The notes below the pieces were generated by a model, which saw only the letters and a program-made list of their open reading frames with translations, searched no databases and was not told where the DNA came from. 64,000 bases of DNA, taken from an uncultured Flavobacteriales bacterium. GTDB lineage: Bacteria; Bacteroidota; Bacteroidia; Flavobacteriales; TMED113. Below, in pieces: positions 1 through 64,000 of the stretch (position 1 is its first letter; each line of letters starts with the position of its first letter). Both the position numbers and the translations under genes were made by a program. The stretch spans positions 38,900-102,899 of the forward strand of contig CAYSYA010000002.1 of NCBI GenBank assembly GCA_964435285.1, read 5' to 3'.

Positions 1-1375
1 CACTTAATCGTTCCGCCATTTTTTTGGTTAACGTAGTAACTAAAACTCTTTCGTTATTTTTAATTATTTGATGAATTTCATTCAACAGGTCGTCAATTTG
101 ATTTTTTGATTTTCTAATTTCAATTTTAGGTTCTAAAATCCCATTGGGCCTAATTAATTGTTCAATTACGACCCCACCACATTTTTCCATTTCATAGTCT
201 GAAGGAGTAGCGCTTAAATAAATAGTTTGTGGAGTTATTTCTTCAAATTCCTCAAAATTTAAAGGTCTATTATCTAAGGCAGATGGAAGTCTGAATCCAT
301 AGTCAACAAGATTTTTTTTTCTAGCTTTATCTCCTCCATACATTCCTTTAACTTGAGGAATCGTTACGTGACTTTCATCAATCACAAACAAAAAATCTTC
401 GGGAAAATAATCAAATAAACAAAATGGTCTTTCTCCAACTAATCTTTTATCAAAATACCTTGAATAATTTTCGATACCCGGACAATATCCTAATTCTTTA
501 ATCATTTCAATGTCTAGTTCTGTTCTTTTTTCAATTCTTTCTGCTTCTTCTATTTGATTATTTTCAACGAAGTATTTTTTCTGAGAGTTTAAATCATTAT
601 ATATATTTTCTATAATTTCATCATTACTACTTGATACAAAAATACTATTTGGGTATATCAGTAATTTATGTATAAAAGTAGATTTATTATTACTGATATC
701 TATTTCTTCTATTTCGTCAATTTCTTCCCCCCAAAAATTAATTTTAAATTTTTTTTCTATGTACGAAGGTAAAATTTCTACAGAGTCTCCTATTATTTTA
801 AAAGTTCCTGGCTCTAAATCATGTTTTACTCTGTTATACATCCCTGAAATCAAATGACTAATTAATTTTTTTCTTTCAATATTTTGATTTTTTTCAATTA
901 ATATTGTTTTTTCTTTAAATAACTTGGGATTACCTAGACCGTAAATACATGAAACTGATGAGACAACAATTATATCTTTTTTGCCAGATAGTAATGTTGA
1001 TGTAGCTCTCAGTCTCATCTTTTCTATTTCTTTATTAACAGATAAATCTTTTTCGATGTATTTTCCCGTAACTGGCAAGTATGCTTCTGGTTGATAATAG
1101 TCATAATATGATACAAAATACTCAACATTATTCTCTGGAAAAAAGTCTTTAAATTCTGAATACAATTGAGCAGCCAGAGTTTTATTATGACATAAAATTA
1201 AAGTAGGCTTTTGAGTATTTTCAATAACATTAGCAATTGTAAATGTTTTTCCGGAACCGGTTACACCAAGTAAGCACTGATTTTTTTCTCCGTTTTTAAC
1301 GCCATTAGATAAATTTTTAATTGCTGCAGGTTGATCTCCTGTTGGATAAAATGGCGCATTTAATTTAAACTTCAT
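1..1375 (-). CDS. uvrB: Excinuclease ABC subunit B (UvrB), first ~458 codons; 3' end lies beyond the left window edge
   Basis: Own minus-strand translation from ATG at 1375-1373: MKFKLNAPFYPTGDQPAAIKNLSNGVKNGEKNQCLLGVTGSGKTFTIANVIENTQKPTLILCHNKTLAAQLY... It has the Walker A motif GVTGSGKT, then YYDYYQPEAY, VSCIYG and FVIDESHVT. The frame is open to position 1. It is absent from the ORF track because it has no stop inside the window. Confidence 0.93.
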   Translation of the reverse strand, partial: MKFKLNAPFYPTGDQPAAIKNLSNGVKNGEKNQCLLGVTGSGKTFTIANVIENTQKPTLILCHNKTLAAQLYSEFKDFFPENNVEYFVSYYDYYQPEAYLPVTGKYIEKDLSVNKEIEKMRLRATSTLLSGKKDIIVVSSVSCIYGLGNPKLFKEKTILIEKNQNIERKKLISHLISGMYNRVKHDLEPGTFKIIGDSVEILPSYIEKKFKINFWGEEIDEIEEIDISNNKSTFIHKLLIYPNSIFVSSSNDEIIENIYNDLNSQKKYFVENNQIEEAERIEKRTELDIEMIKELGYCPGIENYSRYFDKRLVGERPFCLFDYFPEDFLFVIDESHVTIPQVKGMYGGDKARKKNLVDYGFRLPSALDNRPLNFEEFEEITPQTIYLSATPSDYEMEKCGGVVIEQLIRPNGILEPKIEIRKSKNQIDDLLNEIHQIIKNNERVLVTTLTKKMAERLS

Positions 1376-2123
1376 TATTTTTTTTTAGTTCCTTAAACCA
1401 TATATTAAATGATAATTCTGCTTGTAACTTTAACATTAATTCACCGTTCATTGTTTTTGCTCCCATTTTTTTTCCTTTTTTCAAAAATAAAGTTTCCTTT
1501 GGGTTATAAGCAACATCAAACATATAATTCTTTTCATTGAGTAGCTTATAATTAATTTTAGGTGCTTTATCAGAGTATTTACCACCTCCAAGTATCGTAG
1601 TATTAATTATCAATTTATGTGTTTGTAAATATTTTTCACAATTATTATATGATATTATTTCGTTCTCATTTGTATTTCTTGATACTGTAATAAATTCAAT
1701 ATTTTTTTTTCTTAAAACGTATTTGATTGATTTAGAAACACCTCCATTTCCTAATACTATACCTTTGATTTTTGATTGAGGAAGAAATAGATCTAGAGAT
1801 TTTTCAAATCCATGAACATCTGTGTTAAATCCAGTTAACTTGTTATTTTTCTTATTAAAAAAAATGGTGTTAACAGATTCCGTATGTTTAGAAATATCGT
1901 CTATTTGATCTAAATATTGAATAATAGATTCTTTAAATGGAGAAGTAACATTTAGCCCAATAATATTTTTTTTTTTTAATACTGAACCAAAGTCATTTAA
2001 AGATTCTAATTCATACAATTCATATTTAAAATTATTTAAATTTTCTTTTTTGAATTTTAATTTAAAATACTTCTTAGAAAAAGAATATTTTAAGTTTTTT
2101 CCAATTAATCCAAGATTAAACAT
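1365..2123 (-). CDS. aroE: Shikimate dehydrogenase (AroE)
   Basis: Track ORF 1365..2174 trimmed to the internal ATG at 2123. MFNLGLIGKNLKYSFSKKYF fits the AroE N-terminus (GLIG..x..S.S), and GNGGVSKS is the dinucleotide-fold glycine motif. The longer start would run 59 nt into the upstream gene. With the trimmed start the overlap is 8 nt (ATGTTTAA). Confidence 0.85.
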   Translation of the reverse strand: MFNLGLIGKNLKYSFSKKYFKLKFKKENLNNFKYELYELESLNDFGSVLKKKNIIGLNVTSPFKESIIQYLDQIDDISKHTESVNTIFFNKKNNKLTGFNTDVHGFEKSLDLFLPQSKIKGIVLGNGGVSKSIKYVLRKKNIEFITVSRNTNENEIISYNNCEKYLQTHKLIINTTILGGGKYSDKAPKINYKLLNEKNYMFDVAYNPKETLFLKKGKKMGAKTMNGELMLKLQAELSFNIWFKELKKNNEV

Positions 2124-3048
2124 TTTTTTTTCTACTGATGAAATTGATTGAAAATAATGATAAAAATCCGGCAATCATTAAAAATATTAGATGAAAGTAG
2201 TTATTAAAATAATTCATAATATTTCCACTATTATTAATTTCATTAATTATTGGGCTAATAATTTCTAAATAAGCGGTTGTTTCCTCAGATCTAACAGGCC
2301 ATATAAAAATTAGAGATCCAAGAATAAACCCGGCAATAATTGATAAAGTTTCATTTCTATATTTTTTGAATAGCCATGATATGATTTTTGCAAGAGATAT
2401 CATACCAAATGCCATACCCAATATAAATACTATTAGATATATAAATGAATTAATATCTTCATGAAATTTATTGATACTATCTTTAACAAGAAGATTATAA
2501 TTTCCTAGAATTAAAAGTAGATAAGAACCTGATAATCCAGGTACAACCATTCCCGTAATTCCAATTACCCCACAAAAAAATATAAATATTATATTGTTAT
2601 TTTCTTGTTGAATTCCAGGAGTTATTGCTATGGATACTGCAATGGATATGCCAGCAATAAAATAAAATAAATATGAATATCTAAACTTTGGAATCATATT
2701 AATGATAATAGGGACGGAACATAATATCAATCCAAAAAAATAAGATAATGTATACTCTTTATTTTTTCCCAGTAAATCAAAATACTCCAAGGCATTAGCA
2801 AATAATAAAGCGCTTGAAATTATACCTATAGTAATAGGAATTAGAAAATTAAGCGACAAATCGTTATAAATTTTTTTGAAATTTAAATTATATAAACTTA
2901 ATAAAGTATCTTTTTTTACAGCTGAAATAGTATTAATTAATTTTTCGTAAATACCTAATATTAATGCTATTGTAGCTCCAGAAAGGCCAGGGATTACATT
3001 TGCCACTCCAATTAAAAGTCCAAAAAATATATTTTTTAAAAAAAACAC
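2116..3048 (-). CDS. DUF368-family polytopic membrane protein (PopT-like candidate polyprenyl-phosphate transporter)
   Basis: 310 aa and highly hydrophobic. The signature is internally duplicated: VIPGLSGATIALILGIY near the N-terminus and VVPGLSGSYLLLILGNY mid-protein, as is typical of DUF368. Confidence 0.8.
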   Translation of the reverse strand: MFFLKNIFFGLLIGVANVIPGLSGATIALILGIYEKLINTISAVKKDTLLSLYNLNFKKIYNDLSLNFLIPITIGIISSALLFANALEYFDLLGKNKEYTLSYFFGLILCSVPIIINMIPKFRYSYLFYFIAGISIAVSIAITPGIQQENNNIIFIFFCGVIGITGMVVPGLSGSYLLLILGNYNLLVKDSINKFHEDINSFIYLIVFILGMAFGMISLAKIISWLFKKYRNETLSIIAGFILGSLIFIWPVRSEETTAYLEIISPIINEINNSGNIMNYFNNYFHLIFLMIAGFLSLFSINFISRKKNV

Positions 3049-3052
3049 TATA

Positions 3053-3346
3053 TCATTTAATTTTTTCTAAGTATGATTGATACCCACCAGATAGGTTAGA
3101 GACATTATTCATTGAGTATTTTTTTCTTAAAATATGAACAACTGCAGCCCCTCTTCTTCCACTGTTACAATATATAACAACAGGCTTAATTTTATCAATT
3201 AGGTCAATTGAATCTAAAATTTGATCCATAGGAATGTTTAATTTTGAAATGCACCCATCATCAAACTCATATTTTTCTCTAATATCAATAACTTGGATGT
3301 TATTCCTATTTAATTTTAAAAAATTATCAATATCAATTTCTCTCAT
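3053..3346 (-). CDS. Single-domain rhodanese-like sulfurtransferase
   Basis: 97 aa with the active-site loop VVIYCNSGRRGAAV (Cys followed by an Arg-containing loop). Size and layout resemble GlpE/PspE-type rhodaneses. Confidence 0.8.
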   Translation of the reverse strand: MREIDIDNFLKLNRNNIQVIDIREKYEFDDGCISKLNIPMDQILDSIDLIDKIKPVVIYCNSGRRGAAVVHILRKKYSMNNVSNLSGGYQSYLEKIK

Positions 3347-3352
3347 AACTAT

Positions 3353-4111
3353 TTACTTAATAAATTGATGAAAAGTATCTCCTCTTAATCCTAACCTTAA
3401 GCATTCTAAGGGAATAACAGATTTAGGGTCTATATTTCCTAAGTTAACATTTGCACCCATTAATTTAATAAACCAAACCTGTTGATCTTTTTTTGGAGCT
3501 TCCCATAATATTTTTTCATTTGGTATTTTTGATAAAATTTCTTCAATTAAGTCTGATCTAATTTCACCGTCCTTTCTAAAAACACCAACTGTTCCACTTT
3601 CTCGAGCTTCTGCAATTACCTTCCATGAGCCTGCATCTAATTCTTGTTTCATTAACTTTATCCATTTAGAGGGAGCTAAAATACGATTTGATTTTTTGTA
3701 TCCAACTTCAGAAAAAACCGTAAATTTTTTGGATAAATTAGAAATATATTCACATTTTATTTTATGATTTAGATCAATAGATCCATCAGAAACTTCAATA
3801 GTATTTAAGTTTAGCTCTTCAACAAAGTTTATATAATCATCAAACATATTACGAATTATAAAGGCTTCAAATAATGTTCCTCCTACATGGACCTTGATGT
3901 TGTTTTTTTGGTATAATTGAATTTTCTTTTTTATATTTTTTGAAATTATTGCGGTTCCGAATCCAAGTTTAATAATATCGATGTAATCAGAGCTAGAATA
4001 AACTAAGTCCTCTGCTTCCCTAATACTCAAGCCTTTATCCATAACCATAGTTAAACCAATATCTCTTGTTTTTTTTGTTCGATTAGGTATTTTATCTAAT
4101 GTATAATTCAT
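3353..4111 (-). CDS. comA: (2R)-phospho-3-sulfolactate synthase (ComA family)
   Basis: 252 aa, collinear by recall with archaeal ComA: GLTMVMDKGL, DYIDIIKLGFGT, VHVGGTLFE, IEVSDGSIDL, EARESG, WEAPKKDQQVWFI and LRLGLRGDTF. Confidence 0.85.
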   Translation of the reverse strand: MNYTLDKIPNRTKKTRDIGLTMVMDKGLSIREAEDLVYSSSDYIDIIKLGFGTAIISKNIKKKIQLYQKNNIKVHVGGTLFEAFIIRNMFDDYINFVEELNLNTIEVSDGSIDLNHKIKCEYISNLSKKFTVFSEVGYKKSNRILAPSKWIKLMKQELDAGSWKVIAEARESGTVGVFRKDGEIRSDLIEEILSKIPNEKILWEAPKKDQQVWFIKLMGANVNLGNIDPKSVIPLECLRLGLRGDTFHQFIK

Positions 4112-4187
4112 TTTTTTATAAACAAATACTTTTTTTAAAAATACAAAATACTTAATGACTAATTTAAATCATAAATAAAAAGTTATT

Positions 4188-4195
4188 TACATTTG
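4188..4195 (+). promoter_or_regulatory. Candidate Bacteroidetes -7 promoter element TAnnTTTG (TACATTTG) upstream of glmM
   Basis: Exact match to TAnnTTTG, 24 nt upstream of the ATG at 4219, in the 107-bp divergent intergenic region. No convincing -33 TTTG was found. Confidence 0.35.
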
Positions 4196-4218
4196 TAATA
4201 TTTCAATAAAATTTAATA

Positions 4219-5604
4219 ATGGTATTAATTAAATCTGTTTCAGGAATTAGAGGAACAATAAATAAAACTTCTGAGGAAAATTTAAATCCCTTCAATGTCC
4301 TTAAATTCATTACTATTTATGCTTTTTATTTAAAAAATATTAGTACCGACCCATCTGTTATTTTAGGTAGAGATGGAAGAGTTTCTGGGCCACACATTTC
4401 GAAGATTATTTCGATTAGATTAAATGAAATGGGAATAAACGTTATTAATATTGGTTTAACAGCTACCCCAACATTAGGTTTATATGTTTCTTTTAAAAAA
4501 GCAACAGGTGGTATTATGATTTCAGCAAGTCATAATAACATTGAATGGAATGCATTAAAGTTTTTTAATAATAAAGGGGAGTTTTTAACTAAAGAAGAAA
4601 GTGATAATATAATAAATTCTAAAATTGATTTGAAAAATTATAGTATTGTAAATAAATCAGTGGCGATTAAATTAGCTAATGATGCAGTTAATTTTCATAT
4701 CAATTCAATTCTTGAACTTAAAGAGGTCACAGTTGAGAAAATAAAAAGAAAAAAAATAAAAGTAGTTTTAGATGGTATTAATTCTTCTGGAGGCCATATA
4801 ATCCCAAAATTACTTAAGGTATTAAACGTATCTGTTGTTAAAATAAATTGTGTACCAAATGGTATTTTTGATCATAATCCAGAGCCATCCCCTGAAAACT
4901 TATTTAAATTATCTCGTGCTGTTATCTCTGAAAATGCTGACTTTGGAATTGCAATTGATCCAGATGTTGATAGATTAGTTTTTGTTTGTGAAGATGGAAG
5001 TTTTTTTGGTGAAGAAAATACAATTATAGCTATTGGTAATTATGTTTTATCAAAGTTAAAGGGTAGTACTGTATCCAATCTATCTTCATCAAATGGTTTA
5101 CGAGATATAACATTAAAAAGGAATTTGAAGCATTATTATTCACCTGTTGGAGAAAGTAATGTGATAAAAGTAATGAAAGAAAAACAATCAATATTTGGTG
5201 GTGAAGGGAGTGGGGGTGTAATATTTCCTAAGTTACATTTTGGGAGAGATGCATTAGTTGGAATTGCTTTATTCTTGTCTTACTTTTCAGAACTCAATTT
5301 ATCATGTAAAGAAATAAAAAATAAGTTACCTAGCTATTTTATGTTCAAAGACAAAATTACTTTGCCAAACAAATTTAATTTTAATAAATTAATTGATTTA
5401 GTCAAGTCTGATTTAAAGAATAATAATGATGTTGACTTTATTTTTTTGGATGGTATGAGAGTTAATTATAGTTGTGGAAGTTGGATACATATAAGAAAAT
5501 CCAATACTGAACCAATAATTAGATTTATAATTGAGTCAAAATCAAAGAAAAAAATAGAAGAATTAAAAGATTTTATTAATCTTTATATTAAAAAATTATT
5601 GTGA
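4219..5604 (+). CDS. glmM: Phosphoglucosamine mutase / phosphohexomutase family (GlmM-like)
   Basis: Active-site serine loop ISASHNNIEWNALKF, metal loop FGIAIDPDVDRL and sugar-binding loop GGEGSGG. At 461 aa it matches the Bacteroidetes GlmM size. Confidence 0.8.
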   Translation: MVLIKSVSGIRGTINKTSEENLNPFNVLKFITIYAFYLKNISTDPSVILGRDGRVSGPHISKIISIRLNEMGINVINIGLTATPTLGLYVSFKKATGGIMISASHNNIEWNALKFFNNKGEFLTKEESDNIINSKIDLKNYSIVNKSVAIKLANDAVNFHINSILELKEVTVEKIKRKKIKVVLDGINSSGGHIIPKLLKVLNVSVVKINCVPNGIFDHNPEPSPENLFKLSRAVISENADFGIAIDPDVDRLVFVCEDGSFFGEENTIIAIGNYVLSKLKGSTVSNLSSSNGLRDITLKRNLKHYYSPVGESNVIKVMKEKQSIFGGEGSGGVIFPKLHFGRDALVGIALFLSYFSELNLSCKEIKNKLPSYFMFKDKITLPNKFNFNKLIDLVKSDLKNNNDVDFIFLDGMRVNYSCGSWIHIRKSNTEPIIRFIIESKSKKKIEELKDFINLYIKKLL

Positions 5605-6737
5605 TAGAAAAAGTATATTTAGATAATGCAGCGACAACAAGAGTTGACCCAAACGTGGTTGTGGTTATGACTGATTGTTTAAGAAAAAATTATGGTAATC
5701 CATCATCAATTCATTCATTTGGAAGAAAAAGTAGATCACTAATTGAAAGTTCAAGAAGGAAGATTGCAAAATTAATTAATGCTTCACCAAGCGAAATATA
5801 TTTTACTTCAGGCGGAACTGAAGCTGATAATATGGCCATTAGAGGTGCTGTTAGAGATGCTGGTGTAAAAAATATAATTACTTCTAAAATAGAGCATCCT
5901 GCAGTATTAAACACTGTTAAAAATTTAGAAAAACAAAAAAAAATTAGTCTTCATTTCGTTAATTTAAATGAAGTGGGTGAAATTGATATTTCTCATTTAA
6001 AAAATTTACTTGAAGAAAATAAAAATTGTTTGGTAAGTTTAATGCATGCAAATAATGAAATTGGTAATTTATTACCTATTGATGAAGTTTCTAAATTATG
6101 TTCTAAGTATGGTGCTTTATTTCACAGTGACACAGTCCAAACTATTGCTCATCTTCCAATTGATGTTAAAAAGAACCCTGTTGATTTTTTAGTTTGTTCA
6201 GCTCATAAGTTTCATGGACCTAAGGGGGTTGGGTTTTTATACGTTAATAATAAAATTAACATAACTCCTCTTATTCACGGCGGAAGTCAGGAGAAAAATA
6301 TGAGAGGAGGAACAGAATATGTGTATGGAATTGTTGGTTTATCAAAAGCAATGGAAATTGCTTTTTCTAAAATGTCATTGCATCATGAGCATATTTTAAA
6401 ATTAAAAAAACACATGATTAATAGACTAAATGAACTAATTCCAGAAATATCTTTTAATGGATTGTCAAGCAATATTTCTAAAAGCTTATATACGGTTTTG
6501 AGTGTTTCTGTTCCTAAATTTAATAATTCCGATTTGCTATTATTTAATTTAGACTTATTTGGAATTGCTTGTTCAGGCGGAAGTGCTTGTAGTTCGGGTA
6601 GTTCAAAGCTTTCTCATGTAATTTCTGAAATTAATAATAAAAGTGAAAATACTGTTATAAGATTTTCTTTTTGTAAATATAATACAATAGAGGAAATCAA
6701 TTATGTTGTTGAAAAATTAAAATATTTAATTGACTAG
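5601..6737 (+). CDS. Cysteine desulfurase (NifS/IscS-like, class V aminotransferase)
   Basis: GTG start overlapping the glmM stop (GTGA). N-terminus IEKVYLDNAATT, PLP-lysine motif SAHKFHGPKGVG and catalytic Cys loop SGGSACSSG. Confidence 0.85.
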   Translation: MIEKVYLDNAATTRVDPNVVVVMTDCLRKNYGNPSSIHSFGRKSRSLIESSRRKIAKLINASPSEIYFTSGGTEADNMAIRGAVRDAGVKNIITSKIEHPAVLNTVKNLEKQKKISLHFVNLNEVGEIDISHLKNLLEENKNCLVSLMHANNEIGNLLPIDEVSKLCSKYGALFHSDTVQTIAHLPIDVKKNPVDFLVCSAHKFHGPKGVGFLYVNNKINITPLIHGGSQEKNMRGGTEYVYGIVGLSKAMEIAFSKMSLHHEHILKLKKHMINRLNELIPEISFNGLSSNISKSLYTVLSVSVPKFNNSDLLLFNLDLFGIACSGGSACSSGSSKLSHVISEINNKSENTVIRFSFCKYNTIEEINYVVEKLKYLID

Positions 6738-8191
6738 TAGTAGTGTAATCTTCTAACTCCACTTATATACTTAGCTAATCTTATAACCTGTTTAGTATAT
6801 CCATATTCGTTGTCATACCAAACATACAAGACAATGTTCTTTCCACTTTTTGAAACAATAGTAGCATTTGAATCAAAAATTGCACAACCTGTTGTTCCAA
6901 TTATATCATTAGAAACTAATTCCTCGTTAATTGAATATTTTATTTGATTAACTAATTCCCCAGATAAAGAAGATTTTCTTAAGATCTCATTTATTTCGTT
7001 AGCTGATGTTTTTTCCTTTAAGTCAAGATTCATTACCGCTAATGAACCATTAGGAGTAGGTACTCTTATTGCGTTAGCGGTTAATTTTCCATCAAGATTT
7101 GGCATAATTTTAGAAATTGCTTTTCCTGCACCAGTAGATGTGATAACCATATTTATTGCTGCAGATCTTCCTCTTCTACTTTTACTATGCATATTATCTA
7201 ATAAATTTTGATCATTAGTATAAGCATGTATTGTTTCTATATGTCCTTTACTAATCTTTTTTTCTTTGTTAATAATATGTAAAATTGGTGCAATTGCATT
7301 AGTAGTACACGATGCGGCAGAAAAAATATTTTCATCATCTATATTAAATTTTTTATGATTAACACCGTATACAATATTCGGAATAGAATTACCAGGTGCT
7401 GTTAATAAGACTTTTTTAATAAATTTATTCAGATGAGTTTTTAATTGCGTTTTTTCTTTATAAATCCCAGTGCTATCAATTAATAAAGCATCCTTGATAC
7501 TTAACTTTTTATAATCTACTTTTTCACTTGATGATAAAAAATAAATATGTTGTCCATTTACAATTATTGATTTTCTTTTTTCATCAATTTCTAGTGAACC
7601 AGAAAATCTACCATGAACTGAATCTTGAAGTAAAAGAGATGCCCTTTTTTTAAGAGATTTATTATCAATATTTCTAACAACAACAGCTCTTATTCTTAAC
7701 TGTTGACCTTTTCCAGCTTGTTTAATCAGTTCTCTGGCGCATAATCTTCCTATTCTTCCAAAGCCAAATAGAATAACATCTTTTGGCTTTAAATTTGAGT
7801 TTGATGGTTTTACAATAAATTTTAATTTTTTATTTAAAAAATCTAATTGGTTTTCATAAGATTTTTTCTCTTCAATCCACTCGAAAGTTAATTTACCTAT
7901 GTCTATTTTAGATGGGCATAGGTCCATTGCATACAAGTTTTTTACGATTTCTGTTGTTTCAAACACATTTATTGGTTTTTTTACAAAGTTTTTTGCGTAA
8001 TGGTGAAGTCTTAAAATTTTTGTAATTGTTGTGTCAATTAAGTGTCTTCTAAATAGAACTAATTCAACTCCTTTTTCGTAAAGTAATTTGCCCGTATAAT
8101 TAATTAAACTAACTGCAGCTTGTTCTTTTTGAATATATTTTTCAAGTTTTTCATTATAAATTCCTTTTTTATTGTCTTTTTTTGAGTTCAT
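6734..8191 (-). CDS. gap: Glyceraldehyde-3-phosphate dehydrogenase, long (~480 aa) form with N-terminal extension
   Basis: NAD motif FGFGRIGR begins near residue 143, and the catalytic motif is SAASCTTNAIAP. About 135 residues precede the Rossmann fold. Confidence 0.9.
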   Translation of the reverse strand: MNSKKDNKKGIYNEKLEKYIQKEQAAVSLINYTGKLLYEKGVELVLFRRHLIDTTITKILRLHHYAKNFVKKPINVFETTEIVKNLYAMDLCPSKIDIGKLTFEWIEEKKSYENQLDFLNKKLKFIVKPSNSNLKPKDVILFGFGRIGRLCARELIKQAGKGQQLRIRAVVVRNIDNKSLKKRASLLLQDSVHGRFSGSLEIDEKRKSIIVNGQHIYFLSSSEKVDYKKLSIKDALLIDSTGIYKEKTQLKTHLNKFIKKVLLTAPGNSIPNIVYGVNHKKFNIDDENIFSAASCTTNAIAPILHIINKEKKISKGHIETIHAYTNDQNLLDNMHSKSRRGRSAAINMVITSTGAGKAISKIMPNLDGKLTANAIRVPTPNGSLAVMNLDLKEKTSANEINEILRKSSLSGELVNQIKYSINEELVSNDIIGTTGCAIFDSNATIVSKSGKNIVLYVWYDNEYGYTKQVIRLAKYISGVRRLHYY

Positions 8192-8255
8192 TTGATATGT
8201 AAATAGAATTAAATTAAACTAATAATTAAATCTAACATTTTATTTAATTAATTTT

Positions 8256-9056
8256 ATGAAAAAATATAATTACTTGAAAATAAAATTTTATAAATATCAA
8301 GGTTCTGGTAATGACTTTGTTATTATAGACAACAGAGAAAATAAAATTATAATTGATTCTTTATTTATTGAGAATTTATGTCATAGAAAATATGGCATAG
8401 GTGCTGATGGCTTAATTACATTAGAGGGCAGCAGTTCCAAAGGATTCTCTATAAGACATTTTAATTCAGATGGTGAACAGTCATCTTTTTGTGCTAATGG
8501 TAGTAGGTGTATTGTGCATTTTGCAAAATATTTAAATTTATTTGAGGATAATTTTATTTTTTTATCTAATGGAAAAGAAATTACTGGAAGCTCAGTTGAT
8601 AATTTTGTTACAATAACAATGCCCAATGTTATTAATGTTGAAACTGATCAAAATGGTTATTATATTTTAAATACTGGGTGTCGTCATTTAGTAGTATTTA
8701 CTGAAGATTTAGAGAACGTTGATGTTAATTATTTAGGAAGCGAAATAAGGAATTTAAAAGACTATAAGAAAGATGGTATAAATGTAAATTTTGTAGAAAT
8801 TTCAAATCAAAAATTCTCAATTAGAACTTATGAAAGAGGGGTTGAAAATGAAACACTTTCTTGCGGAACAGGCGTAGTTGCCTCTGTAATAGCAACAATT
8901 GAAAAAGGAATTAATATTCCTCCTGAGGTTTCAGTTGAAACATTAGGAGGTAGCTTAGTTGTTAAGTGGGAGAAAATTAATAATGTGTATTCTAATATTT
9001 GTTTATCAGGTTCTGTTTCTTTAGTCTTTCAAGGATATATCGAATATGAAAACTAG
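8256..9056 (+). CDS. dapF: Diaminopimelate epimerase
   Basis: GSGNDFVIIDNR, with the two catalytic Cys contexts NSDGEQSSFCANGSRC and ETLSCGTG. Confidence 0.9.
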   Translation: MKKYNYLKIKFYKYQGSGNDFVIIDNRENKIIIDSLFIENLCHRKYGIGADGLITLEGSSSKGFSIRHFNSDGEQSSFCANGSRCIVHFAKYLNLFEDNFIFLSNGKEITGSSVDNFVTITMPNVINVETDQNGYYILNTGCRHLVVFTEDLENVDVNYLGSEIRNLKDYKKDGINVNFVEISNQKFSIRTYERGVENETLSCGTGVVASVIATIEKGINIPPEVSVETLGGSLVVKWEKINNVYSNICLSGSVSLVFQGYIEYEN

Positions 9057-10980
9057 ATATTTTTTTTTGTGTTTTATTATTTTTTTTTCGTGTACAAAAA
9101 ATAATAAAACATCTCAATACTTAAATATTCATAGTGATGTTGATTATGTAGGAATCAACACTTGTAAACAATGTCATATGGACATATACAGTTCTTTTAT
9201 TGAAACTGGTATGGGAAAATCTTTTAAAACTGCAAAAAAAAAATTTAGTTCTTCATTATTCAGTCACGAAATTTATGATAGTATTTTAAAATTTCATTAT
9301 CGGCCACATTGGGAGGAAGAAAAATTAGTTTTAGATGAGTACAAAATTAAAAATAATGACACAATTTATTCTTTAAAAACAGAGATAGATTACATTGTTG
9401 GGTCTGGTAATCACACTAATTCTCATATTATTAGTGATAATGGCTACTTATCTCAGGCTCCATTTACCTTTTATACTCAAGACTCCATTTTAGATTTTCC
9501 CCCAGGTTTTGAACATGGAAACAACACAAGATATAATAGAAAGATTGGCTTAGAGTGTATGACTTGTCATAATTCTTTTCCTCATTTTACACTAGGTTCT
9601 GAAAATAAATATCAAAATGTTCCCAGCGGTATTGATTGTGAAAGATGTCATGGTCCAGGTGAATTACATGTTTCGAATGTTCAATCTGGAATTTTAGTAG
9701 ACACATCTAAATTTTTTGATTATTCAATTGTTAATCCAGCTAATTTATCTATTGAGTTACAAAATGAATTATGTTCGAGATGTCACGTCCAAGGAAACTC
9801 TGTTTTAAAGTATGAAAAATCTTTTTTTGATTTTAAACCTGGTATGTATTTAAATGAGGTAATGGATGTATATTTACCTAGATATACAAATTCTGATGAT
9901 GATTTTATAATGGCATCTCATCTTGATAGAATGAAACAAAGTAAATGTTTTATAGAGTCTGATGCTGGCATGAGTTGTTTAGATTGTCATAATCCTCATA
10001 TTTCAATAAAAAACACAAATATTATTAATTATAACAACTCTTGTTTTTCATGTCATAATCAAGAAGCGTGTACAGAAATTAAAATAGAAAGATTAGCTGT
10101 TAACGACAATTGCGTTTCTTGTCATATGAAAGAATCTAAAACAATTGATATTCCCCACGTAACAATTACTGATCACAAAATTAAAATAAACAAGAAAGGA
10201 GATTTAAATAATGAAAGTAAAGAATTTTTAGGTTTAGAATGTATAAATAATGATAATCCATCAAATTATAGTATTGTAAATGCTTACCTACAAGAATATG
10301 ATGCTTTTAATCCAAAGAAAGAGTATTTAGACTCAGCTCTTGTATATCTTAATATGATGGATTTTAGTTCAAAAGAAGGTCTTTTTTCTTTCATTTTTTA
10401 TCATTTTGTATCAAAATCATTTAAAAATATAATTGAACATATTGATAATATTGGAGTTGATTTTATTTTATCTAAGTTCAGTAATAAGCAATTTAATAAT
10501 TTTGATGCGTTAACCTGTTACAGACTTGGGCAATCTTATTATAGAAATTCTAATTATGAAATTGCAAATAAATTTTTTAAACAGTCAGTTGATTTAGCCC
10601 CCTATCATTTAGATATTATAGAAAAATATGGAATTAATCTAGTCAAACTAAATAATTTTGAACAAGCCAAAGTTCAATTTCAATTTATTATTGATGAGGA
10701 TCCTAGATATTTTTCAGCCTACAACCATCTTGGTAATTTATATATTCATGATTATTTGATTAACGAAGATGAGACTGATAAAAACTTAGCAGATTATTAT
10801 TTTGATATTGCTTTGAGTTTAAATCCTAATTATGAACAAGCGCTTTTAAATAAAACTAGAATTTATATATTAAACAATGAAATTAAACAAGCTAGGAAAT
10901 TATTACAAAAAATTTCTTCAATTTACCCTGAAAATGAATCTGTAGTATTATTATTAAAACAAATCAATGAAAAAGAATAG
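9046..10980 (+). CDS. Multiheme c-type cytochrome (7 CxxCH) fused to C-terminal TPR repeats; predicted lipoprotein
   Basis: The signal/lipobox-like N-terminus is FLCFIIFFSC. There are seven CxxCH motifs: CKQCH, CMTCH, CERCH, CSRCH, CLDCH, CFSCH and CVSCH. The C-terminal ~250 aa has TPR-like repeats (YYRNSNYEIANKFFKQSVDLAPY..., AYNHLGNLYI...). It overlaps dapF by 11 nt and mltG by 14 nt. Confidence 0.8.
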   Translation: MKTRYFFLCFIIFFSCTKNNKTSQYLNIHSDVDYVGINTCKQCHMDIYSSFIETGMGKSFKTAKKKFSSSLFSHEIYDSILKFHYRPHWEEEKLVLDEYKIKNNDTIYSLKTEIDYIVGSGNHTNSHIISDNGYLSQAPFTFYTQDSILDFPPGFEHGNNTRYNRKIGLECMTCHNSFPHFTLGSENKYQNVPSGIDCERCHGPGELHVSNVQSGILVDTSKFFDYSIVNPANLSIELQNELCSRCHVQGNSVLKYEKSFFDFKPGMYLNEVMDVYLPRYTNSDDDFIMASHLDRMKQSKCFIESDAGMSCLDCHNPHISIKNTNIINYNNSCFSCHNQEACTEIKIERLAVNDNCVSCHMKESKTIDIPHVTITDHKIKINKKGDLNNESKEFLGLECINNDNPSNYSIVNAYLQEYDAFNPKKEYLDSALVYLNMMDFSSKEGLFSFIFYHFVSKSFKNIIEHIDNIGVDFILSKFSNKQFNNFDALTCYRLGQSYYRNSNYEIANKFFKQSVDLAPYHLDIIEKYGINLVKLNNFEQAKVQFQFIIDEDPRYFSAYNHLGNLYIHDYLINEDETDKNLADYYFDIALSLNPNYEQALLNKTRIYILNNEIKQARKLLQKISSIYPENESVVLLLKQINEKE

Positions 10981-12073
10981 TATAATATTAGTTTTTACAT
11001 TTGGTCTTTTAAGTTCTTTGATTTTTTCTATTCAAATTAGAAAAATTTATTTCTCGCCCATAATAGAGAAAAATCAAATTTTTATTGTTGACAAAAAAAT
11101 AACTTACAATAAACTTTTGAATAAATTAATTAATGAATTTTCTATACCATCATATTCCTGTTTTTCATTTTTCTGTAATAAAAAGAACTTAAAAAAATTT
11201 AAATCTGGTAAATACACATTCAAATCAGGATTTTCATTGAATGATATTATTAACGAATTGAGAGTTCCAGGAAATAGAAAAACTATAGATTTTTCATTCA
11301 ATAGTTTTAATGAGTTCAGTTATTTAGCTTCTCAGTTAAGTCATGAGACTAGCATAGATTCAATTATTTTATTAAATACTATTAGTTCTTTCAATTTTGA
11401 TTCAGTTTTTAATAGAACCGTTACTAAAAAAGAAATAATATCATTTTTTATTCCTAATACTTACAATATATATTGGCACATTTCTGAAAAACAGTTTGTT
11501 CAAAGAATGTTAAATGAATATCAGGCATTTTGGGCTAAAAGAAATAAACAGTTGAATAAATTAAATTTAACACCTTTTCAAGTCTCAATACTTGCTTCTA
11601 TAGTTGAAAAAGAATCTAATAATATCTCTGAGATGCCTGATATTGCTTCTTTATATTTAAATAGATTGAAAAAAAATATGAAATTACAAGCAGATCCAAC
11701 TGTTAATTACTGTTTTAAGAAATTATTTGATTTTGACACAACATTAACAAGGGTGTATGAAAAACATACAAAAATAATATGTGATTATAATACATATTTA
11801 AATAAGGGATTGCCTCCAGGACCTATTACATCTCCCTCTGTTCACAGTATTGATGCAGTATTAATGAATAAATATACTAACCATCTTTACATGTGTGCAA
11901 AAGCTAAAATTAATGAAGTTAAAAAAAGAGTTTGTTTCTTTGACTCTCATAATTTTGCCTCATCATATTTAAGTCACTTAAAAAATGCAAGAAAATATCA
12001 AAAAGCTATGGATAAATATAAAAATGGTTTTGAAATATGTTTTCCAGGTAGGTCTAACTGTAATTGTAATTAA
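10967..12073 (+). CDS. mltG: Endolytic murein transglycosylase MltG (YceG family)
   Basis: N-terminal TM segment, then LASIVEKES, LQADPTVNY and GLPPGPITSPS, which are characteristic YceG/MltG motifs. Confidence 0.85.
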   Translation: MKKNSIILVFTFGLLSSLIFSIQIRKIYFSPIIEKNQIFIVDKKITYNKLLNKLINEFSIPSYSCFSFFCNKKNLKKFKSGKYTFKSGFSLNDIINELRVPGNRKTIDFSFNSFNEFSYLASQLSHETSIDSIILLNTISSFNFDSVFNRTVTKKEIISFFIPNTYNIYWHISEKQFVQRMLNEYQAFWAKRNKQLNKLNLTPFQVSILASIVEKESNNISEMPDIASLYLNRLKKNMKLQADPTVNYCFKKLFDFDTTLTRVYEKHTKIICDYNTYLNKGLPPGPITSPSVHSIDAVLMNKYTNHLYMCAKAKINEVKKRVCFFDSHNFASSYLSHLKNARKYQKAMDKYKNGFEICFPGRSNCNCN

Positions 12074-12627
12074 TGAGTTTTAAAAAATATTCTATTGGTG
12101 ATAAGGTCATTTTTATTAATGATTCAAGACAAGGAATTGTTATTGGTCACAAGAATCATGAAACTCTAATTATTCAGTGTCAAGATATAGATTTTGAAGT
12201 AAAATACTCTGATATTATTAAAGTTACTGATGAGACTAATTCATTTTATAGAGCAATAAAAAATTTAAAAAATTCTATTAAAGTAAATGAAGAAAATAGA
12301 AAAAAACTAAAACAAAAATCTAAAGTTTTAAATTATAAAGTTCGTTTATCAACTCATTTTGAAGTAGATTTGCATATCGAAAAGATCATTGACAAATTTA
12401 CTGATTTGAGTAGCAACGAAATAATTGATATTCAAATGGATTTATTTTACAAAGCTATTTTTGAAGCCCACAGATTAAAATTACCATTTATTATCATTAT
12501 TCATGGTTTAGGAAAAGGAGTTTTAAAATCTAAAATTATTAATTATTTAAGAGAAAATAATGCTTCTTTTTGCGATGAAAGCCCAATAATTTATAAAGGC
12601 GGAGCTACTCGGATAAACTTGTTTTAG
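12073..12627 (+). CDS. Smr (small MutS-related) domain protein
   Basis: The C-terminal ~80 aa has the Smr pattern VDLHIEK...IIIIHGLGKGVLKSKI. The start ATG overlaps the mltG stop (TAATG). Confidence 0.7.
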   Translation: MSFKKYSIGDKVIFINDSRQGIVIGHKNHETLIIQCQDIDFEVKYSDIIKVTDETNSFYRAIKNLKNSIKVNEENRKKLKQKSKVLNYKVRLSTHFEVDLHIEKIIDKFTDLSSNEIIDIQMDLFYKAIFEAHRLKLPFIIIIHGLGKGVLKSKIINYLRENNASFCDESPIIYKGGATRINLF

Positions 12628-12981
12628 TTGAAATTGCCTTATCGCTTGAATTTTTTTTTAAGAGGAAAGTCCGGACAACTAGGAGCGCCATACTTCCTAA
12701 CAGGAAGAACTTTTTAAGTTAGATAGTGCCACAGAAAATAACCGCCATTTATGGTAAGGGTGAAAATGTGAGGTAAGAGCTCACAAAATTTAATAGTGAT
12801 ATTAAATTTGGGTAAACCTTATGGGTTGAAAGATCAAATATACTGAGATGTGTTTTTAATAGCACGCGGAGTTGCTCGCTTTGCTCAGGGGGTAGATCGA
12901 TTGAGTTTATTAGTGATAATAAACCTAGATAAATGATAAGGACTCGAAAAGAGTACAGAATCCGGCTTATAGATTTTAACT
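12627..12981 (+). ncRNA. rnpB: RNase P RNA (bacterial type A)
   Basis: Universally conserved blocks are read directly: GAGGAAAGTCCGGAC (12662 onward), GTGCCACAGAAAATAACCGCC, GGTAAGGGTGAAA and the 3' ACAGAATCCGGCTTAT. P1 can form between GTTGAAATTG (12627-12636) and AGATTTTAAC (12971-12980), with G-U pairs. P2 can form between CCTTATC and GATAAGG. The ends are approximate, +/- 5 nt. Confidence 0.9.
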
Positions 12982-12987
12982 ATTTAA

Positions 12988-13013
12988 ATAGAGGCATGGT
13001 GACATGCCTCTAT
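12988..13013. terminator. Rho-independent-type hairpin shared by rnpB (+) and trxB (-)
   Basis: Perfect 11-bp stem ATAGAGGCATG / CATGCCTCTAT with loop GTGA, followed by a T-rich run (TCTTATT). It is the only GC-containing palindrome in this gap. Confidence 0.75.
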
Positions 13014-13015
13014 TC

Positions 13016-13951
13016 TTATTCAAATTCACTTAAGTACTTTTCAGCATCTAGAGCTGCCATACAACCAGAACCTGCAGCTGTTACAGCTTGTCTGTAAATT
13101 GAGTCTTGTACGTCTCCGCTTGCAAAGACCCCATGGACATCTGTTAAACTAGAGTCGGGTTTAGTAATTATATAACCTGATTTATCCATTTGGACTTTTC
13201 CTACAAATACATCTGTGTTTGGTTTATGCCCAATTGCAACAAAAAAGCCTGTTACATTTAGTTCTCTTTCTATATTAGTCTCATTGTTAAAGACCATTAC
13301 TTTCTCAACTGATTGGTCACCTTTAATTTCTTTAGTTTCATGATTAAACAATACTTCAATGTTATTTGTTTTTAATACTCTTTCTTGCATAATTTTTGAA
13401 GCTCTCATAGTATTTTTTCTAACTAATAAATAAACTTTGTTACATAATTTACTAAGATAAATAGATTCTTCAGCTGCTGAATCACCACCTCCTACAACTA
13501 CGACATCTTCACCCTTGTAAAAAAAACCGTCACAAACAGCACAAGCTGAAACACCAAATCCCATAAACTTCTTCTCAGATTCAAGTCCTAAATATTTAGC
13601 AGAGGCTCCAGTAGAAATGATAATTGTTTTACTTTGATATTCATCTTTATCGTCTACAATTATTTTATGGTAGTCTCCTCTTTTTTTACAGAATTCAACT
13701 TTTGTAACAAATCCACGAATTATTTTTGTTCCAAATCTTTCAGCTTGTTTTTTTAAATCTTCCATCATTTCAGGTCCCATAATTCCATTTGGATATCCGG
13801 GAAAATTTTCTACATCTGTTGTAGTGGTTAATTGACCTCCTGGCTGAAGACCTTCAACCATTATTGGTCTTAAATTAGCTCTTGATGCGTAAATAGCAGC
13901 TGTATATCCAGCTGGACCAGAACCAATAATTAAGCATTCTGTTTTTTTCAT
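13016..13951 (-). CDS. trxB: Thioredoxin-disulfide reductase
   Basis: FAD motif GSGPAGYTAAIYA, redox-active CAVCDG and NADPH motif GGGDSAAEE. Confidence 0.93.
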   Translation of the reverse strand: MKKTECLIIGSGPAGYTAAIYASRANLRPIMVEGLQPGGQLTTTTDVENFPGYPNGIMGPEMMEDLKKQAERFGTKIIRGFVTKVEFCKKRGDYHKIIVDDKDEYQSKTIIISTGASAKYLGLESEKKFMGFGVSACAVCDGFFYKGEDVVVVGGGDSAAEESIYLSKLCNKVYLLVRKNTMRASKIMQERVLKTNNIEVLFNHETKEIKGDQSVEKVMVFNNETNIERELNVTGFFVAIGHKPNTDVFVGKVQMDKSGYIITKPDSSLTDVHGVFASGDVQDSIYRQAVTAAGSGCMAALDAEKYLSEFE

Positions 13952-14103
13952 TTTTTTTGATTTTTTAGTGAAAATAATAAATCAACGATAACTTTTTTAG
14001 TATTTTTTAAAATACTTTTAATAGTTAATTTAAATGTTAAATTTTAGTAAATTTTTCGTTTAAAAATTAATATAATTGTTTTTTGATTTCTTAAACTATT
14101 AAT

Positions 14104-15177
14104 ATGATTAATAAAACTCCATTTTACTCAAAGCACATTGAAGCAAATGCTAATATGGTTAATTTTAATGGCTACTCTTTACCAATTTATTATGAGGGTA
14201 TTAACATTGAACATAACCATGTTAGAAAATCTGTAGGTCTTTTTGATGTTTCACATATGGGTCAAATTATCATTGAGGGTGATCAAGCTTTTCAATTTTT
14301 ACAAAAATTAACAACTAATGACGTTTCAAAATTAGGTATTGGAGGAGTTCAGTATTCATGTATGACCAATGAACAAGGAATGGTTTTAGATGACCTTTTA
14401 ATTTATATGCTGTCAGAAAAAAAATTTATGTTAGTTGTTAACGCTTCAAATACTTCTAAAATTATAGAATGGATAAATTCTAATAATTTATTTTCTGTGG
14501 AAATTAAAAATATTACCAAAGATAGAGGTCTCCTAGCTGTTCAGGGACCAGAAGCTGTTGATTTACTTCAAAATTTTACTACTATTAATTTAAGCGAAAT
14601 GCCTTCATACTCTTTTAAAATCATAAATTTCGCTGGTATTAGTGATATTCTTATTTCATCAACTGGTTATACAGGTTCAGGAGGTTTTGAGATTTACGGA
14701 GATAAAAATAAAATGAAGAAAGTATGGGATTTTCTTTTTAGCTTAAAGAAATATAATTTAAAGCCAATTGGTCTTGGTGCTAGGGATACACTAAGATTAG
14801 AAATGGGTTTTTGTTTGTATGGTAATGAGTTGTCTGAAAATATTTCACCAAAAGAAGCTAATTTAAATAAAATTGTTGTTTATGACACCAATTTTATTGG
14901 AAGTGAAAACTTAAATAATTTAGAAATCAGAAAATCTTTAATTGCTTTTGAACTTATAGATAGAGGAATACCAAGGAATGGTTATAAAATTGTTAATGAA
15001 AGTAATCAAGAAATAGGATATGTTTCGTCAGGAACAATGTCTCCATCTTTAAATAAACCTATAGGTATGGGATTTATTGATTCAAAATCAAATTTTAATG
15101 ATATTTTTGTAGTTATCAGAAATAAAAAGCTTTTAGCTAAAATTGTTAAGTTACCTTTTTATAAAAAAAATAAATGA
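14104..15177 (+). CDS. gcvT: Glycine cleavage system aminomethyltransferase (T protein)
   Basis: YSKHIEANANMVNFNGYSLPIYY, FDVSHMGQ, GYTGSGGFEI and ARDTLRLE, all typical GcvT blocks. Confidence 0.9.
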   Translation: MINKTPFYSKHIEANANMVNFNGYSLPIYYEGINIEHNHVRKSVGLFDVSHMGQIIIEGDQAFQFLQKLTTNDVSKLGIGGVQYSCMTNEQGMVLDDLLIYMLSEKKFMLVVNASNTSKIIEWINSNNLFSVEIKNITKDRGLLAVQGPEAVDLLQNFTTINLSEMPSYSFKIINFAGISDILISSTGYTGSGGFEIYGDKNKMKKVWDFLFSLKKYNLKPIGLGARDTLRLEMGFCLYGNELSENISPKEANLNKIVVYDTNFIGSENLNNLEIRKSLIAFELIDRGIPRNGYKIVNESNQEIGYVSSGTMSPSLNKPIGMGFIDSKSNFNDIFVVIRNKKLLAKIVKLPFYKKNK

Positions 15178-15893
15178 AAAGAGAATTAAGTGTTTGTTTA
15201 TCTACTTCAATGATTCAATCTTTTGATATAAAAGATAAAATTATTGTTGTTGTTGATATTTTTAGGGCAACATCAGTGATTTGTACTGCATTAAGTAATG
15301 GAGTTACTGAAGTTATTGCAGTAAATGAAATTAATGATGTTAAACCCTATTTAAATAACAAAAATTATTTAGTAGCTGCTGAAAGAGAGGGTAAAATTGT
15401 TGAAGGATTTAAATTTGGAAATTCTCCATTAAGTTACATTAATAATCCAAATATTATTGGTAAAAAATTAGTTTTAACAACTACAAACGGTACTAAAGCA
15501 ATTAATTCATCCCTTGGAGCTGATGAAATTTTGATTGGTTCATTTTTAAATCTAATATCACTAGAAAATATTTTAAAACAGAAAAATAAAGATTGTATTA
15601 TTTATTGTTCTGGTTGGAAAGGGCAAGTTTGTCTTGAAGATACCTTATTTGCAGGTTGCTTAGCTACAAGACTATTAAATTCAAACTCTTTTTTTAGTCA
15701 TTGTGACTCTGTTACTTTATCTAAAAGTATATATGATTCTGCAAAGGACAATATGACAAGTTTTTTGATAAAATCATCTTATAAAGAGAGAACTAGAGAA
15801 TTAAATATTAATCCAGACATTGATTTTTGCCTTAGTTTGGATAAATTTAAAGACGTTCCAATCTATAGAAACGGTAAATTATTAATAGATTAG
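15174..15893 (+). CDS. comB: 2-phosphosulfolactate phosphatase (ComB family)
   Basis: 239 aa with VVVDIFRATSVICTAL near the N-terminus and TTTNGTKA, a ComB-family pattern. The start overlaps the gcvT stop (ATGA). Confidence 0.75.
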   Translation: MKRELSVCLSTSMIQSFDIKDKIIVVVDIFRATSVICTALSNGVTEVIAVNEINDVKPYLNNKNYLVAAEREGKIVEGFKFGNSPLSYINNPNIIGKKLVLTTTNGTKAINSSLGADEILIGSFLNLISLENILKQKNKDCIIYCSGWKGQVCLEDTLFAGCLATRLLNSNSFFSHCDSVTLSKSIYDSAKDNMTSFLIKSSYKERTRELNINPDIDFCLSLDKFKDVPIYRNGKLLID

Positions 15894-15899
15894 TTTTTT

Positions 15900-16493
15900 A
15901 TGACATTTAACAAGTTTGTATCTAAGGATGAAATTAAAAATTATTCAATTGAAAAATTTACTGGTAAAATTCATGTAATTGAAAAAGAAAACGATGTTTT
16001 AGCGGCGTATTCTTTTTTAAAAAAACAAAAAATTTTAGGATTTGACACTGAATCAAAGCCTACGTTTAAAAAAGGAGTTTCTTCACATGTCTCCCTAATC
16101 CAATTTTCTACCAATGATCAAGCTTTTTTATTTAGAATTAATAAAATTGGTTTCAATGAAAAATTAATCGACATTATTTCTGATAAAAAAATTAAAAAAA
16201 TAGGCATAGCGATTTTTGATGATATCAAAGCTTTACAAAAAATTAAATGTTTTGAGTCAAATAGCATTATTGATTTAAATCAATTAGCTTTAAATTTAGG
16301 GTTTGAAAGTATTGGTGCTGTTAAATTGTCTATTTTAATTTTAGGTTTTGCAATTAGTAAATCTGTAAGACTATCTAATTGGGAAAGAGAAAATTTATCT
16401 ATTTCACAATTAGAATATGCAGCAACAGATGCTTGGATTTGTAATATGATTTATAAAAAATTATTAAATGAGGGTGAGATTAAAAATACCTAA
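15900..16493 (+). CDS. 3'-5' exonuclease domain protein (DEDDy, RNase D/WRN-like)
   Basis: Exo I motif LGFDTE and Exo III motif YAATDAW, in a 197-aa protein. Confidence 0.75.
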   Translation: MTFNKFVSKDEIKNYSIEKFTGKIHVIEKENDVLAAYSFLKKQKILGFDTESKPTFKKGVSSHVSLIQFSTNDQAFLFRINKIGFNEKLIDIISDKKIKKIGIAIFDDIKALQKIKCFESNSIIDLNQLALNLGFESIGAVKLSILILGFAISKSVRLSNWERENLSISQLEYAATDAWICNMIYKKLLNEGEIKNT

Positions 16494-16896
16494 TTCTTTT
16501 CATTTTGAAACTACATTGAATGTAAGAGTTTCAGATTTAAATTATGGAGGACATTTGGGGAATGATTCTTTTTTATCCTTTGCTCATGAAGGAAGAGTTA
16601 GATACTTCCAATCAATTAATATGACAGAAAGAAATTTTTTTGGTAGTTCTTTAATTATGGCAGATAGTATGGTAAAATATAAATCTCAGGGTTATTTAGG
16701 AGATGAAATAGTTATTAAGTTAAGTATTACTGAATATACTTCACATGGTTTTCAAATATTTTACTTGTTAAAAAATAAAAAAAAACAAATTGATTTAGCT
16801 TATATTCAAACTAGTTTGGTTTTTTTTAATTATGAATTAGAAAAAATAGTCCCAACACCTGATGATTTTAAAATTTTTTTAAAAAATTATAAGTAG
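16468..16896 (+). CDS. Hotdog-fold acyl-CoA thioesterase (4HBT/YbgC-like)
   Basis: 142 aa. The N-terminal pattern F.....V...D.D..GH. N (VRVSDLNYGGHLGND) is typical of 4HBT-type thioesterases. It overlaps the upstream gene by 26 nt. Confidence 0.6.
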   Translation: MRVRLKIPNSFHFETTLNVRVSDLNYGGHLGNDSFLSFAHEGRVRYFQSINMTERNFFGSSLIMADSMVKYKSQGYLGDEIVIKLSITEYTSHGFQIFYLLKNKKKQIDLAYIQTSLVFFNYELEKIVPTPDDFKIFLKNYK

Positions 16897-16898
16897 TT

Positions 16899-19841
16899 AT
16901 GAGGGGGTTTTTAGTATTTTTTTTCATTTTCATTTATTCTTTTTCATTTTCATTACAAAATGATTCATTATTTAATTCCAAATTTCCTTTATCTCCTCCA
17001 TTTTTAACTAATAATGATTCATTTTGGGTAGATAGTATATTATCTAAAATGAGTATAGAAGAAAAAATTGCCCAATCTTTTTTTGTTCGAGCAAATAGTC
17101 ACTCATCTGATGAAAATGAAGAATATTTTAAAAAAGTTGATGATTTAATTATAAAAAATAAAATTGGTGGTTTAATTTTTTTTAAATCTAATCCTCACAA
17201 TGTAGTTGATTTAGTAAATAGATATCAGTCAATATCTAAAATACCTTTAATTAATTCTATTGACGGAGAATGGGGTGTTTCAATGAGAATTGATAGTACT
17301 CCTTTTTTTCCATGGGCAATGACATTGGGATCTCTTCAAGATAATAGAATAATTTATAAAATGGGAATGGAGATTGCTAATCAATGTAAATTATTGGGTA
17401 TACACATGAATTTTTCACCTGTTGTAGATGTTAATAATAATCCAGAAAATCCAATAATTGGTAGAAGATCGTTTGGTGAAGATCCTAGTTCTGTTTCTCA
17501 AAAGTCTCTTGCTTACATGAAAGGGCTTCAAAAAAATGGAATTTTAGCTTGCGCTAAACATTTTCCTGGTCATGGTGATACAAATATTGACTCACACAAT
17601 AAAATGCCCATATTGTTCCACAGTAAGTCTAGGTTAGATAGTATTGAATTATACCCATTTAATGATATGATATATAATGGCATAAGTTCAATAATGATAG
17701 GGCATATAAGTTTACCAAAAATTGACTCAACTAAGTTACCTGCTACACTATCATCATTCATGGTCAAAGAACTTTTACAAAAAAAATTAGATTTCGATGG
17801 CTTAGTAGTAACTGATGCTTTGAATATGGGTGGGGTTAAGATGGATTATAAAAAAGGTGAAGTAGAATTAAACGCATATTTAGCTGGAAATGATATATTG
17901 TTATATCCTGAAAATGTATCTGAGGGAATTGAGCTTATAAAAAAATCATATCTCAATGGATTGATATCTGAACATGATATTAACTCTAGATGTAAAAAAA
18001 TTTTATTAGCAAAAAAATGGATTGGTCTCAATGAATCTTCAAATATTTTTCCAACTAAAGACTCTTTAATAGAAAAATTAAATAATTCAAACGCTAATTT
18101 AATTAATAAAGAAATAGCAGAATCCTCCCTAGTTGTTTTAAAAAATAATAACCTAATACCATTGAATGATTTAAGTAAAAAAAAAGTAGCTTATATTCAT
18201 CTAGGTAATGATAAAGGAAAATATTTATATGAGAGTCTAGACAGATATTTTCCTACTAAATATTTTTCCTATTATAAAAATGAGAAGGAAATTTTATCAT
18301 CATTAAATGATTATGATATTGTGATATGTGGAGTTCATTTTAAAAGCTCTTCTCCTTTTAATAATCATAATTTATCAAAAAGTGAAAAACTATTTTTAAA
18401 GAAAATTTCAAAACATAAGAATTCAATTTTAACAATATTCTCAAGTCCTTATATTTTAAATACTTTACAAATTGATAATTTTAGTTCCATAATTTTATCA
18501 CATCAAAATAATTTTCATTTTCAAGATTTATCAGGTCAGCTAATTTTAGGTTCCATTGGCGCAAAAGGAAAGATGCCAATTTCCTCTGGAAAATATAAGA
18601 TTCACTCAGGATTAAATACAAAACCAAAAAAAATTATTTCTTTTGGTCTTCCAGAGGAAGTGGGTTTGTCAAGTACAAATTTGAAAAAGATAGATTCAAT
18701 ATTAAATTTTGCAATAAAAATTAAAGCTATTCCTGGAGCTCAAGTTTTAGTTGCTAGGAATGGTAAAGTAGTTTATAATGAATGTTTTGGATTTCATACG
18801 TATGATTCATTAAAACCAGTATTAAAGCATGATATATATGATCTAGCATCGCTGACTAAAATTTTAGCTGCTGCTCCAATTTTCATGAATTTGTTCGAGA
18901 GTTCTAAAATTTCTTTAAAAAATACGTTGGGAGATTTTTATAATTTTACTGATACATGTGATAAAAAAAGTATTACTTTTTTAGATATATTTACACATCA
19001 AGCCCAACTTTATCCTTGGATACCTTTTCATCAAAACTTCATGGATAAAAATAAACAATCAACAGATAGTTTTTTTAGTAAAAAGAAATCTAGTTTATAT
19101 AATTTAAAAGTTGCAAATAATTTATATTTCAAAGACAAGTATCAAGATAGTATTATTGATATTATTCTAAAAAAAAATCTTTTAAAGAAAAAGAAATATA
19201 AGTACAGCGATTTAGGATTTTATTTATTTCATGATATTTTAATAAAAGAATTTAAAATTGATATCGAAAGTTATTTAAATAGAGAATTCTACAATCCAGT
19301 TGAAGCATTCAGAATAATGTATAACCCTATAAACAAATATTCTAAAAAAAATATTATTCCTACAGAATATGATAAAACTTTTAGAGGCCAATTATTACAT
19401 GGATATGTTCATGATCCTGGAGCTGCATTATTTGGAGGAATTGGTCTCCATGCTGGTTTATTTTCAAATTCAATTGATTTGGCAAAAATTTTACAACTTT
19501 ATTTAAATAGGGGAGAATATAATAGTCAATCATTATTTAAAGTAAATACTATGGATTTATTTACTAGTGCACCTTTCAAAGAACAACAAAATAGAAGGGG
19601 TATTTTTTTTGATAAACCTAGTATTAATTCAAATAAGTTAAATGTATTTGCGGGATCTTCTAGTTTAAGTTACGGTCATACTGGTTTTACTGGAACAATG
19701 GTTTGGGTTGATCCAAAAGAAAAATTAATCTATATATTTTTATCTAACCGTGTTTATCCAAAGGCTGATAACTGGAAATTAACTCAAGAAAATATTAGAA
19801 CGAAAGTTCAACAAGTTATTTATGAATCTCTATTAAACTAA
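16899..19841 (+). CDS. Fusion protein: GH3 beta-N-acetylhexosaminidase (NagZ-like) + serine beta-lactamase/PBP-fold hydrolase
   Basis: Signal peptide. The N-terminal half carries GH3 motifs (KHFPGHGDT, VVTDALNMGG). The C-terminal ~400 aa carries S-x-x-K (DLASLTKILAA) and YGHTGFTGT (the K/H-T/S-G box) of class C/AmpH-like serine hydrolases. Confidence 0.8.
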   Translation: MRGFLVFFFIFIYSFSFSLQNDSLFNSKFPLSPPFLTNNDSFWVDSILSKMSIEEKIAQSFFVRANSHSSDENEEYFKKVDDLIIKNKIGGLIFFKSNPHNVVDLVNRYQSISKIPLINSIDGEWGVSMRIDSTPFFPWAMTLGSLQDNRIIYKMGMEIANQCKLLGIHMNFSPVVDVNNNPENPIIGRRSFGEDPSSVSQKSLAYMKGLQKNGILACAKHFPGHGDTNIDSHNKMPILFHSKSRLDSIELYPFNDMIYNGISSIMIGHISLPKIDSTKLPATLSSFMVKELLQKKLDFDGLVVTDALNMGGVKMDYKKGEVELNAYLAGNDILLYPENVSEGIELIKKSYLNGLISEHDINSRCKKILLAKKWIGLNESSNIFPTKDSLIEKLNNSNANLINKEIAESSLVVLKNNNLIPLNDLSKKKVAYIHLGNDKGKYLYESLDRYFPTKYFSYYKNEKEILSSLNDYDIVICGVHFKSSSPFNNHNLSKSEKLFLKKISKHKNSILTIFSSPYILNTLQIDNFSSIILSHQNNFHFQDLSGQLILGSIGAKGKMPISSGKYKIHSGLNTKPKKIISFGLPEEVGLSSTNLKKIDSILNFAIKIKAIPGAQVLVARNGKVVYNECFGFHTYDSLKPVLKHDIYDLASLTKILAAAPIFMNLFESSKISLKNTLGDFYNFTDTCDKKSITFLDIFTHQAQLYPWIPFHQNFMDKNKQSTDSFFSKKKSSLYNLKVANNLYFKDKYQDSIIDIILKKNLLKKKKYKYSDLGFYLFHDILIKEFKIDIESYLNREFYNPVEAFRIMYNPINKYSKKNIIPTEYDKTFRGQLLHGYVHDPGAALFGGIGLHAGLFSNSIDLAKILQLYLNRGEYNSQSLFKVNTMDLFTSAPFKEQQNRRGIFFDKPSINSNKLNVFAGSSSLSYGHTGFTGTMVWVDPKEKLIYIFLSNRVYPKADNWKLTQENIRTKVQQVIYESLLN

Positions 19842-19848
19842 TTTATAT

Positions 19849-20589
19849 ATGAAAAATTTTATTTTCTTTTTTTTACTAAGTCTTTTTATTTTTTCTCAAA
19901 AAAATATTATTGATGATAATGATTTAAAACAAGGCTACTGGGAGCTTTATTTTCCAAGAACTGATGAGGTCATTTCAGAAAAAGGTTTTTTTATTGATGA
20001 TAAAGAAGATGGGATGTGGGTTAGGTTTCACAATAATGGCAACATTAGAGAAATAGTAAATTTTAAAGATGGCCTTATTTACGGAACTAGAATTTTATTA
20101 GATAAAAAAGGCAAGCTAACACTACAAGAAAATTATAAATTAAATAATTTACATGGAAGTCAAAAATATTTTCATGATACTGGTAAATTGAAAATGGAAG
20201 TTAATTACGATAATGGTGTTTTAATTGGTCAGTTTATGAAATATTATAGAAACGGGAAAAAACAAGAATCTTGTTTTTATAAAGAGGGTCAAAAGCATGG
20301 AAAAGCTTTTTGGTTTTTTGAAAATGAATCAATAAGTATTGAATATAATTATGAAAACGGTAAAATTAATGGAATTGCTAAAACATTTTTTGAAGACGGT
20401 ACTTTGAAATCAGAGTCAAATTATTTAAATAATGAGTTAAATGGAGAAAAAAAAGAATATTATTTATCTAAAAATATAAAAACAAAAGGAATTTATAAGA
20501 ATGGTAAGAAAGAAGGCAAGTGGTATTCATATGATGAAAAAGGTGCAATTCTAGAGATTACCAAATATAAAAATGGTATAAAAAAATGA
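19849..20589 (+). CDS. Secreted MORN-repeat-variant (YwqK-like) protein
   Basis: Signal peptide followed by repeated ~23-aa units of the form G.w..y..nG.l..e.ny.nG..hG (for example NGKINGIAKTFFEDGTLKSESNYLNNELNGEKKEYY). Confidence 0.65.
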   Translation: MKNFIFFFLLSLFIFSQKNIIDDNDLKQGYWELYFPRTDEVISEKGFFIDDKEDGMWVRFHNNGNIREIVNFKDGLIYGTRILLDKKGKLTLQENYKLNNLHGSQKYFHDTGKLKMEVNYDNGVLIGQFMKYYRNGKKQESCFYKEGQKHGKAFWFFENESISIEYNYENGKINGIAKTFFEDGTLKSESNYLNNELNGEKKEYYLSKNIKTKGIYKNGKKEGKWYSYDEKGAILEITKYKNGIKK

Positions 20590-21695
20590 AGAAAATAGGT
20601 ATCGTTTGTTATCCAACATTTGGTGGAAGTGGCATTGTAGCTACTGAACTAGGGAAAGCTTTGTCTGAAAAAAATTTTTTTATTCATTTTATTTCATATG
20701 AAAGACCAGTTAGACTTGACTCTTTAAAAAAAAATTTTTCTTTTCACAAAGTTAAAATTCCATCTTATCCTCTTTTTCATTACCCACCATATGAGCTAGC
20801 CTTAACTGCAAAGATTGTTGAGGTAGTTAAGAAGAATAAACTTGATTTACTTCATGTGCATTATGCAATCCCTCATGCTTATGCAGCTGTCAATGCAAAA
20901 AAAATATTAAAATCAATTGGAATAAATATTCCAATTGTTACAACCTTACATGGGACAGACATAACTTTAGTTGGTAAAAGCCCTTTTGTTTTATCCGCTG
21001 TAAACTATGCAATTAATGAATCTGATGCTATTACAGCTGTATCTAGTTTTCTTAAAAATGAAACCCTCAGTAACTTTGATATAAAAAAAGAAATTGAAAT
21101 AATTCCAAATTTTGTTGATTTTAATTACCATAATTTAAGTGAAAATCTTTTTTTAAAATCTAAAAAAAATAAAAAAATTCTTACTCACATCTCAAATTTT
21201 AGACCTGTAAAAAGAGTGTTAGATGTAATAGAAATTTTTAGAAAAGTTAACAAAGAAATTGACTCAACTTTATATATGGTGGGAGATGGTCCTGATTTAA
21301 ATAAATGTAAAGATTTAGTCAGTAAATATAAATTAAATAAAAAAGTTAAGTTTTTTGGAAAAAGTAAAGAAATAAGTAAAATTTTATCAACTACTGATAT
21401 ATTTTTGTTGCCATCCGAGAAAGAAAGTTTCGGACTAGTTGCTTTAGAAGCAATGATGTTTGCTTGTCCAGTTATTACTACGAAAGGGAGTGGGGTAAGT
21501 GATCTTATTATTAACAATGAAAACGGATTTTCTCATTCTTTAGGTGATACTGAAAATATGAGCATTAATTGCATAAAGTTGTTAAATGATTTTAAACTTT
21601 TTTCTTCATTCAGTAGAAGCGCATACAATAGAGCTAAAGAATTTAAAGTGGAAAATATTTTACCTCTCTATGAAAAAATATACAAAAGGTTTTAA
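20586..21695 (+). CDS. bshA: GT4 glycosyltransferase, BshA-like (N-acetyl-alpha-D-glucosaminyl L-malate synthase)
   Basis: N-terminus KIGIVCYPTFGGSGIVATELGKALSEKN and HVHYAIPHAYAA resemble BshA. The C-terminal GT4 motif is LLPSEKESFGLVALEAM. The start overlaps the upstream stop (ATGA). Confidence 0.7.
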   Translation: MKKIGIVCYPTFGGSGIVATELGKALSEKNFFIHFISYERPVRLDSLKKNFSFHKVKIPSYPLFHYPPYELALTAKIVEVVKKNKLDLLHVHYAIPHAYAAVNAKKILKSIGINIPIVTTLHGTDITLVGKSPFVLSAVNYAINESDAITAVSSFLKNETLSNFDIKKEIEIIPNFVDFNYHNLSENLFLKSKKNKKILTHISNFRPVKRVLDVIEIFRKVNKEIDSTLYMVGDGPDLNKCKDLVSKYKLNKKVKFFGKSKEISKILSTTDIFLLPSEKESFGLVALEAMMFACPVITTKGSGVSDLIINNENGFSHSLGDTENMSINCIKLLNDFKLFSSFSRSAYNRAKEFKVENILPLYEKIYKRF

Positions 21696-21697
21696 AA

Positions 21698-22651
21698 TTA
21701 CTTCTTTAAGCCAAGTTCTTTAATCCTTTGTTCTAGAAAATCACCTGCGTTTATATCACTATAACTTTTTGGATTTTCATTAGTTATACAATTTTCCAGA
21801 CAATTTAATGACATTTCTGATCTTGGGTGCATAAAAAAAGGAATAGAAAATCTAGAGGTTCCCCATAATTCTTTTGGGGGATTGATAACTCGATGGATAG
21901 AAGAACAAAGTTTATTATTTGTTAGTCTAGCCAACATGTCTCCTATATTTACGACAATTTGCTCAGGAAGAGCGGTAACTGAAATCCATTCATTTTTTTT
22001 ATTAAGGATTTGGAGCCCGCTGTTGCTAGCCCCCATAAGAAGAGTTATCAGATTTATATCACCGTGAGCTGCAGCTCTAACAGATCCTTCTGGTTTTTTT
22101 GTAATAGGCGGATAATGAATTGCTCTTAAAATACTATTTCCATTATGAACTTTTCCATCAAAATAATTTTCTTCAAGATTTAAATGCAGGGCAATAGCTT
22201 TTAAAATTATTTTTCCTGTTTCTTCTAATTGTTTATAAACTTTTCTTCCAATCATATTGAAATCAGGTAACTCATCACATTTTATATTTTTTTCATATTC
22301 TTTAGATATTGGGTCACCATCTGTAACTTCTTGCCCAAAATGCCAAAATTCTTTTAAATCATGTTTTTTAAAGCCTTTTGCCGTTTCTCTACCAAAAGAT
22401 ATATACCCCCTTTGTCCATTAAGTTCAGCTCTTTCATATTTTTTTTTAATACTTACATCAAGGTCAAAAAATAATTTTACTTGTTTGTATAATTCGGTAG
22501 TTATTTCATCTGTTAATCCATGATTTTTTATTGCTATAAAGCCATATTCCTCAAAACCTTTTCCAAGAGTTTTATAGAAATTTTCTCTTTTATTTTCGTC
22601 ACCTTTTAAAAAATCATTAAGGTCTAATGAAGGTATTGTTTCTTTTTTCAT
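21698..22651 (-). CDS. 2-oxoglutarate/Fe(II)-dependent oxygenase (isopenicillin N synthase family)
   Basis: His-x-Asp...His facial triad contexts AAHGDINLITLL and SSIHRV. The overall 317-aa layout fits IPNS-like oxygenases. Confidence 0.75.
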   Translation of the reverse strand: MKKETIPSLDLNDFLKGDENKRENFYKTLGKGFEEYGFIAIKNHGLTDEITTELYKQVKLFFDLDVSIKKKYERAELNGQRGYISFGRETAKGFKKHDLKEFWHFGQEVTDGDPISKEYEKNIKCDELPDFNMIGRKVYKQLEETGKIILKAIALHLNLEENYFDGKVHNGNSILRAIHYPPITKKPEGSVRAAAHGDINLITLLMGASNSGLQILNKKNEWISVTALPEQIVVNIGDMLARLTNNKLCSSIHRVINPPKELWGTSRFSIPFFMHPRSEMSLNCLENCITNENPKSYSDINAGDFLEQRIKELGLKK

Positions 22652-23517
22652 ATTATAAAGTTAATACTTTTTGGTATTATGTTAACTTCAACTAATTTTT
22701 TTACTATTTGACTTTCTCCATCAATATGAATCAAGTTTTTAGAATTCCCCTCAATTAATATTTTTTTTACCTTAAATGATTCATAAAATTTTGATTTATG
22801 AACTTGTTTAAAAATAAACTGAAATAGTATATAAATTAATTGATACCATTTAAAGGCTTTAATGATACCGATTCTCAAATACCCATCATCTACTTTTGAT
22901 TTTGGAGAAATTAGAAAATTATTTCCGAACTGTTGACCATTACAAACATTAAGTGAAAAAACTTTAACTTTTTTTATTTTGTTTTTGAATCTAACTGTAA
23001 ATTCTTTTGGTTTATAACTTAGTAGAAGTTTGCATGTCAAATAGACATATTTAACTAATCCTCTTGATTGTTCTTTAGAAAATTCTTTAGCTACAGAAGC
23101 ATCAAAACCAAATCCAATAAGATTTACCGAATGAAGCTTATTAACAGAAATACAATCTATCTTTTTAATTTTATATGAATTAATTTTTTCAATTGATTTT
23201 TTAATGTTAGTCGGTATTCCTAAACAAAGAGCTAATCCATTACCTGATCCAACTGGAATAACTCCCATCTTAACATTTGAATTAACTAATTCACTACTAA
23301 CTTCATTAACCGTTCCGTCTCCCCCAACAGCAATTATGATGTTCGCTCCACAAGAGATTGCTTTTTTGGTTAAATTTTTTACGTCTCCTTTTTCTTTAGA
23401 GTATTCAATATTAAATTTAAACTTTTTCTTATTTATGTACTTTAATATACTTTCTTCAACGATTCTAAATCTTTTGTAACCTGCAGTGGGGTTAATAATG
23501 AAAGTTATTTTTTCCAT
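22648..23517 (-). CDS. Diacylglycerol-kinase-fold lipid kinase (YegS/BmrU family)
   Basis: DAGK catalytic motifs IIAVGGDGTVNEV and IPVGSGNGLA. Its stop overlaps the start of the downstream oxygenase gene by 4 nt. Confidence 0.8.
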   Translation of the reverse strand: MEKITFIINPTAGYKRFRIVEESILKYINKKKFKFNIEYSKEKGDVKNLTKKAISCGANIIIAVGGDGTVNEVSSELVNSNVKMGVIPVGSGNGLALCLGIPTNIKKSIEKINSYKIKKIDCISVNKLHSVNLIGFGFDASVAKEFSKEQSRGLVKYVYLTCKLLLSYKPKEFTVRFKNKIKKVKVFSLNVCNGQQFGNNFLISPKSKVDDGYLRIGIIKAFKWYQLIYILFQFIFKQVHKSKFYESFKVKKILIEGNSKNLIHIDGESQIVKKLVEVNIIPKSINFII

Positions 23518-23568
23518 AAATGTTCAAGATTAACAATCTATTAGTAGCAAAAGTAGTTATTAATTGTA

Positions 23569-23576
23569 TATTTTTG
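23569..23576 (+). promoter_or_regulatory. Candidate -7 promoter element TAnnTTTG (TATTTTTG) upstream of the E1 gene
   Basis: Exact consensus match, 20 nt upstream of the ATG at 23596. Confidence 0.35.
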
Positions 23577-23595
23577 AATTCATATTAATTGCTGT

Positions 23596-25569
23596 ATGAA
23601 ATTTGATTTAACAAAATTAGAAAATAAAGTAATCTTTGACTTGTACGAAAAGATGCTGAAATCAAGGATGATTGAAGAAAAGATGTTGATTTTACTAAGA
23701 CAAGGTAAAATATCAAAATGGTTTTCAGGAATTGGTCAGGAAGGTATTTCTTCAGGTGTTGTAACAGCATTAGATCAAGATGAATATATACTTCCCATGC
23801 ACAGAAATTTAGGGATTTTTACAGGTAGAAATATTCCCTTAGAAAGATTATTTTCTCAATTTCAAGGAAAAGCAAACGGATTCACAAATGGGAGAGATAG
23901 GTCCTTTCATTTTGGAACTAATGAATTTAGTATAGTTGGTATGATTTCTCATTTAGGTCCTCAATTAGCCTTAGCTGATGGTATTGCTTTAGCTAACAAA
24001 TTAGAAAAAAATAAAAAGGTTTGTGTAGTATTTACTGGGGAGGGAGGGACAAGTGAGGGTGATTTTCATGAAGCTTTAAATGTTGCTTCAGTTTGGTCTT
24101 TACCCGTTATTTTTTTGATTGAAAATAATGGTTATGGTCTTTCAACTCCAACATCAGAGCAATACAACTGTAAAAAGTTATCTGATAGAGGATTAGGATA
24201 TGGTATAGAGTCTAAAACAATTGAGGGTAATAATGTTGTGGAGGTTTACAAAACTATTAAGGAAATTTCTAAAAGAATTAAAGACAAACCTAGACCTTTC
24301 CTTTTAGAATGTAATACTTTTAGAATGAGAGGTCATGAAGAGGCCTCAGGTACTAAATATGTTCCTAATGAATTGTTTAAAAAGTGGTCGAAAAAAGATC
24401 CTGTAGTTAATTTTGAAAAATTTTTAATTAATCAAAAATTATTTACTGAAGAAAAAATTGAAAATACAAAAGCATCAATAAAAAAGGAAATTAATATTGC
24501 AATTGAAAAAGCTTTTAATGAAAGTCAAATTGAATGTGATTTAGATTTTGAAAAATCATCCGTTTTTAGACATCATAATTTTAACCAAATCCAACCTACT
24601 GATAAAAAAAATAATATTCGTTTTGTTGATTCCATTTCTCAAGGACTAAAACAATCACTTGAAAAATTTGATAATTTAATATTTATGGGACAAGACATTG
24701 CGGAGTATGGCGGGGTTTTTAAAATATCTGAAGGATTTGTTGATTTATTTGGAAAAGATAGAATAAGAAATACTCCGATTTGTGAATCAGCAATAGTCAG
24801 TTTGGCTTTGGGTTTATCTGTCAAAGGATATAAGTCTGTTGTTGAAATGCAATTTGCCGATTTTGTTTCAAGTGGTTTTAATCCAATTGTCAATAATTTA
24901 GCAAAAATTCACTACAGATGGGGGCAATGCGCTGATGTAGTTGTTAGAATGCCCTGTGGAGCAGGAGTTGGTGCTGGTCCTTTTCACTCTCAAACAAATG
25001 AGGCGTGGTTTACTCACACTCCTGGTCTTAAAGTTGTTTATCCTGCTTTTCCATATGATGCTAAAGGATTATTAATATCTTCTATTGAAGACCCTAACCC
25101 TGTTATGTTTTTTGAACATAAAGCGCTTTACAGAACTTCTACTCAGGATGTTCCAGAGGATTATTACAACATCCCTCTTGGTAAAGCTAATTTTATTAAA
25201 AGAGGGAATAATTTAAGTATTATTACATTTGGAATGGGTGTTCACTGGGCTTTAGATTATTTAAGTCAAAATGATGTTTCTGTTGATTTGTTAGATTTAA
25301 GAACTTTAGTACCTTTAGATTTAGAATCAATTGAGGAAACAGTCATTAAGACAGGTAAAGTTTTAATTCTTCAAGAAGATAATAATAGGGGAGGTTTTGG
25401 TTCTGACATATCTTCATATATTTCTGAGAATTTATTTGAATATTTAGATGCACCTATTGTTAAAGTTTCTAGTTTAGATACTCCAATACCTTTTACTGAC
25501 TCATTAGAAAAAAATTATTTAGCAAAATCAAGGCTTTCTGAGGCATTTAAGAAGTTATCTGACTATTAG
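23596..25569 (+). CDS. 2-oxoacid (branched-chain type) dehydrogenase E1 component, fused alpha+beta subunits
   Basis: The N-terminal half is E1-alpha with the TPP motif (FTGEGGTSEGDFHEALNVA...ENNGYG). The C-terminal half is E1-beta (FMGQDIAEYGGVFK, FFEHKALY). Both lie in one 657-aa reading frame. Confidence 0.88.
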   Translation: MKFDLTKLENKVIFDLYEKMLKSRMIEEKMLILLRQGKISKWFSGIGQEGISSGVVTALDQDEYILPMHRNLGIFTGRNIPLERLFSQFQGKANGFTNGRDRSFHFGTNEFSIVGMISHLGPQLALADGIALANKLEKNKKVCVVFTGEGGTSEGDFHEALNVASVWSLPVIFLIENNGYGLSTPTSEQYNCKKLSDRGLGYGIESKTIEGNNVVEVYKTIKEISKRIKDKPRPFLLECNTFRMRGHEEASGTKYVPNELFKKWSKKDPVVNFEKFLINQKLFTEEKIENTKASIKKEINIAIEKAFNESQIECDLDFEKSSVFRHHNFNQIQPTDKKNNIRFVDSISQGLKQSLEKFDNLIFMGQDIAEYGGVFKISEGFVDLFGKDRIRNTPICESAIVSLALGLSVKGYKSVVEMQFADFVSSGFNPIVNNLAKIHYRWGQCADVVVRMPCGAGVGAGPFHSQTNEAWFTHTPGLKVVYPAFPYDAKGLLISSIEDPNPVMFFEHKALYRTSTQDVPEDYYNIPLGKANFIKRGNNLSIITFGMGVHWALDYLSQNDVSVDLLDLRTLVPLDLESIEETVIKTGKVLILQEDNNRGGFGSDISSYISENLFEYLDAPIVKVSSLDTPIPFTDSLEKNYLAKSRLSEAFKKLSDY

Positions 25570-26209
25570 ATCTTTTATTTCCTTTATACATCATTAATAA
25601 GTTCCAAAATGAAATTAATTGAATGTATAATATTTCTGAAACCCCTCCTTTAGGAAAAGGAATTAGGAATAGTGTTGATAATAACATAAGACTACCTATG
25701 CAAACTGAAAAAAAACCATTTCTAACTTGAGAAAAACTTCTAAATAGTCCAAAGCAAAAAACAAAGAAGTTATAAGATAGAAAAAATAAAATAGCAGGCA
25801 ACTTATGCCATAATCCTTCGTTCATTGGGATTAGAGCAACCATAATTAAACATATAAAAGAAAATAATACAACACTCTTTAAAATAATTTTTTGTTTGAA
25901 ATCTTTAAAAAATTGATTAATTCTAGTGACTCCTCCCCAAAACAAAGCTATTGCAACAATAATTAATAAAGTTGTCCAGACTAAAGATGTTTTATCAATA
26001 ATTCCAAAGTATGATAAAGGTTTTTCTCTTGGGTCAAAAAAATCAGCATTATTGATTAATCCATCTCCATTCCAATCTACAAATGATATATATATTACTA
26101 GGGGCGATAGAATTCCAATTAATATTGAAAAACTAATATATAGTTTTCTAATTTTTTTGACTTTTTTAGACATACTTAACTCAGTATTATATATAATTTG
26201 ATAAATCAT
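25547..26209 (-). CDS. Hypothetical polytopic membrane protein
   Basis: About 6 hydrophobic segments and no motif I recognise. The start is uncertain; MSKKVKK at 26173 is an alternative. Its 3' end overlaps the convergent E1 gene by 23 nt. Confidence 0.55.
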   Translation of the reverse strand: MIYQIIYNTELSMSKKVKKIRKLYISFSILIGILSPLVIYISFVDWNGDGLINNADFFDPREKPLSYFGIIDKTSLVWTTLLIIVAIALFWGGVTRINQFFKDFKQKIILKSVVLFSFICLIMVALIPMNEGLWHKLPAILFFLSYNFFVFCFGLFRSFSQVRNGFFSVCIGSLMLLSTLFLIPFPKGGVSEILYIQLISFWNLLMMYKGNKRSNSQITS

Positions 26210-26256
26210 ACTTATATTTAATACAATAACTATACCATAATTTAAATTTTTACATA

Positions 26257-27288
26257 ATGAAAAAAATATTCTTTTGTTTTTTGATGACTATAATTTCTTT
26301 TTCTCAAAGTTGGATATATAAAGAAGATGGAAATGCTTTTGATGGTAATTATAAGTTTGCTGCTGTAGAGGGTAAAGGTTCAGATTTTCCTTATAATAAC
26401 CCTATATTATATATTAGGAAATTTGATAACGGAGAGCCTGAATTTTTTCTAACCGGAGCAGGTTTTTTTTCTTATTCTCGCCCAATTGTTCTTTTTAATT
26501 TTGATGATGAAGATAATATATATAAATCGATAGATAATGGCTATTCTGCTGACGGAGACGCTATTTTTTTTAATGAACTTGATATAAGTTTTTATGAAAT
26601 GTTTAAAAAAATTAAGAATGGCAATAAACTTTTTATTAGGGTTCAAAATGAAAATGGAAAAAATGATATAGAATTTAGTTTATCAGGTAGTTCTAAAGCT
26701 GTTAATTTTGTTATAGATAGAGAATTATTTGAACAACTAAAGCAAGAATCACTTGATGAGCAGCCAGATGATCAAGAGTCTTTTTTAGATATTATTAATG
26801 AAGTTGTGGTTATTGAATCAGATGTTGAAATTGAAGAAGAATTAGAAATTGAGGACATTGATACCGAAGATGAAGAGGAAATAGAATTTGAAGAAGAAGA
26901 GGAAGTTGATGAAGTAATTGATTTTGCTGTAGTAGAAGGATCTCCAATTTTTCCAGGTTGTAAGCCTAGTAAGAAAAAAAATATTTCAGATAGAAAAGAA
27001 GAGGACATGCAGTGTTTAAACAAGGGAATCATGAAGCATATTAAGAAAAACTTTAAGTATCCTGAAATTGCTAAACAAATGGGCATACAAGAGAAAATTT
27101 ATGTCACGTTTGTAATAAATAAAAATGGTGAAATTACAGATGTAAGGGTTTTAAGAGGGGAGGATAAATATTTAAAAGAAGAAGCAATTAGATTAGTTAA
27201 AAGTTTACCTAAGATGATACCGGGAAATCAGAGAGGAGAGCCTGTTGCTGTTAATTATATGATACCTATCAATTTTATGTTGAATTAA
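26257..27288 (+). CDS. Secreted TonB C-terminal-domain protein with acidic linker
   Basis: Signal peptide, a ~150-aa domain of unknown function and a D/E-rich linker (EEELEIEDIDTEDEEEIEFEEEEEVDE). The TonB_C-like module follows: FPGC...MQCLNKGIMKHIKKNFKYPEIAKQMGIQEKIYVTFVINKNGEITDVRVLRG...PVAVNYMIPINF. Confidence 0.65.
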   Translation: MKKIFFCFLMTIISFSQSWIYKEDGNAFDGNYKFAAVEGKGSDFPYNNPILYIRKFDNGEPEFFLTGAGFFSYSRPIVLFNFDDEDNIYKSIDNGYSADGDAIFFNELDISFYEMFKKIKNGNKLFIRVQNENGKNDIEFSLSGSSKAVNFVIDRELFEQLKQESLDEQPDDQESFLDIINEVVVIESDVEIEEELEIEDIDTEDEEEIEFEEEEEVDEVIDFAVVEGSPIFPGCKPSKKKNISDRKEEDMQCLNKGIMKHIKKNFKYPEIAKQMGIQEKIYVTFVINKNGEITDVRVLRGEDKYLKEEAIRLVKSLPKMIPGNQRGEPVAVNYMIPINFMLN

Positions 27289-28979
27289 AGTTGTATTTTT
27301 TCTAAGGTAATTTTTAGAATATCTTTCTCTAATTTTATTGCTGATTCTTTTATTTTTTCTGCTTTATTTAAGAATTTATTAACTAGTTTTTTATCAGTTA
27401 GATCTTTACAATTAATTTTAACATTTAAATATCCTCCAATAACTGCTGATCTAGCGCATAATGCTCCAACACCAGCGTCACTAACAGAGTTTGGATTTCC
27501 ATTTTTTGCCATTTCCATGATTAAATCCATTGATTCTAATGATGTTCTCATTATTTCTAAAGGAACTTCAATCGCATGAATGGTAGCTTTTTTAATTGCC
27601 TCTTCTTTAATTTGTTTTTCTTTTGAGTCACTGTCAGGTAGTCTAAATGCATGCATTATTTGATTAAATGATTCTGTGTCTTTATCTACGAGTTCTAATA
27701 ATTTTTTTATATGTTTTTGCCCTTTTTCTGCAATATTTGAGAATTCTTCCCATCTATCATCCCAGCCTCTTTTATGACTAGATAAATTAGCTACCATAGT
27801 ACCTAGAGATATCCCTAAACTACCTAAATATGCAGAAACGGACCCCCCCCCTGGAGCAGGTGCTTCAGAAGCTGTTTTTTGTGCAAAATCTACTAAACTA
27901 AGGCTACACAATTCTGTATTATCATTATTGATGTTATATTCTATAATTTTTTCATTTGGATTAAAATCTTCTAATTCATCTAATCCCATTGTTTTAATAG
28001 CAATTTTGATGATTTCAGAGTCTTCAATACCAACTGATCTATTTTGTTTTTTTAAAAAATACTTACCTGCATCAAGCATAGATTGTAATGGGATTAATCC
28101 AACGAGTTCAGATCCTGTTACACGAAGACCTCTGTCTTGAGCTTTTTTACATACTTCATCAAATACAATATGAATGGGCGTTTCTTTTATATTTGTTAAA
28201 TTCATAGAAATTTGAGCTACACCATATTCTTCAATAAACCAGCCAATTGCTTTAACATGTTTTAGTGAGCCTGGTTTCCAAATAGTATTTCCTTGTTTAT
28301 CTTTTAGTATTTTTCCAGTTAATGTACCTCCTTCTCTTGAAATTCTTCCTTTTTCTCTGATATCAAAGGCGACAGCATTTGCTCTTCTAGTTGATGTAGT
28401 ATTTAAGTTTATATTGTATGCAATCAAAAAATCTCTAGCTCCAATTGCGGTAGCTCCTGTTTTTTTAGCTATATCAAAAGAAGTTGAGCCGAAGTCAGGT
28501 TTCCATTCTTTTTGCTTTAATTTCTCTTCTAAAGCTTCATATTCACCAGATCTAATGTTAGCAAGATTTTTTCGCTCTGGTTTTGTTGCAGCATCTTCGT
28601 ATAGATAAACAGGTATATTTAATTCTTCACCAACACGTTTTCCAAGTTTTTTTGCATAGTTAACAGTTTCTTTCATACTAATTCCTGAAATAGGTATGAG
28701 AGGGCAAACGTCAGTAGCTCCCATCCTAGGATGTTCACCTGTTTGTTTGCTCATATCTATTAACTCAGAAGCTTTTTTTATTGTTTGAAATGCCGCTTCA
28801 ATAACTTTTTCAGGTTCACCTACGAAAGTAACTACAGTTCTATTTGTTGCTTCTCCAGGTTCAACACTTAATAATTTTACTCCTTCAACTAATTTAATTT
28901 GATTAGTGATTTCATCAATAATAGATTTGTCTCTTCCATTTGAAAAATTAGGAACACACTCAATAATTTTTTTTTCCAT
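27285..28979 (-). CDS. ftcD: Bifunctional glutamate formimidoyltransferase / formiminotetrahydrofolate cyclodeaminase
   Basis: The N-terminus IECVPNFSNGRD marks the formiminotransferase domain. The C-terminal ~200 aa has the cyclodeaminase motif EAPAPGGGSVSAYLGSLG. Confidence 0.85.
   Translation of the reverse strand: MEKKIIECVPNFSNGRDKSIIDEITNQIKLVEGVKLLSVEPGEATNRTVVTFVGEPEKVIEAAFQTIKKASELIDMSKQTGEHPRMGATDVCPLIPISGISMKETVNYAKKLGKRVGEELNIPVYLYEDAATKPERKNLANIRSGEYEALEEKLKQKEWKPDFGSTSFDIAKKTGATAIGARDFLIAYNINLNTTSTRRANAVAFDIREKGRISREGGTLTGKILKDKQGNTIWKPGSLKHVKAIGWFIEEYGVAQISMNLTNIKETPIHIVFDEVCKKAQDRGLRVTGSELVGLIPLQSMLDAGKYFLKKQNRSVGIEDSEIIKIAIKTMGLDELEDFNPNEKIIEYNINNDNTELCSLSLVDFAQKTASEAPAPGGGSVSAYLGSLGISLGTMVANLSSHKRGWDDRWEEFSNIAEKGQKHIKKLLELVDKDTESFNQIMHAFRLPDSDSKEKQIKEEAIKKATIHAIEVPLEIMRTSLESMDLIMEMAKNGNPNSVSDAGVGALCARSAVIGGYLNVKINCKDLTDKKLVNKFLNKAEKIKESAIKLEKDILKITLEKIQL
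27843..27851 (-). repeat. G9 homopolymer (C9 on + strand) inside ftcD, encoding Gly-Gly-Gly as GGG GGG GGG
   Basis: Read directly: 27841 gaCCCCCCCCCtgg. It is in frame with ftcD (28979-27851 is divisible by 3). It is the longest G/C run I noticed in the window. Confidence 0.95.
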
Positions 28980-28981
28980 GA

Positions 28982-29902
28982 TTAATCTTCTCTAAAAATA
29001 GATACGGCACCAGACTTTACTTTGATTTTATTTTGGTCAGTGAATTCATTTAAGATAAATTCAAGTCTGTAGAAATAAACTCCTTCTTTACAATCAGCAT
29101 TACTTTTTCTTCTTTTTCCGTTCCAAGGTTGGTTATATCCTTCTGATTTATAAACAGTTCTTCCAATTCTATCATATACTCTTAACAAGTATTTGGTTGC
29201 ACTACAATTGATATTTGTTTCCAATGTTCTTTCTAGATCACCTTCTGGAAATAAATCGTTTACTCCGTCTCCGTCAGGAGTAAATACATTGGGAATAGTA
29301 AACTCACAATTACATTCGTTAATTGTGATAGATACTTCATCAGATTGTTCTGTTCCACAGGAATTTGTTACTTCAACGAAATAATAATTTTCATCATTTA
29401 AATTATATTCTGTTTGTAAAACATTAATTTGTGATGTTGTGATTCCAGTTGAAATTCCATTTAAAAACCATTCATATGTATCTGAGGAGTTTTGTGTAGT
29501 TGCGTTAAGTGTAATGTCCTCATCAGTAACGCACATTGTAACTTTGTCATTAGAGTAGTTTTCTATATCTATTTGGGCAATGGGAAAATCTAAGTATACT
29601 ATTTGAATTGTATCATAAAATAAATTAGTTCCATCTGTTCCTTCCCAAGCAATATAGTCAACATCAGCCCAAACACTGTTAATATCTACAGTTAGTGTAC
29701 CTGTGGTATGAATTAATGGATTTTCTTCTGGAGTAAAAGGTAATTCATACCAAAAAATAACGTCAAAACCCTCAGGGGTATTTAATTCTATAGATTCTTC
29801 TCCACACAATTCATAAATATCTTCAAAAGGATATTCATCTACAATTTGAGCGGATAAAATTGATGATATTAAAACAAAAACAAAAAGGGAATTTTTTTTC
29901 AT
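28982..29902 (-). CDS. T9SS type-B (CHU_C / gliding-motility C-terminal) sorting-domain protein
   Basis: Signal peptide plus a C-terminal ~95 aa: FTIPNVFTPDGDGVNDLF...LRVYDRIGRTVYKSEGYNQPWNGK...GVYFYRLEF, matching the TIGR04131-type domain as I remember it. The N-terminal region is Ig-like and beta-rich. Confidence 0.8.
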   Translation of the reverse strand: MKKNSLFVFVLISSILSAQIVDEYPFEDIYELCGEESIELNTPEGFDVIFWYELPFTPEENPLIHTTGTLTVDINSVWADVDYIAWEGTDGTNLFYDTIQIVYLDFPIAQIDIENYSNDKVTMCVTDEDITLNATTQNSSDTYEWFLNGISTGITTSQINVLQTEYNLNDENYYFVEVTNSCGTEQSDEVSITINECNCEFTIPNVFTPDGDGVNDLFPEGDLERTLETNINCSATKYLLRVYDRIGRTVYKSEGYNQPWNGKRRKSNADCKEGVYFYRLEFILNEFTDQNKIKVKSGAVSIFRED

Positions 29903-29938
29903 AATTCAATTTAATCGATTCAAAGATACAAAGTTTAA

Positions 29939-31201
29939 TTATTTTGTGTTGTAATCATTGTATAATTTTCCTTGTATTATTACCTTTTTTATTAAAGATT
30001 TACCAAAAGAATAGGGAATAAATGCGTTTGAAGGAAGTTTTTCTGTTATAATTAGGTTGGCTATTTTACCTTTTTCAATACTCCCGAGCTCATTTTGAAC
30101 TTCCATTGCATGTGCACCATTTATTGTTACCGCATTAATCGCCTCCTCTGGAGTCATTTTTAATTTTATACATGCAAGGGATAAAATGAACTCAATATTA
30201 CCTGATGGAGACGATCCAGGGTTGTAATCACTTGCCAATGTAATTGGTAATCCAGAATCAATCATTTTTCTTGCTGGAGGATAAATTAAGCCAAGAAAAA
30301 AAGCAGTACTTGGTAATAGGGTAGGTATGGTTTGAGAATTTTTTAAACATTTTATTTCTTTTTCTGATGTGAATTCTAAATGGTCTACAGAAATTGCTCC
30401 CATTTTTACTCCAACTTGGATGCCACCTGAAAAGTCTAATTCATTGGCATGGATTTTTCCTTTTAAACCGTAATTTAAACCAGCTTTTAATATTTTTTCT
30501 GTTTGTTCTGGGGAAAAAAAACCTTTATCACAAAATACATCTATATAATCTGCTAATTTCTCATTAGCTATTTCAGGAATCATTTCATTAATTATTTTTT
30601 GAACATATTGGTCAGGATTTTCTTTATAACTTTTTGGAATTGCATGGGCTCCTAAAAAGGTTGATTTAACTGTAATAGGGCTTGTTTCTTTGATTTTTTT
30701 TATAACTCTCAACATCTTAATTTCTTGTTCAGTATCAAGACCGTATCCACTCTTAATCTCAATTGCTCCTGTTCCACCTTTTATAACTTCATCAATTCTT
30801 TTTATGGATTGATTATATAAATCATCTTCAGAGGTGTTTTTTAATATTAGCGAAGAGTTTAATATTCCTCCACCTTTTTTAGCTATTTCTTCGTATGATA
30901 GGCCTTTTATCTTGTCTACAAATTCTTGTTCTCTACTTCCGGAATATACAATGTGAGAATGACTATCGCACCATGATGGTAATACTGTTCCTTCATCTGC
31001 ATCTATTATATTAAACTCATTCCAATCATCAATTCCTTCCCAATTATCCATACCTCCAAAATCAAAAATTCTATTGTCTTTTATTTTTAACCAGGCATTT
31101 TTTATGAAGGGTAATTTTTTCATTTCACTACCTTTTTTTAACTCTGAATTAGAGCTAACTGTAATCAATGAGCCTATATTTTTAATTAATGTTTTTTTCA
31201 T
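29939..31201 (-). CDS. hutI: Imidazolonepropionase
   Basis: Track ORF trimmed to MKKTLIKNIGSLITV (ATG at 31201). Metal ligands are CDSHSHIVY (HxH), with IHANE and ASDYNPGSSP also present. Confidence 0.88.
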   Translation of the reverse strand: MKKTLIKNIGSLITVSSNSELKKGSEMKKLPFIKNAWLKIKDNRIFDFGGMDNWEGIDDWNEFNIIDADEGTVLPSWCDSHSHIVYSGSREQEFVDKIKGLSYEEIAKKGGGILNSSLILKNTSEDDLYNQSIKRIDEVIKGGTGAIEIKSGYGLDTEQEIKMLRVIKKIKETSPITVKSTFLGAHAIPKSYKENPDQYVQKIINEMIPEIANEKLADYIDVFCDKGFFSPEQTEKILKAGLNYGLKGKIHANELDFSGGIQVGVKMGAISVDHLEFTSEKEIKCLKNSQTIPTLLPSTAFFLGLIYPPARKMIDSGLPITLASDYNPGSSPSGNIEFILSLACIKLKMTPEEAINAVTINGAHAMEVQNELGSIEKGKIANLIITEKLPSNAFIPYSFGKSLIKKVIIQGKLYNDYNTK

Positions 31202-31238
31202 GTTTTGAAATATATTACAAGATAAAAAATACAATTGA

Positions 31239-31246
31239 TATATTTG
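31239..31246 (+). promoter_or_regulatory. Candidate -7 promoter element TAnnTTTG (TATATTTG) upstream of aroC
   Basis: Exact consensus match ending 8 nt before the ATG at 31255, which would imply a very short leader or a leaderless mRNA. Confidence 0.3.
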
Positions 31247-31254
31247 TTTATCAT

Positions 31255-32349
31255 ATGTCTAATACTTTTGGTTCAATATTACGGATAATTACTTTTGGGG
31301 AATCACATGGTGTATCTATTGGTGGGGTGATTGATGGTTTTCCTGCAGGTTTTAAAATTAATATTAGTGATGTTCAAAAAAAACTTAATTTTAGAAGGCC
31401 AGGCTTTTCTAATATTTCCACCGAACGAAAAGAAGACGATAATGTGGAGTTTTCATCAGGACTAGTTGATGGAGTGACAACAGGTGCTCCAATTGCATTT
31501 TTAATAAAAAATAACAACCAAAACCATAAAGATTACTCTAATTTAAAAAATATTTATAGGCCTTCACATGCTGATTTTACATATGAAAAAAAATATGGAA
31601 TAAGAGATTTTTTAGGAGGGGGGAGGTCATCTGCTAGAGAAACAGCTTGTAGAGTTGTTGCTGGAGAGATCGCTTCACAATTTCTAAAAACAAAAAATAT
31701 ATATATATATTCTTTTGTTTCTAGTGTTAACTCTGTAAAATTAGAAAAAAGTTATAATGAATTAGATTTATCAAAAATTTATAAAAATGATATTCGTTGT
31801 CCAGATTATGATTTAGCTAGAAAAATGAAAAAGTTGATTGAGAAAACTAAAGAGGAGGGAGATAGTTTAGGTGGTTGTATAAGTACTGTAGTTAAAGGAG
31901 TTCCAGTTGGTCTAGGAGAGCCTTTATATAATAAATTAAATGCAAACTTATCCTTTTCTATTATGAGTATTAATGCTGTAAAAGGAATTGAATTTGGTTT
32001 AGGTTTTAGTTCTTGTCAATTAAAAGGTTCTGAGTATAACGATATTTTTATTAAAAAAGATAATAAAATTGAAACAAGTTCAAATAATTCTGGGGGAATA
32101 CAGGGTGGTATCAGTAATGGCCAAGATATTTTTTTTAAAGTTGCGTTTAAGCCAACTTCAAGCATAAAAAAAAGACAAAATACTGTAAATAACAAGGGAG
32201 AAGAGGTTTCCTTTCTTAATTCGGGTAGACATGATCCTTGTGTATTACCTCGTGCGGTCCCAGTGGTTCAGGCTATGACAGCTATTTGTATAATGGATAT
32301 GTACTTATTAAACTTTTCATCTAAAATTGATAACTTAAAAAAAAAATAA
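31255..32349 (+). CDS. aroC: Chorismate synthase
   Basis: Track ORF 31189.. trimmed to the ATG at 31255. The N-terminus is MSNTFGSILRIITFGESHG, with GGGRSSARET and GRHDPCV also present. Confidence 0.9.
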   Translation: MSNTFGSILRIITFGESHGVSIGGVIDGFPAGFKINISDVQKKLNFRRPGFSNISTERKEDDNVEFSSGLVDGVTTGAPIAFLIKNNNQNHKDYSNLKNIYRPSHADFTYEKKYGIRDFLGGGRSSARETACRVVAGEIASQFLKTKNIYIYSFVSSVNSVKLEKSYNELDLSKIYKNDIRCPDYDLARKMKKLIEKTKEEGDSLGGCISTVVKGVPVGLGEPLYNKLNANLSFSIMSINAVKGIEFGLGFSSCQLKGSEYNDIFIKKDNKIETSSNNSGGIQGGISNGQDIFFKVAFKPTSSIKKRQNTVNNKGEEVSFLNSGRHDPCVLPRAVPVVQAMTAICIMDMYLLNFSSKIDNLKKK

Positions 32350-32352
32350 AAT

Positions 32353-33612
32353 ATGGCTTTACATTGGAAAATATTAATTGCTATGATTACTGGGGTCATA
32401 TGGGCTCTTGTCTCTGAAAATTTACTTTTATTAAATTCATTTAATACTAATTGGCTTGCTCCTTTTGGTGATATATTCATGAGATTATTAAAGCTTATAG
32501 CGGTTCCACTTGTTCTTTTTTCAATTATAAAAGGAGTTTCTAATCTATCAAGTATTTCTGAGCTAGGAAGAATGGGCTCTAAAACAATTCTTTTGTATTT
32601 AACAACCACTTGTTTTTCTGTTTTGATTGGTCTTTTTTTAGTTAATCAAATTGGTCCTGGGAAAGGTTTTGATATTGTCGATTTTAAAGAAAATAAAAAA
32701 GTAAGTGTTATTCAAGAGCAAGTTGAAATTAACTCTAATGAAAGTCCATTACAGTTTATAGTAGACATGGTTCCAGATAATATTTTTTACGCTCTTGGGG
32801 ATAATAAAGCTATGCTTCAAATTATATTTTTTGCTATATTTTTTGGTTCAGTATTAATTCTTATTGATAAAAGAAAAAAAGACCAGTTAGATTTATTAAT
32901 AGATTCTTTAAATGATGTTTTCTTAAAAATGGTGGATATTGTTATAAAATATTCTCCTTTTTTTATTTTTTGTTTACTAGCTGGTACGTTGTCTAAGCTT
33001 TCTTCTGGAAGCGATGGTGGTTTAATACAAATTATTATGGGATTGGGTTTGTATTCTCTTGTTGTTTTAATAGGTTTATTAACTATGGCTCTTATTATAT
33101 ATCCATTATTGATGAGGTTTTTTATTAAAAGTTTTTCATATCGTAAATTCTTTAAATCCATTTCTCCAGCTCAAATATTAGCATTTTCTACATCTTCAAG
33201 TGCAGCGACTTTGCCTGTAACTATGGATTGTGTCAATAACAATTTAAAAGTACCAAACAAAGTTTCTAGCTTTGTTTTGCCAATTGGGGCAACAGTTAAT
33301 ATGGATGGTACCAGTCTTTATCAATGTGTTGCGGTTGTTTTTTTAGCTCAAATCTTAGGTATAGACTTAGCGCTCTCAGATCAGTTATTGATAGCAATGA
33401 CGGCAGTTTTGGCTTCTATAGGATCGGCTGCAGTGCCAAGTGCTGGATTGTTTATGTTAGTTGTCGTTTTGGGTGTTACCGAAATTGACCCAGTATATAT
33501 AGCAGTCATACTTCCTGTAGATAGGATATTAGATATGTGTAGAACTGTTATAAATGTAACAGGTGATGCTTCAGTATGCTCAATTGTAAATTCTTGGATA
33601 GAGAAGAAATAA
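32353..33612 (+). CDS. Dicarboxylate/amino acid:cation symporter (DAACS, GltP-like)
   Basis: Polytopic, with signature FSTSSSAATLPVT and GATVNMDGTSLYQ. Confidence 0.85.
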   Translation: MALHWKILIAMITGVIWALVSENLLLLNSFNTNWLAPFGDIFMRLLKLIAVPLVLFSIIKGVSNLSSISELGRMGSKTILLYLTTTCFSVLIGLFLVNQIGPGKGFDIVDFKENKKVSVIQEQVEINSNESPLQFIVDMVPDNIFYALGDNKAMLQIIFFAIFFGSVLILIDKRKKDQLDLLIDSLNDVFLKMVDIVIKYSPFFIFCLLAGTLSKLSSGSDGGLIQIIMGLGLYSLVVLIGLLTMALIIYPLLMRFFIKSFSYRKFFKSISPAQILAFSTSSSAATLPVTMDCVNNNLKVPNKVSSFVLPIGATVNMDGTSLYQCVAVVFLAQILGIDLALSDQLLIAMTAVLASIGSAAVPSAGLFMLVVVLGVTEIDPVYIAVILPVDRILDMCRTVINVTGDASVCSIVNSWIEKK

Positions 33613-33613
33613 T

Positions 33614-33961
33614 TTATCTTTTCTTTTGTTTAATTCTAGCGCTTTTTCCGAATCTTTCTCTCATATAGAATATCCTTGCTCTCCTAACTCTCCCTTCTTT
33701 TTCTATGTTGATTTTTTCAATAACAGGGGAGTTGGTTGGAAAAATTCTTTCAACACCTACTCCATTAGAAACTTTTCTAATTGTAAATGTTTCTGTACTT
33801 TTTTCTCCTTTTCTTTGAAGTACAACTCCCTTAAAAAACTGAGTTCTTTCTTTCTTACCCTCTTTTACTTTGTAATAGACAGTTATTTCATCTCCTGCCT
33901 TGAAAGAAGGGTGTTGTTTTCTTTCAATTAATTCGTTATTTATTTCTTGTATTAAACTCAT
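33614..33961 (-). CDS. rplS: 50S ribosomal protein L19
   Basis: FKAGDEITVYYKVKEGKKERTQFFKGVVLQRKG...TFTIRK...GVERIFP is the classic L19 pattern. Confidence 0.93.
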   Translation of the reverse strand: MSLIQEINNELIERKQHPSFKAGDEITVYYKVKEGKKERTQFFKGVVLQRKGEKSTETFTIRKVSNGVGVERIFPTNSPVIEKINIEKEGRVRRARIFYMRERFGKSARIKQKKR

Positions 33962-33981
33962 TTTTTTATGTGTTGTGCGGG

Positions 33982-33989
33982 CAAAAGTA
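33982..33989 (-). promoter_or_regulatory. Candidate -7 promoter element TAnnTTTG (TACTTTTG on minus strand) upstream of rplS
   Basis: The plus strand reads CAAAAGTA. The motif lies ~20 nt upstream of the rplS ATG, in the 60-bp trmD-rplS gap. Confidence 0.3.
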
Positions 33990-34021
33990 CAAATTAGTTT
34001 TATAAAACAAAAAAAAGATAT

Positions 34022-34696
34022 TTAAGATTTTTCTTTTTTTTCTCTATTTTCAGTTAAAGTTATTGACTTTTTTTCTCTCCATTTCGTAATTTCCTTCTCA
34101 TTACCAGATAATAATACTTCTGGAACTTTATTTCCTTCCCAGTTAGCAGGTCTTGTATAAACAGGAGGGGCTAATAAATTATCTTGAAATGAATCAAATA
34201 AAGCAGATGTTTCATTATTCATTACGCCGGGAATTAATCTAATTATAGAATCACAAAGTACTGCAGCGGGCAACTCTCCACCGGAAACAACATATTCTCC
34301 TATTGATAACTCCAAGTCTACAAATAAATCCCTTATTCTTTGGTCAATTCCTTTGTATCTCCCGCAAATAATAATTAGATTTTTTAATTGTGATAATTTG
34401 TTTGATATTTTTTGATTGAGTTGTTTGCCGTCTGGACTCATAAATATCACTTTATTGTAATTTCTCTCTTTTTTAAGAGCCCTTATACATTCCGCTAAAG
34501 GCTCTGGTTTTAAAACCATTCCTGCTCCACCTCCAAATGAGTAGTCGTCAATTTTTTTTTGTTTATGTTTCGAATAATTTCTTAAGTCGTGAATTTCAAC
34601 TTTTACAATACCAGCTTTTATCCCTCTACTTAAAATAGATGTTTCAAAAACTCCTTTAAAAACAGAAGGTAAAGCGGAGATAATATCAATCCTCAT
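34022..34696 (-). CDS. trmD: tRNA (guanine37-N1)-methyltransferase
   Basis: MRIDIISALP, IDDYSFGGGAGMV, CGRYKGIDQR and IGEYVVSGGELPA are typical TrmD blocks. Confidence 0.92.
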   Translation of the reverse strand: MRIDIISALPSVFKGVFETSILSRGIKAGIVKVEIHDLRNYSKHKQKKIDDYSFGGGAGMVLKPEPLAECIRALKKERNYNKVIFMSPDGKQLNQKISNKLSQLKNLIIICGRYKGIDQRIRDLFVDLELSIGEYVVSGGELPAAVLCDSIIRLIPGVMNNETSALFDSFQDNLLAPPVYTRPANWEGNKVPEVLLSGNEKEITKWREKKSITLTENREKKEKS

Positions 34697-34759
34697 AAAT
34701 TATTATTTTTTCAAATTTAAAAAAAAGATTTTTAATGATTTAGGTGTTAAAATTTGATA

Positions 34760-34788
34760 TTGACAAAATGTCATATCTTCATTATAAA
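34760..34788 (+). promoter_or_regulatory. Sigma70-like TTGACA-N17-TATAAA pair overlapping a TGACA-N3-TGTCA palindrome
   Basis: Read directly: TTGACA at 34760-34765, a 17-nt spacer, then TATAAA at 34783-34788. The palindrome TGACAAAATGTCA spans 34761-34773. Function and direction are unproven, and the motif is not the usual Bacteroidetes promoter type. Confidence 0.25.
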
Positions 34789-34920
34789 ATATTAATAACC
34801 AGTGTTTTATATATATTTATATAAATAAAAGATGTAATATAATTAAAGTAAATAAATAATAGTGATTTTATGTTTAATATTAGAATTTATTAGTTGCATT
34901 AACAATCATTTTATTAAAAT

Positions 34921-35002
34921 AAATGATAGTTTTTTAATTATTTAATTTCAAATACTTAAGTTAGTTTTTCAAATTTTTAAAAATGTTCTTTAATTATTTA
35001 AT
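34921..35002. repeat. Two copies of an imperfect direct repeat AAATG..TTTAATTATTTAAT spaced 60 bp
   Basis: The exact 14-mer TTTAATTATTTAAT occurs at 34933-34946 and 34989-35002. Each copy is preceded by AAATG (34921 and 34981). Given the AT-rich context, chance occurrence cannot be excluded. Confidence 0.3.
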
Positions 35003-35038
35003 ATTTTTTATTTTTAAATTCTTTTCTATTGTTTGCAG

Positions 35039-35650
35039 ATGAAACTATTTTTTTTTCTATATGTTTTTTTTATTGGATTTTCTTTTTCTCAAACTTATGA
35101 TTCTTTTGATAATCATTTTTCTAAACACGAAAAAAAAATTGCTAATACCGCATCTGAATTCTCTCATCTAACTAAGACAGAAAAAGAAGTTTTTTTTTAT
35201 CTTAATTTAGCTAGGATTAATCCTAAATTATTCGCCAAAACTTTTTTAATCAATAATAAAGAAAAAATTGATTGTACAAAAGATTATAATTCATTGTACA
35301 AAACTTTAACAAAAATGGATGCTTTAGAGCCATTATATTTCAATCATGATTTTTATTTATTTGCAAAATGTCATGCAATTCAATCTGGAAAAAAAGATTA
35401 TGTTGGTCATGAAAGGAAAAGGGGAAGTGGTTGCAAGCCTATAATTTCTTCTAAATCATGGGGGGAATGTTGTTATTATGGTGAAGAGGACGCATTAGCA
35501 ATTGTATTAGATTTACTTGTTGATTGTAATTATCGTGGTTTAGGTCATAGAAAAATTATGCTATCAGATGAATTTAAATCTATGGGGGTATTTATAGCTC
35601 CCCACAAATCATATAATTTTAATGCTGTTTTAGATTTTACAAGTGAATAA
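35039..35650 (+). CDS. Secreted CAP/SCP/PR-1 domain protein
   Basis: The track ORF starts at TTG 35033, but the ATG at 35039 gives MKLFFFLYVFFIGFSFSQ (a signal peptide). CAP-like blocks are YLNLARINPKLFA, YVGHE and GLGHRKIML. Confidence 0.7.
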   Translation: MKLFFFLYVFFIGFSFSQTYDSFDNHFSKHEKKIANTASEFSHLTKTEKEVFFYLNLARINPKLFAKTFLINNKEKIDCTKDYNSLYKTLTKMDALEPLYFNHDFYLFAKCHAIQSGKKDYVGHERKRGSGCKPIISSKSWGECCYYGEEDALAIVLDLLVDCNYRGLGHRKIMLSDEFKSMGVFIAPHKSYNFNAVLDFTSE

Positions 35651-37022
35651 CTTCATCATATGCGTCAGCAACTGCTTCCATAATTGCTTCACTCATAGTT
35701 GGATGTGGGTGAATAGCTTTTAAAATTTCATTTCCTGTAGTTTCTAATTTTCTTGCAACAATTATTTCAGCAATCATTTCTGTTACATTATATCCTATCA
35801 TATGGCAACCCAATAACTCGCCATATTTTGCATCAAAAATAATTTTAACAAATCCATTTTTATGTCCAGAGGCAGATGCCTTTCCAGAAGCGGAAAATGG
35901 AAATTTACCAATTTTCAAATCATAGCCCTTTTCTTTTGCTTCAGCTTCAGTATAACCCACAGAGGAAATTTCAGGAGAGCAATAAGTACAATTAGGAATA
36001 TTATTATAATCAATTAGATCTGGATTGTGACCAGCAATTTTTTCAACACACAAAATTCCCTCAGCAGAAGCTACGTGAGCCAATGCTTGATTTGGTAAAA
36101 TATCACCAATTGCATAATATCCTTCAATATTTGTTCTGTAAAATTCATCAACAAGAACCTTGCCTTTATCAGTTTTTATACCAACATCTTCTAATCCAAT
36201 TCCTTCAATATTTGCTTGGATACCCACAGCTGACAAAACAATATCAGTTTCAATTATTTCTAAGCCCTTATCAGTTTTAATGTTTACTATACAAGCATCA
36301 TTTTTTATATCAACTTTTTCAACAGTTGAACTTGTCATTACATTGATTCCATGTTTTTTGAAAGATCTTTTTAATTCTCTAGATATGTCAATATCTTCAA
36401 GAGGAACTATGTTTTTCATAAACTCAACAATTGTAACATCAACTCCCATTGATCTGTAAAAATATGCAAATTCAACACCAATAGCACCTGAACCAACAAT
36501 GACCATTTTTTTTGGCATTTTATTTAGAGTCATAGCCTCTCTATACCCTATAATTTTTTTACCATCTTGTTTAAGATTTGGTAATTCTCTAGATCTTCCA
36601 CCAGTTGCAAGGATTATATGTTTTCCAGAAATTTCTTTTATTTCGCTTCCGTTAATTATATCAACTTTTTTATTTTTTTTAATTTTTCCATAGCCTTTAA
36701 TTACGGTGATTTTATTTTTTTTCATTAAAAAATCAACTCCTTTACTCATTCCATTTGCAACACTTCTGCTTCTTTCGATTACTGATTTAAAGTTAGCCTT
36801 AGCCTTAGTTATTTCAATCCCATAATCTTCAGCATGATTTACATAGTCAAAAACTTGAGCGCTTTTAAGTAAAGCTTTTGTTGGAATACATCCCCAGTTT
36901 AAACAAACTCCACCTAGGCTTTCTTTTTCTACTATTGCTGTATTAAAACCTAATTGTGATGCTCTAATTGCAGTAACATATCCTCCAGGTCCGCTACCTA
37001 GTATAATAATATCAAAATTCAT
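35637..37022 (-). CDS. lpdA: Dihydrolipoyl dehydrogenase (E3)
   Basis: GSGPGGYVTAIRA, redox disulfide GGVCLNWGCIPTK and the C-terminal HPHPTMSE. Confidence 0.93.
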   Translation of the reverse strand: MNFDIIILGSGPGGYVTAIRASQLGFNTAIVEKESLGGVCLNWGCIPTKALLKSAQVFDYVNHAEDYGIEITKAKANFKSVIERSRSVANGMSKGVDFLMKKNKITVIKGYGKIKKNKKVDIINGSEIKEISGKHIILATGGRSRELPNLKQDGKKIIGYREAMTLNKMPKKMVIVGSGAIGVEFAYFYRSMGVDVTIVEFMKNIVPLEDIDISRELKRSFKKHGINVMTSSTVEKVDIKNDACIVNIKTDKGLEIIETDIVLSAVGIQANIEGIGLEDVGIKTDKGKVLVDEFYRTNIEGYYAIGDILPNQALAHVASAEGILCVEKIAGHNPDLIDYNNIPNCTYCSPEISSVGYTEAEAKEKGYDLKIGKFPFSASGKASASGHKNGFVKIIFDAKYGELLGCHMIGYNVTEMIAEIIVARKLETTGNEILKAIHPHPTMSEAIMEAVADAYDEVIHL

Positions 37023-37047
37023 TTTTTTATTTTTTTTTCAAATATAA

Positions 37048-37428
37048 TTATTTACTAATTGCAATTGCTGATATTTCCAAATTAACATTTTTTGGCAATT
37101 TACTAACTTCAACGGTTTCTCTAGCAGGGTATGGTTTGGAAAAATATTTACTATATATTTTATTAACGTCATCAAATAAATTCAAGTCTGATAAAAAAAT
37201 ACTACATTTTACAACATTTTTGAAAGAACAATTACATTTTTCTAAAATATATTTTAAGTTTTCCATAACCATTTTTGTTTCATCTAAGATATTATTTGAG
37301 ATTATTTTATTTGTTTCTCTATTTATTGCAATTTGACCTGAAATAAATATTAAATTACCATGTTTTATACATTGACTATATGGACCAATTGGTTCTGGAG
37401 CTTTATTTGAGTATATTTCTTGTTTCAT
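37048..37428 (-). CDS. ridA: RidA/YjgF family reactive-intermediate deaminase
   Basis: 126 aa with APEPIGPYSQ, ISGQI, and PARETVEVSKLP...LEISAIA at the C-terminus. Confidence 0.88.
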   Translation of the reverse strand: MKQEIYSNKAPEPIGPYSQCIKHGNLIFISGQIAINRETNKIISNNILDETKMVMENLKYILEKCNCSFKNVVKCSIFLSDLNLFDDVNKIYSKYFSKPYPARETVEVSKLPKNVNLEISAIAISK

Positions 37429-37435
37429 TTTGTTT

Positions 37436-37999
37436 ATGAATTTATTAATAATTGATGTTTTTGATTCTTTTACTTATAATTTAATGCATATATGTGAAAA
37501 ATATGTAAAAAAAGTTGAAGTAATTAGAGTTGACAAAATTAATATTGATTCAATACAAATTTATGATAAATTAATTTTTTCACCTGGTCCTGGTTTGCCT
37601 TCAGATTACCCTGTATTATTTCAAATACTTCAAAATTATTATCAGTCAAAAGATATTCTTGGGATTTGTTTAGGTTGTCAAGCTATTGCTAACTACTTAG
37701 GAGTAAATTTATTAAATTTAAAAAATGTCATGCATGGTAAAAAAACACTAGTAAAACATTTTAATAATGACAAAAAACTTTACAAAAGTATACCCAATGA
37801 ATTTAATGTAGGTAGATATCATTCATGGGTGGTAAATAATAAAAAAACAAAAGAGTTAATTGTAACTTCAGTTGATAAGTTTAATAATATTATGTCATTC
37901 AAACATAAAAAATATAAATTAAGAGGAATTCAGTATCATCCCGAGTCAATATTGACAGATTATGGTAAAGAAATAATCAAAAATTGGATAAATAATTAG
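37436..37999 (+). CDS. Glutamine amidotransferase component II of anthranilate/aminodeoxychorismate synthase (TrpG/PabA)
   Basis: The track ORF starts at TTG 37430, but the ATG at 37436 gives MNLLIIDVFDSFTYNL. The class I GATase triad is present: GICLGCQ and IQYHPES. Confidence 0.85.
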   Translation: MNLLIIDVFDSFTYNLMHICEKYVKKVEVIRVDKINIDSIQIYDKLIFSPGPGLPSDYPVLFQILQNYYQSKDILGICLGCQAIANYLGVNLLNLKNVMHGKKTLVKHFNNDKKLYKSIPNEFNVGRYHSWVVNNKKTKELIVTSVDKFNNIMSFKHKKYKLRGIQYHPESILTDYGKEIIKNWINN

Positions 38000-40373
38000 A
38001 ATCAAATATATTTTTTTTCTTCTCAATTTTTAAGTCTTTCAAAATATCAGATTTTACTCTAATTACAAAATTGTAACTTTTTCTATTACCAAAAGGAATC
38101 CAGTTAAACAACATTTCCCAACAATGAAGATCTCTATATATATCAAAAGAAGTGAAAGTAAAATCTTTATTTTTTAAATCATAACCAGACCTAAATTTTA
38201 AATTCCATTTTTTAGATAAACCAATTTCACCATCAAAATTTAATGATTGAATTATTTCACTTTGAGTTGTGGGCTTTCTGTAACTTATATTGTAATACAA
38301 ATTTATATTCCATGGAATATGGTATTTGTGTTTTTTACTTTTTTCAAGATTAGTAAATTTCATATTTAAGTTGAAGTTACTACTTGTGATTCTTCCTATT
38401 TTTCCATCTTCAAAATATAACTTATTAATTCTGACCCCACTTTCACTAACTTTGTATGGATCTAATATTGTGTTCATTTGAAAATCAAAATTTTTTGAAA
38501 TTTTATTTCTTATGTTGACATAAATAGGACTTAAATTAAGTGAGTCAACAGCTAAGTTATAGTTTCCGTTAATTGAAAAGTCTTCAAAAATTTTAATTTT
38601 TTTATTTTCTTTATTCTTTAATTTCATTTCAAGATTATTTCTTAAAGAAAATGAAACATTTCCAAATTTCCCTGCTCGAGGAAACCCATAAATTGAACCA
38701 TTATAGTGAGAGTAAATTTCTTGATTGCCAATTGAGTCGTTTTGTACATTGGAATATATTTCCCAGAATTCATTTGAGAAATCTGGATGGTAACTAAAAG
38801 AAATTGAAGGAGTAATTACATGCCTAAAGGTTTTTTTTCTGAAATCAAGAATTCCATATAATTTAGTGCTTGCATTAATTGATAAATTAAAATCTCTTAA
38901 CTGATAAAAACCTGTTAAGGTATCAGAGTAAATTTCATTTAAATTATCATTCCAATTTTGTATATTTTTTTTAAAATACCATCTCTCTGTATAGTTTAAT
39001 GATGGAGATATATTCAAATAATTAAATAGATTAAATGAAGTAGAGATAGGAATAGAATGCTTTACGCCTGATTTAATATTTTTATTAATATTATTAAATA
39101 ATAGACTATCAGGTCTACTTAGTTGTGTCCTCGAATTAACACTATAGCTAAAACCTAAATTTGATAAAAATGATGATTTATTTGATTTATTAAATAATTT
39201 TTGTCTTCCTGTATTAAAGTTTATTTCTGGAATTGTTAAATCAACTTGTTTAGTTAGAGTATTTTGTGAGTGCCTCAATGTTAATGAGAGATTGAAAGGT
39301 TTTCCTTCCCATTTTTTTCTCCAATTAATGTTTGAGGATAAACTATTTTGTAGATAATCATTAGAGTATAAATTATTTTGAGAGTAACTACTTGATGCGA
39401 TATTAACTGAAGCTGAAAATCTAGAATTGGGTCTTAATTTTGGATCTTCTTGATGATTCCATTTAATACTAAAATCATTATTTTGACTAAAATCATTTCT
39501 ATATTTTTCCCCTAATTTTGTTTTAGAAAAGTTAATATTTATTCCACCATTATATTTATATCTTTTTTTATAATTAGAATTAACTCCAAATCTAAAACTT
39601 CCTCTAGTATATAAATCTGTAGTTAATTTTAAATCTACGTAGTCATTTATTCCAAAATAGTAACCTAATTCTTTTAGATTATAGCCTAGAGCAGTAGAAT
39701 TTCCGTAGCTTGGTAATAAAACTCCTGATGATCTTTTATTAGAGATTGGAAAAATAGCAAAGGGTAAAAATATTGGAGTCGGTATATTTTCAATAACAAG
39801 GTTAGCAGGACCTGAAATTATTTTTTCTCCTTCTATGAATTTTACTTTATTTGCTTTTATATAAAAATGTGGCTCTTTATGATTACATGTCGTATATAGT
39901 CCCTTTGACAAATATTGTGTTTTATCTTCAACTTTTTTAACAATATTACCATGTAAATAGCTTTCTCCCTCATTAGTTAGAAGGTTAGTTATTATGCCTT
40001 TTTTAGTTTTGAAATTATATTTAATTGTTTTGGATTTATATTCTTTGCCATTTTCAATAAATATTGGATTTTGAATTAAAATATTATTTGTGTCAATTTT
40101 TCCTTGAGCAAATAAAGTATTCTCTTTTAAATTAATTGTGATAAAGTAAGCTTCAAGATTTATTTTATTATATATGACTTTAGCTTTATTATATAATTTA
40201 ATAACATTATGTTCTAGATCATAAATTATTGAGTCATTGGCAAAATATTCAATTTTTTCATCTAATTCTTTTTTTGGTATTGAGTCGGATTCAAATTCAA
40301 TACTATTCTTGCTAAAAGTAATACCATTAAGTATTATACAAAGACATGTTAGTAATATTTTTTTGTTACTCAA
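37977..40373 (-). CDS. lptD: LptD-like outer-membrane LPS-assembly protein (OstA family)
   Basis: Signal peptide, an N-terminal OstA-like beta-jellyroll region, then ~600 aa with alternating aromatic/polar beta-strand character. It ends ...DSNYLSNF (C-terminal aromatic). It sits divergent to the amidase gene, as I recall for flavobacterial lptD. Confidence 0.6.
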   Translation of the reverse strand: MSNKKILLTCLCIILNGITFSKNSIEFESDSIPKKELDEKIEYFANDSIIYDLEHNVIKLYNKAKVIYNKINLEAYFITINLKENTLFAQGKIDTNNILIQNPIFIENGKEYKSKTIKYNFKTKKGIITNLLTNEGESYLHGNIVKKVEDKTQYLSKGLYTTCNHKEPHFYIKANKVKFIEGEKIISGPANLVIENIPTPIFLPFAIFPISNKRSSGVLLPSYGNSTALGYNLKELGYYFGINDYVDLKLTTDLYTRGSFRFGVNSNYKKRYKYNGGININFSKTKLGEKYRNDFSQNNDFSIKWNHQEDPKLRPNSRFSASVNIASSSYSQNNLYSNDYLQNSLSSNINWRKKWEGKPFNLSLTLRHSQNTLTKQVDLTIPEINFNTGRQKLFNKSNKSSFLSNLGFSYSVNSRTQLSRPDSLLFNNINKNIKSGVKHSIPISTSFNLFNYLNISPSLNYTERWYFKKNIQNWNDNLNEIYSDTLTGFYQLRDFNLSINASTKLYGILDFRKKTFRHVITPSISFSYHPDFSNEFWEIYSNVQNDSIGNQEIYSHYNGSIYGFPRAGKFGNVSFSLRNNLEMKLKNKENKKIKIFEDFSINGNYNLAVDSLNLSPIYVNIRNKISKNFDFQMNTILDPYKVSESGVRINKLYFEDGKIGRITSSNFNLNMKFTNLEKSKKHKYHIPWNINLYYNISYRKPTTQSEIIQSLNFDGEIGLSKKWNLKFRSGYDLKNKDFTFTSFDIYRDLHCWEMLFNWIPFGNRKSYNFVIRVKSDILKDLKIEKKKNIFDSNYLSNF

Positions 40374-40429
40374 AATTTGTTAATCTTATTAATTATCTTA
40401 AAGAGTTGTAAAAATAAAATAATATTCTC

Positions 40430-41581
40430 TTGAAACGATTGGTTTTTATAATTCTTGTGTTTTACTTAATTAATTTTCCCTCAAATATATATTCTCAAGA
40501 AAATGATTATTTTAATTTAAAAACAGTTGTTATAGACCCAGGGCATGGTGGAAAAGATCCTGGTAGTATAGGAACTGGAAGATATAAGGTTTATGAGAAA
40601 GATATTTCTCTTGATATTTCATTGAAATTAGGAAGATATATTAAAAGTCATTTTCCAGAAATTAATGTAATATATACAAGAGAAAATGATGAATTTGTTA
40701 AATTATATGAAAGATCTCAAATAGCTAACAAAAACAATGCTGATTTATTTATCTCAATTCATTGTGATGCATTTACTAATGAAAACGCTTCAGGTTCATC
40801 CACATATGTAATGGGTCCTCATAAATCTGATAGTAATCTTCAAATTGCAATGAGAGAAAATTCATCAATTTTAATGGAAGAAGATTTTGAGTTGGACTAC
40901 GCAGGATTTAACCCTAATGAACCAGAATCTTACATTGCTTTAAACATGTATCAATCTAAATATATTGGATATGCTTTAGATTTTGCATCTAAAGTACAGA
41001 ATGAATTTTCAAAATCATCAGATAGAAAAAATCGAGGAGTTAAACAAGCAGGTTTTTTGGTTTTAAGTAAAACAACAATGCCTAGTGTTCTTATTGAGGT
41101 TGGTTTTATAACAAATAAAATTGAAGAAGACTATTTAATTTCTCAAAATGGTAAAGATGAGGTAGCAAAATCAATTTTTGAGGCATTCTGTAGTTATAAA
41201 AAGCAAATTGATTTTCTAACAGAGAATAGTAAAAACAATTTGATTTTAAATGATTCAGTTAAATCCAGTTCCCTCAACATTAATGATAATACAGATAGCT
41301 TTGATAACATAGATACCTTTTTAACCGTTCAATTTTTTGCATCAAGAGATTCAATTCAATTCAACAGCAATGAATTGAATGATGATTTAATTTTTTGTAT
41401 AAGAGAAAATTCTCTTTATAAATATTTTTATGGTAAATCAAACTCATATAATAAAATTAAAAATCTTCAAAACAAATTGAAAAAATATGGTTTTTTTGAT
41501 AGTTTCATAGTGGGATTTTTTAACAAAAATAAAGCAGAATTGAGCAAAGTTTTGTCTATTTTAGATAAAGAAAATGACTGA
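40430..41581 (+). CDS. N-acetylmuramoyl-L-alanine amidase (Amidase_3) with C-terminal SPOR-like domain
   Basis: TTG start with no nearby in-frame ATG. A signal peptide is followed by VIDPGHGGKDPG and SIHCDA. The C-terminal ~80 aa (LTVQFFASRD...YKYFYGKSNSYNKIKNLQNKLKKYGFFDSFIVGFF) fits the SPOR pattern. Confidence 0.8.
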   Translation: MKRLVFIILVFYLINFPSNIYSQENDYFNLKTVVIDPGHGGKDPGSIGTGRYKVYEKDISLDISLKLGRYIKSHFPEINVIYTRENDEFVKLYERSQIANKNNADLFISIHCDAFTNENASGSSTYVMGPHKSDSNLQIAMRENSSILMEEDFELDYAGFNPNEPESYIALNMYQSKYIGYALDFASKVQNEFSKSSDRKNRGVKQAGFLVLSKTTMPSVLIEVGFITNKIEEDYLISQNGKDEVAKSIFEAFCSYKKQIDFLTENSKNNLILNDSVKSSSLNINDNTDSFDNIDTFLTVQFFASRDSIQFNSNELNDDLIFCIRENSLYKYFYGKSNSYNKIKNLQNKLKKYGFFDSFIVGFFNKNKAELSKVLSILDKEND

Positions 41582-41583
41582 GC

Positions 41584-42456
41584 ATGTTAAACAAAGAATT
41601 TTTTTTAGGAATCATATGTCTTGTAGCAGGAATTGCATTGTTTTTTGGAATTAAATTTCTATCTGGAGACAATAATCCACTGTTTAACAATAATAAATTT
41701 TATGTTAAATATGATAATATTGATGGTTTAGAAAAATCCAATGATATAACAATCAATGGTGGAGTAATTGGTCAGGTAACTGATTTGATTTTAATTCCAT
41801 CTAATAATTCGTGGTTAGTTGAGTTAACTATTGATGAGCCAAAAGTATTAGGTCAATTAACTAAACAATCCTTATTTGAAATTCAAGACGATGGTTTTTT
41901 AGGAACTAAAATAATTCTTTTGAAGTTAGCACCTGGCGATAAAGTTTTTCCAGGAGACACTTTAAATGGCTCATCAAATGGTTTAATGTCACAATTCTCT
42001 CGTCAGTTTGATGGATTTGATATTCAGCAAGTAGTTTCTCCAATTTTAGAACTTTTAGAGAAAATTACCACTTTAACTAATGATATTGATAGAATTATAG
42101 TTAGTAATGAAAAAAATGTTAACGGAATAATTTCAAATTCTGAAAATATTGTAAAAAGTTTATCAAAAAATGCTAAAAACTTTAATAATTTAATCAATAA
42201 TTTGTCGGATTTTAGTAACGAATTATCATCTTTTTCATTACCTGAAATTTCTGTTAACTTGAATAATGATTTAAAAAAACTTAATTCTATTTTAAATAAA
42301 ATTGATCAGGGAAATGGTTCTGTAGCTAAAGCAATCAATAGTGATGACTTAATAGAAGAATTTGAAGCAACTTTAAAAAGTATTAAATCTTTGGTTGAAG
42401 ATTTTGAAAAAAACCCAAAAAAATACTTTAAAGAAATTAAACTCTTGAGAAAATAG
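41584..42456 (+). CDS. MlaD/MCE-domain protein
   Basis: N-terminal TM, then the MCE core (YVKYDNIDGLEKSNDITINGGVIGQVTDL) and a long C-terminal helical region. No MlaE/MlaF genes are adjacent. Confidence 0.75.
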   Translation: MLNKEFFLGIICLVAGIALFFGIKFLSGDNNPLFNNNKFYVKYDNIDGLEKSNDITINGGVIGQVTDLILIPSNNSWLVELTIDEPKVLGQLTKQSLFEIQDDGFLGTKIILLKLAPGDKVFPGDTLNGSSNGLMSQFSRQFDGFDIQQVVSPILELLEKITTLTNDIDRIIVSNEKNVNGIISNSENIVKSLSKNAKNFNNLINNLSDFSNELSSFSLPEISVNLNNDLKKLNSILNKIDQGNGSVAKAINSDDLIEEFEATLKSIKSLVEDFEKNPKKYFKEIKLLRK

Positions 42457-42466
42457 TTTAAACATT

Positions 42467-43798
42467 ATGGAGTACTTAATTAAATATAAATTTCAAATTT
42501 TATTTTTTTTAATTTTATCAGGAAACCTGTTTCTTTTTTATAGAAATTTTAAAAAAATTTTCAGAAATATTAATCTTGGTAAAAAAAATGTTTCTTCAGA
42601 TAATAAAAAAGAAAGATGGAAAAGAGTTTTGTTTATTGCTTTTGGTCAGTCAAAAATGTTTGATAAACCCTTAGTAGCTATTTTACATTTAATTGTTTAC
42701 TTAGGCTTCATCATTATTAATATTGAATTAATTGAAATAATTATTGATGGTTTATTTGGTACTCACAGAGTTTTATCCTTTTTAGGTTCCTTCTATAATT
42801 TTTTGATAGCTAGTTTTGAAATACTTGCTTTTCTTGTTCTAATATGCGTTGTAATTTTTTTAATAAGAAGAAATATAATAAAAGTTAAAAGATTTTTAAG
42901 TTCTGAAATGAAGGGTTGGCCAACACTAGATGGTAATTTAATTTTAATTTTTGAAATTTTATTAATGCTTGCTTTTCTTACAATGAATGCAGCAGATTCA
43001 ATTTTACAAGTAAATTATCCAGAAAAATATATAAATGTTGGTTTATTTCCAATCAGTAATTTTTTAATAGTCCCCTTTATAGAAAATTTAAGTACTCAAA
43101 CATTAATTTTTCTAGAGCGCTTTTGTTGGTGGTTTCACATTATCGGAATTTTAGGTTTTTTAAACTATTTAGCTATTTCTAAACATCTTCATATTCTTTT
43201 AGCATTTCCAAGTACCTATTATTCTAAATTAACTCCCAAAGGTCAATTTAATAATATGAGTTCTGTTACTAAAGAAGTTGAAATTATGTTGAATCCTAAT
43301 ACTGACCAGTTTTCTCAATCTTCACCAGAACAAGTAGAAACTTTTGGAGCTAAAGACGTTAAAGATTTAAATTGGCTTCAGCTTTTAAATTCTTATTCGT
43401 GTACTGAATGTGGTCGATGTAGCGCTGAATGCCCTGCGAATGTCACTGGTAAAAAATTATCTCCTAGAAAAATCATGATGGATGTTAGAGACAGGCTTGA
43501 AGAGGTAGGAAAAGGAATTGATAAAAATGGTTCTGATTTTAATGATGGTAAAACATTATTAAACGATTATATAACTCATGAAGAATTATGGGCATGTACC
43601 TCTTGTAATGCCTGCGTTGAAGTATGTCCAATAAATATTGATCCACTTTCTATAATTATGGATCTTAGAAGATATGCTGTTATGGAAGAATCTTCTGCTC
43701 CCACAGATTTAAATACTGTGTTTTCAAATATTGAGAATAATGGTGCACCTTGGCCTTTTCCCTCTTCAGATAGATTAAAATGGACAAAAAATGAATAA
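42467..43798 (+). CDS. Integral-membrane Fe-S protein: ~6 TM His-containing domain + 2x[4Fe-4S] ferredoxin domain (HdrE/DsrM-plus-ferredoxin-like)
   Basis: The hydrophobic N-terminal ~260 aa has His in TM contexts (AILHLIVY, WWFHIIGIL, SKHLHILLAF). The C-terminal motifs are CTECGRCSAECP and CTSCNACVEVCP. Confidence 0.75.
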   Translation: MEYLIKYKFQILFFLILSGNLFLFYRNFKKIFRNINLGKKNVSSDNKKERWKRVLFIAFGQSKMFDKPLVAILHLIVYLGFIIINIELIEIIIDGLFGTHRVLSFLGSFYNFLIASFEILAFLVLICVVIFLIRRNIIKVKRFLSSEMKGWPTLDGNLILIFEILLMLAFLTMNAADSILQVNYPEKYINVGLFPISNFLIVPFIENLSTQTLIFLERFCWWFHIIGILGFLNYLAISKHLHILLAFPSTYYSKLTPKGQFNNMSSVTKEVEIMLNPNTDQFSQSSPEQVETFGAKDVKDLNWLQLLNSYSCTECGRCSAECPANVTGKKLSPRKIMMDVRDRLEEVGKGIDKNGSDFNDGKTLLNDYITHEELWACTSCNACVEVCPINIDPLSIIMDLRRYAVMEESSAPTDLNTVFSNIENNGAPWPFPSSDRLKWTKNE

Positions 43799-44222
43799 AA
43801 TTAAACTGATTGATAAAGCAATTGATGGTAATAATATTAGTCCTGTTTTACCTGAAAAAATTAAAAATTATTTAATTGATATTGACGGTACAATTTGTGA
43901 CGATATTCCAAATGAAGAACCTGAACGAATGGAAGACGCAAAAGTATATCCTGAGGCCTTAATAACACTCAATAAGTGGTTTAATGAAGGTCACATTATT
44001 ACTTTTTTTACTTCAAGACTAGAAATTCATAGGCAGGTTACGGAAAATTGGCTAAATAAACATGGTTTTAAATATCATGGTTTACTAATGAATAAACCAA
44101 GAGGGGGTAACTATCATTGGATTGATAATCATATGGTTAGAGCTACTCGATATCAAGGGAAATTTACCGATCTAGTTGAAAAAAATATAAAAATTCAAGT
44201 ATTCAAAGAAGATGGAAATTAA
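43791..44222 (+). CDS. Small HAD-superfamily-like phosphatase (DxDGT)
   Basis: 143 aa. HAD motif I is YLIDIDGTICDD. A candidate motif II Thr/Ser lies in IITFFTSR, and a later Lys and acidic residues occur in NKPRGG...HWIDNH. It overlaps the upstream gene by 8 nt and the downstream gene by 11 nt. Confidence 0.55.
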   Translation: MNKIKLIDKAIDGNNISPVLPEKIKNYLIDIDGTICDDIPNEEPERMEDAKVYPEALITLNKWFNEGHIITFFTSRLEIHRQVTENWLNKHGFKYHGLLMNKPRGGNYHWIDNHMVRATRYQGKFTDLVEKNIKIQVFKEDGN

Positions 44223-45042
44223 AGTAAAAACCATGTCTGAATGGCAACAAGAAGGGAAAGAACCAGAGATCTTATTTTGGGTAGGTTCTGCTGGGAGCTT
44301 TGATGAAAGAGCAAAAAAAATTACCAGAGAATTTGTTAATATTTTAAATTTTTGTCGTATTGATTTTGGTGTATTGGGAACTGAAGAGTCAGCAAGTGGT
44401 GATGTAGCTAAACGTTCAGGAAATGAATTTCTATTTCAAATGCAAGCATTAATGAATATTCAAGTTTTAAATAGTTATAAAATTAATCGAATTGTAACAA
44501 CTTGTCCTCATGATTATAATACTATAAAAAATGAATATAAATCTTTAGGTGGTGTTTATGAAGTTTATCACCACACTGAATTTATTTCAGAATTAATTAA
44601 AAGTAATAAATTAAATCTCAATGAAATTTACAATGACGCAATAATTACTTATCATGATCCATGTTATTTGGGTAGAGGAAATAATATTTATAAATCTCCT
44701 CGAGAATTATTGCGAAATTCAGGAGCTAAAATTAGTGAAATGAAAAGATTTAAAAATAAATCTTTTTGTTGTGGTGCTGGTGGTGCTCAAATGTTTAAGG
44801 AACCTGAAAAAGGTAATCAAGATATAAATATTAATCGAACTAAAGAAGCTTTAGATACTCTAGGTTTTAATTTAAATAAATTAGACACTAATTTTAAAAA
44901 AAAGAGAAAAATTATTGCAACTGGTTGCCCATTTTGTAACACAATGTTAACAGATGGTATAAAAAATCAAAATAAAGAATCTGAAGTGGAAGTTTTAGAT
45001 ATTGTTGAAATTATTTCAAAAGCCAAAAAAGATTTTTTATGA
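44212..45042 (+). CDS. Cysteine-rich CCG-domain (Fe-S)-binding protein (HdrD/DsrK/GlpC C-terminal-like)
   Basis: There are two Cys-rich modules. The first is VTTCPHDYNT...HDPCYLGRG. The second is KSFCCGAGGAQM...ATGCPFCNTM. No TM segment is present. Confidence 0.75.
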   Translation: MEIKVKTMSEWQQEGKEPEILFWVGSAGSFDERAKKITREFVNILNFCRIDFGVLGTEESASGDVAKRSGNEFLFQMQALMNIQVLNSYKINRIVTTCPHDYNTIKNEYKSLGGVYEVYHHTEFISELIKSNKLNLNEIYNDAIITYHDPCYLGRGNNIYKSPRELLRNSGAKISEMKRFKNKSFCCGAGGAQMFKEPEKGNQDININRTKEALDTLGFNLNKLDTNFKKKRKIIATGCPFCNTMLTDGIKNQNKESEVEVLDIVEIISKAKKDFL

Positions 45043-45539
45043 AAGATTTCATTAGTGAAAAGATAAATTCTTATAATTCTAATTCTAGATTGTGGATCTT
45101 TCAATCTTTAATTTTATTAACAAATAATGAAAAAGAAATTATTTCTAATAAATTAAATAACTTTTTTGATAATTGGGATGCTCATGGAAAAAAATTAAAA
45201 AGTTCAAGTTTTTTTGTTTATTCTAATTTCTTAATTGTTTTAGTTGACTCAAGCAAAGTAAGTCCTACTGGTTGCGCAATTGATAAGCTTTTTAATAAAA
45301 TTAAAGACATAGGAATTAAAATAAATAAAAGTTTAATTAATAATAATTTTATTGCCTATAAATTAAATGATTCAGAATCGATATATTTTTTAAACTTATT
45401 TGATTTTAAAAAACACATAAAAGATAAATTAATATTAGATTGTGTTGTTTTTGATAATTCAATTTCGACTATTGAACAATTAAAAAATTCTTGGTTAATA
45501 AGTATTGAAGAATGGAGAAAAAAGTATATTAATAATTAA
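45039..45539 (+). CDS. Hypothetical protein (166 aa), last gene of the Fe-S/CCG operon
   Basis: The start overlaps the upstream stop (ATGA), and a hairpin terminator follows. It has no Walker motif and no TM segment, and I recognise no domain. Confidence 0.55.
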   Translation: MKDFISEKINSYNSNSRLWIFQSLILLTNNEKEIISNKLNNFFDNWDAHGKKLKSSSFFVYSNFLIVLVDSSKVSPTGCAIDKLFNKIKDIGIKINKSLINNNFIAYKLNDSESIYFLNLFDFKKHIKDKLILDCVVFDNSISTIEQLKNSWLISIEEWRKKYINN

Positions 45540-45541
45540 AT

Positions 45542-45578
45542 CAAAAAAAAAGGACTCATAATGAGTCCCTTTTTTTTG
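45542..45578. terminator. Bidirectional Rho-independent-type terminator between convergent operons
   Basis: The sequence is A9-GGACTC-ATAAT-GAGTCC-C-T8. A GC-containing 6-bp stem is flanked by an A-tract and a T-tract that could extend the pairing. It lies between the 45539 (+) and 45598 (-) gene ends. Confidence 0.75.
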
Positions 45579-45597
45579 ATCTCTTTAGTTTATTTCT

Positions 45598-46263
45598 CTA
45601 AAAGAATAAGCTAAAGTTTACACCAGCGATGAAACTAGAACCAGATAAGTCAACAGACTCATTACCAGTACTTACTCTTTCACCATCAACAATTAAGTCA
45701 AGTGCAACGTAAGGCTCTATAGCAATGTGTTCTCTCATTACAAGTGTGTAACCCATTCCAAAACCAACGTGAGTTGATTGAGATCTAGATTGCATAACTC
45801 CTTCTGTTTGTACTAATGATATATTACCACCAGCATCAACTTCGAAAGAACTCATAGTTCCCCATTCTTCAGATTGAGTTGTACTACTTGACATATTTAC
45901 TTCCATAAATAAGTTTCTAGCAGCATAGTATCTTCCGAATACACCGAATGTTCTAGAGTTATTTGTAAGAGTATATTCATCGTGAGCACCAATAATTTCA
46001 GTAGCACCAGTTACTGCATTAGGTACAGCAATACCATCATAAGATGGGAAGTACTGATCATCAGTGTTAAAATGAATCATTGCTCCTAAAGCTAAACCAT
46101 CTTGGATAAAGTATCCAATTTTTGGAGTGATAGCTAAATCAGTCCATGATGTTTCGCTTAATTGAGATCCCGCACCTAAAAGGATAGTACCTTTTTTAGT
46201 TTGTGCGTTAGTAGAGAATAACATAACAGTTACCGCTACAAAAGTTAAAATAATTCTTTTCAT
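45598..46263 (-). CDS. Small outer-membrane beta-barrel protein (porin/OmpA-barrel-like), probably highly expressed
   Basis: Signal peptide MKRIILTFVAVTVMLFSTNAQ, alternating beta-strand pattern, and a C-terminal ...GVNFSLFF. Its GC and codon choice look noticeably different from its neighbours by eye. It has its own upstream gap and a terminator. Confidence 0.7.
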   Translation of the reverse strand: MKRIILTFVAVTVMLFSTNAQTKKGTILLGAGSQLSETSWTDLAITPKIGYFIQDGLALGAMIHFNTDDQYFPSYDGIAVPNAVTGATEIIGAHDEYTLTNNSRTFGVFGRYYAARNLFMEVNMSSSTTQSEEWGTMSSFEVDAGGNISLVQTEGVMQSRSQSTHVGFGMGYTLVMREHIAIEPYVALDLIVDGERVSTGNESVDLSGSSFIAGVNFSLFF

Positions 46264-46320
46264 AATTAATATTAATTTAAATTAACAGACCAAAGCTAAT
46301 AAAAAAATCTTACCAAATAA

Positions 46321-46350
46321 GTTTTTTTTATTTTTTTTTATTTTTTTTTA
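46321..46350. repeat. Three phased T-tracts (T8-9 + A) with 10-bp period upstream of the omp gene
   Basis: Read directly: gTTTTTTTTA TTTTTTTTTA TTTTTTTTTA. The tracts lie 58-87 bp upstream of the omp start codon at 46263 (A-tracts on the coding strand). Confidence 0.9.
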
Positions 46351-46400
46351 GATGTGCTAACCATATAAATTGGATATTAAAACCTTCAAAAAAAATTACA

Positions 46401-47861
46401 TCAGAACCTTTTTTCATCAAATCTGTTAATAAAACCATCTAAAATACGTGATTCGTTATTAATTAAACTTTTAGGTGTATATATAGCTTGTGGTAATGAT
46501 AAGAATGAAATATTTTTTATTTCATTGTCTTCGAAATTGATTGAAATACTACTGCACAAAATATCATTTACTCCACTAATTCTTTCTTTCAAATCAGTCT
46601 CAAAGTACTTTAACTCAGTATTTCCTTGTAAAGTAATTTTGTGAAGATTACCCTCTTTAAAATTTCCAAATAATTTTTTTCCTTTTATTTGATCAAAATA
46701 ATCATCAATTTTTTTGGAAGTAATGAAGCTGTTATTAGGAATATAAATGCTATCTAGAGTTTCATTTTTTGTAAAAAGGAAAATAGTATCGCCACTTATT
46801 TGACTTTTTTTTGTCCAAAGTACAGGGTTTTCCATCAAACAAATAGTTTCTGCTTTGAAATTAAATATGGAATTTTTGCATTTTCCTTGAATTGAATCAC
46901 TTGTTATGTATGTTTTGTTGATTACATATAATAAAGAGTCATTATCATTTAGTTTCATTATCTCACCCTCAACTATTATTTCTGAACTATTTTCAGATTT
47001 AAATTTTATTTTTGGTTTACCTGTAAATTCAGAAGTTCCATTAAACTCATTAAATGTTTCACAAAATATTTGTATGTTATTCTCTTGTTCTATTTCAATA
47101 TTACCAAACAAACTTGTTTTTTTATCATTATTATAAAAAATACTATCACAGTTAATGACTCTTTGTTCAGTTTTAATAAATCCATTTCCCCACACACTTA
47201 AATTTTCTTCTTTTTTATCATAAACACCCAAGTTTCCCATAATAAACATATTATCAGAAGATATTTTGGATCTACTATTTAAGAATATAATTTCATTTTT
47301 ATTATCTATATCTAAATTATCTGATTCAATTATATACTTACTCGTTTTCATATTCACATTTTCACTAAATTGTCCAAATTCATCTTTTGTGTGAAATTTG
47401 CCTATTTTACTTATTATGGTATTATAATTGTCAGTTAGTTTTCCTCCATTGTTGTAATAAACTATTTTTTTATCAGGATTATAGCTTAAATAATCTGTTG
47501 TGATTTTATTTTTATTTTTAGTGAAAACAACTTTTTGAGAAAAATTAATTAAAGTATCATTTTTCAAAAATTCAATTTTTTTTGATTCAATTTTTGAACC
47601 TTTATTATCTAATATTATAGAACTCTTTACACTATTGACTTTAACGTATTTTCCATCTTTTGAAATATATATTGTATCACAGTATAATTTATGCTTCTTA
47701 AATTGAGCAATTACATCACCACAAAACATGTCAAATTCGGTATTATTTATTTTGATGTTTTGCAAAAAATTAGATTGAAGAATATTTATTTCTTTTTGGG
47801 AAAATGAATTGAAAAACAAAAGTATGAATACAAAAAAAATATCGTGTTTTTTTTTGAACAT
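46401..47861 (-). CDS. OstA/LptA-like periplasmic beta-jellyroll repeat protein
   Basis: Signal peptide, then repeated patterns resembling the OstA N-terminal fold (D.i.y......a.f.g.V.i........l.ad.). The function is tentative. Confidence 0.45.
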   Translation of the reverse strand: MFKKKHDIFFVFILLFFNSFSQKEINILQSNFLQNIKINNTEFDMFCGDVIAQFKKHKLYCDTIYISKDGKYVKVNSVKSSIILDNKGSKIESKKIEFLKNDTLINFSQKVVFTKNKNKITTDYLSYNPDKKIVYYNNGGKLTDNYNTIISKIGKFHTKDEFGQFSENVNMKTSKYIIESDNLDIDNKNEIIFLNSRSKISSDNMFIMGNLGVYDKKEENLSVWGNGFIKTEQRVINCDSIFYNNDKKTSLFGNIEIEQENNIQIFCETFNEFNGTSEFTGKPKIKFKSENSSEIIVEGEIMKLNDNDSLLYVINKTYITSDSIQGKCKNSIFNFKAETICLMENPVLWTKKSQISGDTIFLFTKNETLDSIYIPNNSFITSKKIDDYFDQIKGKKLFGNFKEGNLHKITLQGNTELKYFETDLKERISGVNDILCSSISINFEDNEIKNISFLSLPQAIYTPKSLINNESRILDGFINRFDEKRF

Positions 47862-47864
47862 TGT

Positions 47865-49145
47865 TTATCTGTATATGGTTTCCTTTCTATCTGGTCCAAC
47901 AGAGATAATTTTTATTGGAATATTAATTTCTTTTTCTAAGTATTTTATATAATTTTTTAAATTAAATGGAAGATTTTCGAATCTGGAAATTTTTGTTATA
48001 TCTTTTTTCCAGCCTTTAAATTCTTTGTAAATTGGTTTTATTCCTTTTGGGTCCAAATCATAAGGGAGGTGATTAATTTTTTCTCCAAAGTAATCATAAT
48101 GGGTACAAACCTTTATTTTTTCTAAATTAGATAACACATCAATTTTTGTAATAACTAGTTCAGTAATTCCATTAATCATAGTTGCATATTTTAAAGCTGG
48201 AAGATCTAACCAGCCACACCTTCTTGACCTTCCAGTTGTGGAGCCAAATTCATGACCAATTTTTTGTATTTCTTTTCCTATATTATCATGTAATTCAGTT
48301 GTGAAAGGTCCTGACCCAACTCTGGTGCAATAAGCTTTGAAAATGCCTATAACTTTTTTTATTTTGTTAGGAGGAATCCCTAATCCTGTACATGCTCCTG
48401 CAGCAACTGTATTTGAAGATGTTACATATGGGTAGCTTCCGTAATCAATGTCTAATAATGTTCCTTGAGCTCCTTCTGCAAGAATCCTTTTTATTTCTTT
48501 ATTATTGACGAAATATTCACCATCAACTATGTTTAATTTTTTTAATTCTTTAGCGCATTTTAACCAAATTTTTTCATCTTCTAATTGGTTAGGGGCCTTA
48601 TAATTATAAAGTTTTAACAAAATTTCGTTGTGTTTTTTTGTCAATGTCTTAAATTTTTTAATAAAGTTTTTAGATTCAATATCACCTACTCTTAATCCAT
48701 TTCTGCCAGTTTTATCCATATAGGTAGGGCCGATTCCTTTGAGGGTTGATCCAACTTTTTTCTTTCCTTTAGCAAGTTCAGATGCTGCATCTAAATATCT
48801 GTGAGTAGGTAAAATTAAATGAGCTTTTCTTGAAATAAAAAGATTGTTTTTGTAGAGAATTTTATTTTTTTTTAATTTTTTAAGTTCATTAAAAAAAATA
48901 ATTGGATCAATAACAACACCATTTCCAATTAAATTTTTTGTTTTTTTTTGAAAAATTCCAGATGGAATTGTGTGTAAAACGTTAGTTAATCCATTAAATT
49001 TTATTGTATGTCCAGCATTAGGTCCACCTTGAAACCTCCCAATTAAATTATATTTTTTACCTAAATAATCAACAATCTTTCCCTTTCCTTCATCCCCCCA
49101 CTGTAATCCTAATAGTATATCTACTTTCATTTTATTTATTTTCAC
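47865..49145 (-). CDS. purA: Adenylosuccinate synthase
   Basis: LGLQWGDEGKGKIVD, GGPNAGHT and GSTTGRSRRCGWLD. The start may be the second Met (MKVDILLG, 49130) rather than 49145. Confidence 0.93.
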   Translation of the reverse strand: MKINKMKVDILLGLQWGDEGKGKIVDYLGKKYNLIGRFQGGPNAGHTIKFNGLTNVLHTIPSGIFQKKTKNLIGNGVVIDPIIFFNELKKLKKNKILYKNNLFISRKAHLILPTHRYLDAASELAKGKKKVGSTLKGIGPTYMDKTGRNGLRVGDIESKNFIKKFKTLTKKHNEILLKLYNYKAPNQLEDEKIWLKCAKELKKLNIVDGEYFVNNKEIKRILAEGAQGTLLDIDYGSYPYVTSSNTVAAGACTGLGIPPNKIKKVIGIFKAYCTRVGSGPFTTELHDNIGKEIQKIGHEFGSTTGRSRRCGWLDLPALKYATMINGITELVITKIDVLSNLEKIKVCTHYDYFGEKINHLPYDLDPKGIKPIYKEFKGWKKDITKISRFENLPFNLKNYIKYLEKEINIPIKIISVGPDRKETIYR

Positions 49146-49578
49146 AATTATTATTTAAGCAATGACCATAAAAATTCAAAGAGTGTTTTGATATTTTAAA
49201 ATTTAAAATTTCTTCAGCAGATTTCATAATTTTTTGTAACCTTGGATCGCAGAATTCTTGAATTTTATTACAGTTAACACAAATTAAATGATTGTGTTGT
49301 TTTTTATTTAAAGTCTTTTCGTATAAAACTCTGCTATCAAATGAATGCTTGGTAATTAAGTCTAGTTTCTGAAACAGTTCTATTGCATTGTAAATAGTTG
49401 CTTTGCTTATTTTATTTTTTTTTGAAATTTTTTTAAATAGTTCTTCTATATCAAAATGCGTATTTAGTTTATATATCTCTTCTAATATAATATTTCTTTC
49501 TGGTGTTTTTCTGAGCTTTTGTTTTTCTAAATAGTTATTTAATATATCAATTGGACTTCTATTTTCTTTATTTATCAT
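49132..49578 (-). CDS. fur: Fur-family metalloregulator
   Basis: 148 aa with a winged-helix N-terminal region (ISKATIYNAIELF), and a C-terminal HNHLICVNCNKIQEF plus a second Cys pair ...GHCLNNNC. Confidence 0.8.
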   Translation of the reverse strand: MINKENRSPIDILNNYLEKQKLRKTPERNIILEEIYKLNTHFDIEELFKKISKKNKISKATIYNAIELFQKLDLITKHSFDSRVLYEKTLNKKQHNHLICVNCNKIQEFCDPRLQKIMKSAEEILNFKISKHSLNFYGHCLNNNCENK

Positions 49579-49618
49579 TTCTTGAAAAAATTACTTTAAC
49601 AATTTATTAACTATTTTT

Positions 49619-51832
49619 TTATGATTTTAATTTTCTTTCAACTTTTTTTACCCCATCAATTTTCTTTAACCTTTCAATTAATTTCTTAATGTGTATTTTA
49701 TTTTTTACCATAATATCCACTTTGCCAGAAAAATAACCATCTGTACTTTTGAAATTGATTGATTCCATTTCTACAGACATATCATTTGAAATTATTTTAG
49801 TTATCTGATTAACAATACCTGTGGAATCTATACCTTTAATTTCTATAATTGCAGAAAAATCTAAATCCTCAATATTAATCCAATGTGCCTCAATTGTCCT
49901 GTAGTTAAAATTTGTTTTTAATCTTATCGAATTAGGACAATTATATGAGTGTACTTTTATTCCATCTTCAATTGTGATAAATCCAAAGACATCGTCTCCA
50001 GGAATGGGATTGCAGCAAGAGGCAATTTTATATTCTAATTCATCTTTTCCATCTCCAAATCTTAATATTTTTTTATTTTTTTTAGCGACTTTGAGAAATT
50101 CTTTATTTTCCCCTTGATTTTTTCTTCTTGTTAACTTTGATCTAAGATATGTATACCAGCTTTCTCTACTTTCAATATATTTTTTTAAGTCTGGGTTATT
50201 AATATTACCTGTGCCAATTTTAAAGAATAATTCCTGACTATCTTGTAATTTAAAAAAAGCTTGAAGTTCATTGATTCTTTTTTCTGAAAAAGGAATTTTC
50301 AAGTGTTTTAATTTTCGTTTTAAAATTTCTTTACCTTCTTCAGCTATAATTTTTTTTCCTTCATTTAAAGAGCTTTTTATTTTATTTTTTGCTTTAGATG
50401 TAATTACAAAATCTAACCAACTTTCTTTTGGTCTTTGTTTTTCAGAAGATATAATTTCTATTTGATCGCCACTTTTTAATTTGTGGCTTATAGGAACTAA
50501 TTTTCCGTTAACTTTAGTACCTAAACATCTTTTTCCAAGATCGGTATGGATACTAAAAGCAAAATCTAGAGCTGTAGAATTTTTAGGAAGTGTTACAAGC
50601 TCTCCATTGGGGGTAAATACAAATATTTCTTTTGAATAAAGATTTAGTTTAAACTCATTTAAAAAATCTACGGCATTTTCTTCAGGACTCTCTAATAAGT
50701 CTCTAATATTATTTATCCATTTATTTAAATTATCAGGTTTTTTTGAGTTTTTATTATTTTTTTTATAAATCCAATGAGCAGCAAGTCCTTTTTCAGCAAT
50801 TTGGTCCATTCTTTCACTTCTTATTTGCACTTCAACCCAATGTCCATCCGGACCCATTACTGTGGTGTGTAGTGATTCATAACCATTAGTTTTTGGTGTT
50901 GAAATCCAGTCTCTCAATCTGTCTGGATTTGGTTTATAAAAATCTGTAACTATTGAGTATATTTTCCAACAGTCAGATTTTTCATCAGACTCTTTAGAAT
51001 TTGTTATAATTCTTATTGCAAATTTATCAAATACTTCCTCAAAATTAATTTCTTGTTTAGCCATTTTTTTTCTTATTGAAAAAATAGATTTTGGCCTTCC
51101 CTTAATTGATACTTTAAATCCTTCTTTTTTTACATTTAATTTTATTGGTTTTAAAAATTTTTTAATATAATTTTCTCTTTCAACTTTAGTTTCATTTAAT
51201 TTTTTTGATATTTCAAAATATTTTTCAGGTTCTGTATATTTTAATGATAAATCTTCAAGTTCAGTTTTGATTGAATATAATCCTAATCTATGAGCTAATG
51301 GAGCATATATGTAAAGAGTTTCAGAAGCAATTTTTTTTCTTTTACTATTTTTTAGAGAACCTAAGGTTCTCATGTTATCCAATCTGTCAGCTAATTTTAT
51401 TAAAATAACATTTACATCGTCTGATAATGTCAATAACATTTTTCTAAAATTTTCAGCTTGTATAGAGCTTGCGCTATCAATCACCTCAGATATTTTTGTT
51501 AGTCCATCAATTATATTTGATACTTTTTTCCCAAATTTTTTCTCAATTTCATTCAATTTTATTTCACTGTCTTCAACAACATCATGTAATAATGCGCATG
51601 TTATAGCTAATTTTCCTAGGCCAATTTCTTTTGCAACAATTTTAGCAACAGATAGAGGATGAAAAATATATGCTTCTCCTGATTTTCTTTTTACGTTTTT
51701 ATGGGCTGTATATGCTAAATCAAAAGCTTTTTTTATATCTTTTTTTTCTTCATTATTGATTTTTGTCCCCAAAGACCTGATAAGAGATTTATACTTAGTT
51801 AATATTTCTGTAGGGATTAATTTTTCAGACAT
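49619..51832 (-). CDS. Bifunctional RelA/SpoT-family (p)ppGpp synthetase/hydrolase
   Basis: HD hydrolase domain (YIFHPLSVA...LLHDVVEDS), a synthetase domain (GRPKSIFSIRKKM...YESLHTTV), a TGS domain (VFTPNGELVTLPKNSTALDFAFSIH) and a C-terminal ACT-like domain. Confidence 0.92.
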   Translation of the reverse strand: MSEKLIPTEILTKYKSLIRSLGTKINNEEKKDIKKAFDLAYTAHKNVKRKSGEAYIFHPLSVAKIVAKEIGLGKLAITCALLHDVVEDSEIKLNEIEKKFGKKVSNIIDGLTKISEVIDSASSIQAENFRKMLLTLSDDVNVILIKLADRLDNMRTLGSLKNSKRKKIASETLYIYAPLAHRLGLYSIKTELEDLSLKYTEPEKYFEISKKLNETKVERENYIKKFLKPIKLNVKKEGFKVSIKGRPKSIFSIRKKMAKQEINFEEVFDKFAIRIITNSKESDEKSDCWKIYSIVTDFYKPNPDRLRDWISTPKTNGYESLHTTVMGPDGHWVEVQIRSERMDQIAEKGLAAHWIYKKNNKNSKKPDNLNKWINNIRDLLESPEENAVDFLNEFKLNLYSKEIFVFTPNGELVTLPKNSTALDFAFSIHTDLGKRCLGTKVNGKLVPISHKLKSGDQIEIISSEKQRPKESWLDFVITSKAKNKIKSSLNEGKKIIAEEGKEILKRKLKHLKIPFSEKRINELQAFFKLQDSQELFFKIGTGNINNPDLKKYIESRESWYTYLRSKLTRRKNQGENKEFLKVAKKNKKILRFGDGKDELEYKIASCCNPIPGDDVFGFITIEDGIKVHSYNCPNSIRLKTNFNYRTIEAHWINIEDLDFSAIIEIKGIDSTGIVNQITKIISNDMSVEMESINFKSTDGYFSGKVDIMVKNKIHIKKLIERLKKIDGVKKVERKLKS

Positions 51833-51834
51833 TT

Positions 51835-53097
51835 TTATTTTACTATAGTATTTGATAATTCACCAAACCCAATCCGTAAATTTTCCTTTAACCCATATCC
51901 TCTCATAATGACAGTATCACCGTTTTCTAGAAATTTTCTTTTTTCTCCATTTTCTAAAGTAATACTTTTAGACCCTGCCCACGATAATTCAAGCATGGAG
52001 CCAAATTCATTTTTTTCTGGTCCAGAAATAGTTCCTGATGCAAGTAAATCTCCCGCTTTAATGTTGCAACCATTAACAGTATGATGGGCTAGCTGTTGAG
52101 CCATATTCCAGTACATATATTTGAAGTTTGATTTAGTTACTAGAGAGGGTTTTGATTTTTGAGATTTAATAAGTACCTCAAGATTTATGTCAAAGTTTTT
52201 TTTGCCTTCAAATTTTAAATATTTCTGAACTTCTGGAATTTGTTTTTCACCAGAAACTCTGAATGGTTCAAGAGCATCAAGTGTAACAATCCATGGTGAA
52301 ATGCTTGAATTAAAACTTTTCCCAAGGAATGGACCTAATGGTACATATTCCCATTTTTGAATGTCTCTAGCTGACCAGTCATTAAAAAGACATAATCCAA
52401 AAATATAGTCTTCTGCATTTTCGATTTTTATATTTTCTCCTAATTCATTTCCTTTTCCAGTAATAAATCCCATTTCTAATTCAAAATCTAATAATTTTGA
52501 ATCTGAAAATATTGGGTTACTTTCACCTTTTGGAAGAATTTGTCCTTTGGGTCTTTTTACATTTGTTCCTGAAATTACTATTGAAGAAGACCTTCCATGA
52601 TACCCCACCGGAATATGTAACCAATTAGGAAGTAGAGCATTTTCCGGATCTCTAAACATTTTTCCAACATTAGTAGCGTGGTCTTTACTGGAATAGAAGT
52701 CTGTATAATCTCCAATTTTCACTGGCATTACCATTTCAACATCTTTATTTTGAAATAATATACTTTTATCAATAAATTCTTTTTTTAATATCCTATTTTC
52801 AATATCAAATAAATCCCCAATTTTATTCCTTACAGACCTCCAAGAATCTTTTTTTTGTTCCAAAAAATTATTTAAATTTTTCCCCTGAAAAGTTTGATTT
52901 TTTAGAACAATATCATTAAAGTAGCCATATTTTTCTAAATTCTTAAGGCTAATCAAAGTATCGCCAATTATTGATCCTGTATGAAATTCATTATTTCTTG
53001 TTTTAAATACACCGAAAGGAATATTTTGAATGGGAAAATCACAATTTTTATCATATTTAATCCAGGATTTTCTTTTTATATTGTTTGCTGATATCAT
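51835..53097 (-). CDS. fahA: Fumarylacetoacetase
   Basis: 420 aa. The N-terminal domain (FPIQNIPFGVF) and the C-terminal FAH fold (DFELEMGF, GDLLASGTISG) are both present. Confidence 0.85.
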   Translation of the reverse strand: MISANNIKRKSWIKYDKNCDFPIQNIPFGVFKTRNNEFHTGSIIGDTLISLKNLEKYGYFNDIVLKNQTFQGKNLNNFLEQKKDSWRSVRNKIGDLFDIENRILKKEFIDKSILFQNKDVEMVMPVKIGDYTDFYSSKDHATNVGKMFRDPENALLPNWLHIPVGYHGRSSSIVISGTNVKRPKGQILPKGESNPIFSDSKLLDFELEMGFITGKGNELGENIKIENAEDYIFGLCLFNDWSARDIQKWEYVPLGPFLGKSFNSSISPWIVTLDALEPFRVSGEKQIPEVQKYLKFEGKKNFDINLEVLIKSQKSKPSLVTKSNFKYMYWNMAQQLAHHTVNGCNIKAGDLLASGTISGPEKNEFGSMLELSWAGSKSITLENGEKRKFLENGDTVIMRGYGLKENLRIGFGELSNTIVK

Positions 53098-53154
53098 AAG
53101 TTGATTTTTTGAAAATAAATAATATCTTTAAATATATAATTTAAAACATTTATT

Positions 53155-54429
53155 GTGAACAAAGACGATATAATTTTTTCATTAATTGAAAAAGAAAATA
53201 AAAGACAAATTAATGGTATTGAATTAATTGCTTCTGAAAATTATGTAAGTGATCAAGTATTAAAAGTTGCAGGATCATGTTTAACTAATAAATATGCTGA
53301 GGGTTACCCTAAAAAAAGATATTACGGTGGATGTAAATATGTAGATGAAATTGAACAATTGGCAATTAATAGGGCAAAAAAGATATTTGATGTTGATTAT
53401 GTTAATGTTCAACCACATTCTGGTTCTCAAGCTAATTTAGCAGTTTTTATGGCCTGTTTGAAACCTGGAGATCAAATACTTGGTTTTGATTTATCTCATG
53501 GAGGACATTTGACACATGGATCTCCAGTTAATTTTTCTGGTAAGTTATACAAAACATCTTTTTATGGAGTATCTAAAGATACTGGATTAATTGATTATGA
53601 ATCCATGGAGAAAACTGCTCTTGAAAAAAAACCTAAAATGATTATTTGTGGAGCATCTGCATACTCAAGGGACTGGGATTATTCAAGATTTAGAAAAGTA
53701 GCAAATGAAATTGGAGCAATATTATTAGCTGATATTTCTCATCCTGCCGGTTTAATTTCTAAGGGGTTACTAAATAATCCCTTTGATTATTGTCATATTG
53801 TTACATCTACAACTCATAAGACTCTAAGAGGTCCAAGAGGAGGAATAATTATGATTGGCAATGATTTTGAAAATCCATTTGGTGAAACCACTAAAAAAGG
53901 AGAATTAAAAAAAATGTCAACTTTAATCAATTCAGCTGTTTTTCCTGGTTGTCAAGGTGGTCCACTAGAACACTTGATAGGAGCTAAAGCGGTCGCTTTT
54001 TCTGAAATAATGGATGAAAGTTTTTTAGACTATGTCAATCAAGTGAAAAAAAATGCATTTGTTATGGCAGAATCATTAACTTCATTGGGTTATGATATAA
54101 TTTCTTCTGGAACAGATAATCATTGCATTTTAATTGATTTAAGATCAAAAGGTATTACAGGTAAAGATGCTGAATATGCTCTTGGTCTAGCCGATATTAC
54201 TGTAAACAAAAATATGGTGCCATTTGACGACAAATCTCCTTTTGTCACATCAGGAATCAGAATTGGAACACCTGCAATTACAACTAGGGGAGTGAAGGAA
54301 AATGAAGTTAAAAAAATTGTTGAATTTATTGATAAAGCAATTTTTAATTATCAAAATAATAATAAAATGGTAGGACTTTGTGATGAAATAAATAAAATGA
54401 TGTCACAATATCCTATTTTTGCATACTAA
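53155..54429 (+). CDS. glyA: Serine hydroxymethyltransferase
   Basis: GTG start. ELIASENY, and the PLP-lysine motif [15 protein letters not shown]. Confidence 0.93.
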
Positions 54430-54438
54430 ATTATAAAT

Positions 54439-55521
54439 ATGAAATGTGGAATTGTAGGATTACCTAATGTAGGCAAGTCAACTTTATTCAATTGTTTATC
54501 AAGGTCAAAAGCTTTAGCTGCAAACTATCCTTTTGCGACTATTGACCCAAATGTTGGTATAATACCTGTTCCTGATTCTAGATTAAATCAATTATCAGAA
54601 TTATTTAAACCCCAAAATACTTTTCCTGCCACAGTAGAAATTGTTGACATTGCTGGGCTAGTAAAAGGAGCTAGTAAAGGAGAAGGGTTAGGGAATAAAT
54701 TTTTGTCGAACATAAAAGAAACAAATGCAATTATGCATGTATTAAGATGTTTCGATGATGATAATATTACTCACGTAGATGGTTCTGTAAACCCAATTAG
54801 AGACAAAGAAATAATTGATTATGAACTCATGGTAAAAGACATTGAGATTATTGAAAAAAAAATTAATAGTTTATCAAGATTAGCTAATATCGGAGATAAA
54901 ACTGCAGTAAATCAAGTTGATATTTTAAATAATTATAAAGATAAATTATCACAAGGTTATCCTGCTAGATCTGTTAGTTTTGATAACGATGACTTTATTA
55001 ATGAATTACATTTATTGACAAAAAAGCCAGTTCTTTATGTATGTAATGTAGATCAAAATTCACTAAACGGAAATGACTACACAGAATCTGTCTCAGATAA
55101 AATTAAGAATGAAGATTCAAATATGATTATTATTGCAGCAGGTATTGAATCTGAAATTAATGAATTAGATAATATTCAAGACAGAAATGATTTTTTAAAT
55201 GACATAGGTTTAAATGAACCAGGTGTAAATAAAATTATTAGGTCTGTATATTCTTTGTTGGGGCTTCAAACTTTTTTTACTGCAGGAGAAAAAGAAGTTA
55301 AGGCGTGGACTATCAAAGAAGGATCACTTGCTCCCAAAGCTGCTGGAAAAATCCACTCAGATTTTGAAAAAGGATTCATAAGAGCTGAGGTTATCGCATT
55401 CGATGATATGATTAAGTTTGGAAGTGAGTTAACTTGTCGAGAAAATGGTAAAATTTTTATAGAAGGGAAAAATTATTTAGTGAAAGATGGTGATATAATA
55501 CATTTTAGATTTAATATATAG
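54439..55521 (+). CDS. ychF: Redox-regulated ATPase YchF
   Basis: MKCGIVGLPNVGKSTLFN (P-loop), DIAGLVKGAS, and a C-terminal TGS-like region (AWTIKEGSLAPKAAGKIHSDFEKGFIRAEV). Confidence 0.93.
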   Translation: MKCGIVGLPNVGKSTLFNCLSRSKALAANYPFATIDPNVGIIPVPDSRLNQLSELFKPQNTFPATVEIVDIAGLVKGASKGEGLGNKFLSNIKETNAIMHVLRCFDDDNITHVDGSVNPIRDKEIIDYELMVKDIEIIEKKINSLSRLANIGDKTAVNQVDILNNYKDKLSQGYPARSVSFDNDDFINELHLLTKKPVLYVCNVDQNSLNGNDYTESVSDKIKNEDSNMIIIAAGIESEINELDNIQDRNDFLNDIGLNEPGVNKIIRSVYSLLGLQTFFTAGEKEVKAWTIKEGSLAPKAAGKIHSDFEKGFIRAEVIAFDDMIKFGSELTCRENGKIFIEGKNYLVKDGDIIHFRFNI

Positions 55522-55621
55522 TTATAAGGTTTTAATTATTGTTAATAAGTTCTTATCATTTTAATCTTTAATTATTCTTTTTTTATAGTTTGATTATTAT
55601 TTTTAGTATCGTTTATTTTTT

Positions 55622-57466
55622 ATGAGTCAAAATAATTACACTGAAGAAAATATAAAGTCTCTTGACTGGAAGGAGCATATAAGAATGCGTCCTGGTATGT
55701 ATATTGGTAAAAAAGGAGACGGTTCCTCTCCAGATGATGGTATATATGTTTTGTTAAAAGAGATAATGGACAATTGTATGGATGAGTTCGTAATGGGTTT
55801 TGGTAAAACAATTGAAATAAGTGTTAAAAATCAAAAGGTTATAATTAGAGATTTTGGAAGAGGAATTCCATTGGGAAAAGTGATTGATTGTGTTTCTAAA
55901 ATTAATACTGGTGGTAAATACGATACTAAAGCTTTTAAAAAGGCTGTAGGACTGAATGGAGTGGGTACTAAAGCAGTTAATGCTTTGTCAGAACATTTTA
56001 GAGTTCAAAGTATTCGTGATGGTAAAACAAAAATTGTTGAATTTAACAGGGGAGTTATAACTTTTGAAGATGAAGTTAAAGACTCATCCCAAAGAAATGG
56101 AACTAGAATTATGTTTATTCCAGATTCTGAAATTTTTTCCAATTTTAATTTTTTAGACCATCATATTTCTACTATGATTTGGAATTATGTGTACTTAAAT
56201 CCAGGTTTAACAATTATTTATAACAATGTAAAGTTTTTTTCAGAAAATGGATTAAAAGACTTATTGAGTTCAAAATTAGAAACATCTTTGACTTATCCAA
56301 TTATTCATTTGAAAGGAGATGATATAGAAATTGCATTATCTCATTCAAAATCTAAATATGGAGAAACATACTTTTCATTTGTAAATGGTCAACACACTAC
56401 CCAAGGTGGAACTCATCAATCTTCATTCAGAGAAGCAATAGCAAAAACATTCAAAGAATTTTATAATAAAAATTTTGAAGCATCAGACATTAGACAATCT
56501 ATAGTTGCAGCGGTTAGTATAAAGGTTATGGAGCCAGTTTTTGAATCACAAACAAAAACAAAATTAGGTTCAACAGAAATGGGAGATAAACTTCCAACAA
56601 TTAGAACGTACATAAATGATTTTGTTAAAAGAAAACTTGATAATTTTTTACATAGAAATCCAGATATTAGTGAAGTAATTCTTAAAAAAATACAACAAGC
56701 AGAGAAAGAGAGAAAAGAACTAGCTGGAATTAAAAAATTAAGTAGAGAAAGATCAAAAAAATCAAGTTTACATAATAAAAAATTAAGAGATTGTAAGATT
56801 CATTATAATGATTTAAAAAAGGAAAGAAGATTAGAAACAACTTTATTTATAACAGAGGGGGATTCTGCTAGTGGCTCTATAACTAAAGCTAGAGATGTTA
56901 ATACTCAAGCTGTATTTAGTTTAAAAGGGAAACCTTTGAATTGTTTTGGTTTAACAAAAAAGATTGTTTATGAAAATGAGGAGTTTAACTTATTACAAAG
57001 TGCTCTAAATATTGAAAATGAATTAGAAAATTTGAGATATAATAACATAGTAATTGCTACTGATGCCGACGTTGATGGAATGCACATTAGATTATTAATT
57101 ATTACTTTTTTTCTTCAATTTTTTCCTGACTTAGTAAAAGAAGGTCATTTATATATTTTACAGACACCTCTTTTTAGAGTCAGAAATAAAAAAGAAACTA
57201 TTTATTGTTATGATATTAATGAAAAATTAGAGGCTGAGAACAAACTAAATGGAAAATTAGAAATTACTAGATTCAAAGGTTTAGGAGAAATTTCTCCTCA
57301 TGAATTTAAAAACTTCATTGGTTCTAATATTAAATTAGACCCTGTTCTTTTAAAAAATGATTCTGAAATAGAGTCTTTATTGACCTTCTATATGGGAAAG
57401 AATACCCAAGATCGTCAAGCTTTTATTATTGATAACTTAAGAGTTGAAAAAGATATAGTTGATTAG
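55622..57466 (+). CDS. parE: DNA topoisomerase IV subunit B (type IIA topoisomerase ATPase subunit)
   Basis: GHKL ATPase ([16 protein letters not shown]-like: [16 protein letters not shown]) and TOPRIM ([24 protein letters not shown]). At 614 aa and directly upstream of a ParC-like gene, it is topo IV rather than gyrase. Confidence 0.85.
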
Positions 57467-57470
57467 TATT

Positions 57471-60038
57471 ATGAGTGAAAACACCTTAGAAAATAATGAA
57501 GAATTAAATGAGATAACAAAAGTTGTTCCAATTACAGGCATGTATAAAAACTGGTTTTTAGACTATGCTTCATATGTAATACTAGAAAGAGCAGTCCCCT
57601 ATATTTTAGATGGTTTAAAACCTGTGCAAAGAAGAATTCTACATTCATTAAAGGAAATGGATGATGGAAGATATCATAAGGTTGCTAATTTAATAGGAAA
57701 TACAATGAAGTATCATCCACACGGTGATTCATCAATTGGAGACGCTTTAGTTAAATTAGGTCAAAAAGGACTTTTAATTGATATGCAGGGAAATTGGGGT
57801 AATGTGTCAACTGGAGATAAGGCTGCAGCAGCAAGATACATTGAAGCTAGACTTACTCAATTTTCTCTTGATGTTTGCTTTAGTCCAAAAGTAACTAATT
57901 GGAAAAACTCTTACGATGGTAGAGCAAACGAACCAGAATGGCTACCTATTAAATTTCCTTTATTATTATTTCAAGGAGTTGAAGGTATTGCTGTTGGTTT
58001 ATCTACGAAAATATTACCTCATAATTTTAATGAATTAATAGACGCTTCAATTTCAATTTTGAGAGGAAGAAATAAAAAAATTTTACCTGACTTTCAATCA
58101 GGAGGTTTGGCTGATTTTAGTAATTATAACGATGGAAAAAAAGGAGGTAAAGTAAGAGTTAGAGCTAAGATTGAAGAAATAGATAAAAAAACTCTTCAAA
58201 TAACAGAATTGCCTTATAATATTACAACTACTTCATTAATCGATTCAATATTGAGAGCAAATGATAAAGGAAAAATAAAGATTAAAAATATTCAAAATAA
58301 TACCGCTGACAAAGTTGATATAATTATTACAATCACAAATGATGTATCAATTGATAAAACTATTGATGCTCTTTATGCTTTTACAGATTGTGAAATAACT
58401 ATATATCCTACGACATGTGTTATTCAAAATGATTCCCCCATTTTTTCTGACGTATCTTCCATCCTTAAAATTTCAACTGAAAACACTAAATTAATTTTAA
58501 CTCAAGAACTACAAATAAAATTAAATGAACTCAACGAGAAATGGCACAGCGCTACTTTAGAACGAATTTTTATTGAAGAAAAAATATATAGAGATATAGA
58601 AGATGTAGATAGTTGGGAAGGAATAATTGAAGTTATATTTAAAGGATTAAAACCTTTTGTTAAAAATTTAAAAAGAGAAGTTACAGTTGATGATGTAACA
58701 AAATTAACTGAAATTAAAATTAAAAGAATTAGTAAATATGATCTTGACAGAGAAAATGAAAAAGTAAAACAGATTGAAGTATCCATAGAAAATGAACAAA
58801 AAAATTTAGATAACATCACAGATTTTTCAATACAATATTTTAAAAAAATCAAAGAAAAATATGGAAAAGGTAGAGAAAGGAAAACAAAGGAAAGACTTTT
58901 TGATACAATTGTAGCTTCTAAAGTTGCTTTAGCTAATAAAAAATTATATGCAAACAAATTGGAAGGTTTTATTGGCACATCCATGAGAAGGGATGAGTTT
59001 ATTTTAGAATGCTCTGATATTGATGATATAATTGTCTTTAAGAAAGATGGAAGTATGTTAGTAACAAAAGTTTCATCCAAAGTATTTGTTGGGAAAGACA
59101 TTATTCATATTGGTATTTTCAAGAAAAATGACAATAGAACTACATATAATATGATTTACAGAGACAAATCTTCAAATAAAGCATATTTAAAGCGTTTTCC
59201 AGTTAAAGGAATAACAAGAAATAAAGACTATAATTTGGGTAGTAAAAATGGTTCTGATGTGATTTATTTTTCTGCCAACCCTAATGGAGAAGCTGAGTTG
59301 GTTAGTGTTATTTTAAGAGCAAAGGCAAGAATTAAAAAAATAAAATTTGATATAGATTTTTCTGAATATGATATTAAAAGTAGAGGGGTTCGAGGGAATA
59401 TGATATGCAAACACTATGTAAGAAAAATTGAATTAAAAAATAAAGGAGTTTCAACTTTAGCTGCTAAGAAAATTTGGTATGATTCCTCTGTTAATAGATT
59501 AAATGACTTGGGTCATGGAGAATTATTGGGGGATTTCTCAGGTGACGACAAAATTATTCTAGTTTCTGAACTAGGATTTTTTTATTTAACGTCTTATGAT
59601 TTATCTAATCATTTTCCAGAAAATATTAAAATAATTGAAAAGTATAATCCTTCAAGTGTATTAACGTGTATTTATTATAATTCTAAAAATAAACTACACT
59701 ATATTAAAAGATTTAAACCAAAAGAAATTTCTAAAAAACAGTACTATTTACAGGAAAATAAAGGTTTTAATTTAAAATTTATTTTTTTTGGTAGTAAAAT
59801 AATTAAGTTAAATTTTCATAATACAAAAACTGGAAAAATAAGAGAGTCGATTGAATTTGTTTCTTCTGACTTTATCTCTGTTAAAGGATATGAAGCAATT
59901 GGTAAGCAAATTTCACAATATAAGCTGAAGTCTATCGAATTAATTGAAAGTCAAAATATTGAAAAAAACGATAAAGATTTAATAGAAAATGAAGATTTTA
60001 GTAGAAATTCTGGTCAGATAAAGTTAGATTTTAATTAA
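57471..60038 (+). CDS. parC: DNA topoisomerase IV subunit A
   Basis: The track ORF starts at TTG 57459, but the ATG at 57471 gives MSENTLEN. DGLKPVQRRIL, YHPHGDSSIGDA, and the active-site Tyr region AAAARYIEARL. Confidence 0.85.
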   Translation: MSENTLENNEELNEITKVVPITGMYKNWFLDYASYVILERAVPYILDGLKPVQRRILHSLKEMDDGRYHKVANLIGNTMKYHPHGDSSIGDALVKLGQKGLLIDMQGNWGNVSTGDKAAAARYIEARLTQFSLDVCFSPKVTNWKNSYDGRANEPEWLPIKFPLLLFQGVEGIAVGLSTKILPHNFNELIDASISILRGRNKKILPDFQSGGLADFSNYNDGKKGGKVRVRAKIEEIDKKTLQITELPYNITTTSLIDSILRANDKGKIKIKNIQNNTADKVDIIITITNDVSIDKTIDALYAFTDCEITIYPTTCVIQNDSPIFSDVSSILKISTENTKLILTQELQIKLNELNEKWHSATLERIFIEEKIYRDIEDVDSWEGIIEVIFKGLKPFVKNLKREVTVDDVTKLTEIKIKRISKYDLDRENEKVKQIEVSIENEQKNLDNITDFSIQYFKKIKEKYGKGRERKTKERLFDTIVASKVALANKKLYANKLEGFIGTSMRRDEFILECSDIDDIIVFKKDGSMLVTKVSSKVFVGKDIIHIGIFKKNDNRTTYNMIYRDKSSNKAYLKRFPVKGITRNKDYNLGSKNGSDVIYFSANPNGEAELVSVILRAKARIKKIKFDIDFSEYDIKSRGVRGNMICKHYVRKIELKNKGVSTLAAKKIWYDSSVNRLNDLGHGELLGDFSGDDKIILVSELGFFYLTSYDLSNHFPENIKIIEKYNPSSVLTCIYYNSKNKLHYIKRFKPKEISKKQYYLQENKGFNLKFIFFGSKIIKLNFHNTKTGKIRESIEFVSSDFISVKGYEAIGKQISQYKLKSIELIESQNIEKNDKDLIENEDFSRNSGQIKLDFN

Positions 60039-60067
60039 TAGATTTTTTTTTAATGCCTTTTTGTTGA

Positions 60068-60075
60068 TAGATTTG
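60068..60075 (+). promoter_or_regulatory. Candidate -7 promoter element TAnnTTTG (TAGATTTG) upstream of the PorP/SprF gene
   Basis: Exact consensus match, 17 nt upstream of the ATG at 60093. Confidence 0.35.
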
Positions 60076-60092
60076 TAAAATCGGACACACTT

Positions 60093-61025
60093 ATGAAGTA
60101 CAACAAATTATTTTTTTTTCTCATTTGTTTATTAGGTAACTTTGTTTATTCACAACAACTACCTTTAAACAGTCAGTACATATATAATCCATTAGTTATT
60201 AATCCTGCATTTTCTGGAATAACTGAATCTTCTTCAATAATTTTAATGAATAGAAATCAATGGACTGGTTTTGTAGATGAACCTATAAGAACCACTTCCA
60301 TTGCTGCTCATCATGCCTTAAACAATCAAAAACATGGATTAGGTTCTCTACTTTTTTCAGATAGAACAGGGGCAATAAACATTCATGGATTGGATTTAAT
60401 GTACTCATTTAAATTTCCAATTTTTTTGAACTATAATTTATCTTTAGGTATTTCAGGTAATATATATCAGTACGTTTTTGATGATTCTAATTTAAATACT
60501 GCCACATTTGATCCAATTTTGAATGGTGAAATTCAAAAAAAAATAAATTTTGATTCCAACTTTGGTTTTCTTGTTTATGATGATTTTTTATTTTTTGGAG
60601 CTTCTATTGTTAATTTGATTCAATCAAAGGTATTGACACAAGATATTAATGGACCCAATCAATTCGCTAGAAATTATTATTTTTTTGGTGGATATAATTT
60701 TACTGATGAAGTAACAAAAATTGGTTTTGAACAAAGCTTTCTATTAAAAAAGACAGAGTATACAGATTTTCAATATGACATAAATTTAAAAGCTATTTTT
60801 AATAATATTTTTTGGTTAGGTGCTGGATATAGAAGTAATGATGAATTAATTGCTCTTTTTGGCTTTAACTACGATAAATTTTCTTTGATTTATTCGATTG
60901 ATTATAATTATGGAGAAATAGGTAATTACTCTGGAGCTTCTCATGAATTTTCACTAGTTTTTTACTTCAGAAAAGGTTCTAATATCAACTGGGAAAATAA
61001 TAGAATTTTATTTGAAAATTTTTAA
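60093..61025 (+). CDS. PorP/SprF-family type IX secretion system membrane protein
   Basis: Signal peptide, then QQLPLNSQYIYNPLVINPAFSG, the family N-terminal signature. A ~300-aa beta-barrel-like protein ending in an aromatic-rich C-terminus. Confidence 0.8.
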   Translation: MKYNKLFFFLICLLGNFVYSQQLPLNSQYIYNPLVINPAFSGITESSSIILMNRNQWTGFVDEPIRTTSIAAHHALNNQKHGLGSLLFSDRTGAINIHGLDLMYSFKFPIFLNYNLSLGISGNIYQYVFDDSNLNTATFDPILNGEIQKKINFDSNFGFLVYDDFLFFGASIVNLIQSKVLTQDINGPNQFARNYYFFGGYNFTDEVTKIGFEQSFLLKKTEYTDFQYDINLKAIFNNIFWLGAGYRSNDELIALFGFNYDKFSLIYSIDYNYGEIGNYSGASHEFSLVFYFRKGSNINWENNRILFENF

Positions 61026-62041
61026 ATTTTATATCTGCAATCAGGACTTATTTGGATATTTGAAAATTCTTTTTTTCTGAATTTATAATAACCCGATAAC
61101 GCAATCATAGCAGCATTATCCGTTGAGTACTCTATTTTTGGAAAATATGATTTTATTTTTAATTCATTTTCAAGTTTTTTAATCTCTGACCTAAAGTATT
61201 TATTAGAGGCGACTCCACCAGCAATAGCAACATTTTTGACATTATTCATTATAATTGCTCTTTTTAACTTATTAACGAGAGTAGTTACTATTATTTTTTG
61301 TATTGATGCACAAAGATGATGTATATTTTCTTTAATGAAATTTTTATTTTTTCCCATTTCTTTTTTTAAAAACATAAATATTTGAGTTTTTAATCCACTA
61401 AAACTAAAATTTAAATTATCAACATTAGGTTCCGTAAAAATAAATTTATTACAATCTCCTCCAATTGATTTTTTTTCAATTAATGGTCCGCCGGGATATC
61501 CTAATCCTAATAATTTTGCTGATTTATCAAATGCTTCCCCAGCTGAATCATCAAGAGTTTGACCAATAACGCTCATATCTTCTATACTTTTTACTGATAC
61601 TATCTGAGTATGTCCTCCAGAGACTGTCAAGCATAGAAAAGGAAAACTTGGGGGATTAAAATTTTTGTTTTCAATAAAATTAGCAATAACATGGGCCCTC
61701 ATGTGATTAATTTCAATTAGAGGTATTTTTAGACTTAAAGATAAACTTTTTGCAAATGAACATCCTACTAATAATGAACCCAATAATCCAGGTCCCCTAG
61801 TAAAAGCGATTGCATTTAGTTGATTTTTTTTAATATTTGCTATCTTTAAAGCTAGAGAGGTAACAGGTACTATATTTTTTTGATGAGATCTGGATGCAAG
61901 TTCAGGGACAACTCCACCATATTTTTGGTGAATTTTTTGACTTGATACAATATTTGATAGTACTTTTCTGTTATTAGTAATAGCAACTGATGTATCATCA
62001 CAAGATGATTCAATCCCAAGTATGTATATGTCTTTTTTCAT
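61022..62041 (-). CDS. tsaD: tRNA N6-adenosine threonylcarbamoyltransferase
   Basis: ILGIESSCDDTSVA, VSGGHTQ and GYPGGP are typical Kae1/TsaD blocks. Confidence 0.93.
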   Translation of the reverse strand: MKKDIYILGIESSCDDTSVAITNNRKVLSNIVSSQKIHQKYGGVVPELASRSHQKNIVPVTSLALKIANIKKNQLNAIAFTRGPGLLGSLLVGCSFAKSLSLSLKIPLIEINHMRAHVIANFIENKNFNPPSFPFLCLTVSGGHTQIVSVKSIEDMSVIGQTLDDSAGEAFDKSAKLLGLGYPGGPLIEKKSIGGDCNKFIFTEPNVDNLNFSFSGLKTQIFMFLKKEMGKNKNFIKENIHHLCASIQKIIVTTLVNKLKRAIIMNNVKNVAIAGGVASNKYFRSEIKKLENELKIKSYFPKIEYSTDNAAMIALSGYYKFRKKEFSNIQISPDCRYKI

Positions 62042-62064
62042 TTATGAATATAAAGTTATAAATA

Positions 62065-64000
62065 TTGATTATTAGACAAAATATAAAAAAAATTGTTTTT
62101 TTGCTTATTGTACTATTTAGTATTTTAACAACTCTATTTGGGATAATTAATTCGTCTTTATTTCAAAAAAAAATATTTAATTTATTTTCTAAAAATATAA
62201 ACGAAAATCACTCTATTTTATTAGAGTCAAATAATTTTTACTACAATATTTTTTCTAATAAAATTTCTTGCAATTTTTTAATATTAGATCATTTTCAAAA
62301 TCCAATGATAAATATTCCTAATATTTCAATTGGTTTTAATAATAACATCATTTTTTCAAAATCTGATATAAAAATTAATAATGTTAATATTGAAAACGTA
62401 GATTTTTTCATTAATAAATATGAATCAGATTCTATTACTAATTTTGAATTATTCATAAATAAGATTTCAAATGAAAATTCTACTAATTTAGACTCACTTT
62501 ATATTGAAAATATTAATTTATCTATTTCTAATTTTATCTTCCAGAATCAATTGGATACTATTAAATTTAATGATTTTTCTTTTGATTTAAATAAAATTAA
62601 TTACTCTAATAATAATGGTTGCAATATTGAAAATATTTTTTTTCAGAAAAATAATTCGTTTTTTGCTTCTTCTTTAAACCAAGATAAATCAAAAAGCAAA
62701 TTTTTCGTAGATATTATTGATAGTAAGTTTTACTTAAAAGATTTTATTAATCAAAAATTTAATAATAATGAATTCATCAATTTTTCCTCAATCCTTTCAT
62801 TTAATAAAAATATTTTTAGTTTAGAAAATCTTAATATAAATTACAATCATTCATTTTTGAATGGTATTTTCTCTTATGATAGTAGTCTAGATTTATATTT
62901 TCTTCAGATAAATAATTCAATTATTAAAAAACAAGATCTTTTATCATTTTCAATGAAGAATAAAATAGATTTCCCTTCTATATTACTTGATTTAGGAGAT
63001 ATTAAATATATAGGAAAAACTGTATTATATAATAGAAATTTAGATATCGAAAGTAATATAAATTCAGATTACGGTTTCTCTAATCTTAATTTAAAATTTC
63101 ACTTCCCCGACAGTTTAAATAATCCATCTTTTGTTGGAACTATTGATTTTAACAAATTTAATTTAGGGAGCTTACTTAATTTTAAAAATTTAGGCGAAGT
63201 TAATTTTAAGACTAAAATTAATGGTTCAGGTTTAGATAAGGATAACTTCTTTGCAAATATAAGCTTTCAAGAAGCCAAAATATTTTTTGATAATTATTAT
63301 TATAATAATTTTTCATTAAATGCAGATTTAAGTTACAATTTACTTAGAGGGGATTTAAGGATTAATGACAGGAACTGTAAAGTTCAATTAAATGGCGAAT
63401 TAGATTTTTCAGACAACAATAAAATAATTAATGTTTCTTCAAAAGTAAAAAAAATCAATTTAGATAAAATTAAATTTTTAACAGGTCAACCTATCAAACA
63501 ATTTTCTGGAAATATTACTGCAAATTTAAAGGGAAATTCAATTGATAATTTAATTGGTTCAATAGAAGCTAATAAATTATCTTACTATAGAGGAAAAAAA
63601 TACAATTTAAATAATTTAAAGATTGATTTTAATAATTCATCAATTAATAAGTCTTTATTGTTTAAATCTGATATAGGTTCTGCATTTCTTACAGGAGATT
63701 TTAAATATTTAGATTTAAATAAAGATTTTAAGAATGTATTTTTATCTTTTTTAAAGAACGAAAAAAAAATATTCAAAAGTGATTATAATTTAGATTTAGA
63801 TTTAGATTTTAATAATTCATCCTTTCTCACAGACTTTTTTTTAGATAATTTTTCTCTTGAAAAGTTTAATTTAAAAATAAATAAAAAGAAATTAAGCTCT
63901 AATTTATTTATAATGGGAGATTTAGAGAGTTTGTCTTTTAATAATAAATTTTTTGATAATTTAAATTTTGATTTAGAGATTAATAATCATGATAAATTAA
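62065..64000 (+). CDS. tamB: Large envelope protein, TamB/AsmA-like (N-terminal 645 codons; continues beyond right window edge)
   Basis: I read this frame codon by codon from 62065 to 64000 and found no stop; an in-frame TAA sits at 62059-62061. The N-terminal TM segment (IVFLLIVLFSILTTLFGII) lies upstream of the first ATG (62305), so the TTG at 62065 is the likely start. The rest is long, Asn-rich and beta-repeat-like. It sits divergent to tsaD, as I recall for flavobacterial tamB. It is absent from the ORF track because no stop lies in the window. Confidence 0.6.
   Translation, partial: MIIRQNIKKIVFLLIVLFSILTTLFGIINSSLFQKKIFNLFSKNINENHSILLESNNFYYNIFSNKISCNFLILDHFQNPMINIPNISIGFNNNIIFSKSDIKINNVNIENVDFFINKYESDSITNFELFINKISNENSTNLDSLYIENINLSISNFIFQNQLDTIKFNDFSFDLNKINYSNNNGCNIENIFFQKNNSFFASSLNQDKSKSKFFVDIIDSKFYLKDFINQKFNNNEFINFSSILSFNKNIFSLENLNINYNHSFLNGIFSYDSSLDLYFLQINNSIIKKQDLLSFSMKNKIDFPSILLDLGDIKYIGKTVLYNRNLDIESNINSDYGFSNLNLKFHFPDSLNNPSFVGTIDFNKFNLGSLLNFKNLGEVNFKTKINGSGLDKDNFFANISFQEAKIFFDNYYYNNFSLNADLSYNLLRGDLRINDRNCKVQLNGELDFSDNNKIINVSSKVKKINLDKIKFLTGQPIKQFSGNITANLKGNSIDNLIGSIEANKLSYYRGKKYNLNNLKIDFNNSSINKSLLFKSDIGSAFLTGDFKYLDLNKDFKNVFLSFLKNEKKIFKSDYNLDLDLDFNNSSFLTDFFLDNFSLEKFNLKINKKKLSSNLFIMGDLESLSFNNKFFDNLNFDLEINNHDKL

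Follow-up and report, generated by a model that had tools for sequence, protein, structure and literature searches.

The window analysed here, a 64-kb stretch of DNA from an uncultured Flavobacteriales bacterium, carries between positions 40430 and 45539 six genes on the + strand, spaced by 2, 10, −8, −11 and −4 nt, with a hairpin terminator at the end:

40430–41581, +: N-acetylmuramoyl-L-alanine amidase (Amidase_3; Pfam PF01520, E 4.2e-54)
41584–42456, +: MlaD/MCE-domain protein (PF02470, 36.8 bits; cutoff 25.1)
42467–43798, +: predicted N-terminal half (N-half) of EtfD/EMO (PDB 9OJN, residues 31–475, E 1.1e-39; ligand map; TM segments)
43791–44222, +: small cap-less HAD-superfamily phosphatase (LNS2_PITM1-3, 37.6 bits; cutoff 27.7)
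44212–45042, +: predicted C-terminal half (C-half) of EtfD/EMO, NCB (CCG) domain (PDB 9OJN, residues 496–741, E 3.2e-61)
45039–45539, +: 166-aa protein of an uncatalogued family (AF2 model; proximity to etfD)
45552–45568, no strand assigned: hairpin terminator (GGACTCATAATGAGTCC then a T-run, with A- and T-run flanks; two-strand terminator scan)

These coordinates and the strand match the initial annotation, which had described five co-directional reading frames with 2–10 nt gaps or overlaps before a hairpin, downstream of the amidase gene. The hairpin is G+C-rich, lies 13 nt past the last stop codon and scores as a terminator on the − strand too, and is thus bidirectional; a convergent OMP gene (45598–46263) shares it. 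The amidase gene, 2 nt ahead of the MlaD gene, heads the run and is a context gene outside the oxidoreductase proper; the SPOR domain previously ascribed to its product was undetected by Pfam at E ≤ 0.01. The MlaD protein has a single TM segment by hydropathy, an anchor at residues 8–26, followed by an MCE domain (36–113) and a long helical C-terminal region that matches TIGR00996 (Mtu_fam_mce) at E 1.1e-10, under the curated cutoff. It thus resembles the proteins of Mla/MCE systems (MlaFEDCB; actinobacterial Mce) in its bona fide MCE domain, N-terminal anchor and helical C-terminal extension, but is unlike them in having no MlaE, MlaF, MlaC or MlaB nearby, and its score of 42.9 bits falls far short of the 135 bits set as cutoff for the MlaD equivalog. 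The orphan state noted earlier, with neither MlaE nor MlaF nearby, was confirmed, and no MlaE homolog was found in the window or within ±10 kb of any of 80 related loci.

The 443-aa product of gene 42467 matches several dicluster Fer4 families in Pfam, and both of the ferredoxin motifs reported before were located, at residues 312–323 (CTECGRCSAECP) and 377–388 (CTSCNACVEVCP). Hydropathy gives about five TM segments instead of the six or so counted in the initial annotation, agreeing with the 5-TM NarI-type domain of EtfD. After 9OJN, the Mycobacterium smegmatis EtfD (MsEtfD), its next-best solved relative is HdrC (E 4.7e-6). When ligand positions were mapped from the published cofactor ligands of MsEtfD (PMC13083937), heme ligands H78/H241 corresponded to H74/H242, menaquinone-site residues F85/F230 to F81/F231 and R137/R306 to R135/R317, and all eight cubane Cys were retained; R150 aligned to Glu, which counts against EtfD function. 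The N-half looks mono-heme because the helix carrying H74 has no second His. As mapped, the N-half bears a membrane domain of the NarI type, including a single pair of b-heme His and the menaquinone-site aromatics, together with the two cubane clusters.

Gene 44212 encodes a 276-aa protein that matches the Pfam CCG family (PF02754, E 4.9e-17) over one stretch only, residues 145–246. Its proximal non-cubane [4Fe-4S] site (D2) is complete, with all six ligands (H100, C151, C186, C187, C239 and C242), and H100 corresponds to MsEtfD H583, the EtfD/EMO-specific His replacing the catalytic bridging Cys of Hdr. At the distal-cluster (D1) site C98 alone is kept and the other three Cys are replaced (S26, A61 and D101), so that the first CCG module is degenerate. 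Therefore, the four Cys motifs previously read as two CCG modules serve essentially one cluster; the second module stands, but the first was overstated. By sequence, the next solved relative after 9OJN is HdrB (E 0.067). Correspondingly, Foldseek analysis of the AF2 model (pLDDT 83.5) returned 9OJN as best match (E 2e-22, TM 0.76), with LutA (1.7e-9) second and HdrB (1.9e-8 at best) weaker still.

The two genes match the one solved protein collinearly, 42467 covering MsEtfD residues 31–475 and 44212 then covering 496–741. In a fused Chitinophagaceae homolog, P0249 (696 aa), residues 5–437 correspond to N-half residues 10–442 (52% identity) and residues 438–696 to C-half residues 3–273, the halves abutting seamlessly. 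The halves are separate reading frames in 77/77 loci; among fused representatives (n = 121) the same cofactor ligands are near-universal, and one D1-less fused homolog sits directly after a nuo operon. On the basis of alignment and ligand pattern, it is very probable that 42467 and 44212 are the halves of a naturally split ETF:menaquinone oxidoreductase of the EtfD/EMO type, the family of ETF:(methyl)menaquinone oxidoreductases (Beites 2021 PMC8593149; Courbon 2026 PMC13083937; Kosian 2026 bioRxiv 10.64898/2026.08.18.745454). With the two Fe-S genes as halves of this known enzyme, split within a conserved flavobacterial operon that also holds cell-envelope genes, the locus represents a variation on a system already described. 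The initial annotation had put it forward as an undescribed one; instead, the pair belongs to a characterised family, with etfAB presumably elsewhere. The HdrED-like, quinone-linked architecture that it proposed holds (b-heme membrane domain, two cubanes, CCG), but its view that the substrate has no assignment gives way to EtfD/EMO.

MsEtfD (Rv0338c / MSMEG EtfD, also MsEMO) is the best match in both sequence and fold. The window enzyme shares its 5-TM NarI-type domain with one b heme, two cubane [4Fe-4S] clusters and NCB/CCG domain, in this order, and keeps the heme His pair, the menaquinone-site Phe pair, the eight cubane Cys and the five Cys and His of D2; it looks mono-heme like MsEtfD, and etfAB is unlinked in either case. 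In contrast to MsEtfD, the window enzyme comprises two polypeptides broken at the linker, has lost three of the four residues that ligate D1, the linear [3Fe-4S] cluster, has Glu for R150 and is missing the ~30-kDa disordered C-terminal region. The EMO of Syntrophus aciditrophicus (SaEMO, an ETF:methylmenaquinone oxidoreductase; Kosian 2026) has the same three-domain architecture, again with a His blocking the proximal non-cubane cluster, and is similar in size (706 aa versus halves of 443 + 276 aa). It differs in containing three hemes, with a twin-heme unit, and in its distal cluster, which is of the [4Fe:5S] type; the window protein shows a single His pair and lacks the distal cluster. SaEMO, the enzyme of an anaerobe, runs a redox loop in reverse, whereas electron flow through the window protein, from an aerobe, would be expected to go downhill to menaquinone. 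Set beside their published description, FadF of B. subtilis and DgcB of P. aeruginosa likewise have lost the D1 Cys but kept D2, their C-terminal tail is short or missing, and they are linked to β-oxidation or an ETF-dependent pathway, but they are not reported there as split (Courbon 2026 PMC13083937).

In the proposed pathway, EtfAB, presumably encoded elsewhere, would be loaded with electrons by the acyl-CoA dehydrogenases that break down fatty acids and branched-chain amino acids, and reduced ETF would dock on the cytoplasmic C-half. Electrons would leave FAD one by one, enter the proximal non-cubane [4Fe-4S] cluster directly, cross both cubane clusters to reach heme b, and move from there to menaquinone within the membrane, supplying the aerobic respiratory chain. 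Menaquinone-6 is the quinone of Flavobacteriia. The window carries a BCKDH-type E1 fusion, Lpd and fumarylacetoacetase, that is, acyl-CoA-generating catabolism, which counts for EtfD function; the missing distal cluster counts against it. Genes for etfA, etfB and acyl-CoA dehydrogenase were absent from the window and from ±10 kb of the 80 loci, which likewise counts against it. In the SaEMO:ETF complex as resolved by cryo-EM, FAD lies 12 Å from FeS3 (= D2) and 13 Å from FeS4 (Kosian 2026 bioRxiv 10.64898/2026.08.18.745454), and this near-equidistance from both non-cubane clusters supports direct entry at the proximal one. FadF and DgcB, also without the D1 Cys, are tied to β-oxidation and an ETF-linked pathway (Courbon 2026 PMC13083937). 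By analogy with these distances and these D1-less homologs, an enzyme without the D1 cluster is plausible.

The pair could instead be the membrane electron acceptor for one specific dehydrogenase rather than a general ETF acceptor, as with DgcB (dimethylglycine) or GlpC, LutA and GlcF (glycerol-3-P, lactate and glycolate), although we consider this unlikely. The EtfD homolog DgcB is indeed tied to one pathway, LutA is the second-best fold match, and there is sub-threshold NCBIfam similarity to TfrB, LdhH, GlcF and GlpC. However, these scores are all far under the curated cutoffs, the EtfD match surpasses those of LutA and HdrB by over 12 orders of magnitude, DgcB itself is thought to receive its electrons via ETF, and no dehydrogenase partner (DgcA, GlpAB, LutBC or GlcDE) adjoins the pair, either in the window or at any of the 80 loci.

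Assignment as EtfD leaves the conserved MlaD/amidase operon and the tight overlaps in Flavobacteriales unaccounted for. Upstream of the pair, MlaD occurs in 62/64 and the amidase in 59/61 Flavobacteriales loci, LptD is near it in 54/56, and the order amidase, MlaD, N-half, (HAD), C-half, 166-aa gene is kept over four families. None of MlaD, amidase and LptD neighbours the pair in Pedobacter (0/5), in Chitinophagaceae or in Bacteroidales. The coupling to envelope genes suggested earlier thus holds as tight packing and co-conservation in Flavobacteriales, but it is order-level synteny that is lost beyond them. Its stronger form, in which the five or six genes are one envelope module whose quinone-linked redox enzyme is tied in mechanism to cell-wall remodelling and to lipid trafficking of the MCE type, would fit the conserved order and the overlapping start and stop codons, as well as the Pedobacter 166-aa gene immediately before AsmA and a peptidoglycan transglycosylase, and mycobacterial MCE transporters import lipids whose oxidation needs EtfD. 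Yet this is less probable still, given the loss of these neighbours outside the order, the lack of both MlaE and MlaF nearby and the defined, unrelated function of the enzyme family; in addition, homology to 9OJN and SaEMO would place the Fe-S domains on the cytoplasmic side, whereas the MCE domain is expected in the periplasm because of its N-terminal anchor and the established Mla topology. We propose that the amidase, MlaD and HAD proteins are co-transcribed envelope/housekeeping neighbours kept by Flavobacteriales gene order, not subunits.

A membrane-bound, HdrDE-like heterodisulfide/thiol reductase, as the public annotation 'CoB--CoM heterodisulfide reductase' and the shared HdrE+HdrC+HdrB domain set would have it, is highly improbable and effectively ruled out by the cluster-ligand pattern, since Hdr catalysis requires two non-cubane clusters that solvent can reach and that have bridging Cys (PMC13083937), whereas the window protein has lost the distal site and its EtfD/EMO-type His100 blocks the substrate position at the proximal one; the HdrB and HdrC matches are weak, and an aerobic flavobacterium would presumably be without CoM or CoB. 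HdrDE of methanogens does have a homologous b-heme membrane part, HdrC-like dicubane and HdrB-like NCB domain on two polypeptides, but there HdrE is membrane only and HdrD a C+B fusion, whereas in the window the membrane domain is fused to C and B is separate; the two catalytic non-cubane clusters and open substrate cavity of Hdr both have no counterpart in the window protein.

The HAD gene is located at the fission point between the EtfD halves. The DIDGT motif pointed out earlier is present in its product, alongside the HAD-like LNS2_PITM1-3 match, and all four HAD motifs are invariant across 27 orthologs (D30, D32, T34, T74/S75, K102 and D112), which are 64–84% identical between families; weak PDB relatives are 1xpj and 9iqw (capsule biosynthesis protein). 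It separates the two halves in only 31/70 Flavobacteriales loci, so that co-conservation of the initial five genes applies to the MlaD/EtfD order but only partly to HAD. The 166-aa protein, already described as having no recognisable motif, had no match in Pfam, NCBIfam or PHROG, its 38 orthologs gave none above noise in Pfam, and they are named 'hypothetical' in every source. Its AF2 model is confident (pLDDT 93.8, pTM 0.88) and found no match in the PDB by Foldseek at E ≤ 1e-3; W19, F42, W46, H49, G78, C79 and D82 are invariant in the family. The gene lies ≤300 bp from the C-half in 55/74 Flavobacteriales loci, 0.7–4.3 kb away in 5/5 Pedobacter loci and 8 kb from a fused etfD in one Chitinophagaceae genome. 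This family is new; it combines a confident model with the lack of any relative of solved structure and stays close to etfD, and the protein may be an EtfD-associated accessory factor.

No paper connecting EtfD to Bacteroidota was found in the literature, and the split of etfD into two genes is new. Judged from the sequence, electrons from fatty-acid and amino-acid breakdown would most likely enter the respiratory chain of this bacterium via the split EtfD.

Six co-directional ORFs occupy positions 40430-45539 of the window (GC ~27%), with junctions of 2, 10, -8, -11 and -4 nt:

40430-41581, + strand: amidase, 383 aa, Amidase_3 (Pfam/NCBIfam)
41584-42456, + strand: MlaD, 290 aa, MlaD (Pfam/NCBIfam), 36.8 bits vs cutoff 25.1
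42467-43798, + strand: N-half (TM and ferredoxin domains), 443 aa, dicluster ferredoxin motifs, Fer4 dicluster Pfam matches
43791-44222, + strand: HAD-like protein, 143 aa, LNS2_PITM1-3, 37.6 bits
44212-45042, + strand: C-half (CCG), 276 aa, Pfam CCG, E 4.9e-17
45039-45539, + strand: unk166, 166 aa, without Pfam or NCBIfam match

A hairpin (45552-45568) with a T-run behind it closes the run, a terminator that can also be read on the opposite strand. The five-gene run downstream of the amidase described in the initial annotation was confirmed in its coordinates, junctions and closing hairpin. The Amidase_3 domain of the supposed amidase-SPOR gene was found as well, but its SPOR domain was not detected by Pfam. 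No Bacteroidota-type promoter (TTG-N17-21-TAnnTTTG) was found on the + strand between 40300 and 45650, and a sigma-70 promoter scan performed no better than on shuffled sequence. A check for tRNA or tmRNA genes with ARAGORN found neither in the whole 64-kb window.

We compared the two Fe-S proteins with solved structures. A single chain in the PDB, 9OJN_A ('iron-sulfur-binding reductase', 1042 aa), matched both halves by phmmer: the N-half aligned with residues 31-475 (E 1.1e-39; next-best HdrC, 4.7e-6) and the C-half with residues 496-741 (E 3.2e-61; next-best HdrB, 0.067). In addition, the AlphaFold2 model of the C-half (pLDDT 83.5) retrieved 9OJN as the top Foldseek match (E 2e-22, TM 0.76, 39% identity), with LutA (1.7e-9) 13 orders of magnitude behind and HdrB further behind. 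This chain is EtfD of M. smegmatis (MsEtfD; PMC13083937), and the closest characterised relative of the pair is accordingly EtfD by both sequence and fold, not Hdr, Lut, Glp or Glc. Genetic analysis of M. tuberculosis EtfD (Rv0338c) showed it to be the membrane oxidoreductase which, together with EtfBA, re-oxidises acyl-CoA dehydrogenases (PMC8593149), and the EMO of Syntrophus aciditrophicus (SaEMO), solved in complex with ETF, has the same three-domain plan as EtfD (bioRxiv 10.64898/2026.08.18.745454).

The cryo-EM structure of MsEtfD contains five TM helices and one heme b (His78/His241), with a putative menaquinone site at Phe85/Phe230. Its Fe-S clusters comprise two cubanes, a proximal non-cubane [4Fe-4S] cluster (D2) bound by five Cys and His583, and a distal linear [3Fe-4S] cluster (D1) bound by Cys503/538/581/584 (PMC13083937). 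The N-half has ~5 hydrophobic segments, not the ~6 TM helices originally proposed, which fits a NarI-type 5-TM domain. Its H74 and H242 align to the heme ligands H78 and H241, and both His are kept in 115-117 of 121 fused representatives of the family. F81 and F231 correspond to the menaquinone-site aromatics F85 and F230, and R135 and R317 to the heme-propionate residues Arg137 and Arg306, with Glu at the position of MsEtfD R150. All 8 cubane Cys (C312/315/318/322 and C377/380/383/387) align to MsEtfD ligands. The C-half keeps all 6 D2 ligands (H100, C151, C186, C187, C239 and C242), which are invariant in its 120 closest homologs and in all 80 related loci; in the 121 fused representatives, D2, heme and cubane ligands alike are near-universal. 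Among the D2 ligands, H100 corresponds to the His found in EtfD and EMO where Hdr has its catalytic bridging Cys, at the substrate site. At the distal site, C503, C538 and C584 are replaced by S26, A61 and D101, leaving C98 as the sole Cys. One of the two CCG-type modules claimed for the C-half is therefore intact, and Pfam detects no second. These data indicate that the N-half and C-half almost certainly belong to the EtfD/EMO family. The architecture read in the initial annotation (heme-b membrane domain, ferredoxin, CCG) was correct, but its suggestion of an undescribed redox system must be abandoned, because the pair falls within a characterised family.

The single-polypeptide form of EtfD/EMO is not shared by the pair, whose two ORFs are separated by the HAD gene. 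When 1.84 billion representatives were searched exhaustively, the closest relatives beyond the close group proved to be single chains of 650-750 aa with 45-54% identity. Compared with P0249, a fused homolog of 696 aa from Chitinophagaceae, the N-half corresponds to residues 5-437 (52% identity) and the C-half to residues 438-696 (48% identity), so that the halves abut at 437/438 with no residues missing or duplicated. The break point lies in the linker that joins the HdrC-like domain to the NCB domain, and the halves are separate ORFs in 77/77 evaluable related loci. Fused forms with intact D1 occur in other Bacteroidota, namely Chitinophagaceae (the P0249 cluster) and Bacteroidales (P0247). 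The pair is thus EtfD/EMO in a naturally split form, in which a phosphatase gene sometimes occupies the break. The split pair is widespread in public data, and published EtfD surveys would miss it because they demanded >75% coverage. A 268-aa CCG protein with intact D1 was also observed in a Marinifilaceae locus (L085:8001-9728), alone, with no adjoining TM/ferredoxin half and directly followed by a UbiA-family prenyltransferase, possibly of quinone biosynthesis.

Because the pair is homologous to three characterised members, its role is probably that of an acceptor of electrons from ETF which reduces menaquinone. Flavobacteriia use menaquinone-6. EtfAB, encoded elsewhere and reduced via acyl-CoA dehydrogenases, would dock on the cytoplasmic C-half, and electrons would travel from FAD via the proximal non-cubane cluster and then both cubane clusters of the N-half to reach heme b and finally menaquinone. 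What we observe are the residues that bind the cofactors and the collinear match to fused homologs; the electron route itself is what we infer. Homologs of etfA, etfB and fixC were found neither in the window nor in any of the 80 related loci, just as etfAB is unlinked to etfD in mycobacteria; the initial annotation had named a pair inside a characterised family with its partners elsewhere as a case that would refute its reading. The window also has genes for Lpd, fumarylacetoacetase and a BCKDH-type E1 fusion, whose products are predicted to supply acyl-CoAs to such dehydrogenases. The E1 fusion is a 657-aa single chain (23596-25569, + strand) joining E1 alpha (E1_dh) and E1 beta (Transket_pyr and Transketolase_C) of a BCKDH-type 2-oxoacid dehydrogenase. 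Literature searches on EtfD in Bacteroidota, and on fitness data, yielded nothing relevant. Elsewhere in the window, a 644-aa protein (9046-10980, + strand) with at least 7 CxxCH motifs and C-terminal TPR repeats matches Cytochrome_C7, Paired_CXXCH and c3/c554-like families and is a multiheme cytochrome c, here in a flavobacterium of aerobic type.

Alternatively, the pair could be a donor-specific acceptor module like DgcB, GlpC or LutA. This is unlikely, as no partner dehydrogenase lies nearby: LutBC, GlcDE and GlpAB partners were all missing from the window and the related loci. Moreover, scores against the LutA/GlcF/GlpC-type families stay far below their cutoffs (GlcF 23.4 vs cutoff 333; GlpC 20.7 vs 278).

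Homologs of 15 window genes were located in 80 loci from named genomes of Flavobacteriaceae, Weeksellaceae, Crocinitomicaceae, Cryomorphaceae and Pedobacter. Within Flavobacteriales, the N-half adjoins the C-half in 69/70 loci, with MlaD upstream in 62/64, the amidase upstream in 59/61 and a divergent LptD in 54/56. The HAD gene lies between the halves in 31/70, and the 166-aa gene within 300 bp in 55/74 (within 6 kb in 6 more). In Pedobacter (n=5 genomes) only the two halves adjoin, and MlaD, amidase and LptD are absent. The fused gene of Chitinophagaceae is isolated, save for a 166-aa-family gene 8 kb downstream, and a fused gene of Bacteroidales has neither envelope neighbours nor a 166-aa-family gene nearby. 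Neighbourhood conservation thus holds within Flavobacteriales and is absent from the other three groups. Since homologs there lack those neighbours, the envelope linkage reflects gene order in Flavobacteriales and is not inherent to the enzyme.

In the window itself, LPS-transport-type genes flank the cluster on both sides: an LptD_2 protein of 798 aa (37977-40373, - strand), divergent from the amidase, and an OstA_2- and LptD_N/LptA-domain protein of 486 aa (46401-47861, - strand). A 980-aa protein (16899-19841, + strand) joins a NagZ-like GH3 N-terminal domain to one of beta-lactamase/transpeptidase type and may have a part in peptidoglycan recycling. At the window end (62065-64000, + strand, GC 0.19), one open frame of at least 645 aa runs off the end; hydrophobic near its N-terminus and unmatched in Pfam, it adjoins tsaD (61022-62041, - strand) and PorP/SprF (60093-61025, + strand).

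The Flavobacteriales operon might be a functional unit tying envelope lipid handling to respiration, in which the orphan MCE protein would import or retrieve lipids, the HAD protein would act on a lipid or sugar phosphate, the split EtfD would take beta-oxidation electrons, and unk166 would be an accessory subunit or maturation factor. Such a reading, which would parallel the mycobacterial Mce1/Mce4-EtfD axis, is improbable. That the pair is a true envelope-coupled redox module is less probable again, given that the synteny is confined to one order and that the Fe-S domains lie on the cytoplasmic side, whereas a periplasmic location is expected of the MCE domain. In the genomes sampled from marine Flavobacteriales and from Pedobacter, the pair carries the names 'CoB--CoM heterodisulfide reductase', '(Fe-S)-binding protein' and 'Fe-S oxidoreductase'; a heterodisulfide reductase is very unlikely and contradicted by the ligand pattern, the distal site being lost and His100 standing at the Hdr substrate-binding position.

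In the MlaD protein, an N-terminal anchor precedes the MCE domain, which is followed by a helical tail like that of actinobacterial Mce (sub-threshold scores); the protein scored 42.9 against an MlaD equivalog cutoff of 135. In the Mla system (MlaFEDCB), the MCE protein is encoded with the MlaE permease and MlaF ATPase, whereas the window has the MCE domain alone. As noticed initially, MlaD lies without MlaE or MlaF nearby: MlaE is absent from the window and all 80 loci, and MlaF-like matches occur in 2/80 loci only. The HAD protein is the most conserved of the cluster (64-84% identity). Its motifs I (DxDxT), II (S/T), III (K) and IV (D/E-D) are all present, and D30, D32, T34, T74/S75, K102 and D112/N113 are invariant in 27 orthologs. 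Its nearest relatives, all at marginal scores, are small cap-less HADs, a capsule-biosynthesis protein and PNK-type phosphatases. A lipin-type phosphatidate phosphatase was not adopted, as the LNS2 match is weak and the capsule-/sugar-phosphate and PNK-type matches are equally weak.

The unk166 family is uncatalogued: every source calls it 'hypothetical', and Pfam, NCBIfam and PHROG gave no match. Residues W19, F42, W46, H49, G78, C79 and D82 are invariant in it. The predicted model is confident (pLDDT 93.8, pTM 0.88), and Foldseek matched it to no solved structure at E <= 1e-3. A relation to the long C-terminal tails of fused and mycobacterial EtfDs was rejected, as BLAST showed no similarity. 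The family extends to Longimicrobiaceae, where it lies away from any etfD. In Pedobacter its gene lies 0.7-4.3 kb from the C-half, behind an opposite-strand gene, and in 5/5 Pedobacter loci (L053:11467-15427; also L052, L057, L058 and L076) the genes directly after it encode an AsmA-family protein (806 aa) and a monofunctional peptidoglycan transglycosylase, which gives the family a second, independent envelope/lipid-transport neighbour. The 166-aa family is uncharacterised, confidently modelled and persistently near etfD over three Bacteroidota classes.

The D1 Cys are absent from all 120 closest homologs of the C-half. Nevertheless, D1 loss was ruled out as a Flavobacteriales-wide trait, since 67/80 species-representative loci, Pedobacter among them, keep all four Cys (CCCC); the 13/80 D1-less loci include Polaribacter, Tenacibaculum, Wenyingzhuangia, Muricauda/Flagellimonas and Thalassobellus. 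Congeneric species may differ in D1 state, and two Flagellimonas loci, L008 and L044 (C-half at 10001-10771 in each), carry SSTDS and CCCC, respectively, in one syntenic slot. Of the 121 fused representatives, 105 carry CCCC and 11 carry CCCG, a pattern also seen in SaEMO with Gly535 in place of one Cys. D1 loss is no novelty either, as FadF of B. subtilis and DgcB of P. aeruginosa were already described without D1 Cys, and direct ETF-to-D2 transfer was inferred (Courbon et al., PMC13083937). The SaEMO:ETF structure places FeS3 (D2) at 12 A and FeS4 at 13 A from the flavin (bioRxiv 10.64898/2026.08.18.745454). After masking of the ligand columns, a neighbour-joining distance tree recovered the D1-less C-halves as monophyletic, whereas flanking genes co-cluster D1-less loci only weakly. 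This clustering across genera hints at allele replacement or repeated loss. We do not claim horizontal replacement by a D1-less allele, because one clade of C-halves with weakly grouping flanks fits a single loss with spread as well as repeated loss. Neither the HAD gene (4/13 D1-less vs 28/67 CCCC loci) nor unk166 (8/13 vs 59/67) is associated with D1 loss as a compensating factor. A fused, D1-less homolog of 705 aa (P0405, L089:1-12118), whose TM domain matches Pfam Nitrate_red_gam, follows a complete, same-strand complex I operon of nuoB-N type after a gap of 17 nt.

The occurrence of one D1-less clade with D1-intact relatives in one syntenic slot supports direct ETF delivery to the proximal cluster, and an NCB domain functioning as a separate polypeptide offers a natural experiment for EtfD/EMO enzymology. 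The 166-aa family, with its invariant His/Cys/Asp signature and no solved structural relative, is a concrete uncharacterised target. Moreover, the EtfD/EMO assignment provides a specific candidate for the ETF-to-menaquinone link in aerobic Bacteroidota, which bears on fatty-acid and branched-chain amino-acid respiration by abundant marine flavobacteria.
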